Of a DNA stretch of 64,000 nt, positions 1 through 64,000 are shown piece by piece (position 1 is the first letter of the stretch; every line of letters starts with the position of its first letter). The stretch comes from Callorhinchus milii (taxonomy: Eukaryota). The stretch spans positions 128,590,001 to 128,654,000 of the forward strand of contig NW_024704742.1 in the NCBI RefSeq assembly GCF_018977255.1, in the 5' to 3' direction. Below the pieces are notes generated by a model. That model made no database searches. It saw nothing but the letters and a program-made list of their open reading frames with translations, and was not told the DNA's origin. Both the position numbers and the translations under genes were made by a program.

Positions 1-272
1 TATATTTTGTGGGTGAAATACGGCAGCCATTTGCGCACAGCAGTGTCCCACAAACAGTCTTGGATTGAATGACCAAATTATTATTATTAATTTTTTGAAG
101 GGATTATTACCCCTGGAAAGGCGATCCACCAATCGACTAACAACCGGGTTCCTATTTACTGCTAGGTAACAGAGGTATGTAAAGTAAGGAAACTTGTCCA
201 AAGTTTCGCCCTGCCTGGGAATCAAACCCAGATCCTCTTACAAGTGCTCTAACGACTGAGCTATAGGATTCC
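1..272 (-). mobile_element. tRNA-derived composite SINE, long form (3' end cut by window edge)
   Basis: Reverse complement of the tRNA-like head, central TTTACCTAGCAGTAA-like block and GTTTGTGGGACACTGCTGTGCGCAA block. Confidence 0.85.
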
Positions 273-330
273 ACATCTTGTGGCTGTTTGTGGGGACTTT
301 GCTGGTGCAAATGGTCACTACGGATGCTGT

Positions 331-487
331 CAAAATCAATCACTACACTTGGCAGCAATTGATGCTTTGATACATTTCAATAGGATGCAGTGCCATGAAA
401 CTGTAAGTTCTATCTTCCTATGTCTTTACAAAGAGTGAGGAAAACAAAAACGTATATATACTTTTACGTCTTCTTCCCAACATGAAA
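331..487 (+). repeat. 157-bp direct repeat, copy 1 (copy 2 at 1584-1740)
   Basis: Direct comparison: 4 mismatches in 157 bp. Confidence 0.92.
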
Positions 488-716
488 CGCACTCTATATA
501 AATATGTAATGTATTGTATTTGTTTTGGGGAATCTTCATAAAAGAGAAACACGGATAGGAAAATACAGTGTTTGATGTTTATCACATTACATGCTGGATT
601 TTTCTCCTGACCTGCATCAAAGTGACTTGATGCCATTTAGGGTTTATTTTTTTGCAAATCTAACTATTTGATTATCCTGTACATATAACAAAGATTGTAC
701 AGTATGTCTCAATGCA

Positions 717-1052
717 TCAACTAGTAGCATACTTAATCTGGGGATCTTTCATTCCAAAACTCATTACATCTTGAAAGTTACTGGAGCCATTAATTCCAAT
801 CTGGAACCTCTCTCTCTGTTTCTTTGTCTCTCTCCTTGGGCTCCACCTGCAGAGATGTATCACTTTGGCCTCTTTTGGGTCAATGCTTTCTTGGCTCATC
901 TTTGTTCCCCTCCAGCTGCACATCTGCACTTGCAGTTTGCAACTATCTTGTGCTTTGCTGACATTTTCATTGCCATTCAGCAGTTTCCTCCAGTCATTTT
1001 CCTTGTGTTTGATGTTTAAGGTACCTTTGATAATATCATCATCAATCTTTAC
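717..1052 (-). other. Candidate unidentified terminal coding exon (111 aa + stop)
   Basis: Purine-rich open frame VKIDDDIIKGTLNIKHKENDWRKLL...QIKYATS* beginning right after ttttcag on the minus strand; no homology recognised. Confidence 0.25.
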
Positions 1053-1169
1053 CTGAAAACCACAGCATCCAGCAAGTCTGGAAGCATATTACAAGGACCT
1101 AGTCTGGAAGCTTATTACAAAGACAAACACCACTTTGCTCCTTTGGGCCATTGAACTCACAATTTAGAA

Positions 1170-1330
1170 TGTCATTCCAATGCAGGGCTGCGGGTGTGCT
1201 GTATTGCTTGAGGTGGCGTCCTTCACATGAGACATTAAATCAAGATCCCAACTGCCTGTTCAGGTGGACGTTGAAGATCGTATGGCATAACTCAAAAAGA
1301 GAGTTTCTTCCAGGGTCAGAGCCTGAATGG
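1170..1330 (+). mobile_element. Old DeuSINE/SacSINE-like fragment
   Basis: GCCTGTTCAGGTGGACGTTGAAGATC...ATGGCA block, also seen near 11240-11290, 59800-59840 and (minus) 63810-63850. Confidence 0.6.
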
Positions 1331-1583
1331 GAGGCATGATACCTCCTCCTCTGATTCTCTTGCCAGTGGCGTAACCGGGAATGGAAACCTTTGGTTATTG
1401 CTTGTCCACCATAAATTGGTGTCCACCCAAATTTCCATTCACAGCTACTCCACTGATTTCTTCCAGTGCCCTGGCTAACAATAAAATAAAATTGGGCATT
1501 CACTTCATTTGTGGGAAATTGTCATTCACAAGTTAACTGCCATGTTTGCCTATACTACACTTAAATCTGTAAATCCTGTTAAA

Positions 1584-1740
1584 CAAAATCAATCACTACA
1601 CTTGGCAGCAATTGATGCTTTGATACATTTCAAAAGGATGCAGTGCCATGAAACTGTAAGTTCTATCTTCCTATGTCTTTACAAAGAGTGAGGAAGGCAT
1701 AAACGTATATATACTTTTACGTCTTCTTCCCAACATGAAA
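1584..1740 (+). repeat. 157-bp direct repeat, copy 2
   Basis: Near-identical to 331-487. Confidence 0.92.
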
Positions 1741-4018
1741 TGCAAGTTGTTGCTGTTGAGATATCCTCCCAACATAAAAGGCGCTATATAAAAGTAAGAA
1801 TGATTATTAGAATTATTACTATTCAGTTCAATAATGCCAGATGATTTAGCTCTATCTCGCTAAAGTATGATTTCTTTATCATTTACTTCTCTGTGAAACA
1901 TTAGCTGGTTAATTTCCTTGTTGTTATCTCTTTAATTTTCACGGGTTTAACGTAGAATTGATAGAATTGAAGTGGAATATACTGTGTTAGTACATTGGGA
2001 CTAAATTGATGAATTACTGATCGCTTTTCAGCTCTATTGTCTACCACGAGCAGATTTTAGTCCAAGGTTGATGACTTCCTATTTATGTAAGTCATGCTAT
2101 TCAGTCTCGTGGAACTAAAATTGGCTTTAATGCTGTTAATAACACAGCAGGAAACTTTCTGTTCTTGCAAGTTTGCAGTTTAAAGATATTAAATGTTCAA
2201 ATGTAAATGGTGTAAAATTATTCACTCCGTTCCTAGATCAGCGGAAGCCCTCCCACTGCTCAACCTTGGAATTGGCCTCATCTGTAAAACAGGAGACTTG
2301 CATCAGGCAGACATCAAGCCCCATTGCAAATCTCAAGTCGACTTTCAGTGGAAATGAAATTTTAGTGCATGCATCGAGCTGAAAATTTTATATTGTCTGG
2401 CACATGAACTGAATCTGGGAACCTAGCCATAAGCATAAATCATGAGAAAACCCATAATGTTCAGGTCATCCCGGGGTAACTGGAATACAATATCTAACAG
2501 GTTTATACAAGGGATAAGAATTCTCAACCCAGAGTAGGTAAGTCTGTAGGTTATAATTTATTAACAGGACACATTGTCTTTCCTCTCAGATCACAACGTC
2601 AAGCACTTTGAGATGTCCTACTATCATGAAAGGCTCTACATAAATGTTAATTGTGTTGCATAATGTGGATATTTTATGAATTGGAGTTGGTTTATATCTC
2701 TGTTTTTGTAATTCTTCTGGTATTTTGGGGGCTTAGCAATGTCTGTGAGCACATTTTCTCACTCAAGAGTGAGGCGAGATGCTGAATAAATCTCTTATTT
2801 TTTTCTTTCCCAATGAGGTGTTTAACCCAATTACACCAGTCCGACATTTCTATTTTTCTTGCCCCCCCAATTCTAATCCCCTGCTTGGGTCCAAATCTTT
2901 GAGTGTCCGGCACCTTGGGACATCCTCCTGATGTGAAAGAGGCTACATAAATATAATTTATTGTTGTTGTTGTTTGGCATTATATTTTTCATTTGCTACT
3001 CTTCCCTTTTTCAATACTCTCTTGGCTCCACTAATCCCTTTGACAGCAGAGCACTGAGATGTTTTGATGTGATAAGGCTATAAAAAAATGCAAAATCTTT
3101 CTTCATAACACTTGCAAAAGAGAGATTACAAACATTTTATTACCCCAAATTTGACGAGAAATAATCTATGATTGCCAGGAAATTCTACAACCATTACATT
3201 TTACAATCTGGTTGATTTCATTACATTGCCTGCTGGAAACCACAGCCGATATGACTTTAGCCTGACTAGATATGTCGAGAGTAGAGTTCAGACGTACATT
3301 GCACCTCAGTAAATTATGTTTTGAGAAAATTGAGGAAATGTCTTGACTAAGTCCTCCTTCTTTCTCTCGGTAATGAAATTTGATCTTTGCTTCATAAGTC
3401 CTTTTCGATATTCTGGCTAAACTTCATTTCATTCCACCGGCAACAGAAATCAGCACTACATAAAAACGTCCGCAGACCAGGGTGGGCTCTGCTCCCCTTG
3501 AGTGCCACAACATCTATGCAATTTATTCTGATACTCTGTCACTTTGCCTTCCTTGTTCTCAAGCAATTTACGCTGAGGGCAGTTTTTCTGCTGTGCCTGG
3601 TTTCAGCAGTGAGCCTCAATAATGAACCATTGTGTGTTAACACATGCCTTAATTAGGGAGTGCAGTGAAGTAGAGTAACTATTAATCTGATTGGAATTTT
3701 TCTCTCTTAGTAAGATCACCGACTTTTTTTAAAAATCCACTAAAACCAATCCTAACACGCATGTAAGTGGAGAATAATAAAATGATCCTTCAATTTGATA
3801 CATCACCTAAAATGTTCGAACACCTCAGTAATTTACAGTAAATACTTGGTAAATATAGTGACTGTTGATATGCAGGTGTCTAATAACACACAATCATCCC
3901 AGAGATAGTGACGAATTGGGATTACCTTAAAACAATGCTTTTAGTCATCTTTCCTTTCCCCCTCAGCTACCCCCAACCCCTGCTCGGGGTTCCCAGTCAG
4001 CTATGTGAAATGCTTTAC

Positions 4019-4384
4019 AATAATAAGCCTTGCATTTGATATAGCATCTTATCACATTTTCGAGACATCTCAAAGCGTTTTACAGAATATACTGTAAAGT
4101 CAATTGACTATATATTTTGTGGGCAAAATGCGGCAGCCAATTGCGCACAGCAGTGTCCCACAATCAGTCGTGGATTGAAATGACCAATTTATTATTATTA
4201 TTTTTTTGAAGGAATTATTACCCCGGGCAAGCCATCCGACTAACAACCGGGTTCCTACTTACTGCTAGGTAAACAGAAGCGTGTGGAGTAAGGAAATTTG
4301 CCGAACATTTTGCCGTGCTGGGTATCGAAACCAGGTCTCTCGCTTGCGAGTTGAATGCTCTAACCACTGTGCAGCAGAACTCCA
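4019..4384 (-). mobile_element. tRNA-derived composite SINE, long form
   Basis: Head, central block, Deu-like block and L2-like tail with (TTA)n all present. Confidence 0.88.
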
Positions 4385-4914
4385 CAAGCTTTGAGACTTT
4401 GAGACGTCCTCTCAATGTGATCGGCATTAAAAAAAGGTAAATTAAGTTCTGTTGTACTGTTGGCCAGGATACCAGAAGAAACTCTCTTCTCATCTTGAAT
4501 AAATACAATATTACACCAAATAGCATTTGAGACAATACAGTTGAAAAAAATGCATTTATGTCTTCCGGTAAAAAGTGCCAACTATGATTTCTCCAGGGAA
4601 GCCCCTGCACGTCACATTGATTCATGAGACTTCTGCTCCAAGGAGATTTCAGGCCAGAGTGAAAGTCTTGTGAGTTGGTGTGTCACGGTTCTTTTGTGAT
4701 AAGTTATATTGTAATTGCTTTTCTAGCAGTTTTGCCATTCGAGTAATTTTGCCCTGACTCAAAATCTACTCAGACTCAAAGCCTCTCTGACTTTTTTGTT
4801 TAACAACATGGAGGAACATGAAAGCTGCAATATAACGTGTCATAAACATGTTTTGATTCCAATGATTTTTACGATTTTGAGGTAGGGATTGCATCAGAGA
4901 CTAAAAGAAAGAAA

Positions 4915-4952
4915 GTCAGTCAGTCAGTCAGTTAGTTAGTTAGTTAGTTAGT
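4915..4952. repeat. Compound (GTCA)n(GTTA)n microsatellite
   Basis: Read directly from the sequence. Confidence 0.9.
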
Positions 4953-5032
4953 TCACAGTGACAACAAAGTGATGTATAGTTAGAGTGTGGAATGGGAGAT
5001 TGAATGGGCTTATCTTTGTAGTCGATAATAAT

Positions 5033-5265
5033 GGAGTCCTGAAGCTCAGTGGTTAGAGCCCTCGCCTCCCAAGTGAGAGAAATTGGGTTTGATTCCCCGG
5101 CAGGGCAAAATGTTGGGCAAGTTTCCTTACTCAACACGCCTCTGTTTACCTAGCAGTAAGTAGGAATCTGGTTGTTAGTCAATTGGCGGATCGCTTTTCC
5201 AAGGTTAATAATTCCTTTAAAAAAANTTTAATAATTTGGTCACTCAAACCACGACTGTTTGTTGG
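5033..5265 (+). mobile_element. tRNA-derived composite SINE, 5' part
   Basis: GGAGTCCTGAAGCTCAGTGGTTAGAGC box A, GGTTTGATTCC box B, central block. Confidence 0.85.
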
Positions 5266-5467
5266 ACTGTTTGTATGTTGTGCGATAGTTTCATTTGACA
5301 GCATGTCATTGTCTGGCCAGCTCAAGAGAAATAATACTATGGTGAGCTGCATTGAGAAGAACAGAGAACTTCACTTCAGTTGACCCCTGTATATTAACAA
5401 TAATATTAATAATCCTGGTCTTCGATATAGCCTCATTCACGTTGGATGGGCGTCTCAGGATGCTTTA

Positions 5468-5526
5468 CAGGATTTACTGTGTATTTGTAGGATTTACTGT
5501 GTATTTGTAGGATTTACTGTGTATTC
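5468..5526. repeat. 20-bp tandem repeat, about 3 copies (AGGATTTACTGTGTATTTGT)
   Basis: Read directly; lies within a SINE tail. Confidence 0.85.
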
Positions 5527-8500
5527 ACAAATTGTATCAGCAAATTTGCACACAGCAATGTCCCACATGGAGCCATGAAGAGAATTGCCAATTTCATCTG
5601 GGGAGGATTGTTGGCGAGGACAATGGAGAATCTCCCTGAGTATTGTGGAAAATCCTTAAATTCTTAAATTGAAATCCTTAAATCCTTAATTTGGAGGCTA
5701 GTGAGTTCCTCAGTCCCACCACACTAATATAACTGGGACACTGCTGTGGGTAATTGGCTGCCGCGTTTCGTCCACAGAATATAGTCAATTCAATGTACCA
5801 TATATTCTGTGAAGTGCTATGAGACGTCTCGAAGATGTGATAAGGCGCTATATCAAATACAGGGATGATTGCTATTAGTGGCAAAGTCACCCTCAGAACA
5901 ACAGAAAATTGCAACAAAATGACAGTTGGCATCAGAGTTACATTCAGCATAGATATATCTTGTCCATAAAAGTTGTCTTACATATTTTAGGATTAGGATT
6001 TGTTTAAAAGACTTTCATGCACATTTGGAAGAACACTTTGAGGATTGTGTTACTAATGTTAAGATATGCCTTCTGTAGCCTCATAAATAGGGTCGGATCT
6101 GTTTGATAATGTGCTATCGACAGACAGGCTCATCACTGGGTTGTGATAAAAAGCTGCCTTCACAGAATCACAGAACACAAGGGCTCGCTGCATAAACTCA
6201 TAAATCACAGATACAGCTTTGACACATCACACTCAGACATTGTGAGTTAGATTGCAGTCAGTAGTGCATTGATAAATTGTGTCGCAAATTTGTTTTATTA
6301 TTCCTTTGTAACTAGTAGCCAGAGCCATAACGTGGACAACATTAACAAACCTCAGACATTTACGTCAGAGTGGGAAATCAATTCTGCATGTATAAACAGA
6401 TAGAGAAAGAGAAAGCTGCACAAATGAATGATAGAAACAAAGTGATTACCTACCTACCTAACCACCCTCCTACCTATCTACTGTTACAGTGTTGGACCAT
6501 GATAGAACTACTACAATGAAAGCTGGTCTGAGAAATGCAGTAAAGCTTTACAATTTCCATTCATTCTAATTGAGTTGAATAGGAACATGCAATTAGAATT
6601 TATTGACTTAAATGTATTGTCCAGACAAGATCTAATCAGTAGCAGTAGCGTCAAAGAGCAGATATGGGAATATACATTTGATTGAAACTGCCCTTTGAAA
6701 GATGAATTTGAGTTTACAGTACTGACAACAAATATTCAGTCATGTGGGAAAGACATGATCAAATCCTGATCACATGACCATTTCCACATGTTTTATTTAT
6801 TTATTTAACCATCTCTTAACCCTGGGTACAAGGCTTTCTCCCAGGGCCCCTGTAGAGCGATTCGGAAGAATTGACTGTAATACAGGGATCACAATGGTGA
6901 CCTGCTAATTTTCATCAGTAAAAAATAACAAGTTGCAATTTTCATTCCATGATGTATCATTGGTTAATATTACTGTACCTTTCAAACAGTTTTTCCCTTG
7001 TCCTTTGAAGCTCATAGGGAGATCCTATTCCTGGGATTTTTTTGCAGTCTCAGGATTAAACATTCTGTTAAATTTGGGTTAAAATTGAGTTGCGGAGTGG
7101 CTTTTTTTTCATACAGGATTTGCTGAATTGAACGTCGGAGGAGAAAATAGAACAAGACTCCTGTCCGTGGCAGAATGGCTTCTGTATACTATCAGGCAAT
7201 GTAGAACTGCCTCCCTCTATTAAATGGATGACACAAAACACAGGCATATTTACGCTTGGTTTGTAACGAGATTTTCACAGTGATTTGCTGCAAAATGCAC
7301 AGTATTGGGTTCAGCAGTGCAAGACAACAACTAACCGAGCTGGAGCTCAGCTGCCAAGCTGGTTTGAGAACACATTGATTTGTATCGCTGCCGAACAAAC
7401 ACAGCAGGTGCATGCAGGGGATGACTGATGGATAAATTTGGACTCCACTCAGAAATTGGGAGAAAAATAACGCAATGTTTCTTAAAACATTAGCTAACAC
7501 ATTCTGTAACACCGTGAATCTGTTGCAGGAAACGTTGCAGTTTTCAGCCCACAGTGCCATAAAAAAGTTCTGTTAGCAGGCAATCACATTAACAATTCCA
7601 TCATTAAAAGTGACCATTCATTATTTCCTGAGTCTGTGCCTCAGAGGGGCAGATCAGTCACTGGGAGCAAGGATTCTCCCCACTCAATGCCAGTTAACCC
7701 AGATCCAATGGGAGAGATAGTTTAGCTGGACAAGCAACGGGAAGCTTGCCAGACACTTCTCTCAATGGCTTTTAGCTGGTTAAACTCCAGCTGTGTCCCA
7801 ACACACACTATGGGGTCCTCAAGCATTGGCTCTTACCAACTTGTGCCAAGTATTCTCCAGAATTAGGTAATCAGGGTTTGTCGCTCTGGGGAGAGAGTGT
7901 GCAGTGGAAAAAATAAGAAAGGATAACAATGTATTTTATATAGGCTAATCATGTCAACTAAACATCTTAAAGGACTTCATGGGATTTACCTTGAAGTGTC
8001 ATTATTATTATTATAATTATTATTATTATTAGTGACTGTGGATTTCATAACTCAAACCTTTGTGTTAAGAAAAAATGCAAATTTCACCCCAAGTGAGCTT
8101 GGAGCAAGTCAGTTTAAAAATGGCCTCTTCTTCAACTGCAATTGATATTATCTGATCTAAAATCAGAAGCAACTTCAGGCACACTTCAGCTGGAGCAAAT
8201 TAATTTAGTCATCCCTTACAGTGTGCAACACAAAGTGTGGCACAAAGTATTTCATTAACAGGTCCCTAGTGTGCAGTTGGAAGGCATAGCAACAGTACTG
8301 CCATTTTTATTGCCTATTATGCTGAAATATTTGCTCTTACTTTGGAAGAGTGACCTCTAGTGTACAATCGCAGTTCAGTCATCAACCCAATTATACGCAT
8401 TACCCTTCAATCCCTTAAACCTCCGAGCAACCACTCGGTCAAGTTGCTATCGTGATGCCTCAAATCCGATTGCCATGAGCTGCAGGCCATCCAGCACTCA

Positions 8501-8873
8501 GCACTGTGCCCTCTACTGTACCAGACTCTGTGAGCATATTACCCCAATCCTCGCTCAGCTCCACCAGCTCCACAAACAACATCAAATTACATTGATATAG
8601 CACCTTTCATGTCAGAAGGACGTCCCAGATCAGGAAGATAATTTGAAACTTGTTTTTTAAGCAATTGATTTTCACTGAAAAAAATGGTTCTTAACAGTAA
8701 AAATTGGTGGATGTAACTGATGAATGACCTTGTGTAAAATGTCTGAAACTAGGCCTTATACATAAGTGTACAAAAAATAATTCTGAAAAGTAAGTGTTAA
8801 AAAATGAAGGAAAGGCAAAAAGGAAAGGGAACAAAATTACAGTTGAACAATATAAGTACTGTAAAAAAAACGG

Positions 8874-9000
8874 AAAATACTGCAGATGCTGGAAATCTGA
8901 AACAAAAACAGAAGTTTGTGGGAACACTCAGCAAGTCAGACAGCATCTATCGAGAAAGGAAGGTGAGTCAACGTTTCGGGTTCACAACCCTTTGTCAGAA
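8874..9000 (-). mobile_element. Penelope-like element terminal repeat fragment with degenerate hammerhead core
   Basis: Similar to 41373-41480 and 53553-53650; minus strand reads CTGACAA-a-GGGTT-gtg-AACCC-GAAA-CGTT. Confidence 0.75.
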
Positions 9001-10483
9001 TGCATATAACTAATGTACTTACTGAATGTAGACTATCATTGTACTGCTCTTTACCCGCTTCAGATCACACCTGAAGACCTTCCTCTCTGACAGTGCCTAC
9101 AATCACCTCCCCTTTCTCCCTAGCTCAGCGTCAAACTATTTTATTTTTAAGCGCTCTGAGTCACTACCCTGCATGAAGGGCGCTATATAAATGTATGTTG
9201 TTCTGGTGCTCGTGAAAAAAACAGCGGATGCCATTGCTGCCAGTTTTGGTGGTTTTAATGCCAAATTGTGAAGCGCTTTGAGATGTCCCCTCAATGTGAA
9301 AAACACTGCATCAAATGTCATTATTAATTATAATAAGCAACAATACTTTCCTTTCCTAATTAATTCATAATTGCAAAAGATTTCATGGATGTTCGTTCAA
9401 GTCTTACTGAGTGTTGTTATGTGGGCCTCCTGACAGCTGATCTGCAATCAGGCAATATATCAACTGCAAGGATTATTATTACTCTAAACAGTGGAATGAC
9501 TAGTTCCTTCCCCCACCCCCTTCACTCGCACACCCAGCTCAGGTAACCACCCAGCATGGTCAAGCACTTTGATACATCCTTCTGACGTGAGATGCGCTGT
9601 ATCATTGTAAATTGTGTTGCATTGTTACAGTTAATCTGTTTTCTGGTGAATTTGGCTAGGACACCAGGAGATTGCTGTGAGGTATTTAGCAACCAGAAGA
9701 CGCAGACAAGACCTTAGTTTATTGTCACAGATAAGACCTTAGTATATTGTCTAATACATTTAGATTTAGATAAAGCGCTCCGAGATGCTACCCATATGAA
9801 GGATCCTATATGAATGCAAGTTGTTGTTCTTCTTGTTCCAGATCTCTCACCACACGTTTTAGCTCCCTTCCTCTCCGCCACCCCCCCCCCCCCCCCCCAC
9901 CGGGTATGGAAAGCACTTTTAGACATCTTTGCCATGTGATAGGCACTATGGAAATGCAAATTGTTTTGCACTTTGTAATCCGGAGGACAATTGAACTCAA
10001 ATCCTAATGTGGGCAAAAACCCTCAATTGTTTGACCTACAAGCCAGAGTGCTACCACCTGAGCCGAACGAGGAGACCCTAGTTTCAGACATTTCACACAA
10101 GGTCATTCATCAGTTACATCCACCAGAATATAATAGGGTCAAAATTCAAGGACTCTGGCTTCACGGAGGTGGAAACTGAGATTGGTGACTGAGCAGAATT
10201 ACAGAAAGATACAAACCTGCATTATTTCCCGCTTACAAATCCCTTTGCGAATATTACAAATTAAGTCCCTGTGGCAGTTTTGAAGGGTCAAAAAGTCACA
10301 GTGTCTTAACTAGGGCACATGAACATACTCAACCAGCAAATCGGTTGCTGTCAAACCACACAGGTCGTGCTGGTAGTATCATGCCATGGAAATTGTATTC
10401 TTCAGACACAATCTCTTATTGAATTAAAGGAAGAGGCTGGAAGCCTCTTGTCCAGTTCCTTCGTGTCACTTTTTTTTCTTGAA

Positions 10484-10695
10484 GCCTGAAAATTCCCAAG
10501 GTCTTAGCCTTAAGATCGTTGTTTTAAAATGTGAGATCATGCAGAATTTGGGAAAATTCTTTAAATTCAGCCTCAATTTGGAATCTGGTTCTTGTTAAGA
10601 ACTTTGTTAAATCAGCTTTCAAATGAAGACAAAAGCTGATGCTTTGCCAAAATTCTGCAACATCTTATATTTAAGACAATGGGTTTAAAGCTGAA
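10484..10695. mobile_element. Palindromic MITE-like relic
   Basis: Imperfect inverted arms of about 50 bp (10504-10552 vs 10647-10695); terminus shared with copies near 38480-38505 and 53196-53222. Confidence 0.6.
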
Positions 10696-11724
10696 TGAAA
10701 ATATTTCAATGCTGATTTCCTGGGGTAAGGAATGCTTTGAGCGGGACTATAATGGGCTGATTATTTGTTAGTGTAATCCACTGACTGACTATTAGGCCTG
10801 TTTATGGACATTTACATTGATGCTAACATGAACCACAGTGAGGTTGGCACATGATTATGATGTGACTGGCTTTTTTTATTCTGGACAACTCCATCTAGTG
10901 GCAGGTAACATAAAGTTGATTTTGATATAACTGAAGTTTTTTTATTTACAATAATACTGTAGAATATTTTTGAGGGGAGTTTTCAGAGTGTATTTTTTCC
11001 TGTTAAAAAAAAGAAAACTGGGTTAAAAAATGTAATGAAAAAACAGGTACATTTGGTGAATATTTTAAAAACCTCAGCTTGAAGACATTGTATGCATTCA
11101 TCCTGTGGTTTAAGCCAATGTACACAATTCTTTCAGACACTTTCATTTTCCTCTTGACTTGGAACCAGGCCAAATCCTGCTGCTAACTATTACATTTCCT
11201 TTCTCTATATTCATTTGATGAAACAACTTAATCCAAGGTCCTGTCTGCCGGTTCGGGCGGTTGTTAAAGATCCTGTGGCACTGTTCCAAAAGAGAAAGGA
11301 GTTTTGCCCAGTGTTCTGGCCAACAATCTCCCAGAAAAAAATTGTTCATTTATGTCATGGCTGTTTTTGAGATACTGTTGTGTGCAAACAGGCTGTCGCA
11401 TTCGCCTACAAATACAGTCACTACACTTTACAATGTATCTTTGAGATGTCCTCCTGACATGAAAGGCACTATACCAAGTGCAAGAATTATTAATTATTAA
11501 TAAATCTACAACATTTACAACTAAGCGGAAGTCTGCTGTGAATTTTTAATTTGGTCAACCGAGTGTCTGACACCCTTAAAAACCCATTGTTGCAGTTAAC
11601 CATTTTAAACCATTGAGAACTCACAGAAACAGAACTTTCATTTGCCAATTCTGGGGTGCGGAGTCGCTACTCATGGGTAAAAGGGAGGAGGGAATGCAGA
11701 CACACACACACACACTACTTGCAC

Positions 11725-12290
11725 ATGAACATAAGAAGATAAGAATTTGCTAGGCGAAAGAAGACCAAGGTCCATCCAGTTTGCCTTCTAACATCCTGGC
11801 AGTTGCATGCAAATGTCATGTCTCAAACTATAAACTGTATCCCAAGATATTATTGCCTAACAGAAATCTATCTGATGCGTTCTTGAAAGAATCAACATTT
11901 TTTGCTTCCATCGTCTCCCTGGGGACGTTCCATATGTTCCATATGTTTACTATTCGCTCACTGAAGTAGTGTTTCTGCAGAATTTACCCCACTTCAATTG
12001 CAGGCCGTGTCATCTGGTTCTACTGTTCAGTACAAGATAAAACAGCTTATCATGGTCTATATTATCTAGTCTCTTTAGAATCATATAGACCGTAATCATA
12101 TTGCCCCTCAGCCTTTCCTTCTCCAGTGTGAACATGCCCAGTTTACCTAATCGCTCCTCATAGTCCAATCCCTTCATCCCATGCTCTCAATCATTTTGAT
12201 TGTCCTCCTCTGTATCTTCTCAATCGCTGCAATATCCTTTCTATATTGCATAGAATACAGGCATAGGTTGACAAGAGCCAAGGCGCTAGA
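11725..12290 (-). mobile_element. CR1-clade LINE 3' fragment (older family)
   Basis: (CATAAGAA)-type tail and degenerate CR1 3' ORF2 end sequence. Confidence 0.6.
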
Positions 12291-13694
12291 GACCCCAAAA
12301 TATGCCTTGGGGTACTCACTATGTACATCTATACATATTCTATTCTAAGATGACATTGAAATGTACAGAGCTGATTTCCACAAGTGCTAATTCATGTTTT
12401 TGTGCACTTCTGGGAGTAGGAATTATAGAAACCAACTCTGGCTGCAGGACAAAGTTGAAAACCGTGTCCTCAATTAAACCCAGTATTCACCTCCAGCCAA
12501 CGCTCACCTCCCACTGATTTATGGAACAGTCTGCTGTTCCACGCTGCTCTGGCTTTTAGTCAGATTAATAGTTAGAGAGCAGACAAGCAACCAACAACAA
12601 GCTAGGTAGTGCATACCGAGCTACTGAACTGAACAAAGCAGTAGTGTCCTCATTTCAAGGCTGAAACCAAGGAGATGGCAAAATCACTCCAATAGGAATT
12701 TTCCTGTCAAAAAGATTTCAAAACAAACTAGGAGCTAGTGTGCTCTCAATGTCTTTTAGTCTTCTTGGTTTCTTGATTACAAATTCATAAGTTCCAGTCC
12801 TTCAGAATGTGAGGCAATGCAAAAGATCACTGTACTTCCTTCCATTTGTGCTTCCTCCTGGGAGCTGCAGAGACTCCAGTCATCAAGCTAAATAGACACC
12901 GGCTTCTGTGAATAGACTCAAAGGAAACCTTATAAATCATACATGTCAAAAATCCTAAAGCATCATTAAAGACAAAAATCAATCCCAAATCTGCTATATT
13001 TCTTATCAAACATTTAATCTGCAACTTTGCTCTCTGTAATCTTTCTTTTGCACGATATAAAAAATATTAAAAGTACATTTTTGCAATACGTTGCAAAACA
13101 GAGAGCATATTATGTTAATATTAATATCATCATGATGATACTCGTATTTGATATTCAGTACATTCTGTGAAGCGCTTTGAGACGTCTTAATGATGTGATA
13201 AGGCGCTATATCAAATGCAAGTATTATTAGTATAATTATTATACAGCAGCTTATTACATTTTCGAAGCATCTCAAAGCCTTTCACAGGCTTTACTGTAGA
13301 GTGTAGTGACTGTGCGCTTTGTAGGTGTAATAAGCACAGAGCTTTCTAAGAGAAGGGAAACAAAATCTTTGATTCGTTGGTGATAAAATAATCCATTCCC
13401 CTTTCTGTTGAATGATCAGCAGGGCATGCACTAATCACTGCCTCTCATTTTGTGGTGAACTCCCCCAGGCAAACAGATGGAAGCATCTAATCCTGAAAGT
13501 AATCTCCTGCAGTATTTATGGAATACTGAATGGTTAGCACTGAAATTCAAGCACAAAGCATTTTTATTTTCATTGCCAACAAAATCGATTGAGGGATAAG
13601 AGAAATGGAGCAGTATAGGATTTTGTTTTGGCATCAGCCAGCTGGAAAAAAACCCACAAGGATCTTTTCCTAGTCCATTTTCCACATTCCTACC

Positions 13695-14035
13695 TTATAA
13701 TAATAACAATAATAATAATAATCCTTGCATTTGGGACGTCTCAATGGTCGTATCACGACATCGAGACACCTCAAAACGCTTCACAGAATATGCTGTTGAG
13801 TGAATTGTATATTTTATGAGCGAAACGTGGCAGCCAATTGTCCCACAAACAGTCATGGATTGAGTGACCAAATTATTATATTTTTCAAGGATTTATTATC
13901 CCCTAAAAGTGATGACTTTAACAACTGGTTACTTACTGCTAGGTAAACAGAGGCGTGAGGAGTAAGGAAACTTGCCTAAGATTTTGCCGCTCCCGTGATT
14001 CGAGCATGGGTCCTCTCACTTGCGAGGCGAGGACT
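13695..14035 (-). mobile_element. tRNA-derived composite SINE, long form
   Basis: Same block structure as 4019-4384. Confidence 0.82.
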
Positions 14036-14917
14036 CTACATATCTTTCGCACAAATAAGACCATAAGACCTAGGAGCAGGAGTTGGCCATTCGGCCCCTC
14101 AAGATTGCCCTGCAATTAGTAAGATCATGGCTGATCTTCTAACCTAATTCCATTTACCCGCCCTATCTCCTTATCCCTTAATCTTTGTACTTGATACACT
14201 ACGTATCACAATAGCAACAATGACAACTTGCATTTACTTAGCACCCACTATACAGGATAGTGCCTCAGTGCACTGTAAATCGCTGTATCACATCATAGGA
14301 GTCCTGTAGCTCAGCGGTTACAGCACTCGCCTCGCAAATAAGACCTGGGTTCGATTCCCGGCAGGGCAAAACCTTGGGCAAGTTTCCCTTCTTCACGCCT
14401 GATAATAATCCCTCAAGAAAAAAAACAATAGTTGTGGAACGAACAATCCCACCACAGGGAAATTCAAAGCTCAATAGACTGTGCCCACAGAACCCGTGCT
14501 ACAGTTGGTAGAAGGCAAGACATTAAGGACTCCAAAGTGTGAGTTGGGTACTGCTGCACAAGATTGGAATAAATTGGCAAGCTCCCTACTACTTGAATTG
14601 GCAGCTTCAGTGCAGGTTTCATAATAACAAAATAAATGCGGCATCCAAGTACAACAGTGAAGCCTTTTATTAGGAATTGAAACCTTTTTTAATGTCAGTT
14701 TTTTAAACAGTAACGATAATAATCCTTGCATTTGAAATAGCACTTTTCATGTCAGAAGGACGTCTCATAGAAATATAGAAACATGAAACAGTAGTAGGCC
14801 ATTCAGCCCATCAAGCCTGTTCCAACATTCTATAAGATCATGGCTGATCTGCACTTCAACAAGTATCCACTCTTGCACCATATCCCTTGATAATCTGACC
14901 TAACATATATCTATCCA

Positions 14918-17900
14918 ACAGCAGCAACAACAACTTATGCAAACATAGCGCCCTCCAATCCGGACGGCATCTTAGAACGCGGAGTAGCGGAGCCTGAGGC
15001 CGAGCCACGGGGAGGGGGAATGTAACCATAGGCGCGGTCGAAAAGAAAGGTCTTCAGGTGCGACCTGAAGATGGGGAAGGAGGGGGTGAGATGAAGGGGT
15101 TGAGGGAGGGAGTTCCAAAGTTTCGGGGTGTAGTGCCTTCAGATGTTGGAGCGAAGAATTTGGGGGACACGGAGGAGGCCGGGCCCAGGAGAGCAGAGGC
15201 AGCGGGTGTAGCTGTGGGGAGAGAGGAGATTAGAGAGATAGGGGGATGCCAAGGAATGGAGGGATTTAGACACCGGAGTGAGGATCTTGAAGTCGATCCG
15301 CTTTGTGACAGGAAGCAGTGGAGATTGGGAAGGACTGGAATAATCAGGGTACAAAGTTTGGTGTGGGTGAGATTGCGGTCGGCGGATGAATGAGCTGGAT
15401 TTTGTGAATAATGGAGAAGGTGGAGACGGGCAATGTGGCAGAGGTGGAAGAAAGAGATGCTGTTCAGGGACTGGATGTGGGGGAGGAAGGATAACTGGGA
15501 TCGAATATGACGCCTAAGTTACGCACGGGTTCAGAGAGTTTTAAGGACAGGTCGGGTGGGTTGAGGAGGTCAGAACCATGGGACGGAAAACGTCGACGGG
15601 AGCCAAAGAGTATGGCTTCCGTCTTGTTGATGTTTAGCTGCAGGAAATTTGCGCTCATCTAGCTCCTGATGTCCAACACACAGGCTGACAGAATATCAGG
15701 GGACTGGGGGTTGCAACTGGGGTGGAAAAGTAGAGCTGAATGTCATCCGCATACATGTGGAGGTTAGCCTTGTGTCTGTGGATGACATCACCAATAGGGA
15801 GCATATAGGTGAGAAAGAGAAGGGGACCAAGGATGGACCCTTGGGTTATCCCGCAGGTGACCAGGTGGAAACGAGAAGAAAAGCCATTTGCAGAAATGTA
15901 GTGCTGGCAGTTTGTAAAGTAGGACTCGAACCAAGAGAGTGCTATCCCACTGAGGTGGATGATGGAGGACAGGCGATGGAGGAGGATGGCATGATCGACT
16001 GTGTCGAACGCGGCGGAGAGGTCCAGGAGGACGAGGAGGCAGAGGGAGCCCTGGTCACAAATAGAGACGATATCGTGTGTGACCTTCACGAGTGCTGTCT
16101 CTGTACTATGGGCAGGGTGGAAACCGAACTGGAGGAGTTCAAGTAGGGTGTGGAGGAAGAGGTGTGCGCGAAGTTGGTTGGAAACAATGCGTTCTAAAGC
16201 TTTGGCAAGGAAGAGCATGTTTGAGATAGGACGGCAGTGGCCGAGGTTGGAGGGATTGAGTGTAGCTTTTTTAAGGAGGGGGTGATGACCGAGGCTTTGA
16301 GGAGGATTGGGACTGATCCTGAGGAGAAAGACTGGTTAATAGTGTCTGCCACCAGTGGACAGAGGAGGGGGAGCTGGGTGATCAGCAGTTGGGTGGGGAG
16401 GGGGTTGAGGCAGCAGGTGGTGGGTTTCATTGTAGTGATGGTGGATGAGAGGGAGGAAGGAGAGATGGGGGCAAACGAATGAAGGATGGGGAACGTGGTA
16501 GGAGCTGAGGGCAGTTGGGTGAGGGAGACGGAATGGGGATGGTGTAGGTGACATTGGGCAGAGGGATGAAGCAGCCAGGTGGATGTTGTCAATATTAGAG
16601 GTAAGGAAGTCCATGACTTCTTCTCACTTGTCGTTAGATGTGATGATTGAGGGTGCTTGAGGAGGCGCACAGAGGAGGTGGTGGGCAGTGGAGAATAGGA
16701 TTTTGGAGTTATTATTGGCCTTCGTGTTTGAGTAATGCGCAGTTTTTGCTTTTGACAGGGAGCAGTGGTTGGTGTGAAGATGCTCGAGCCACAGCTGGTG
16801 GTGAACCGTGAGGCTTGTTTTCTGCCACCCGTGCTCGAGCAACCGGGTTTGGGATTTTAGGGAGCGGAGATGGCTGTTGTACCGGGGGAGTGGGTAGGTT
16901 TGGAGATGGTCCTGGATTTCAGAGGGACGAGGGAGTTGAAGGTGGAGGAGGGGCGATCATGGAACAGCTTGATGGCCGCTACAGGGTCGCTACGGGTAGA
17001 AGGCCCGAGGGTTAGTAGGGTTGAGGTTGAGAGTGCCTTTGTGAGGGTCTCGGGGGAAGGTCTTGATGGAGGGGAGAAGAATGCAAGAGGAAAAGGAGAT
17101 GAGGAAGTGGTCCAAGACGGCCTTGTCCGTGATGCACAGGTTGGAAATGTCGAGGCCATGTGTGATGATGAGTTCGAGGGGATAGCCACAGGTGTGGGTC
17201 GGCAAGTTGATGTGGAGGGTGAGGTTTAGGGAGGAGAGGAGGGCAGTGAAATCTTTGTTTTGCTCACATTATACTTGTTTTGCCCACAAATATATGGTCA
17301 ATTCACTTTACAGTATATTCTGTGAAGCGCTTTGAGACGTCCAGAAGATGTGAAAAGTGCTATATCAAATGCAAGGATTATTATTATTATTATTAAATCT
17401 GAGGATGTGATGCAAGGGGAATTTAGGTGCAGGTTGAAGTTGCCCATTGTGAATAGACGTTCTGAGCAGAGGGACAGGGAGGAGAGGAGAGTAGAGATAG
17501 GAGAGGAAGGAGCCAGGGAGTTTTGGGGGGCAGTAAACCGGAGAATTTTGAGTAACAGAGAGGAGGGGTGGTAGATGGTGAGGTGCCCAAATGAGGAGAA
17601 GCAGCCAGAGGAGTAAGGGGATAGACCAAGGGAAGCTTGAGAGATGAGGGCTACCCCTCTGCCACGTTGGTTAGGGCGGGGGACATGGTGGAAGGTGTAG
17701 CTAGGAGGGAAGGCTTCAACTAGGGGGAATGGAGTCACTGGGGGTGAGCCAGGTTTCCATAAGTCCAAGAATATCCATGTGCTCATCCAGGATGAGGTCA
17801 TGGATAATGAGGGCTTTATTGAAGAGGGAGCGGACATTTTGTAGGGAAATGCAGATGGGTTTGCTAGTGGGAGGTAACGGAGGACAGAGTGATATGGAGA

Positions 17901-18330
17901 GGATTTGGAGTCGTGGCAGAGAAATGACCGTGGAGTTTGAGGAGCAAGGAGTTTTGGTGAGGGTATGGCTGAGGGAGGGGGAAGGGGTGTTTGCCTTTCG
18001 GAGGCGGTTGCTGCGGAGAGAGTGAGCGATGGGACAGTTGAGGTTGCTGCTCTGGGACAACCAGCGCTGGTAGCCATGATGGGCCCGGTGGAGGATGCCC
18101 AGGTTGGAGCAGAGAGAGGTAATGTTGGGGTCAAGGAGAGAGGGAGAAGGTGAGGAGAGTGGTGGGAGAGAAGGACAGAATGGTAGTAGTGGTTAGAGGG
18201 GAGTAGGAGGAGGAGCATTTCCAGGGGAAGCGACTCGGGTGTTTCCAGCATACAAAATGCGCACGTAGAAACCGGGAGCGAGCGATCAGCGGGTCAGCAT
18301 CAGCCCGCGGGCTGTAGGACACAGCACAGG
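14918..18330 (-). mobile_element. Long decayed L2-clade LINE with APE endonuclease and RT remnants
   Basis: Frameshifted ORF2 pieces: LQNVRSLFNKALIIHDLILDEHMDILGLMETWL (EN), [35 protein letters not shown] (RT); (CAA)n tail near 14920. Interrupted by a + strand SINE tail 17255-17394 flanked by AAATCT (17249-17254, 17395-17400). 5' boundary approximate. Confidence 0.93.
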
Positions 18331-18479
18331 GTGGGGAGAGGGAGAGGTGGGATGTCAGTCATGGCTTAGGTGCCAGAGACTGGGAGGGAAGGAAAGGACA
18401 AGGTAGCAGAAGGATAATTGCGTGTAGTTACCCTACCCTGGCGGATTTGAAACTGGCACCAGGAGGTGACATCCACCGG

Positions 18480-18680
18480 AGTCTTGAAGATATGAATGGA
18501 TCCAGCATCCACAGCCTTTTGGGGGAGAGAGTTCCAGACTTCCACTACCCTTTCAGTGATAAACTGCCTCCTAATTTCACTCCTAAATAGCCAACCTCTA
18601 ATTTTAAGATTATGCCCCCTTATTCTGGATTCCCCGAGCAGACCAAATAGTTTCTCTGTATCTACCCTATTGAATCCAAA
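18480..18680 (-). mobile_element. CR1 3' fragment
   Basis: Encodes RGHNLKIRG...[20 protein letters not shown]. Confidence 0.88.
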
Positions 18681-20223
18681 GGATGAAGTAATTGTAGTGA
18701 TTATTATGTAGGGACTATGTATTTTGTAGGTAAACAAGGCCATGGTGGGCTGCTGAAACCCTCATATGCGCATTCATAACATCCAGGCTTGACTATGCAA
18801 ACTCACTGCTTGTCGGCCTTCCCAATTTCTTCCTCCATAGGCTGCAGATCATCCAGAACTATGCAGCCCGTGTCCTCTCTCGCACCGCCCTCCTCCCTCC
18901 CTGATCCCAACCACCAGCTCGAGTCTGAAATACTGATTGTCCAGCACCTTGAGACATCCTCCTGACGTGAAAGGCACTATACAAATGTAATTTTGTTGCT
19001 GTTGTATAAATTTCCAACCACCAAAGGATATTATTGTGGCCTTTTGCATTCAATTCCCAAGTTAGCCGAGATCCATATCAAAGGTTCAGCCTGGCCCTGC
19101 AAAGTGGGTTCCGACTTCGGTTTTCCAAGTTTACAAACTTTAAGGGCTCCACAACCAAATGTCCCACACCACCCGACATGTACAGTCCCTGAGATAGTAT
19201 GTTTCATCAAAAAGACTGTGCATAATTATTTACAAATATTGCACATTAATAAATGTCCTTTTATTTTCTATAATTCTACTTGGCAGCAGAAGGATCCGAG
19301 AGAACCCTTTTCAAGAGACGTGATAGCAAGTGCAATTATTTTGAAAGTTATGGCAGACATTTAGGAGCCTTCTTGTAATGAGGAGCTTGGATCTCTGGAA
19401 GGTAAAGGTCTCTGAGCTTTTTCATTTCATCTAGAAGACGCTGGTTTGTAATTCCATTCCATCTGCATTTTGTCAGTACCTTAATCTGGATCATCTTCCA
19501 TTTCATGTTCATGTAACATTCCAGCTTTAATATGTTTATTCTTTGGAAAACGCTGCCACAAAACATGTGATTCTAGATGGGCTCAGCAGCTTGGTAGCAG
19601 GTGTTATGATTTAATGTTGTTTCCTGTCCATTAACTGTTTTAATTTTATTTTATTTAATTTTAACCTTGTGCCAGAATCTGTGACCTTATATAATGACAT
19701 CAAATATTCTGTGCTGTTGTGTATTCATAGCATGCAAGTTTTATTCCACACATCAGGTCTGTTCATATCTCTGTTGGATGCAACACAATCTATAATGGTA
19801 CATGTCAGAAATCAGGTCCACACCTATCTCTCACACGTCTCTACAATGCAGTACAAATTTGCATATATATAAGCGCTTTTCACGTAAGGAAGATTTCCCA
19901 AAGTAAGTTGTTCTTGTGTTGTATTAGTGACACCGATTTAATAATATTAATCCTTATATTTTGTCGAGTGCCTTTCTCGCCAGGAGCATTTCTCAAAATG
20001 CTTCACAGGATACACTGTAAAGTGAAGTGTTTTGTGGGCGACTTGTCCCCTTTTCATTATTTTTTGATTGATTCTTCATACAAGTTTCCCTTCATAGCTA
20101 AGAGGTTTTGTTCTGTCATCGTGACTGATTTTATTTTAGCAGCATCTAGGTCCTTCATAGAACTATTGAGTTAAGAAACGTCAGAGACCAAAATAAATTT
20201 GTTCATTCACTTCCTGGGTATTT

Positions 20224-20575
20224 GGTTAGAGCACTCGCCTCACAAGTGAGAGACCTGGATTCGATTCCCGGTAGGGCGAAACGTTGGCCAAGTTTCCTTA
20301 CTCCACACGCCTCTGTTTACCTAGCAGTAGGTAGGAACCCGATCGTTAGTCGATTGACGGATTCTTTTTCCAGGGTAATAATTCTTTAAAAAAATTATTA
20401 TTATTTGGTCACTTAATCCATGACACTGCTGTCTTCAATTGGCTGCCACATTTCACCCACAAAATATACAGTCAATTCACTATACAATGTATTCTGTGAA
20501 GCGCTTTGAAATGTCTCGAAGATGGAATAAGGTGTTATATCAAATGCAAGGATTGTTATTATTATGTTATTATTT
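20224..20575 (+). mobile_element. tRNA-derived composite SINE, long form
   Basis: Box A remnant, GATTCGATTCCC box B, central block, tail (ATT)n. Confidence 0.88.
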
Positions 20576-20962
20576 TAAATTAAAATCATTCCACCTGATA
20601 GATTATTTCTGCCATTAAACTTATTCATTACAGTCATTATTAATAGGCAGATTTGTGTCAATTAAATTTGTGGAAAGCAGAAACAGAAGGTGTATGTGAT
20701 TGTTCCATCCAAACTGTGTACTCTTCTTCAATTTAAATACCTTCTAATAACTAAGTAATTCAATCTAACATAGTCAGCCACGTACAGCGATAAAATAACA
20801 GAGCTAAACAGTTTTGCAGTTCAAATGCACTGCATTTTAATGTCTATACCACTACTGAAAATTATCTACTTCACTGTGTTTCATTTCACTATTGCTGTCT
20901 TATAAATATTCAGATAACTAATTTGAGAAGGCGGGGTATATTTTGTGTTCCCATACTGATCA

Positions 20963-21355
20963 TAATAAAAATAATAATAATAGTAATAATCCTTGTATTT
21001 GATATAGTGCCTTATCACGTTTTCGAGACATCTCAAAATGCTTCACAGAATATACTGTAAAGTGTAGCGACTGTAAATTTTTTGTGGGTGAACCGCGGCA
21101 GCCAATTGCGCACAGCAGTGTCCCACAAACAGTCGTGGATTGAAGTGACCAATTTATTACTTTGATTTATTTTTGAAGGAATTATTACCCTTGGAAAAGC
21201 GATCCGCCAATCAACTAACAACTGGGTTCCCACTTACTGCTAGGTAAACAGAACTGGTGGAGTAAGGAAACTTGCCCAACAATTTGCCCTGCCAGGAATC
21301 GAACCCAGGTTCTCGGTTGTGCGGCAGGTTCTCTAACCACTGAGCTACAGGACTT
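20963..21355 (-). mobile_element. tRNA-derived composite SINE, long form, full length
   Basis: All blocks present; inverted relative to 20224-20575. Confidence 0.9.
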
Positions 21356-23366
21356 CAATAGATCAGTCTACTTCAGACAAAAGATGCAAATATGCAACTT
21401 TATCAATTTCACGCCTGGTGTTTTAACTTCCCTCTGAAAAGGGCAGAACAATCCTGGACCTCACTTGGGGAGGACGATACAGGTGATGTTGAAGACGTTG
21501 TGTAGGATGCTAATACCTGATAATAAGATGTTAGCATTCCATACGTGGTCTTTGACTGGACCTGCTTTGTCCTCCCGAAGTGAGGTCTAACTTTCTTCGA
21601 CCCTATCACGCTCCCAAATGAAGACAAGTTCTCAGTAGAGTTGGGTTGGGTTGGGTTAAAATGTGGAACTGAAAAGTTCCTTCCCAATCCGGTCATTTAA
21701 ATATTGATCCATGAAACATAATAATCTGAAATCTGAAGGTTGGAACAGTCTGAAGAAAAACAACCTTTAAGAGGTATTAAAGAAGGAAATAGCTCTGAGA
21801 TCTATATCAGATAATAAACAGCTGGCAGTGAAATACAAGGCAGTAACTGAATCAAAGTGTCCTCAATATGCAATAAATTACAAGAGCAAACCCCGAGAAG
21901 TTTTCCGTTGTTTCAGAAACTCTAAGATTCAATTACTACCTTGCATCTCTGCGACATTTTTATTCTTTATAATAAATAAGTTACTCACTGTTGACTGACT
22001 ACTGCATTTCTGGTGGTGTTGCTCTTTACTGGACAATAAAGTTTATGAACCCTCCAGTGAGAGTGGAATACACATGAAAGGTACACAGGGGGGCTAATGG
22101 TACAATCCGTGGCCGGTACAACACCAAAATTGCTTTTATTTTTAACGGCGGCAGAATAAAGTGCTGCAGTAGGTCACCATGAAACACAATGGTGATTATG
22201 GAGCCAGAGAAAGTATTTTTAGGAATTAAAAATGTTTCCTAGCTCCCACTGAGACAAGTGGGTTGCTTCCTTCCGTGATCTCATGAGCTCTAACAATGAG
22301 CTATTTGCATTCCTCACCTACGTATACATTGGTTCACAGTTACTAATAATTAAACCCCTCATAATGTTAAATATTTCCATCAGTTTTCCCCTCAACCTCT
22401 GTTCCAATGAAAAGGTTCCAGTTTCTCTACGCTCTGCCCATTGGTCAACTAAATAAATTAAAGGGAATTATATATAGATGCTTAAAAAGAGATGAATCAG
22501 GAGGAGCAAGCAGGAAAGATTGGAAGTCATGTGCAGAAACACACAAGCACAAATTTGATGTGATATCCTATTGATCAATAGCTGCAAGCTGAAAATGGAG
22601 CTGTCCAATTCAAATGTCTCAAGCAAGTAATAAATATCCAGCAGGTTTTCACTGTAGCATTTTGAGAGTTACTGCAATTTGCTCGTAACTTTGTTTATAT
22701 ATAAAGCAACAGATCGCTCTGTACTAGTCCTGGGATCAATATTATTAGTAGTAATAATATTACTAATCTTTACATTTGATATAGCTCCTTTCATGTCGGG
22801 AGGACGTTGCAAAGCACGTCACAGGATCTATGCTAAAATGTAATGACTGTGTATTTTGTAGGCGAATGCTGGTTAGTACAGTGGGAAGTTGATGCCTTTT
22901 ATAAGTAAGGTTCTTCCATAACAAATTTCATTATTTCTTAACAGGAACCAACTATATATTACATGCAAAAAAATGTGCCTACCTCTCACATCATCAATCA
23001 TTTTAAAGTAAGTGGCAGATAATAAAGTAAAAGGAAATGCCAATGTGTGCGGTGGGAGTGTAATTGAACTTTTAAACCAAGCATGTACAATTTATTCAGT
23101 TTAGGTGATGAGTCCATGTTACAAGCTGGAGTGCAATGGGAGAGAAGGAATCCTAACATCCATCATCCCCTCATTACCTTCCCTGAATGATAAATGTTTA
23201 AGAACTGAGAAGAAAACGGCAGGCATGTGATGCTGTACGTTAAGCGCAGTGTGTCACACACAATCAGGAGGAGCAGCAAAAGAACAGAGGGACAATTGAA
23301 GGAAGCAATGCATTTTACCTTAATATCTCCTAATGCCTGAAGTAAGCGTGGCACTGATAGTGCTCT

Positions 23367-23985
23367 AACAACAACAACAACAACAACAAAATTACATTTG
23401 TATAGCGCCTTTCACATCGGGAGAAAGTCCCAAGGTGCTGGACAGACAGAGTTACGGACCCGAGCTGAGGGTGGAGTTGCGGGAGGGGGAGGGCATGGGG
23501 GGAAGCAGGGAGATCGAAACCATGGTCGAAGAGGAGGGTCTTGAGGTGGCTCTTGAGGTGGTGACGGAGGGGGCGAGACGGAGGGACTGCGGGATGGAGT
23601 TCCAGAGGGTGGGTGCAGAGTAGCGAAAAGCCCGTCGATAGTGGGTCAAGCAAGGCGGGGGACGTGAAATAGGTCGGAGCCCGCTGAGCGAAGGGACTGA
23701 ACATGGTGGTAGGGGAATAGGAGGTCGGAGAGGTAGGGGGGAGCAAGACCATGGAGGGCTTTGAAGGTGAGGACCAGGATCTTGAACTGTATCCTCTATG
23801 TGATGGGAAGCCAGTGGAGTTAGGCAAGGATGGGGTTGATAGGGTCATGGAACTTAGTGCGGGAGAGGACATGGGCTGCAGAGATCTGGATGATCCGCAG
23901 CCTGTGGAGGGAGGAATTGGGGAGGCCGACAAGCAGTGAGTTTGCACAGTCGAGCCTCGATGTAATGAAGGCATGTATGATGGTT
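23367..23985 (-). mobile_element. L2 LINE 3' fragment
   Basis: [34 protein letters not shown]; (CAA)n tail. Confidence 0.92.
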
Positions 23986-25034
23986 TCTTTATATATAAAG
24001 CAACCAAGCAGTAGATGCAACTACTTTGCCCTAGTAAAGGAAGCAGTCTTAGTGTAAAAACACAGACGGGAAATGGCAAGGTAAAAGGAAAAAAGGCACA
24101 CATAAAAATAACAAATTGCATTCATAAACCATCCTTCAACTGGGATAGCGCCTCAGAGTGCCCAACAATGTGGAGCACCCACATTCCAGTGAGCTGGATT
24201 AAGTGATACTTTCTCAAAGTATTTATTTCAGTCAATTCAAAATGAATGTGTTTACGTTAGATAACAGAAATACAGATATAACTGGAAAAAAAACTCATCA
24301 AACAATTTTAAACACAGCAGAAGAAGTAAAGTGGGTGTTTAAAGGAGTTTTGTGAATACCTAAGACTAGATATTGCCCCACAGGAGACATTACCATTATG
24401 ATTTATAACTGAACCATTCCATGATTCCAGTGCTAATTTCAGGAGACAGACAGCCTGGTTTCACAGTGTGACAAATCAAATAAAAGCTTCCATATCTCAG
24501 TAGATGCTAAACTAATTAGTAGTAGGTCTGTCTAGGACCTGTTGTTTTACATTAGGATGCAACACTGCTCACTGCAATCCATCAAATGCCACTGGGAACA
24601 TGCTTCGCAGTTCAAAAAACAAACCCCAAAAAAGAGATTATGTATGCAGATATTATGAAGCTATCCATAAAGTACTTAATGCTAATGAATTCTTAACTTT
24701 AACAGTCAATCCACGACTGTTTGTGGGACGCTGCTGTGCGCAATTGGCTGTTGCATTTCGCCCACAAAGTATGCAGTCAATTCACTTTATCGTATATTCT
24801 GTGAAGCACTTTGAGATGTCTTGAAGACGTGATAAGGCGCTGTATCAAATGCAATGCAAGGATTATTATTCCACACTTCAGATGTGAAGCACTGAATACC
24901 AGAATATTTTCGCACAGAGGAATAGATTTTATTTTCAAGTTTTTAGAAAATAGAACAAATTAAGAAAACAAGTGTGGATGGCACATGGAATTCTGCTATT
25001 TTGATTTGAATACAATGAAGTTAAGATGTAGCAA

Positions 25035-25310
25035 GATAATAATAATATAATAATTCATGTCTTCTGGACATCTCAAAGCATTTCACAGAATATACTGTGA
25101 GTGAATTGACTGTATATTTGTGGGTGAAACGCAGCAGCCAATTGCGCACAGCGTGGATTGAAGTGACTTATTTTATTTTTTTTTGTCTTGAGGGATTATT
25201 GTCAGCCTTGTGGAGTAAGGAAACTTGCCCAAGGTTTCGCCCTGCCGGGAATCAAACCCAGGTCTCTTGCTTGCAAGGCGAGTGCTCTAACCACTGAGCT
25301 ACAGGACTCC
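25035..25310 (-). mobile_element. tRNA-derived SINE, internally deleted copy
   Basis: Head GGAGTCCTGTAGCTCAGTGG on the minus strand; central block missing. Confidence 0.85.
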
Positions 25311-27224
25311 GACAAGATACACCCAGGAGTGACTTGAAATCCCTTGCTTTGAGGCACAACACCCAAGTAATGTAACAGAAAGGAACACCGTAGTTACCCT
25401 TAAAAATTAAAATGCTGTCACAAATTCAGGTTTCAACAACCCTCACTGATTTTTCCTGACTCCAGTTCAATCAGAATTTAACCCTCTTCAACTTCCCCCC
25501 CCCCCCCCCCATCCCCTCTAGCTCAAGTGCCTAGCCATCAGTGGGAAGCTCTTTGAGACATCCTCTTGACATTTAAGGCACTATATAAATGTAAACTGTA
25601 TTGTGCTGTAATTCTAAGCTAAGACCTTGGCAGACACATTAAATGTGCAGAATTGAATGAGACTTCCTCATAGTATTTTTTTTCAGACTATTCAAAAAGG
25701 ATGTGTTTACTTTAGAATGAAAAAGAGCCCAAGATTACCAGAAATCTGATTCAAAATCCTTATAGTAAAACATCATAGTTCTTCAAGATTGGAGATTTAA
25801 ACCTAGACATAGAAATTGTTTGTCTTTGCGAAACTGACTTGCTTCTTCTGTTCCTAACACTTGCAGACAGACCAGTCATCCCTTTTTGCATTTCTGTTCA
25901 GAATCACTCCACATTGGGGTGGACGTGCCTTTTCAGTCCGCAGATCAGACCCGAGACTATATAAAATTCCACAGTTCAACAACTTGCATTTATATAGCGC
26001 CTCTCATCCAGGGTAACGTCACAGAGCGCTTGAATATATAAAACTTCAGACCCTGGAATATATAAACCTCAACTTGCTAATCGCATCGACCAAATCCAAT
26101 TGTGGTTATGTGTCTGCAGGAAACAGTTACAAGTCAAAAGAAATCTCTAATCTTCACAAGGATCGATGGAGAACCACAGAATAAGCCATCCCTTCACAGA
26201 TGGTTTATTCTTTTAGACAGACTGATGGGGTGGGGGGGATAAGTCTCCAGTGTCACAACCCCTCTTACTTCTAAGGCAACATTGGATAAAAGTTTATAAT
26301 AATCCTTACATTTGACAAAGTACCTCCCTCCACTCACGAGGATGTCTCAAAAGTGCTTCAAAGAATCTACTGCAAGTGCAGTGACTGTAATTTGGAGGCA
26401 ATCCTGTAGTCTTTTGTAGTCTCACAATGAATAATCACTGAAGTAAATTTCAAAGCATGGAAGAGTTCCAAGCCCCACTTAGAATAATGTTGTTGGATTT
26501 ATAATCAATGGCCCTCAAGATGTAATTTACTATTTTTAATAGCTTTCTCAATAGTGAGCTCACACAGACTGGAAATCCTCAGTCAATGATCAATGATCAC
26601 ATCAGGATCATTTCCATCTCAAACCTTACCAGTGGACACCACATTACTCTATGCACATCTTTTCTGCTTTTGTTCTATTTTGTATTCACATGTTACTGTC
26701 AATATTAAAATTCTTCTGTCATTTATTGGCTTTTTTGTATGTAGTTCACGGAGTTTTGAATGTTATCTATCTTCCTTATATTATTCACAAGGTCATGTTA
26801 TTCATAGGATTTACTACAAGGTGCAATGACTGGGTATTTGTAGGCAAACACACAGCCAATTTGTGCACAGCAATATACCACAAGCATAACGTGAATGACC
26901 AATTTTAGTTAGGGATTGCTGGCCAATGAAACCAGTAGAAATTCTCTTCTCTGCTTGAATAGTGTCACCGGAACAGGCAGATGTTCAGGCAGATATTGGT
27001 TCAATATCTCATCCAAAGAATAGCACTTCCTATAATGCAGTGCTCTCCCAGCACAGTAATGGAGTGTCTGTGAATGTTACCAGCTGAGCAAAGCTAACCA
27101 GAGGACTCACAAATGAGCAATGCCAGATGGATGTATATTTGAATCATACCCTTGGGATTTATTCATTTGCTTTGTAATATTTGTGTATTCTTGTCTCCTA
27201 GCTGATAAAGAAATGAATTTCATT

Positions 27225-27503
27225 GGGTCTGCCATTGGTGGTCAGGCCTTCAGCCTTTCTGCCCCCACCCTTTGGAATTCCATCCCACAGTCCCATCGCC
27301 TCAATCCCCCCCCTTGCCTCCTTCAAGTCCAGTCTCAAGACCCTTCTCTTCGACTGCACCTTCGGTCACCCTCCTACCCCTACCCTCCCTGCCCTCCACC
27401 CCTACTAATCCCAACCCCCTGCTCAGTGCACATCTTGACTGTCCAGCACTTTGGGACATCCTCTAGATGTAAAAGGCTTTATACAAATATAATCTGTTGT
27501 TGT
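27225..27503 (+). mobile_element. L2 LINE 3' fragment
   Basis: [18 protein letters not shown]; (GTT)n tail. Confidence 0.88.
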
Positions 27504-27531
27504 CTTTTAGCATTAAACTGTTAACTGTTGT

Positions 27532-27843
27532 GGAGTCCTGTAGCTCAGTGGTTAGAGCACTCGTTTTGCAAGCGAGAGACCTGAGTTCAATTCCAGGCAG
27601 AGGGCGAAACCTTGGGCAAGTTTCCTTACTCCACACAGAGCCTAATAATAATCCCTCCAAAACCAAAAACAATAATAAATTGGTCATTTTCAATCTACGA
27701 CTGTTTGTGGGACATTGCTGTGCGCAATTGGCTGCCGCGTTCGCCCACAAATATACAGTCAATTCACCTTACAGTGTGTTCTGTGAAGCGCTCCCGACGT
27801 GAAAAGCGCTATATCAAATGCAAGGATTATTATTATTATTATT
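27532..27843 (+). mobile_element. tRNA-derived SINE, short young subfamily
   Basis: Intact boxes A and B; diagnostic junction CTCCACACAGAGCCTAATAATAATCC; (ATT)n tail. Confidence 0.92.
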
Positions 27844-28088
27844 AAAACTCATTTTGTAATATGGCAATCACTGGAATATTGTTTTTATACCCACTGGTGT
27901 TTTTCAGTTATGCAGCTTTTTCGATCTTTAACCACATCATTTAAATTCTTCATGACTTCTACAGTGATTGTAATGATTACACTATATTAACTCCTGCGAA
28001 TGAAGCAAGCTCCAGACTCTTACATTGCTCAGTAGTCTACAGCTATCTGTCCATATTGTGAGAACCGTGACAACACCGAATAGTCAAA

Positions 28089-28161
28089 ATGAAAGACACA
28101 GTTGGAAAGCGTTTGGTTTACTTCACTGGTAATATGAAAGAGTTTGGGAAATGGATTCAAG
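28089..28161 (+). CDS. slc14a: Urea transporter coding exon 1 ([24 protein letters not shown]); start codon uncertain
   Basis: [12 protein letters not shown] resembles the UT N-terminal YxTGDMKE motif. Donor CAAG|GTAAGA, phase 1, matches the next exon. In-frame TGA at 28068-28070 lies upstream of the ATG. Confidence 0.85.
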
Positions 28162-31100
28162 GTAAGATGTAGAGGTTTGCAAGTCCAATTTATACTTTGA
28201 GCACATTAAGCTCCCACTAAAAGCTGCCAAACATGATCCAATTTTCTAAGGAAAATAATTGAAATTCCCAACACATCCAAGTGGGAAAGACGTTGTAATG
28301 TGTCAGAAACTGTGCAGTTGATTTCTCGAAGCAAACAACTTTTCCTGACCGAGAATGTTGTGTGTACTGGAAAATAATCAAAGTACAACAATGACATTTC
28401 TGTTCAGAGATATTACAAATAATAATCCATAAATTTCCATGTAGTGCCTTTCATGTTGGGAGGATGTCTCAAGGCGCTTTGCTGCATATACAGTAAAGGT
28501 GTAATGACTGTATGCATTGTGGGCGAACGCACAGATCACCACATGATCATCTGATTCTGTGATGGTTGCTAATGTTAATTTGCCTCTGTCCTATGATTCA
28601 GGTAGACTTGAATGGACCACTCTGCAGTTGGTATTTCAAAGAAATGCAAAGTTTTCTGACGTGTATTTCCCTCCAAATCCAAATTTACCTGCAAATTCTA
28701 ATTAATTGTCTTATCATCTCACTGTTTTTCAATGGTACAAATTAGCTATCCAAGTTGCCTATGTAACAACCTTCGATCAATTATATTTTGTGAAATGCTT
28801 TGAGTTTTTTTTAATTTCAAAGGTGCTGTATAAATGCAAATTATTATTATTTACTATCTGTGTGACAGCGCATTTATACTCCCTAGATTGTAGAATGTAA
28901 GTTTTCAATGCAATTCCTCACTTGGTTAGCTCTAATTATAGGTAATAAAAGGTGTCACTGGTAATTTTATAATAATCTGTGAATACCATTATTCTTTGGT
29001 TTTTTTGAGCTCAATGGGCGGTGGGATTATTCTTGTGAAGCAGTTTAGTTTCATAACATTGTCTAAGATTCCTCAAATTTGTCAAATGACAGGAGCTGCC
29101 TTCATATAGAAACAAGAAACCCTAGAGTACAGTCCATTCTATAGAGTTGCAAACTTGACTCAGGAAAAATGTAATTTGCTCCTGATTTAGTAAGTACTGT
29201 ACTGCTATAATAATTATATATCTGGTTAAATCCAAAGTAACGTATTGCTGAAGTCAATCCTGTTATGTCATGCATGTAATGTAGAAATCTAATTATATCC
29301 AAATTATTGTTGGTCATTGCACAGCCTGGCTCAGTTAAAGGTCCCATGGCAAAAAGAGAAGGGAATTTCTCCCGGTTTTCTGTTCTTTAATCCGCAGTAT
29401 GAAATGGGTCATTCACTCATAACTGTTTATACATTATAATACATTAGAATATACAGCACAGAAACAGGCCATTCAGACCAACTGGTCTATGCCGGTATTT
29501 ATACTCCACATAACCCTCCTCCTGCCTTTCCTCAGCTAAGCTTTCAAGCATAACCTTCTATTCCTTTCTCCCTCATGTACCTATCTAGCTTCCCCTTAAA
29601 TACATCTATGCTATTTGCCTCAACAACTCCTCATGGTAGCATGTTCCGCATTCCCACTACTTTCTGTGTGAAGAAATGTCTTCTAACTTCCTATTTGATC
29701 TATTTGTGGGATATTGTTGTTTGCGATTTGGCTGCTGCATTCGCCTACAGATACACAAACACTACTCTTTACAGTAAATCCTGTGCAGCACTTTGAGACT
29801 CCATCCTAGATGAATGGCACCATATAAATACAAGTTGTTGCAATTGTTATCAGCCATACATCATAGCCCTCTTTAACTTACAAATACACATTCACTACAC
29901 GTCACAGGTGCAAGCTTCATTATTATGGTATGGGATCTGAAGGCACATTATTTTGTGTGCCAGGCTTTGCTTGTTTTTCAGCAGGAGTTTTACTGGATCT
30001 GAGCCAGTAGGTGTTGATAATAAAAGTCTTTGTTATTGTCAGGTTGAATTGTAACTGGATTTCAATGTCCTACAACTATGCCAGGACGCATCAAAGTTCA
30101 CAGTAATCGTGAATACCAACGTTTTACACCTAACCTCTGACTTGAATGCAGTTTTCAGTTACTACCACCTGCGTGATGGCACATTAATACACTGCTCTCT
30201 GGATCGGAGGGCATGGGTTTGTACACCGCAGTGCCTAGCATTGGTGAGCTCTCAATTTCAGGTAATGGGGGGGTGCCAAGAAAAGGCAAAGTGTTTCCCC
30301 AGAGAGAGGCAGATAAAATCAGATCCTTTCTGATTCAGAACAGCAGAGACGGAGGCTAGGCAACAGATGGTCTGCTTGTCCGTTCTGTTGATGAAAGCTG
30401 CTTGGCACAAGCGCATTTAGAAAGCTTAAGAAAAAAAGGGTCAGTGGAGGTAGTTGGAGGGGGAGTGAGAGAGAAAAATAGAGAGAGAGAGAGCAGAGTA
30501 GCTAATTGCTTTATGTTACATAACCTAACATTTAGAGGATGCTCTGAAAAAACACGCAGAGAAAAGAAAATGTGATAATGTTATTTTCTTTTGCAATATT
30601 CGTTGAGGACCTAAATTAATGTATTCTATTAGATTTTTATAATGGACATATGTGAGGAGAAATTAATTTACTCTATTAACACAGCATTTCAGCGTGCTTT
30701 GCAAATTGTTGAATTCTATCTTATCTTTGAAGTCAATTTTCTGCTTTCTTAAAAAAAACTTACGCAAACTGTCTTCAAAGTTTAGAATGTGTTTAAGAAT
30801 TTGCCGAATTGAGGCTTGGAGGAGGGAAGGTAACCGAAGGCACGGCTGTCTTGAGATGGGCCTTGAAGGAGGCAAGGAAGGCCACAAGGCCATTCACTTC
30901 ATGAATGTTTGTGGGAATCATGCTGTGTGCAAATAAAAATAAAGGGAACAACTCAATCTCTCAAGTGATTTCTTCACCAAATAACCATCTAATTCCTTCA
31001 TGATCCTCCTCCCCTGACGTCCCGAGTAGTCCATTCCACATTTTCACCTCTAAGGGAGTTGAATACAAGCTGTCTGTTCACCTTCCGCCTTCTGAGCCTG

Positions 31101-34100
31101 AGCCCATGTCCCCTTGTGCTGCCTGACACTATCTGGCAATACAGAGAACATTTGCTTGCCAGTCCCGCTGACAGTGAGGAAATGAATATCCTGAGCAGGA
31201 TGTTCGGGCCAGGTTGCAAGACATGAAACATCTTACTTGTGGATCCCCACGAAATGACAATTCAACACTGTGCTGGAGTCCTGTTACCCCTGACAACAGA
31301 ACAAGCTATATCTGAGCTCAGCCAGGTTTCTGCTTTAATTGTTGCTGGATGATTAAGGTTAACCTCTACCTGACCCTATAATAATAATAATAATAATAAT
31401 CCTTGCATTTGATATAGCGCTTTTCACGTCAGGAGGACGTCCCAAAGCGCTTCACAGAACACACTGTAAAGTGAATTGACTGTATATTTGTGGGCGAACG
31501 CGGCAGCCAATTGCGCACAGCAATGTCCCACAAACAGTCGTAGATTGAAAATGACCAATTTAATTATTGTTTTGGGTTTTTTGGAGGGATTATTATTAGG
31601 CTCTGTGTGGAGTAAGGAAACTTGCCCAAGGTTTCGCCCTGCCTGGAATTGAACTCAGATCTCTCACTTGCAAAGCGAGTGCTCTAACCACTGAGCTACA
31701 GGACTCCTAGGACCCTATCACCACCTAATATTTAAAAAATCGGGCGTTGGGTCAATACTTTCACTCCCTACAGCCATCTTTAGAGGTGCGGAAATAAATT
31801 TTACTGACAGAAGACATGGTCACTAAATAGTATCGACTCAACTCAATACCGTCCAGTAACTTCACTCCAGGTTAGTTATCCAAAGAAATTTAAAAGGAGT
31901 CTAGATTTACTCTGTGTAATATTGTAGAGTGCCCAGAATTGAGTAAAGTGTTGAATTCAGCCTTAACTTTGAAATCATTTTTCTACAGTTCAAATAAACT
32001 TACGGCTTCAAAATTGAGGCTGTGTTCAACATTTGCAAAATTCTCGACAACAACAAATCACATTTGTATAGAGTCTTTCACGTTGGGAGGATGTCCCAAG
32101 GCACTGGACAGTTGGGAAATTGGACTTGAGCTGGGGGTTGGGATCAGGAAGGGTGAAGGGCAGGGAGAGTACGGGTAGGAGGGTGACTGAAGGCAAGGTC
32201 GAAGAGGAGGGTCTTGAGATGTGCCTTGAGGGAGCGAGGGGCAGGGACTGTAGGATGGAGTTCCAAAGGGTGGGAGCGGAAAGGCTGAAGGCCCAATTGC
32301 CGATGGTGTCAACACTCTAAAATGCTACAAAAATAGAATAAATCTAGACACTGATAGAATTTCTCCCCAGTTGCTGCGTATTTCCTTTGATGTATTGCCA
32401 TAATGCACTACCTATACCAAATGACAATCACTCTGATCTCCCTGTGTTTGGTTATATTTCAGCTCAGCCTTTTGGCGTGCAGCTTCTCGAATGGAATCTA
32501 CGTGGTGTTTCCCAGGTGATTTTTGTCAATAACCCACTCAGTGGGATGACAATATTAATGGCTCTCATTCTGCAAAGTCCTTGGGTTGCACTGACAGGAG
32601 CTGTGGGACTGCTGACTTCAACACTCACGTCTCTGATATTGTCACAAGACAGGTACGCAGACAGCAAACACAGTGCAACGTTTAATACATTAGAGAGTCA
32701 TTCAATCTCGCAAGGAGCGAGCATGTCTTTTTATTCAAATGCTTCTGCGAGCGACCATAATTTGCATTTTCACATTTATATTGAAGCTGTCAGTTTGGCT
32801 CAGCCGGTAGCATTCTTGCATCTTGGTTGAGGTCTGTGTGAGTACAAGACTCACACCAGGGTTTAGGATCCTAGAACACATAAATTGCAACACCTATTCC
32901 AGTCTGACACTTCAGATAGTCCTGCTCTGACGGAGTGTCTACCATTGAATGAGTTGTGGAACTGAGGTCTTTTCAGGGGGACAACAGAGATCCTTTGGAC
33001 CATTTGTTCTCCTGCTTCCAGAATTCCAATGTTTGTCTTCCCATTACAACAGTGTCCTGGCCAACAATCCCCCAGATAAATATTGGTCTTTCACTTCACA
33101 ACTGTTTCTGAGACATTGCAGTGTGCAAATCGGCTACTACTTTTGCCTACAAAACACACAATCACTACACTCTCCAATAAATCCTGTGAGGCACTTTGAG
33201 ACATTTTGATTATGTGATGAAATGCTATTTCAAATGCAAGGAATATTAATATTAAATGAGTCCAGAGACTTAACCTCAACAATCCTTATTGGCACCCATT
33301 CCAACAACAACAACAACAACAATAACAATTTGGATTTATATAGCGTCCTCCACGCTGGACGGAGTCTCAGAGCGCTTTATTCCAGCTGTTGATTAACCTC
33401 GGTATAAATAAATATTTCCCGGTGTCTGTCCTAAATTTGCTCTTCACAACCATAAACTCTTTTCCTGGTCTATCTGATAGTATTATCCTGGGATTATTTG
33501 TTAATCTCATTCAACATTTTATGAGCTGTATTAAAAGCTGTTTATTAATGATTGGCCTGCAAATCTGAGAGGGTGACTATAGAAATTACATAGTGCTTTG
33601 TTCATTTGGGCAAGTGAGGGGGTGAAGGACCAGCGAGACCTGGGGGTTGAAGGTGGCAGGACAGGTAGATAAAGCTGTTAAAAATCCATATGGGATACAA
33701 AGCTTCATAAATAGGAGCATAGAATACAAAAGTCAGGAAGTTATGATGAACCTTTATACAACACTGGTTAGATCTCGGCTAGAGACTGTGTTCAGTTCTG
33801 GGCACCACACTTCAGGAAGGATGGCAAGGCATTGGAGAGGGTGCAAAGGAGATTTACCAGGATGGTACCAGGAATGAGGGACATCAGTTATCAGGAGAGG
33901 CTAGAGAAGCTAGGATTATTCTCCTTGGAGCAGAGAAGGTTAAGAGGAGACTTAATGGAAGTCTCAAAATTAAAGTTTTAAAAATTATGAGGGGATTCGA
34001 TAGGGTGAACAAGGAGAAAGTATTTCCACTGATGGGTGGGTCGGTAACCCAAGGACACCGATTTAAAATAGTTGTTAAAAGAAACAGAGGAGAGGTGAGG

Positions 34101-37100
34101 AGAAATGTTTTCACACAACAACAACAACGTGGATTTATATAGCGGCCTTCACGGCGGATGGTGTCTCAGAGCGCTTCACAGTAATGAATCCCGGGGCCGA
34201 GTCAGGGGGAGGGGCAGGAAGGTGACCAAAGGCACGGTCGAAAAGAAAGGTCTTCAGTAGGGACCTGAAAATAGGAAGAGAGGGAGTGAGGTGAAGGGAG
34301 TGAGGAAGGGAATTCCAGAGCCTCGGAGCATAGTGGCTGAAGGCACGGCTGCCGAGGATGGAGCGGAGGCCTCGGAGGATGAGGAGGAGGAACGAAGGCA
34401 ACGGGTACTGTTTTGAGGAGAGGAGGTCAGAGAGGCAGGGGGGTGCAGAGGAGTGGAGGGGTTTGAATACAAACGTGAGGATCTTGAAATCGATCCTCTC
34501 TGGGGTAGGCAGCCAGTGCAGTCTGGCAAGGACTGGGGTAATCGGGGAACGTAGTTTGGTGCGGGTGAGAATGCGGGCGGTAGAGTTTTGGATGATTTGG
34601 ATTTTATGGATGATGGTGGATGGGAGACCGGCGAGGAGGGCGTTAGAGTAGTCCAGCCTTGGGGTGACAAAGGCATGGATCAGGATTTCAGCGGCCTTTG
34701 GAGAGAGGTATTTGCGGAGACGGGCGATGCATCGGGGGTGGAAGAAAGCGGTGCTGGTGAGAGACCGGATGTGGCGGAGGAAGGACAATTGGGGGTCGAA
34801 TCTGATGCCAAGGTTGCGTACACAGTGAGTTGTTATGTGAAAGGCGCCATACAAATGTAATCTTGATGTTGTTCAGATCTGGAATGCATTGCCTGAAAGG
34901 TTGGTGGAAGCCGATTCGATAACAACTTTTTAGAGAGAAGTAGATCATTATTTGGGGAGGACAAGTTTGCAGGGTTATCGGGAAAGAGCAGAGGAGTGGG
35001 ATTGATTTGGATAGCTCTTTTCAAAGAGCTGGCACCGACAAGATAGACTGAATGGCCTCCTTCTGTGCTCAGAAAATAGAAAAGAAAAAAAAGTGTTATA
35101 CTTCCCATGTTGTGTGTAAATTGGATGCCAGGGATCCACTCCAAAATACAGTCACTACACTTTACAGTAAATCCATCAAAGCACTTTAAGACATTAAAGG
35201 CACTATGCCAGATGCAAGGATTATTATTATATTTTTGACTGATTCGGTGAATGCATTTGCTGACAGTAGAGAATGTTACAGTATAAATATTTGTGAACTG
35301 CAGTGAGTCAGTCAGTGTTTTATGAAGAAATGGCACAGTATTGAAGAGTTATTGACTGATGTTTTGAAATGTGTTATTTTGATTTGGCTGCCACAGAAAA
35401 ATTCAGCAAGAAAATTGAAAAACAAACCAAACTGTACAGAGACGGAATAGTTTTGTGTTTCATTAAACGTTCCCTTCTATTTGGACCTGGATTGTGCTAG
35501 TGTTTAAACGCTTGAACTGCATGTTTTATTTGCTCAAGAAGTGTGGGTTGACAGAATACTATTGTAAAATTGAATTCTAGTAAATATATAATGACCTTCC
35601 AAAGAAATTTGTTCTTGGATTAGAATTTCTAGAACCTAGATAACATAAGAAAACACAGAATGAGAAAAGGCTATTTGACCTTATCATGTACAACATCAAA
35701 TGACTGAGTGATATACACAAAAAGGGGCCATTTAGCTCAACTCATCTATGCCTGTGTTTATGAGGTTCCATCCACCCGAATTCCCTTCCCCAACCTCCCC
35801 CACTCCATGACCCCACTCTGTTCCCTTCTCCAGCATCTATGCATAGAATTTCCTCTTATATACATTACATTAATGTTTTCTTTTTGAACCACGGCTTCTG
35901 GCAGTGAGTTCCACATTCTCATTCAAGCCCACTGCTTCCACAGACTATGGCAATCATTGATTTACCTCACTACTCTGTCTCCAGGGGAAATGCTTTCATA
36001 TTGATAATCCTCAATCCACAAATATAATCCACTTTAAACACCACTCCCACCATAAGGCTATTCAGCCTTGCTTGGTTTCTTCATCAGACAATGATGTGAC
36101 TGTCTCTTTAATAACATTGCAAAGGCAATCCTATTCTCAATTCTGTACCTTGTGCTGTTCCAACTTGGCTGCCAAGTTTACCTACCAAAATGAACCGTCA
36201 CTACACTCAGTTCACAGTATATCCTGTGAAGAGCGTTGAAAAATCCTCTGGACATCAAAGGCACTATATCAAATGTAAGGATTATTATGATTATTATTTT
36301 ATTCCTTACCAATATGCTTCCCCAGGGTGGCATCATCTGCAGGTATGGGGGTCAGTGTTCACATGTATATCGATGACACCCGCCTCTGCTTGTCTGCTTC
36401 CCTCCTCGATTCCAAGACAGTTCGGCTCTGGAACTCCATTCCCCAGTGCCTTCGCCTTGCTTCCTCCCTTTCCTCCTTTAAGGCCGGTCTCAAGACCTTT
36501 CTCTTCAACCGTGCCTTCAGCTCCCCTCGCGACTCTCTACCCCCTCCTCGCTCCCTCCCTTCCCTCACCCTGACCATTTCCCCCCTGCTCGGGTCCCGAC
36601 CCAACTGTCCAGCGCCTTGGGATGGCCTCCCGACGTGAAAGACGCTCTATAAATGAAATCTTGTTGTTGTTGTTGCTCGATTGACTGTCAGTCACCAAGT
36701 ACTGAATGAATCTTAACTTCCTTTGGGAACAAAACGTAAACCTTCTTGTTCGGTTCTCGCAAATATTTTCTGATCTCAAGCTCTGACTCCATCAACCTAC
36801 TCATTTAGGTTTAATTACCTGAGGAGTCCTGTACACAGTGGTTAGAACACTCATCTCACAAGCAAGACACCTGGGTTCAATTCCCAGCACATCTATCACT
36901 CATGTTGTTGCCAGTTTCCACTGGCATAGGTAGAGAGTATTTCAGGGATCCTTGCCCTGAAACTTCAAATCCCTTTGGTGTCTCACCCCTCTCTACCTGT
37001 GCGATCTTCTCTAACCATACACTCTTGTCTATACTTCTGTTCTTCTGACTGGCCAAATACCATTCTTCACTTTCTAAATCCCACCATTGGTGGACAAGCC

Positions 37101-40100
37101 TTCAAACACTGTGCTCTTCTCTCTTCCAAAACCTCTTTGCCTCATTTTCTCTCTGTGGCTTCCAAACATTCTTTAAAACATATTTACTCCACGCACCTCT
37201 GTTTATCTAGCAGTAAATAGGAACCCAGTTATTCATCGATTGGCAAATTGCTTTTCCAGGGGTAATATTCCCTTTTTAAAAAAATAATGTGGGCATTCAA
37301 TCTACGATAGTTTGTGGGACGCTGCTGGGCTTAATTGGCTGCCACATTTCACCTACAAAATACAGTCAATTCACTTTACAGTATATTCTGTGAAGCACTT
37401 TGAGACGTCTCAAAGACATGACAAGGCGCTATATCGAATGCAATGATTATCATTATTATTATTTCTGACCTTGCTTTTGGTCACCATCCTTTAACTCTCC
37501 TTGTTCAATGCTTAACATAATTGTTAAGACATCTGGGACATTGTGTGTGAAAGGGGCCTTATAAGTGAATGGTATTGTTGAGAGCTGTTGAATAGATTTA
37601 TATTGCTACTGATGGTTGAGGTGGATTGGGGAGTGATCTTACAACTTCAGTTATACTAAAATTTTAGCATCAACCGTCAGCAGTGACAGGGCAAAAGTAA
37701 TGGCTCAGCTACCATGCTGTGTGCAAATCTGTGGATCTGTTGGTTTCGTCCACTCGACTTATCATGTGCAATGCTGCGTTTTTACAATTTGTTATTGAAA
37801 TCGACAGAGTGGTTTCAATTCTACGTGTTTTTTTATGCTTATTTTACTTTTTTACATATTTTTAAAAATATGCACAGTGCTGGCTTACTCTGTCCTGGAG
37901 AAGTTTTTTTAATCTCTGTCTCTCTCTCATTCACTCTCTCTCCATTTTCAAATGGTTTTAAGCGTGAACCTTGAAGGTTTCTCTCTGTGTTAGTTCTGGT
38001 CGGAGTAGTGATGGGTGTGAGACTATAACAATAAATTACCATGGAAACTGGGCACAATGGAAGGCAACATCCACCCGGAATATCTTCAGCACAGTTTGAA
38101 GACACTGAATTTGGCTCCGCTCCAAGATCTGCTTCAACCGCTTGAGCTCTTTATTCTTTTTTTGTTCCCTTGCTTAATTAAACTTCACCATGCAAATTCC
38201 TCCCCCCTCCCCCACCACCCAATTCCCCCCATTTCTCTGACTTTCCCTGTTTGCTGCACCAAAGAGGCTGAAAATTCCTCCCGCTCTCATTGTTGCAAAG
38301 TTATGTTGTATTAGAAGTAAAAGCTGTGTAGAATTGTGGAAAATTCTTAAAATTTGTCTTAAATCTGGAAGCTGTTTTTCCTCATTTCTTAAAAAAGAAC
38401 TAAAGGTTTTCCAATTTAAGATTGGATTTAAAAATTATTCCACAATTCTGCTCAAGTTTAAATTTTAAGACAAGATAGGCTAAGACTTGGTAGAACTTTG
38501 GGCCTCGGTTGCACTAACCTACTTTATCAGGAGGGAAAGGCAGTCTAACCTACAGAGACCTAAATATAAATCTTTGATGTTACGTTTTAGTCAGCTGAAT
38601 GGTGTGAGAAAGAAATTGCTAACTGAATGCTAATTACAGTCTAGATTGTCATTGGACTTACTAAAGGTCTGCAAGTTCTATGGTCTGAGACTTAATACCA
38701 TTTTTCTCAGATTGTACAGAATTTTGGAGTGTTTTCTGCTGTTCCTTTTAAATACCAATCTTATGAACATAATATTTACTCCCATGCTGTGTAGCACTGC
38801 ACTGGCATTTGTGGAATTGTTTTCATACTTAACCGTGAGCTCATAAATTACCAGGTTTCAAGATCTTAATAAATAGATAAATAAAAATCATGCATTATCT
38901 TTCAAGAGCAATCTTACATTTTCTGTTGGTTTTACAGAGTTAGATAGAGTTATACTACAAGAACAACAACTTGGATTTATACAGCACCATTTATGCAGGG
39001 TAGGATCTCGGAGCACTTAACAACAACAACAAAATTATATTTATAGAGCGCCTTTCATGTCGGAAGGACATCCCAAGGCGCTGGACAGTCAGGGGTCAGG
39101 ACCCGAACATGGGGGAGGGGTAGGGTAGGGTTGAGGGAAGGCAGAGAGGTGGGAGGGCAACTGAAGGCACGATTGAAGAGGAGGGTCTTGAGACCGGCTT
39201 TGAAGGAGGCAAGGGAGGAAGCGAGGGAATGGGACTGTGGGATGGAGTTCTTGAGTATGGGGACAGAGAGGCTGAAAGCGGGAGACATGGAGCAGACCGG
39301 AGCCCACTGAATGGAGGGAGCGGGTAGGTTGGTAGGGAGTCAGTAGGTCAGAGAGGTAGGAGGAGGCAAGGCCATGGATGGACTTGAAAGTGAGAACAAG
39401 GATCTTGAATTCAATCCTCTGAGGGATGGGGAGCCAGTGGAGTTGGGCAAGGGTGAGAGTGATGGGGTCACGGAGCCTGGTGCATGAGAGTACATGAGCT
39501 GCAGAGTTTTGGATGATCTGGCACTGGCACTCGCAGAGGTCGAAACCGAGCCAGGGAAAGGGAGTTGGTGACCATAGGCACGGTCAAAGAGGAAGGTCAT
39601 CAGGTGTGAGCTAAAGATGAACAAGGAGGGGGTCAGCCAGAGGGATTGAGCCAGAGAGTCCCACAGTTTCTGGGCGCAGTGGCTGAAAGCACGGCTGCCG
39701 ATGGTGGATCGGCATAGAAACAGGTCATTTCAAGATGACTCTCTTAATAATAATAATAATAATAATAGTTATTATTATTAATAATCAGGCTGACAGACTC
39801 TTACCATTACAGTGTCTTTTTCTAAACTAGTATGCATTGAGGCTGTTTAGAACATATAATAATAATAAAGAAGCAGACAGGACCTTAGTTTAACCTCTCA
39901 TCCAAAGGACGGCAACCCCTAGACTATGAGCTCAAACTCCTGATGTGAGACTTCTACCCAAAACCTCCTGCCTCAGAGGTAAGAGGGCTATCAATGGAGC
40001 CAGGCTGACAGACTCTATGTGATCAATTCTATCTTTGAACAGTGAAAAGTGTCTTTATACACAGGGAAATTAATGACTGGAGTAGGTTACCAGGAAGGAT

Positions 40101-43100
40101 AGTTGAGGCCAGAATCCTTGATTCATTTAAGAAACAGTTTGATGCTATAATGGGAGGATGGTAGGTTGGGGATTTTGGAAGAAATAGATCAAATGGCCTA
40201 AAGGATCTTGTTCATTCAAATCTCCCTGTAACCTTGTGATTGATTTACCATCCATATTAATATGGGTGAGAATTTAAATCCTATCATAGTCCTTTGCTTC
40301 TGTATCTGAAACACACACAATATCAAAAATATATTTGAGAAACAAAGCCATGTTCAAAATAAAACAAAATTGTCCTTGTCCTATCCTTTGGATACGCCTT
40401 GCATTTGATATCAGTTTGTATTTCACTGGTACCTAAGAGGTAGTGCTAAACTTATAGAAGTCATTAATCGGAGTACAGTTGCAGAGTGCAATATTGTGTC
40501 CAGTTTTGATTATCCCACTTTAGGAAGAACGTCAAGACAATAGAGGGGGTGCAGAGGAGATTTATCTGGATGATACTGGGGATGACTGGTTTGGCCTATA
40601 AGCAGAGACTGGAAAACTTTTTCTGTTGGAACATAGAAGGTTGAGGAATACCCTTATAGAGGTCTTTAATATTGATAAAGTCAAAAGGAAGAAATTATTT
40701 ACACTGGTCAGTGAGTCAATGCCTAGAGAGTATCAAGTTAAGATAGAAAATAAGCAAATAATAAAAATGTTCCTTGCATTTGATATAGCTCCTCATCATA
40801 TCTTCGAGACATCTCAAACCATTCACAGAATATACTGTCTAGTGAATTAACTATATATTTTGTGGATAAAACGTGAATTGCTCACAGCAGTGTCTCACAA
40901 ACAGTTTTGAATTGAGTGACCACTAACAACAACAACAACAAGATTTCATTTATAAAGCGCTTTTCACGTCGGGAGGACGTCCCAAGGCGCTGGACAGTTG
41001 GGTCGGGACCCGAGCAGGGGGGAGCAGGGTGAGGGGAGGGAAGGGAGGGAGCGAGGAGGGGGTAGAGAGTCGAGATGGGAGCTGAAGGCATGGTTGAAGA
41101 GAAAGGGAGGAAGCAAGGCGAAGGCATTGGGGGATGGAGTTCCAGAGCCTCAGGGCTGAGAGGCTGAAGGCCCGGCCGCCGATGGTAGGGCGGTTGGGGC
41201 GGGGGATGTGGAGCAGACCGGAGCCAGAGGAACGGAGGGTATGGGCTGGTAAGTAGGGGGATAGCAGGTCGGAGAGGTAGGAGGGAGCAAGGCCGTGAAT
41301 GGCCTTGTAGGTGAGGATGAGGATCTTGAATTCGAAAGTATTCAAGTATTCAAGACCAAAGTATTATTATTACAAACACAAAAACAGAAGTCGCTGGGAA
41401 CACTCAGCAGGTCAGGCAGCATCTATGAAGAAAGGAAAGTGAGTCAATGTTTCGGATCCACAGCACTTCATCAGAACTGGGGCATGTTGGGAGGGAGAGG
41501 CTTTTAAGGGCTATCCGAGAGGGGGGAGGCAGGGCAAGGAAGACAAAGGAGAAAATGGGGTAGAGGACAGGGGATGAAGGGTTAAAGAGGTGTCAATGAT
41601 GCAAAACAAAAGGGGGGATTGCAACATAGCAGGGGAATAGAGGTGTTAATACTGCAGAACAAAAGGTGGGAAAAAAGAACCTGCAACAAAACAGGCAGAT
41701 CAGGGAGACAAAAGGTGTGTCTGGGACCCAGATGACATGGTAATGGTCACAGAGGAGGGGGAGGGGGAAGGTGAGCTGTTATGATCTGAAATTGTTGAAA
41801 TCAATATGGTGGCCGGAGGGCTGTAAGCTCCTTAGCAGATAAATGAGGTACTGTTCCTCCATCTTGGGCTGTGGCTCACTGGAACAGTGTAAGAGACCGT
41901 GGATGGAGAGGTCAGAGTGTGAGTGGGAGGGAGAGTTGAAATGGCAAGAAAGTGGAAGTTCAGGGTTCTCCTTGAGTACAAAACGGAGGTGTTTGGCAAA
42001 TTGGTCACACAATCTGCATTTCGTCTCGCCATTGTGGAGGAGACCACACCGTGAGCAACAACAACAACAACAACTTGGATTTATATAGCGCCCTCCACGC
42101 CGGACGGCGTCTCAGCGAATGGAGCAAATTACATTGGTGGTAGTACCCGTAAATCGCTGTCTCACTTGAAAACTATGTTTGGGGCCGAGACAGTGGTATG
42201 GGAGGAGGTGAAAGGGCAGGTATTGCATCTCCTGCGCTGGCATGGGAAGGTGCCGGAGGGAGCAGAGAAACCGTTAGTGGTGACGGAGGAATGAACCAGG
42301 GTGTCACGAAGGGAAAGATCCCTTCACAATGCTGAGGAGGGAGGGGAAGAAAATATATTTTTAGCGGTTGGGTCACACTGGAAGTGCCGTAAATGGTGTA
42401 GAATTATTTGTTGGATGTTGAGGCTGGTGGGGTGGAAGGTGAGGACTAGGGGGACCCTGTCACAGTTCTGGGAAGAGGGGGAAGGGATGAGGGTAGAGTT
42501 GCGGGAAATAGGGCAGACATGGTTGAGGGCCCTGTCCACCAGAGTGGATGGGAATCCTCGGTTGAGGAAAAAGGAGGACATTTCAGCTGCTCTGGTGTTT
42601 GAAAGGTGGCATCGTCAGAGCAGATGTGGTGCAGGCAGAGGAACTGGGAAAAGGGAATGGTGTCTTTACAGGAGGTGGGGTGGGAGGAGGTGCAGTCCAA
42701 GTAGTTGTGGGAGTTGGGAGCTTGTAAAAGATACCTGTTGATAATCTATGCCCCGAGATGGAAATGATGAAGTCGAGGAAGGGAAGAGTCGGAGATGGAT
42801 CATGTGAATGTTATGGAGGAAGGTGGAAACAAAATTGGTGAATTTTTCCAACTTACTGCAAGGGCAGGAAGCAGCTCCAACACAGTCATTGATGTACCTG
42901 AGGAACAGGTCAGGGAGCGGACCTGAGTAGGCCAGGAACAAAGCATGTTCCAGGTGGCCAACAAGCAGGCAGGCATCGCTGGGACCCATGCAGGTTTCCA
43001 TAGCAACACCTTTCACTTCGAGGAAGTGGTTGGAGTTGAAGGGGAAGTTGTTCAATGTCAGAACAAGTTCAGCCAGACGGAGGAGGGTGATGGTGGATAG

Positions 43101-46100
43101 AGCCTGGTTAGGCCGCTGCTCAAGGTGAAAGAGGAGGGCCTGTAGGCCGTCCTTGTGGGGGATGGAGGTGCAGAGGGACTGAATGTCCATTGTGAATAAG
43201 AGACGGTCAGGGCCTGGGAACTGGAAATTGTTGAAGTGGCGGAGGGCGTCAGAAGAGTCACGGATGTAAGTAGGTAGGGCATGGACAAGAGGAGCAAAAA
43301 TGAAATCCAAATATGAGGAGACCAGTTTGGTGGGGCAGGAACAGGCTGAAACAATACATAGTCCATAAGACCATAAGATGTAGGAGTAGGAGTAGGCCAT
43401 TCGGCCCCTCGAGCCTGCCCCGCCATTCAATAAGATCATGGCTGATCTTCTAACCTAATTCCAATTACCCGCCCTATCCCCATATCCCTTAATCCCTCTA
43501 TCCTTTAGAAATCTATCAACCTCAGTCTTGAATAAGTTCAAGGACTGAGCATCCACAGCCTTCTGGGGTAGAGAATTCCACAAATTCACTACCCTCTGAG
43601 TGAAGAAATGTTTCCTCAACTCAGTTCGAAAAGGCTGACCCTTAATCTTGTGACTATGACCCCTAGTTTTAGATTCTCCAACCAGGGGAAACAGTTTCAC
43701 GGCATCTACCCTGTCAAGACCCTTAAGAATCTTATAGGTTTCTATAAGATCACCTCTAATTCTTCTATATTCTGGAGAATATAGGCCTAGTTTACTCAAC
43801 CTATCCTCATAGGTCAACCCCCTCATCCCAGGAACCAACCTAGTGAATCTATGCTGCACCACCTCTAAGCCGAGTATGTCCTTTCCTAAATAAGGAGATC
43901 AAAACTGCACACAATATTCTAGGAGTGGTCTAACCAAGGCCTTATACAACTGCAGCAAAACTTCCCTACTCTTGTACTCTAACCCTTTTGCAACGAACGC
44001 CAACAAGGCATTAGCCTTCCTAATTGCTTGTTGTACCTGCATACTAACTTTTTGTGACTGGTGTACAAGGTCACCCGAATCCCTCTGAACACTAACCCTA
44101 CCTAGTCTCTCCCCTCTAGAAAATAATCCCCTTTTCTATTTTTACTACATAGGTGAATAACTTCACACTTCCCCACGTTATAATCCATCTGCCACCTTCT
44201 TGCCCATTCACCTCGCCTGTCTATTTCCCTTTGCATTCTTCGTGTGTCATCCTCACAGCTTACTCTCCCACCTATCTTCGTATCATCCGTGAATTTAGAT
44301 ATGTTAAATTCTATTTCCTCATCTAAGTCATTGATATAAACTGTAAATAATTGAGGTCCAAGCACTGATCCTTGTGGCACTCCACTAGTCACAACCTGCC
44401 AATCTGAGAAAGACCCGTTTATCCCCACTCTGTTTTCTTCCTATTAGCCACTCTCCAATCCATGCTAATATATTACCTTTAATTCCATGGGTTCTAATCT
44501 TATGCAACAGCTTTTTATGTGGCACCTCGTTGAATGCCTCCTGGAAATCCAAATACACCACATCTACTGGTTCCCCCCTATCTAACCTGCTAGTTACATC
44601 CTCCAAAAACTCTATAAGATTTGTTAAGAATGATTTCCCTTTCGTAAAGCCTTGTTGACTCTGTCTAATCATGCTATGAATTTCTAACTACCCCACGACG
44701 ATGTCCCTAATTAAGGACTCTAGAATTTTCCCTATCACCGATGTTAGACTAACTGGTCTATAGTTACTCATTTTTTGTCGCCCACCCTTCTTAAATATTG
44801 GCGTTAAGTTTGCGACCTTCCAATCAATGGGAACCGTTCCAGAATCCAAGGAATTTTGAAAGATCATAAACAAAGCATCCACTATCTCTGCAGCCACCTC
44901 TTTTAAAACCCTAGGATGTAGGCCATCAGGTCCAGAGGATTTATTGGTTTTTAATTCTGTCAATTTCTCTAGTACTATTGCTTTACTGATGTTCATTTCT
45001 TTAAGTTCCTCACCAACATTAACCTCCAGGATCCCCTCTATTTTTGGTAAGTTCTCAGTGTCCTCTAACGTGAGGACAGACAACAACAACAACAACAACA
45101 AGATTCCATTTATTGAGTGCCTTTCACGTCGGGAGGACGTCCCAAGGCGCTGTACAGTTGGGTCAGGACCCGAGCAAGGGGGAAATGGTCAGGGTGAGGG
45201 GAGGGAAGGGAGGGAGCGAGGAGGGGGTAGAGAGTCGAGAAGGGAGCTGAAGGCACGGTCAAAGAGAAAGGTCTTGAGACTGTCCTTGAAGGAGGAAAGG
45301 GAGGAGGCGGCGAAGGCACTGGGGGATAGAGTTCCAGAGCCTAGGGGCTGAGAGGCTGAAGGCCCGGCCACCGATGGTAGGGCGGTTGGGGTGGGGGATG
45401 TGGAGCAGACCGGAGCCAGAGGAACGGAGGGTACGGGCAGGTAGGTAGGGGATAGTAGGTCGGAGAGGTAGGAGGGAGCAAGGCCGTGAATGGCCTTGTA
45501 GGTGAGGGTGAGGATCTTGAATTCGATCCTCTGGGGGATGGGGAGCCAGTGGAGGCGAGCGAGGGTGGGAGTAATGTGGTCGCGAAGCCTGGTGCGGGAC
45601 AGTACACGAGCTGCAGAGTTCTGAATGACCTGCAGCTTGTGGAGGGAGGTGCCGGGAAGGCCGGCGAGGAGAGAGTTCCCATAGTCCAGCCTTGAGGTGA
45701 TAAAGGCGTGGACCAGAGTTTCAGCAGCGTGAGGGGTGAGGTAGTGCCGTAGTCTGGCGACATTCCGGAGGTGATGGAAGGCGGTGCCAGTTGTGGCGCG
45801 GATATGAGGGAGAAAGGACAGCTCAGGGTCGAACAGAACCCCGAGGTTCCTGACTGCCTTTGAGAGGTGGAGAGTGCAGCCTTGGATGCTGATGCTGTCA
45901 GCGCCTGAGGTGTGGAGGCGCTGACGTGAGCCAATCAGGAGGGCCTCAGTTTTGCGCACGTTGAGCTGGAGAAAGTTATCTCTCGTCCAGGACTCGATGT
46001 CGGACAGGCAGACTGTCAGGACATCGGTGGTCGTGGAGTTGAGGGTAGAGGAGGAAAGGTAGAGTTGGGTGTCATCCACATACATGTGGAAGTTAACCCC

Positions 46101-49100
46101 ATGTCTGCGGATGATGTCACCAAGGGGGAGCATATAGAGGGTGAAGAGGAGGGGACCGAGGACAGAGCCTTGAGGGACACCGCACGAGACAGTGCGGGGG
46201 CCGGAGGAAAAACCATTTGTGGAGACAAAGTGAAGACGGTGGGAGAGGTACGACCTAAACCACTCAAGGACAGGGCCTTGAAGGTTTAGGTGGGAGGACA
46301 AGCAGTGGAGGAGGATAGCATGGTCGACCGTATCGAATGCTGCCGATAGGTCGAGGAGGACGAGGAGGCAGAGGGAGCCCTGGTCACAGATGGTCAGGAT
46401 GTCATTGGTGACCTTGACCAGGGCAGTTTCTGTGCTATGGGCAGCACGGAAACCCGATTGAAGGGGTTCGAATAGTGAATGGTTGGAAAGGACAGAAGCA
46501 AAATAATTGTTTAATGACTCTGCCATTTCATTATTCCCTTTTATAATTTCTCCTGTCTCTGCCTACAATGGACCCACATTCACTTTTGATAGTCTCTTCC
46601 TCTTTATGTACTTGTAAAAACTCTTAAGATCTGTCTTTAGTTCTTAGCTAGTTTACTCTCATATTCCATTTTCTCCCTCTTAATCAGTTTCTCAGTTTTC
46701 CTATGCTGATCTCTAAAGCCCTCTCAATCCTCAGGTTTACTGCTCTTTTTGGCAGTGCTATAGGCCTCTTCTTTTAATTTTATACTTTTCCTAACTTCTC
46801 TAGTTAGTCAAGGTTGAACCACTTTCCCATGGTATTTTTATTTTTCAAGGGAATATGTGATCACTGGGAAATATGTAATATATCTTTAAACACTTGTCAT
46901 TGCTGATCTAACGTCATATTTTTTAATCTAATTTCCCAGTCTATGTTAGCCAAATCTTCTCTCATACCGGCTTTATTTAGATTTAAGACCTTTGCTTCGG
47001 ATTCAACTATATCACTCTCTAAGTTAATGTTAAATTCCATCTTAAGAATACAAGAACATAAGAATTAGGAGCAGGAATAGGCCATTCGGCCCCTCGAGCC
47101 TGCCCCGCCATTCGATAAGATCATGGCTGATCTTCAGACCTAACTCTAATTACCTGCCCTGTCCCCATATCCCCTAATCCCTCTATTTTTAAAAAATCTA
47201 TCAATCTCAGCCTTGAAGATGTTCTTACCTTCTGGGGTAGTGAATTCCATAAATTCACTACCCTCTGAGTCAAGAAATGTTTCCTCAACTCTGTTCTAAA
47301 AGACGGCTCTGGCCTGCTCCACGTCCCCTGTCCTACCCGCCCCACCATTGGCGGGAGAGCCTTCAGCCACTCTGTCCCCGACCTCTGGAATTCCATTCCC
47401 CAGTCACTCTGCTTCACCCCCTCCTTAGCCTTCTTCAAGTCCCGCCTCAAAACCCTCCTCTTCGACCATGCCATCAGCCATCCCCCTTCCCCTCCCCTCC
47501 CTTCTCCCCCTCCGACCCCAGCTCGGGTCTGAAACGCTGTACTCTGTCCATCACCTTGGGACGTCCTCCCGACGTGAAGGCGCTATACAAATGTAATGTT
47601 ATTGTTGTTGTTTGCCAATTTTCCATATGAAAACTGAAATCACCCATTATTATTGTATTCTCCTTGCTACACGCTTCACCTGCCAGGAACAAGGGTTGAG
47701 GCAGAATCCATATTGACTTTCAAAAGGGTACCAGATCAATATTTGAGAACAAGGATATGGGGAAAGAGCAGGAAAATGGGACTGAAAGGATTGCTCTTTA
47801 ACAGAACCAGCACAGACCCAATGAGACGAATTGGCCGCCTTCGTAAACTTCTGTGGTTCAATAGTAAGGTAGACTGATATATTCACGGGAGGAAAAAACA
47901 TTACATCAAATGCTTTAATGTAATGTTGTGTTTTGATGCCAGGCCAAAAAAAAACTTTACTCCACCGTGAATAATAAACCACTCTGATATCTTCAGGCTA
48001 AGGCAGCTGTGACGTATGCACTTCATATAACATATAACACTCCAGCTGGACACAAGTTAGCTTGTGATGGTCAGACGCTGCACCTGAAATCACCTGTAAT
48101 GTAATGAATATTACTGCCATTAAACCATAGCTTCAATTTGCACCAGTTCAGCCTTCCTTTGTTAGTTGCTTTATGACTCATTTATCTCATTTAATCTAGG
48201 TACCAGTAGCCTTGTTTGTTTTAAATTTGTTCTGGCAGTTTATATAAGGGAGCTTCTAAGCAAAATTACTTTCTAGCTCGATAAATTATCTTATCCTGCA
48301 GTGTTTCTGTAAAAAAACATTATTTTGTGGCTAAGATGTAATTTCTTGTGTGTTGAAACAATGGCTACGTGATGTGCTAATTATCACAAGTAATAACTAG
48401 CACATCATGTGTCGCATTTCCCTCCCCACCTCCCCAGAATTGTTTTTAAGCTTACATTCTTTCGGTAAATGTACACACTTGCTAGCTTTAATAATCCATT
48501 AAAAAGAATAATAATTTGGACACTCAATCTGACTGTTTGTAGAACACTGTTGTGTGCAATTGGCTGCCGCGTTTCGCCCACAAAATACACAGTCAATTCA
48601 CTTTACAGTATATTCTGTGAAGCGCTCTGAGACGTCTTGAAGACATGATAAGGCGCTATATAACAAATGTAAAGATAATCATTTATTATTATCATAACAC
48701 AGATGGATGTTTCTGACAATTTATCACTTGCAGGATTTTAATAATCTTCACCCAGCCAAGTAGATGTAGATTCACTTCCAGTGCTTATCCATTTTGATCT
48801 TGTTACACAGCGAGGACATCGCAGCAGGCCGCCACGGCTACAACGGGATGCTGGTTGGAATCCTGATAGCACTGTTCAGTGACAAAGGCGACTGGTATTG
48901 GTGGCTGCTGATACCTTCTTGTCTGATGGCCGCCTCATGGTATGTTATAAACATTACAACAACAAGCCGCCAATTACATTTCATGTCAGAAGGACGTGCC
49001 AAGGAGCTGAATAACAAACAGTTCAATGCAGAGTTATGTTTTGGGTGAAATTTGGCGTGCCATCTGGGTTGCCTGACACGCGTTAAAACTCATCGCTGTA

Positions 49101-52100
49101 GATTTCATCTTTCTATCTTTCTTTTAATCTTTCTGCTGCTCAGCACAAGTAGGTTGATCATAGGCTCAAGAGCGTAATAAAACTACAATCGTCTCTCGTT
49201 ATTAAGAGTCTGCAAGGCAGACTGAGAGTTCCACATATGAATGCCATCTTCAGCAGTCTTTCCTCTTCAACTGTACCTACGGTCACCTCCCCTTTCTCTC
49301 CAGCTCGGTGTTAAACATGCCATTGTTCAGTGCTCTGAGATGCTACCCAGTGTTGTTATATCAAATATAAGAATTCTTACAAATTTTGCAAATGGTTTAA
49401 CTTATGGAGTGTAGAATTTGTAAGTATTTCACAACAGGTATGACATGATAAGTATCATATGAAACGCCATTAATTTCACCCCTGTATTTCACTTCCAGCA
49501 CTTTCATCTTCAGTGGGTTAAAGTCACTCTTTGAACCGTGGGACCTGCCTGTCCTCGCTTTCCCCTTCAACACTATGCTGATCTTGTACTCAGGGGCCAC
49601 TGGCCGCAACAATCAACATTTCCCTCAAGTTCACATCGGGCCACAGACTACACCAACTAATGTCACAGCACCAGAGCTAAACGTACTCATGGTGAGTGAA
49701 AGATAAGAGCTAGTGGAGCTGAGCATTAGATAAAGAGCCCGCAAGTTCGCCAGAGTATCTGCTTTGACTGCAGAACAAGAAAGGTATCTTTCTGCTGCTG
49801 AACACTAGTAGATTGATCGTATGATCAATAGCATAATAAAGCTACAATTGTATCTAATGCGCAGCGTTTTAGGATAATAATATGATGCACCGCATACACT
49901 GCCCTGACCTCTAATATAATGAGCACTGTTTATTGCTCCCTCACTAAAGAGCAACAATATAAAATTGCTGCTTCTCTATAATGCATTGCTGTTTATCCCC
50001 AAAGACAGCCTGCTCAGGAGCATTCGGTTGAAATTTAGGCTGGCGTTTGGAATGGCTGCATTTGTGAACAGTGCAACAGTGCAGCTGAGGAAATAATGTA
50101 GAATTATTTTGTTGAAATATTGAATTACATTATTAGGAAGCAGGGATATGGTAAATGCCAACAGCCTGCTTATGATTCAGTATTGTATTTAGCGCTGAAA
50201 ATATAGGATTGCACTAGATTTAATTCGCACATTCTATTCCTGAAAAGGATATCCATAGTAACTTAAGTGGTGCAGGCTGCAATTTGTCAAAGCTGCTGTA
50301 TTCATTATATCGGTAATTTCATAGGCCCACAGTGGAACTGGCAAATAAATAAAAGATAATTGTTACTCAGTTCCCTGCAGATAATCTTTCCAACCAACTT
50401 TTGTTTAAACAAATCTATAATTTTGATCATACAACATCATAAAATTCATCTTAAAGACAATGATTTGCACCTACCTCCACTGCCTCCACGGCCCATGCTT
50501 TCCCATTTACCACTCTCCTGTCTTATCCGAATTTCTGCTTCAATGCCTTTGCTCCTAAATGCAGACGCCATAAATTTTGAAATTCACAGGGTCCAGATTT
50601 CGCTAAGCGTTGACCTGTAAATGTCAGCACTGAAATCCAGACAGTCCTTCAGAGCAATTTTATTTCCATTTATGAATCCATCATAATGTGATCATTTCCA
50701 CGAAATAATATCGGGACCAAAATGTGATGTTTCATAACAGATTTAGATTTGATGGGAAGGCACCATCTTTCTTCCAGTGGCCAGTGTAGTGATTTTGTAT
50801 CAGAAAGGAGGGCAGTTCACAGACGACCAGCTTAAACCAATTTAAGTTCAGACGATATATCATGAAGCAGCCCCTCAATCAGGCACAAAATGCCCCACGC
50901 CGTGTCTTGGAACTCACAATCCAAGTTGACATTCCAATGCAGTGCTGGGGATGTGCAGTGCAAGGTCTTCATGCCCCAGCACCTCCCTATTTCTCCGATC
51001 TCCTCAGACCCAACTCCCCCTACGCACAGTTAAAGGTGTTCCCCACCATCAGTGGCCAACTTCTGAAATTCTCTGCCTCTATCCTTCTATCTCGCCCCTT
51101 CTCTACTTCTACCTTTTCTTTTCAAAGAGCCAACACAGACATGATGGGCTGAATGGCCTCCTTCTGTGATGTATAATTCTATGATGTGCAAATCCACCTT
51201 AAAACCTTCCTCTTCGACCACGCATATGATCACCTCCCCCCTCCCTTTACTAGCTCAGTTTCCAATGTAAGAGGAAACTTGACACTTATGTGAGGGAGAA
51301 CGGAACAGAGGGTTATAGGAGATGGAAATGGAGGCTTGGGGTGGGGTGAGGCTGGGGGTATAAATACCAGTACTGACTAGTTGAATTGAATTGGCTGTTT
51401 CCGTGATGTGTCATTCCATGTAACTATGCTCTTGTCATTTGCCTGTTGGCTAGCCTGTGGGCTGTGAGCTACTCTCCAGAATGTTTCTATTTTCGGATAA
51501 CTTTTTTTTCGGATATCTTAAAAAGACCGAAACTTAAGAACTGTCGTCTTTTTTCAGTCTTTTCAAAACACAGTTTGATGACAGAGCACTGATGCCAAAA
51601 CTAAACATTTATGTGTTCCATTGGGATTCTGGCCAATAGATTTTTTTTTAGCAAATTAACACTGGAGGCACTTCACTCACCACTGCTTATGATTTAAATA
51701 GTCCCACCACCCCCTAACAGCTGGAAGACAAAGTCTTTCTATGAGCACTAAAGCAATTCAAACATTAATATTATTTGTGAATCTGCTAAAGAAAAAAAAG
51801 ACACATTCATCAGACGAGCATTAAACTACAAATGTGTCACATTTTTATGAGGCTCTTACTTCAATCATGTTACGACTATGTCTTTTTTTATTTTATTATG
51901 AATAAGTTATTAAGGATAAATTCTGTATGTGGTAGAAGAATTTAACACATGGTAATACTTGTAATATTTCAAGTACAAATAATAAACAATTCACAGTTCC
52001 CCATTTCTGGATAGTTAGCATAAGCAAACTGAACACTTTTCAGCTCATAATAGAAGTTAGCATTCCAGTGCATTGTTGGAGGTGCTGTCCTTCAGAGGAG

Positions 52101-55100
52101 GTTACTGTAAGTGCAGTCAAAGAAATAGGTCTTAATGTGGAATTTAAAGATAGATAAAGAGGGGGCAAAGCAGAGAATTGAACAGGGAAAACAGCCTATT
52201 AATGTCCACCTTATTGAATACTTTCATCATTTTAAGCATCTCTAAGGTCCCTCTCAATCATATTACACTCATGTTGCTTTGCAGATTAGCATCAAACCAA
52301 TTTATGATAAAATGTGAAATATTCAAACTAATGGATTAGAAACGCTGTTGGAGGCCAATGACTCTGTACTTATTTAATCACTTTCTAAAATTGAATCACT
52401 GAAATGTAATTTTGTTCCTCGTTGCAGCTTTTGAGGGCAATCCCAATTGGAGCAGGCCAAATCTATGGCTGTGATAACTTTTGGCCTTCTGTGATTATCT
52501 TAATGGCAGTTTTTCTATCATCTCCCATCCTTTGTGCACATGTTATCGTAGGCTCTGCAGTGGGTATTGCAGCAGGTAAGCCACGTTTTATTTCACACAT
52601 TCTGCAAGATATTTTGCCTTCCTCTTGGCAGAGGGGAAAAGGTTGAAATCTGAAAATGGTTAATGCCGACTTCAACATATGTTGATGTACAGTCAATTCA
52701 CTTTACAGTATATTCTGTGATATGCTTTGAGACATCTCAAAGATGTGATAAGGCACTATATCAATGGCAAGAATTATTATTATTGTATATCTGAACACGT
52801 TCACATTTTACTATTGTTTTTTACTTCTGTGCTTCCCATCGGTCATATCTGTTGTACCACAAATCTCAATATCTTTGTCTTTCAAATGCCTGTATGCAGA
52901 TAAACTCAGAAATAAGCTTTATATCCTACACAGCGTTCCTCCCCTCCTCTCCCCCCATCCTCTCCAGCACTTTATAAGCTGTTAGTGACTTTTGAGCTGA
53001 ATCTTTGTGTTAATTAGTACATCAGGGTGGACTCTAGGAACATTTTGTCTCAAAATTTAAGATCAGCTGCACAGAAAATGTGGAAGCTTCTTAAAACAAA
53101 TCTTAATTTGGAAGTCATTTACTGTAGTTCTTAAAAAAGTTTGTAAATTAAGATGGCATTTAAGAATTTTTCACAGTTCACAAAATGGCCTTGCACGCTA
53201 AGACTAGGTGGAATTTGGAGCCTTCGAAATCTTGTACTCTTCCTATGGCACTCACACCAGAGTCGGAAAGTGAATGTGCCTGTATCCACACATCACACTA
53301 AAATAACAATTCTTGCATGTGGGAGGTCGTCTCAAAGTGCTTCACAAGATTTATCGTAAAGTGTAGTGACTCTATTTTGGTGGCAACCAATTTGCCACCA
53401 TTTAGGTGGACAAATAGCAATGCACACACCACTTACAGCAACAGTGGAACTGACCATTCAATACAATGGTAACATCCATTGGCAGCGTGTACATTGCCGC
53501 AATTGAGTTTCCACCTGTTATCGACCAAGTCAGAATGAAATTTAAAAAAGGGCAAAATACTGCAGATGCTGGAAATCTGAAATAAAAAGAGAAGTCACTG
53601 GGAACACTCAGCAGGTCAGGCAGCATCAATGGAGAGAGAAAAGTGAGCTAACTTGACACTGATTTAAAATAATTGTTAAAAGAAACAAAGGGGAGGTGAG
53701 GAGAAATGTTTTCACACAGCGAGTTGTTTGGATCTGGAAAATATTGCCTGAAAGGGTGGTGGAAGCTGATTCGATAACAACTTTTAAAAGAGAGATAGAT
53801 AATTATTTGGGGTGGACAAGTCTTGGCTATGGGGAGAGAGTGAGATTGATTTGGATAGCTCTTTTCAAAGAGCCGGCACAAACTCAATGGGTCAAATGTC
53901 CTCCTTCTGTGCTGTATAAGTCTATGATTCTATGATTCTAAGCTATTGGCATGCAAGATATTTTGTTCCAGACGTTGCACATGAACTACTAGGTTAGAAA
54001 CCCCAAAAGACAGAGAGAAAACAGTGTGAAATCTACACAGACACAATAAAGAGAACAAGCTGTTGATATTCTGGACTATAATGCTTGCTTTTATCCCAGA
54101 GGGTTGTTGATACTGTCCATTCTCAATAGCAAAATATGTGGTTTTAGTTCCACCAGTATTCCAATGCATATTTTGGTGTCTCAAAGCCTTGGCAATTGCC
54201 AACCTATGCTTAATACTGTCTGGCACATGTTCCCTCTTGGTGACATCATCCGCAAAACATGTGGCCAACTTCCACATGTATGCGGATGACGCCCAACTCT
54301 ATCTCTCTGCTTCCACCCTTGACTCCAGGGCCACTGCTGTCCTAACAGAATGTCTGTCAGACATCAAGTCCTGGATGAGAGTGTGCGATCTTTAATGATA
54401 TCCTTTTATTTTCTCTTATTTTAGGATTGTCACTTGGAGTGCCCTTTGAACTACTCTACAATGGACTCGCTACCTTTAATGGTGTTCTGGCATGTATGAC
54501 TATTGGAGGCCTCTTCTATGTCCTAACTTGGCAGACTCATCTCCTCGCAATTGCATGTGGTGAGTACAGCATTTCTGTTCCTTGAATGATCAATAAGAAG
54601 CACCCATTTCAAAAATACAAAGTAGACGGATTTATATCTATATAACGCCTTCACATCAGGGGAACATCCTAAAGCGCTTCATTAGCATGTCAGTATGGCA
54701 CATTCTGATCATGGATGTAATAATGATGACCCTCTCTGTTACATTGTTAAAATGGTTGTGACAAAATGCCAGCTGTTGCTGGCCAGCAAACAATTATACT
54801 TTACCACTTGGTTCAGGGAACACTGGCTTAACTAAAGTTTACTTAATTTTCAAAGTCTAAAGTTGCACTAATGGGTTAAGGTTTGGTTTCAGGGGATTTT
54901 GATCTATTGGGCTATCCTCCTTGATGGAAAGTAAGCGAGGTCTCCCAATGGATAAGCAAAGCGAAGCTGGCCAGCCAGTGTTCATGATCGGAAGCTGAAC
55001 AGATTTAGCTGATCTATATCTCGTTCTGATGCTGATTAACCTGCAATACCTCCAACACATTCTAGAGTCCCCAAGCCTTGGCTGTAGCCAACTTCCACTT

Positions 55101-58100
55101 AAACATTTCTGGGATATGTGAGTTGGGTGCGTCAAACCCAGACAGAGAGTGCACACTCCATTCCAGATACGTGGAGATTTCCAAACATATGGGGAACCTC
55201 TGAGCAATTTGTTTGGATGATGTTAAACATTGTGATGGGTTTCCATGTGTATGACCTCTAGCTAATGAAAAAAAAGGTTAAAAAATATATAAAATTCAGC
55301 TTTAATAAGAAACCATTTTATACAGTTTAAAAAATACATGAGTATCCAAAATAAAAACAGGTCACGTTTGAAATGCACACCACGTTAATCAGTATCTGAA
55401 TGAGAAATCTAGAGCAACATTGTGAGTTTAACCATACATCAAAATTACACAACATCCTGTGCTTTTTTTTAAGATCATAATATATACAAAAGTTGCATAA
55501 GGATTAGATGGAGTCATCCCATTTGAAGCTTTAAGCCTGGATAAGCTAGAATCAGAGAAATTAATAATTGCCATATTATACTTTACTCCACTGAGGTAGT
55601 AGGGCTTAGTTGATATATACTTACAATGAGATTGGAATCTCTCCCCATTGCGCTGTTAAGCTTCAGATACAGACACTCTCAAGAAGCTGCAAATTCCCTT
55701 GCACACTCGGCTGCTGAGAATCAGGTGTATATTTATTCACTATTGGGTGAGATTGAAATAAATTTGGTGTAATTCCCTCCTGATGTACGGTTAAACTCGA
55801 AAAGTTGCCATGGATTTCTCATTCAGATACTGATTCATTTGGGGTGCATTTTCAGCACGTCCTGTTTTTTTTGACAAAGAAATTTCTCTTAATGCAACTA
55901 CCCTCTGTGGAAATGATTATTTTTCTATGACAAAGGCAGAAAACATGTCCAGTATGTATTCAATTACCAGTGAGTCCTATTTCAATTTTTAGCTGCTACA
56001 ACTGTAAAACCCCCAGTGATCATCTTAGTCTGTACTGTACTGGTGGTTTTTTCTTTTTATAATGAACCTCGAGTTCTTTTTTAATGCGATTTAGAAAGTG
56101 ATCCCTTAGTCCGGACATACTGTACTGCCTAATTTGTCTGAGAGAAAAAGCATTGCTCTTTAGGATTGTGCTAAACTTGAGACTGCCATAATGTTTCATT
56201 ACAACTGTGTTTCTCAGTTTAACAAGAGTAGGACCCTTCCTGTGGTCCCCTGCCACCGTACCGCTCACTTAGATTCTTCCCTGATCTTTGTAAAATACTC
56301 CAAGATGTTATCCTACATGAAGGGCACTATGTAAATGTAATTTGTTGTTGTTGTGCCTCTATCCCCTATAGCAGCGTTTTCCAATCAACCTGTCATCGAA
56401 GTGGTTCCAGGTCCATAGCCCATTAGCAGGTCAATACCAGAGATCCACTTAGACTGAGTGACATGACAGACTCATTTAGACCTTATAGAGTTGTAAACAT
56501 TCTTAATTGAGATTGAAAAAGTAAATCCAGAAAAATGCTTCACGATGCATCGAAACATAGGTTTAGAGTTGCAAAGGGCAATTTCAGGATAGATACCAGG
56601 AAGTTTTTCTTTATTGAAGTTGATATTGGATTCATTTAAAAAAAACAGCTAGATATTGTGATGGGAGGTCAAGGTGTTCGGGGGGAATGGGATCAAATAG
56701 ATCAAATGGCCTTCTTTATCGAAAGTAATCTTGTGATCTTGTGATTAATGGTCCACCACATTTTAAGAAGAAATTGAGGCAATCGCTGGTATCAGAAAGG
56801 TTAAGAATCTCTGTCCTATAGGATGCTTCTCATTCACCTGTATAGAGTCTATCCCATTCTGTGTGAAGGGTGCCACATAAATGCATGTTGTTGTAGAGTG
56901 CAAGTGATTTTTGTATCTGAGAAAGTAATGAGAGGTTGAGATATTGGCATTGATAGTCATTGTGTCAAATTGTGTAGCTTAAAATGCAAAATACTGCTTT
57001 GCTAATTGCAAGATGTGGGATTGGCCATCATAAAATGTGTAGGATCAGATTTTAATAAGGTTAACAAACAAAGTTTGGCATATAAACAGACAATCTGGTG
57101 ATGAATTCTTCCAGGAAACACACTTACATTGGTTGAAAGGTCTCTCAAATAGTCATAAAGAATGTTTGTTACAGATCGAGCATATTTCATTTATATTTTT
57201 TGCATTACTTTATTTCAATGTTACATATTTTAATTAGATCAGAAAAAGGAGATTGAAGATAAACAAAATTGCTTTGGTATCGTTGGTCACTGTGTTGTGG
57301 CTCACATAGCTTTTTGCATTTGATTTGGGCAATACAGTGGGGAGCCCTAAAATATTACAGTACAATTTACATGCAGCGCCTTTCACGGCGGGAGGACGTC
57401 TCAAAGTGCCTGCTGGACAGCAGCCGAGCTGGGGATGGAAACGACAGTCAACCCAACAATAAGCATGGTGATGGGTCTTTGCACGTGTTAGACACTCGGC
57501 TAACGAAAAGGAACAACCCAACAATATGAGAGTGTATATACCCAATTATGCAAATAACTTGACTGCTTGGGCTGGGAAAAGAAACAACAGCTTGCATTTA
57601 TAAAGCACCCTTCACACAGGTTAGCATCTCAGAGCGCTGTACAGCGGCAGCTTTGAACACCAAGCGGGGGAGAGGGGGAAGTGACTGTAGGCATGGTTGA
57701 AAAGGTAGATCTTCAGGTAGGATTTAAAGGTAGATAAATGGGGGATGGGATTGAGGCAGCGAGTTCCAGAGATTAAGAACATAGTAGCTGAAGGTACAAT
57801 CACCTATCGTGGAGCAGAGGGGTCGGGGGAAGTGCCTTGGGATGTCCTCCCGATGTGAAAGGCGCTTTGCAAATGTAATTTGTTGTTGTAGTTGAAGCAT
57901 AGCAGGATTGTGTCAGTTGAGTGAAAGGGGGCAACAAGTGGGTCTGATACAGGGAGCCACTGGAGAGGATTGGGGTGATGTGCTTGCAGAGATTAATGTT
58001 TGGGTTCTGCATCATAGTATCTAAACACATAAATTGTTTACGTTAGAAGGAAAATTTATTCCACATACTTTTTGTTGCAAAAATCACCCTCGGGAGTTTC

Positions 58101-60974
58101 TAAAGGTATAGTTTATCTTATGCATTTCATATCTATTATGAATCCAACATTAGCACGAATAATTTTATACAATATAACTGACATGGATGTTTTGGTGCAT
58201 GTTTGTGATTGTCAGTGTGAGGGGTGTTAGTGCTGGGAAATGGAACATTTCAAGCGCAATGTGTCAACGTTAAGTACTTTCATGTCAGCTGTAGCAGAGG
58301 TTAGATGCAGAATGAAGCTTCCTTTCTGCTGGGAGGTCTATGGAGACTCCTGTATCTGTGGCCTGACCAGGTCTGTTCATTATCAGCACATGCACTGTGG
58401 TCCTGAAAGTAACAATGCTGACAGCCCAGTTTTGCAGGCAGTTAAAGGGTAGAAAGCATAGAAGTTTATAGCCATTTGCCTAGTTTTCACACCAAGGGTT
58501 TCTTGGATGTGAAATGCCTTCCCAATTAAGGTGATAGAGTACTGTAGCGAAGTGGTTAGTGCTCTCCCCTCTCAAGCGAGAGGACTCAGGTTTGATTCCC
58601 AGGCAGGGCAAAACCTTAGGCAAGTTTCCTTACTCCACACACCTCTGTTTACCTAGCAGTAAGTAGGCACCCGGTTGTTAGTCGATTGGCGGATCGCTTT
58701 TCCGGGAGTAATAATTCCTTCAAAAAAAATTGGTCACTTCAATCCACAACTGTTTGTGCGTTTCACCCACTAAATACACAGTCAATCCATTTTACAATAT
58801 ATTCTGTGAAGCCCTTTGAGTCGCCTCAACATGATAAGGTGCAATATCAAAATGCAAGGATTATTATTATTTATTATTGAGGCATAGTTCATTGTAGGTT
58901 TCAAGTGGGAAGTAGACAAGTGTATGAAAGGTAGAGGCTTCAAGGAGTATGCGGATAAGGTAGGGCAGTGGGATTGAATGAGGATCAAACAGCAGACCAG
59001 AGTCGGAAGAGCAGAGGGTACGAGTTTGAGAAAAATACTGAAGGAGACTGCAAAGATAGAGTCATAATGGAGAGTATAATCATTTGAGTACATTAGTTAA
59101 ACAATGTGTGACTGAACCTGTTAATGTTTCCACAGCATTCTTCTCCTCTTATTCAGATCAAGCATTCCGAAATGTCTTGGCAATGGTAAGTAGAATTTAA
59201 TATTCATAATTTTAAAGGAAAAAAATGACTTACCTACTGAAGTCTGGTAAAATATCCATAATCTTCCCTTTGTCAGTAATAATTGAGTTAAAGCTTCAGA
59301 TACGTATTTCCATAGGATTCATTTTTATTGTTATTTAATTTAAATACATGCTTAATGGAAGGAAAAGATTTGCCATGAAAGAAAAAAAATTAAAGTTATT
59401 TTCTCAGTTAAAGCTGCAGTTTTTTATAACTCACTCTCTGGTGCTTTAAAAATCAGGCAGTAAATGTTGCCACCGTTTGAAATGCCAGTTTCTGTTATTC
59501 TCAGTGCATCATAAAACACATGATATTGCAGGAACATAGAAAAAACAGGAAAAGGAGGAGGCCGTTCAGCCCATTAAACCTGTTCCACAAGTTTATTAGA
59601 TCTTGTCAGTTTGTTTAATCCCAATGCTTCACCCTTTCACCACACTCTTTAATACCTCTTCTTCCCAAGTATCTCGATACCTCCACATTTTAAGTGTTAG
59701 CTTAGCTCAGTTGGCATCATTCTCAGCCTTGAGTCAGAAGATTGTGGGTTCAAGCTCATTGTTGGAGGTGCTGATAAACCAAGACAATAAAGGAAGATCT
59801 GCCTGTTCAAGTGGTAGATATTAAAGATCCCATGGAACTATTCAAAGGGAGTTTCTCTTGATGGCCTGGCCTACAAGCCCCAGTTAAAATTGGTTATTCC
59901 CTTCATGGCTAGTTGTGTGAGATTGATGTGTGAAAATTGGCTGTTGTGTTTGCCTATAATCAGTACATTTAACTGCAAAACCCTGTAAAGCACTTCAAGA
60001 TGTTTTCCCCATGCAAAAGACTCTATATCAAATGCAGGATTATTGTTAGTGGTATTGTTCTCTCTACTCTTGGTGTGAGGAAATGGTTTTTGACCTCAGT
60101 TCTAATATTAAACACATGGTCCATGTTAAAAATATCAATTACCGATGGAGACAGAACAACCTGTCCAAATTGTTACTAAGTCGGCAGGAATGATTTGATG
60201 TTAACAGAGTTGAAATTGGATATCTCCAGTAGAGAAGCCATTTTTAAAAAATATTTTTTGCATCTGACGAAGCATCTTATCATGTTGGCGAAATGTCTCA
60301 GAGTGTTTCAAACAGTTATGAAGCGAATGATCAATTTTATTTGGGTGATTGTTGACCAAGACTAGGAGAAACTCCCTTCTTTGGTCGAATAACGCCATGA
60401 GATCTGTAACATCCACTTGAACAGGGGAATGAGTGCTCAGTTTAATGTTTCATCTGAAGGACAGCAGTTCCATCAATGTTGTACAGCTCCAGCACTATAT
60501 TGGAGTGTCAGCCTGGTTAATGTAAGTTCAAAATCCTGTCCATGAATCCACAAACTTCTGACTCAGAACTCCATTACCAGCTGAGCTAGGCTGACGCCTT
60601 GACAAAAGCATCAATGATCTGAATGGCCTCCTTTCTGTATCTATGATCTATAGAGGTATGTCACACTCCTTTATGCGCAATATCTTGATGAATTTTAATT
60701 GTATTAAAAGCCTCACAAACACACTAAATAGCATTCTGTGAATATTAGTTCCACACTTTGAACAGTCACTGCTTGACCTTGTTTTGTTCATATTTAGGTT
60801 GGGTTACCTGCTGCTTCTTGGGCTTCTACCTTAACAATCACTTTATTTTTACTGGGGAAAAATAAACAACCGAAAATGTACAAACTGCCTATAAGTACGG
60901 TCTCGTACCCAGAAGAAAGCCGAAAATTGTATCTTCAATGGTCAAAGCCACAATCAAATGAGACAAATGTGTAG
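28089..60974 (+). CDS. slc14a: Urea transporter gene (SLC14A family, SLC14A1/SLC14A2-like; most similar to fish UT-C clade), 8 coding exons, about 364 aa
   Basis: Hand-spliced exons 28089-28161, 32463-32652, 48811-48939, 49499-49691, 52428-52575, 54425-54559, 59136-59185, 60798-60974 give one open frame of 1095 nt with GT-AG introns. UT motifs: [71 protein letters not shown]. Confidence 0.96.
31380..31707 (-). mobile_element. tRNA-derived SINE, short young subfamily, full length with target-site duplication
   Basis: Near-identical to 27532-27843 and 61539-61856; flanking GACCCTAT at 31372-31379 and 31711-31718. Confidence 0.94.
32047..32310 (-). mobile_element. L2 LINE 3' fragment
   Basis: (CAA)n tail and L2 3' end sequence. 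Confidence 0.85.
32463..32652 (+). CDS. slc14a: Urea transporter coding exon 2 (190 nt)
   Basis: Acceptor atatttcag|CT, donor ACAG|GTACGC; encodes (A)[62 protein letters not shown]. Confidence 0.96.
33620..35070 (+). mobile_element. CR1 3' fragment interrupted by L2 insertions
   Basis: [29 protein letters not shown]1 resumes after 34820 and matches the uninterrupted copy at 53665-53940. Confidence 0.9.
34118..34819 (-). mobile_element. L2 LINE 3' fragment nested in CR1
   Basis: [14 protein letters not shown]...[19 protein letters not shown]...LHWLP; ACACA on both flanks. Confidence 0.92.
36328..36675 (+). mobile_element. L2 fragment with large internal deletion (RT YxDD region joined to 3' end)
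   Basis: [12 protein letters not shown] directly followed by [11 protein letters not shown]...LKTFLF; (GTT)n tail. Confidence 0.85.
38263..38506. mobile_element. Palindromic MITE-like relic
   Basis: AGAATTGTGGAAAATTCTTAAA arm at 38330 pairs with TTTAAAAATTATTCCACAATTCT at about 38427-38449; GAGGC...GCCTC termini. Confidence 0.65.
39020..39710 (-). mobile_element. Two adjacent L2 3' fragments
   Basis: [10 protein letters not shown] and LHW-type remnants; (CAA)n tail. Confidence 0.85.
40925..41335 (-). mobile_element. L2 LINE 3' fragment (young family, as 45081-46488)
   Basis: [24 protein letters not shown]...RLWNSIP; (CAA)n tail. Confidence 0.92.
41373..43355 (-). mobile_element. Penelope-like retroelement (RT + GIY-YIG endonuclease), decayed, 5' part missing
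   Basis: [60 protein letters not shown]-terminal: [42 protein letters not shown]. Terminal repeat 41373-41480. Confidence 0.92.
41442..41478 (-). ncRNA. Minimal type I hammerhead ribozyme-like motif in the Penelope terminal repeat (probably degenerate)
   Basis: Minus strand AGTT-CTGATGA-agtgctgtggatcc-GAAA-CATT-GACT; AGTT/GACT can form stem I. Confidence 0.6.
43356..47040 (-). mobile_element. CR1 LINE ORF2 (RT) copy, frameshifted, split by an L2 insertion
   Basis: [67 protein letters not shown]; (CCATAAGA)n tail at 43363-43378. Confidence 0.95.
45081..46488 (-). mobile_element. Young 5'-truncated L2 LINE (RT through 3' tail) inserted in CR1
   Basis: About 340 uninterrupted L2 codons ([40 protein letters not shown]); AGGACAGA at 45073-45080 and 46489-46496. 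Confidence 0.96.
47042..47300 (-). mobile_element. Second CR1 3' end fragment
   Basis: Similar to 43365-43630 with a small deletion. Confidence 0.88.
47304..47613 (+). mobile_element. L2 3' fragment
   Basis: [22 protein letters not shown] frame; (GTT)n tail. Confidence 0.88.
48811..48939 (+). CDS. slc14a: Urea transporter coding exon 3 (129 nt)
   Basis: Acceptor tgttacacag|C, donor ATG|GTATGT; encodes (S)[42 protein letters not shown]. Confidence 0.96.
49499..49691 (+). CDS. slc14a: Urea transporter coding exon 4 (193 nt)
   Basis: Acceptor cacttccag|C, donor ATG|GTGAGT; encodes (C)[64 protein letters not shown], including an NVT sequon in the central loop. Not present in the supplied ORF track. 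Confidence 0.96.
52428..52575 (+). CDS. slc14a: Urea transporter coding exon 5 (148 nt)
   Basis: Acceptor cctcgttgcag|CTT, donor GCAG|GTAAGC; encodes [49 protein letters not shown]. Confidence 0.96.
53045..53222. mobile_element. Palindromic MITE-like relic
   Basis: Shares internal and terminal sequence (GCTAAGACT..G..GAATTT.G.GCC) with 38263-38506. Confidence 0.55.
53553..53650 (-). mobile_element. Penelope terminal repeat fragment
   Basis: AAAATACTGCAGATGCTGGAAATCTGAAA...CACTCAGCAGGTCAGGCAGCATC as at 8874 and 41373; ends before the hammerhead core. Confidence 0.78.
53665..53940 (+). mobile_element. CR1 3' end fragment
   Basis: [26 protein letters not shown]; (TCTATGAT)n tail. Confidence 0.9.
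54225..54385 (+). mobile_element. L2 RT internal fragment just upstream of UT exon 6
   Basis: PLGDIIRK and [14 protein letters not shown]...CLSDIKSWM. Confidence 0.88.
54425..54559 (+). CDS. slc14a: Urea transporter coding exon 6 (135 nt)
   Basis: Acceptor ctcttattttag|GA, donor TGTG|GTGAGT; encodes (G)[44 protein letters not shown]. Confidence 0.96.
55353..55870. mobile_element. Element with about 100-bp inverted arms (non-autonomous DNA transposon-like)
   Basis: Arms 55353-55450 and 55767-55870 with a perfect 23-bp core AATCAGTATCTGAATGAGAAATC (55387-55409) / GATTTCTCATTCAGATACTGATT (55813-55835). Confidence 0.75.
58540..58872 (+). mobile_element. tRNA-derived composite SINE, long form
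   Basis: Head, central block, partial Deu-like block, (ATT)n tail. Confidence 0.87.
59136..59185 (+). CDS. slc14a: Urea transporter coding exon 7 (50 nt)
   Basis: Acceptor gtttccacag|CA, donor ATG|GTAAGT; encodes (A)[16 protein letters not shown]; its phases bridge exons 6 and 8 exactly. Confidence 0.93.
59692..60050 (+). mobile_element. Old DeuSINE/SacSINE-like element
   Basis: TTAGCTCAGTTGG head, GGGTTCAAG box B, GTTCAAGTGG...AAAGATCCCATGG block, L2-like tail. Confidence 0.65.
60798..60974 (+). CDS. slc14a: Urea transporter terminal coding exon 8
   Basis: Acceptor catatttag|GTT; encodes [58 protein letters not shown] with stop TAG 60972-60974. Confidence 0.95.
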   Translation, partial: VGLPAASWASTLTITLFLLGKNKQPKMYKLPISTVSYPEESRKLYLQWSKPQSNETNV

Positions 60975-61538
60975 CGGTCATATTGAATATTGGTATTATT
61001 TCTATAGTAATAATACATCCTTGTATTTGATATAGGCCTTAGCACATTGCTGCAACGTCTCAAAGTGCTTCAAAGAATATACTGTGAAGTGAATAGACTG
61101 TTTTTTTGTAAGATACTGAAATACTCATATTTCACAAAGCAAAAAGCCTCCCAAAAACCACTTGAAAAGATTTGGTAAATATACATACAGCTTGTGAAAT
61201 CCTTTATATCAGATCATTTTTTAATCCAATCTTTGTCAGATGTGAATATTTTGCTGCAAGTCACGTTATTTGAATATTTTACATAGATTCAATTTATGAA
61301 AAAAAATACAAGCCCTTGCTTGCAATAATATTCCATGAAGAATGAACATCATTAAATTCATTTAATATTCCATTAGACAAAAGTAATAAGGAACATCTTC
61401 TTTAATATTGTGCACCTTTCATATCGAATGCTAATTTGATGGTTTTCTATTTACTGTTAATTATTTTCCCTAGTGTTGGAATAGTATCAACAGATTAAAT
61501 GTATTGTCTTTAAACTACAGTCTCACAACAACTGATTC

Positions 61539-61856
61539 ATAATAATAATAATCCTTGCATTTTGATATAGCGCTTTTCACGTCTTCTAGATGTCCCAAAG
61601 CGCTTCACAGAATATACTGTAAAGTGAATTGACTGTATATTTGTGGGCGAACGCGGCAGCCAATTGCGCACAGCAGTGTCCCACAAACAGTCATGGATTG
61701 AAAATAACCAATTTATTATTGTTTTGGTTTTGGAGGGATTATTATTAGGCTCTGTGTGGAGTAAGGAAACTTGCCCAAGGTTTCGCCCTGACTGGAATTG
61801 AACGCAGGTCTCTCACTTGCAAAGCGAGTGCTCTAACCACTGAGCTACAGGACTCC
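61539..61856 (-). mobile_element. tRNA-derived SINE, short young subfamily, full length
   Basis: Near-identical to 31380-31707. Confidence 0.93.
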
Positions 61857-62053
61857 TCAATCCAATGTAGAAAATGTTTTGAACCATATAATTTGGGGGG
61901 GAAATTGAATTGGAGCAAAATAATTTCCCCCCAAATTATATATTTTCAAATTGCTTGTTAGAGAAACTCTAGGGAATGGGCAACGTGCGAAGGTCTTTGT
62001 GTGGTAAAATGGATCTCTTTTAAGGTGATGATTGCATGGGAGAGATTGAGATG

Positions 62054-62059
62054 AATAAA
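62054..62059 (+). terminator. Candidate polyadenylation signal for the UT transcript
   Basis: First AATAAA I find downstream of the stop, followed by T-rich sequence; an ATTAAA at 61351-61356 is an alternative. Confidence 0.3.
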
Positions 62060-62719
62060 GACTTTTGGTTTTATTCAATCTCTTTTTGCAGAATAGCAAT
62101 ATAACCATCTTCTGACTGAGCCCCAAGCTGTTAGATTCCCGTAATCACTTCCACTACCAACTCCTCCACCCTAGATAGTTTCTCCTCTAAAGATACCACG
62201 CATATCCCTTTGTTTCTTCCTGCATTGCAACAAATTACATTTATATCGCACCCTTCACATAGGGCAACATCTCAAAGCGCATGACAATGATGGGTTCGGA
62301 CATTAAGCAGGGGAGGATAGAGATGGAAGGGAGGCAGAGAGTTCCAGAGGTTAGGGGAATAGAATCTGAATTACTGTTCATGGCGTAAACACCCTTTCCA
62401 TGTGAGTTGATGATTGACATGTAACCACTCCAATCCAGTACTCTTCCGTGTTGCTCATGGCGCAGTCTACCTCTATATCTTTGAGACCAAGCAAAGACTG
62501 GGTGACCACTTTACTAAATGTTTCCATTTTGTATGCTGACCAACCCTGTGTACCTTCTTTAACATAGATGCTACGTCATTAATTTCTGTCTATCGACATG
62601 AAAAGCCAAATTAAAGTGAATTTTTAATGAATTGCCCAGACACTGACGTGTCTTTGACCAGTGGATTTTTTTTGTGACTATTAGTACAGAGGGTTATGTT
62701 TCATGTCAACAGTACTCTT

Positions 62720-62990
62720 GTCTCCACACGCCTCTGTTTCCTTACTCCACATGACTCTGTTTACCTAGCAGTAAGTAGGAACCCAGTTGTTAGTTGATTG
62801 GCGGATTGCTTTTTCAGGGATAATAATCCCTCAAAAAAAAATAATAATTTGGTCACTCAATCCACGACTGTTTGTGGGACACTGCTGTGCGCAATTGGCT
62901 GCCACGTTTCGGTCACAAATATACATTCAATTCACTTTATAGTATATTCTGTGAAGCACTATATCAAATGCAAGGATTATTGTTATTGTC
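62720..62990 (+). mobile_element. Composite SINE lacking head, with local duplication of CTCCACA..CTCTGTTT
   Basis: Central and Deu-like blocks present. Confidence 0.82.
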
Positions 62991-63719
62991 ACTGGGAATC
63001 TCTACCCAATGCCACAATGGGAGCACCCTCACCACAAGGGCTGCAGTGGTTCCTCAGAATAACTGGAGATGGGCAATAAATGTTGAGGGAAATCCTCAAC
63101 AAAACTCAACATGAACCCTGCATCAACAACAAAATTACATTTGTATAGCGCCTTTCACGTTGGGAGGATGTGAGGATGCATCAGTATCTCTTCTTCGTTT
63201 TGAGCAACAACAACTCTTCAACCACTGACCGAAGTAATGACGAATGAGTTCCAACCCTAGTTTTCTTCCCTTCATTCATTTACTACATATGTGATTGTAT
63301 TAAGAATGGTACTGGCTTTACATGCTTTCTCTAAGCTGTATCAGTCATCCCTTTGTCTTTTTTAACCTTTGTCTCTCTAATATGTATATCTGCTCCCTTG
63401 TACTGACCTCATCAATCTCCATGGCTGCTAAACTCCAATTAAAGGAGCCAGTGCAAAATCTTGGCATTTTGTTTGCCTTAGCTCTCTTTTAAGCCTTTCA
63501 ACTTAATCCCTAATTTACCCCCAATCGCCTAAAACTCTATTCCATGCCTTCATCACCTTCAGACATGACTTCTCCAACACACTGCTTGGCAGCCATCCCA
63601 GCTCCATCATCCACAATCTCCGGATCATCCAGAAATCTGTCATCTGCATTCTCTCCTTCACTAAGTCTCCAGGAATGCATCAGCCTCATCCTTGCCAGAT
63701 AAAACTGGTCATTCATTTT

Positions 63720-64000
63720 ATTACTGCGTTCTGTGAAAATAGATTGCCAAGTGAATGATTTTTTTTTTATCTGGGGGAATGTTGGCCAGGACAAGCCAAC
63801 TTCTCTATTCAAATAATATCATGGGATCTTTAATGTCCACTTGAATAGATGGACCGAACTTTAGTTTAAGATCTCATCCGAAGGTCTGCAAGTCAAACAA
63901 TGCAGTTCTTCGCTAGCACTGCATTGGAGTGCCAGCCGATGCATGGCTTGAACCCAAAACCTTCTGAGTCAGAGGCAAATTTGCTACCAACTGAACCAGG
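63720..64000 (-). mobile_element. Old DeuSINE/SacSINE-like element
   Basis: Reverse complement of the head and AAAGATCCCATG block as in 59692-60050. Confidence 0.65.

Follow-up and report, generated by a model that had tools for sequence, protein, structure and literature searches.

Predicted one-sided remodelling of the pore filter in efUT-3, a UT-C urea transporter of Callorhinchus milii

A 64,000-nucleotide stretch of the Callorhinchus milii genome (G000:C1:128590001-128654000; hereafter the window) contains a urea transporter (UT) gene whose product is probably a passive urea channel of the UT-C type, in which the extracellular pocket and the hydroxyl of Ser313 would select the substrate and for which we predict a widening of the filter on its cytoplasmic side. 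The gene is not new: it is the already cloned gene for urea transporter gamma (BAH58777.1), which we take to be efUT-3 of Kakumura et al. 2009, and the UT-C subfamily is also already known. Judged from the sequences compared here, the rewritten filter is real and clade-wide, but it sits in a known protein that probably still conducts urea.

Results and discussion

Gene structure and identity

The gene was rebuilt from eight coding exons, which together give 1095 nt encoding 364 amino acid residues and a stop codon, and all seven introns have GT..AG borders (Table 1). The first-pass annotation, made from the letters alone, had placed a urea transporter with two rewritten threonine signatures and an intact frame and splice sites at 49539..60830. 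The ATG (28089) lies far 5' of that span; the open frame and splice sites are indeed intact, and both signatures were found at the codons it had named. The first signature of 11 residues occupies 49539-49571 with Ala151 encoded by GCT (49557-49559), and the second, also of 11 residues, occupies 60798-60830 with Ser313 encoded by TCT (60816-60818) and the Ala315-Ser316 codons at 60822-60827. The proposed correspondence of Ala151 and Ser313 to bovine Thr172 and Thr334 was likewise upheld by a gapless alignment to bovine UT-B (4ezc; offset +21: A151=T172, S313=T334, S316=F337). The offsets are +25 to human UT-A2 (A151=T176, S313=T338, S316=F341) and +26 to human UT-B (A151=T177, S313=T339, S316=F342).

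Table 1. Coding exons and signature codons of the UT gene (positions in the window)
Feature	Position	Strand	Remarks
Coding exon 1	28089..28161	+	ATG, residues 1-24; joint 28159/32461 GT..AG in run X2
Coding exon 2	32463..32652	+	pore helix Pa: Gln42, Val43, Phe45 kept; X2 contig spans 32463-32652
Coding exon 3	48811..48939	+	Tyr98, Leu102, Leu106 kept; joint 48938/49498 in X1, X2, X3
Coding exon 4	49499..49691	+	first signature and long extracellular loop with sequon N185
Ala151-Phe152 codons	49557..49562	+	canonical Thr-Leu; bovine T172
Coding exon 5	52428..52575	+	pore helix Pb: Gln206, Ile207
Coding exon 6	54425..54559	+	Phe262, Leu266; joint 54558/59135 in X1, X2, X3
Coding exon 7	59136..59185	+	50 nt; splice joints on both sides
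Coding exon 8 with stop	60798..60974	+	X2 contig continues to 61513
Ser313-Trp-Ala315-Ser316-Thr317	60816..60830	+	canonical Thr-Trp-Pro-Phe-Cys; bovine T334, F337

The product matched the UT (SLC14) family PF03253 above the curated cut-off (304 bits, E 1e-90, model positions 2-291 of 292), and it is predicted to adopt the UT fold of ten helices and two pore helices. Its AlphaFold model (pLDDT 92.8) superposed on bovine UT-B (4ezc) with an rmsd of 0.8 Å, and on the ten top vertebrate UT chains with TM 0.93-0.96 and rmsd 0.7-1.1 Å, although the model was built from a UT alignment and the fold match depends on sequence likeness. Intron 2 (16 kb) carries a LINE-type element (window 42327-46562, - strand) that includes a reverse-transcriptase frame (Pfam RVT_1), and fragments resembling it lie at about 15000-18300 and 34100-34900.

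The window protein is identical to BAH58777.1 ('urea transporter gamma', C. milii) at 362 of 364 residues and to NP_001279829.1 at 361 of 364. Three C. milii records differ from it by 2, 2 and 3 residues, all differences being conservative (V10I, T76S, I91V, V236I). A sequencing error or a private allele was rejected as the origin of the motifs, because the motifs recur in three further C. milii database entries. Among run contigs, two allelic differences were seen, 32615 A>T, giving the T76S change that the three database records share, and the silent 52544 T>C. The accession BAH58777.1 belongs to one series with the alpha and beta accessions and follows them. Passages of PMC5568229 and PMC11430647 list efUT-3 as one of three elephant fish UTs, an excerpt of PMC11145369 describes Ut-3 as 'similar to Ut-c', and the title of the efUT-3 paper gives a kidney origin. 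A search with exon 4 for longer proteins returned a single C. milii record among 30 candidates.

Splice joints were read from contigs of runs guessed to be RNA, and these contigs show presence only. The window gene was spliced in three of the five runs examined: the joints on the 3' side of exons 3 and 6 and the joint 59184/60797 (GT..AG) were found in X1, X2 and X3, while none of the three was among the contig matches listed for X8. Among X1-X4, the joint between exons 1 and 2 occurred in X2 only. At least four of the seven joints were therefore listed, and a fifth appears as a loose end at 48807 in an X2 contig, where the contig matches the end of exon 2; the joints of introns 4 and 5 were absent from the contig rows listed. 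The X4 contigs listed read through introns, which has no bearing on tissue or level. The part of the X2 contig beyond exon 8 is likely 3' UTR.

Phylogenetic position

A profile made from the window protein's record and a bowfin look-alike matched 828 proteins, of which the best 120 were listed, and one cluster among the matches contains the named eel UT-C, BAD66672.1. The first tree, a quick one of 52 rows including this eel sequence, was computed with the motif columns; because it included them, the trees were repeated after removal of 15 motif columns, with eel UT-C represented by its cluster mate P0133. The window protein was sister to ray-finned-fish UT-C in the 30-row unrooted tree (100/100) and in the 37-row tree rooted with distant UTs (100/99). 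Forced grouping with eight canonical cartilaginous-fish rows was rejected (p-AU 0.007). A scan of prokaryote genomes for an outgroup gave 54 pattern matches, none of them confirmed, and distant UT representatives served in their place. The ESM Atlas returned UT clusters only.

Pairwise identity does not separate the two groups (50% to UT-C and 51% to canonical UTs), and at 46 diagnostic columns the window protein agrees with UT-C at 19, with canonical UTs at 18 and with neither at 9. This even split fits an early-branching, slowly evolving UT-C member, and the assignment to UT-C rests on the trees, which contain long branches. The first-pass annotation had mentioned similar changes in teleost UT-C and suggested a clade trait rather than a private one. 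The trees without motif columns and the occurrence of the changes across 111 UT-C rows agree with that suggestion.

Proteins with the UT-C signature from elasmobranchs, coelacanth, lungfish, other lobe-finned fish or tetrapods were absent from the matches listed (best 120 per search), which included canonical UTs from 11 elasmobranch species. This hints that UT-C was lost in sharks and rays, lobe-finned fish and tetrapods.

A PF03253 search of the genome gave 19 exon matches at three gene loci. The window locus is on the + strand, and the two others, which match alpha and beta and have canonical motifs, are on the - strand about 1.1 Mb away. An exon of a RIT-type GTPase lies about 108 kb 5' of the ATG (L047:270-533, +), and PIK3C3 exons start about 23 kb 3' of the stop codon on the opposite strand (L032:211-465, L034:2726-2983, -); these flanks put the window gene in one block with the two other UTs. 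The human 18q12 order, which we take to be PIK3C3-RIT2-SYT4-SETBP1-SLC14A2-SLC14A1, makes the GTPase presumably RIT2 and not RIT1. From this order and the flanks of the window gene, UT-C likely arose by an old local duplication within the PIK3C3-RIT2-SLC14 block. In the efUT-1 (alpha) paralog (L020-L022; G000:C1, about 127,427,700-127,446,700), the middle and 3' exons are repeated in tandem, with two to three copies in blocks of 0.9-4.2 kb that are 97-99.8% identical; these repeats are either a recent duplication or an assembly artefact.

Residues lining the pore

PMC11589576 describes extracellular and cytoplasmic urea pockets together with a Q-T-T-Q relay and three residue pairs that make up a central region; according to the same source, T176A significantly impaired the urea flux of human UT-A2, and T338A impairs flux too. 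The constriction is given as V69, T177, L292 and F342 in an excerpt of PMC10541013. At the corresponding positions the outer pocket reads QIFSLFA in the window protein against QIFTLFC in human UT-B, the inner pocket reads QVFYLAS against QVFYFTF (RVLFSVA in eel and zebrafish UT-C), and the central pairs read ASLLFS against the canonical TTLLFF. The Q-T-T-Q motif has become Q-S-A-Q (Q206, S313, A151, Q42), which departs from the canonical filter; of the paired central phenylalanines (F179/F341 in human UT-A2), F154 is kept and the second is S316. At the constriction, smaller residues stand at two of the four positions. Summed residue volumes, taken as a rough proxy, fall from 1059 to 1035 Å3 (-24) in the outer pocket and from 1163 to 1012 Å3 (-151) in the inner pocket.

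The remodelling is one-sided, with a changed cytoplasmic pocket and a nearly canonical extracellular one, and the lost constriction phenylalanine is the largest change. The two threonine changes are unequal, Ser313 retaining a hydroxyl; it is the replacement of Phe by Ser or Ala that removes a residue assigned to the constriction in published structures. Phe152, in place of Leu, could refill part of the inner space. The remodelled filter proposed in the first-pass annotation is borne out at the residue level, the canonical T/T/F columns being changed to Ala151, Ser313 and Ser316.

These columns were surveyed in 234 listed proteins, own-gene records excluded, comprising 111 UT-C and 123 canonical rows. 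The search batch decided to which group a row was assigned. The rows are non-independent, since isoforms and related species are among them, and the profile used to retrieve the UT-C rows itself contains the motifs. At the column of human UT-B T177, all 123 canonical rows have Thr and UT-C has Val (109) or Ala (2). The T339 column is Thr in 123 of 123 canonical rows and Ser (108) or Thr (3, all bowfin isoforms) in UT-C, and the F342 column is Phe in 123 of 123 and Ala (97), Ser (12), Gly (1) or Val (1) in UT-C. Since the three columns read T, T and F in all 123 canonical vertebrate rows, the motif changes are not due to chance. Leu at L178 (123 canonical rows) is replaced by Phe (109) or Tyr (2), and the C343 column, Cys (121) or Asn (2) in canonical rows, is Thr in all 111 UT-C rows. 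The P341 column varies even among canonical rows (Pro 105, Ser 12, Ala 6).

In 109 UT-C rows the share of the commonest residue is 0.98 at position 151, 0.98 at 152, 0.99 at 313 and 1.0 at 317, against a column median of 0.91, and this high conservation fits selection on the new state. Position 316 holds a small residue, with an Ala share of 0.87 below the median, and its variability also fits mere loss of constraint on the phenylalanine. At the residue-42 column (exon 2; P0129-P0237), most teleost UT-C rows have Arg for the conserved Gln at the cytoplasmic pore mouth (86 of 111); bowfin, sturgeon and chimaera keep Gln, and the next Phe has become Leu or Met in most teleost UT-C. These changes are a second, later round of remodelling.

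The distant survey covered 92 representatives with less than 38% identity and at least 230 columns covered, from the best 150 of 1907 matches. The first site is Thr in 77 of them, the second is Thr in 68 and the third is Phe in 74; because these residues are the commonest at the three sites, the T/T/F state is likely ancestral. Among the 85 that could be scored, 60 keep T/T/F, 12 lack both threonines but keep Phe or Tyr, 8 lack Phe only, 4 lack the second Thr only and 1 lacks all three (N/A/L). UTs outside UT-C have therefore lost both threonines as well, and the UT-C filter combination was found in none of the 85. In P0329 (starfish Patiria), P0335 (nemertean Tubulanus) and the related P0339 and P0342, the threonines are replaced by Asn and then Ala and the aromatic residue is kept. 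The choanoflagellate-type group that includes P0360 has retained both threonines, has lost Phe and has His for Asn.

Proposed mechanism

The urea path proposed here follows the structures of human UT-A2 and UT-B. Urea would first bind in the outer pocket (Q206, I207, F262, S313, L106, F154), which is nearly canonical, and would then pass Ser313. On the inner side, aligned with human UT-A2, Thr176 is replaced by Ala151, Phe341 by Ser316 and Phe175 by Leu150. With the constriction phenylalanine gone, urea would face a smaller steric barrier, one that it normally crosses with the help of the missing hydroxyl; we propose that the threonine change is tolerated in efUT-3 for this reason, although T176A and T176V impair mammalian channels. 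In an inner half that is wider and less selective, the second hydroxyl would no longer be needed. More speculatively, Thr317, the putative pseudo-symmetry mate of the Asn181 that bonds Thr339 in human UT-B (this bond is reported in a passage of PMC3869693), might stand in for the lost hydroxyl, and Phe152 might repack the gap. Compensation for the lost first threonine is an assumption in this scheme, and the widening is predicted from residue volumes and from published structures of other transporters. The likely role of the protein would be renal urea handling alongside the canonical efUT-1 and efUT-2.

According to parts of PMC12171576, T172V, T176V and T246V abolished urea uptake in three mouse UTs, and Thr to Val at the first or the second site eliminated urea and water flux and weakened NH3 flux; the same source cites Geyer 2013 for a first-Thr to Val mutant of human UT-B that keeps urea flux and loses only water and NH3 flux. 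The reports on first-Thr mutants of mouse UTs and of human UT-B disagree. The oocyte work of Kakumura (2009) on efUT-3 and that of Mistry (2005) on eel UT-C are both said to have found phloretin-sensitive urea flux, and bovine UT-B T334S was reportedly active in the hands of Levin (2012). Given the oocyte fluxes reported for efUT-3 and eel UT-C, the window protein is unlikely to have lost urea transport or its sensitivity to phloretin.

Alternative explanations

A decaying or non-conducting copy would account for a substitution that impairs mammalian channels, but the open frame, canonical splice sites and spliced contigs, together with exclusively conservative allele differences and the conservation of the new residues throughout the clade, make it extremely improbable, and a pseudogene was rejected. 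The view of the first-pass annotation that the paralog is intact and not in decay is consistent with these observations, which add its expression. It is also very unlikely that the gene is a cartilaginous-fish-specific duplicate of efUT-1/2 that converged on UT-C residues. Its distance of 1.1 Mb from two canonical genes on the same contig and its best pairwise identity, 53% to efUT-1 among the matches listed, would suit such an origin; the trees without motif columns and the AU test led us to reject it, and five motif positions have shifted in the same direction in the window protein and UT-C.

The rebuilt inner half might instead have shifted the main cargo to another or larger neutral solute, such as methylated ureas, methylamines or boric acid, and urea transport would then be a remnant. 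The constriction Phe is lost in 111 of 111 UT-C rows, the inner pocket of ray-finned fish is altered further (Gln to Arg in 86, Phe to Leu or Met in 110 and Tyr to Phe in 99 of 111), the gene is retained in teleosts with low serum urea (0.4-3.7 mM in pufferfish, in an excerpt of PMC1351200), and a paper title seen in reference lists places UT-C in the proximal tubule of seawater eel. We nevertheless regard this shift as unlikely, since the outer urea pocket is nearly canonical, the chimaera protein retains Q42, F45 and Y98, and the literature matches listed for boric acid, urea transporter and oocyte concern aquaporins and include none on UT-C. Both cloned members, efUT-3 and eel UT-C, are moreover said to transport urea. 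A channel that conducts urea without water and ammonia, a natural equivalent of the first-Thr to Val mutant by which the kidney could move urea without water, is quite unlikely in our judgement. Val does occupy the first-Thr site in 109 of 111 UT-C rows, both threonines carry the water file in simulations (a passage of PMC3869693), and the mutant that PMC12171576, in part, cites from Geyer 2013 was impaired only in water and NH3 flux. However, the same mutation in mouse UTs removed urea as well as water flux, and UT-A2 T176V gave the same NH3 signals as the wild type (both from portions of PMC12171576, the latter from its discussion); a widened inner half would be more likely to let water through, and the chimaera has Ala, not Val. 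The broader idea that UT-C is an ancient jawed-vertebrate class whose one-sided filter serves a different solute spectrum (neutral molecules of larger size, or urea decoupled from water and ammonia), forming a natural suppressor set and an unrecognised renal pathway, seems to us doubtful. If it were true, UT-C would be a natural set of suppressors for mutations that cripple human UT-A and UT-B, and a renal pathway so far unrecognised in most bony fish and chimaeras.

Significance and comparison with known urea transporters

The Q-T-T-Q motif and the paired phenylalanines are presented as the common urea-channel mechanism in a passage of PMC11589576; UT-C, a whole fish subfamily that is structurally unsolved, breaks this rule at fixed positions. 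A description of the UT-C filter was not found among the matches listed in searches of the open literature; the primary UT-C papers lie outside it and may remark on the filter. The main text of PMC12998343, a 2026 study of UT evolution, contains neither 'threonine' nor 'selectivity'. Reciprocal swaps between efUT-3 and human UT-A2 offer a ready test of what the filter requires, and the UT-C filter may explain why fish have retained a second renal UT.

With regard to known systems, the window gene and efUT-3/UT gamma (BAH58777.1, NP_001279829.1) are the same gene with the same motifs, and their differences are allelic only. Mammalian UT-A2 and UT-B (8xd7, 4ezc, 6qd5), canonical fish UTs and efUT-1/efUT-2 share its fold and align without gaps at about 51% identity; compared with mammalian UT-A2/UT-B and canonical fish UTs, the window protein lacks the constriction Phe, although its outer pocket is nearly unchanged. 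In the distant non-vertebrate UTs the filter has also been rewritten naturally, but without the UT-C combination in any of the 85 scored. The sister clade, ray-finned-fish UT-C (eel BAD66672.1, bowfin, sturgeon, zebrafish and others), is about 50% identical to the window protein. Both have lost the first Thr and the Pro-Phe pair, and both show the changes Thr to Ser, Leu to Phe and Cys to Thr. In eel UT-C (BAD66672), the first site is occupied by Val and the second reads Ser..Ala-Ala-Thr. The two lineages differ at the first site, which is Val in 109 of 111 rows and Ala in chimaera, and most ray-finned-fish UT-C carry further changes at the inner-pocket Gln, Phe and Tyr, three residues that the chimaera retains.
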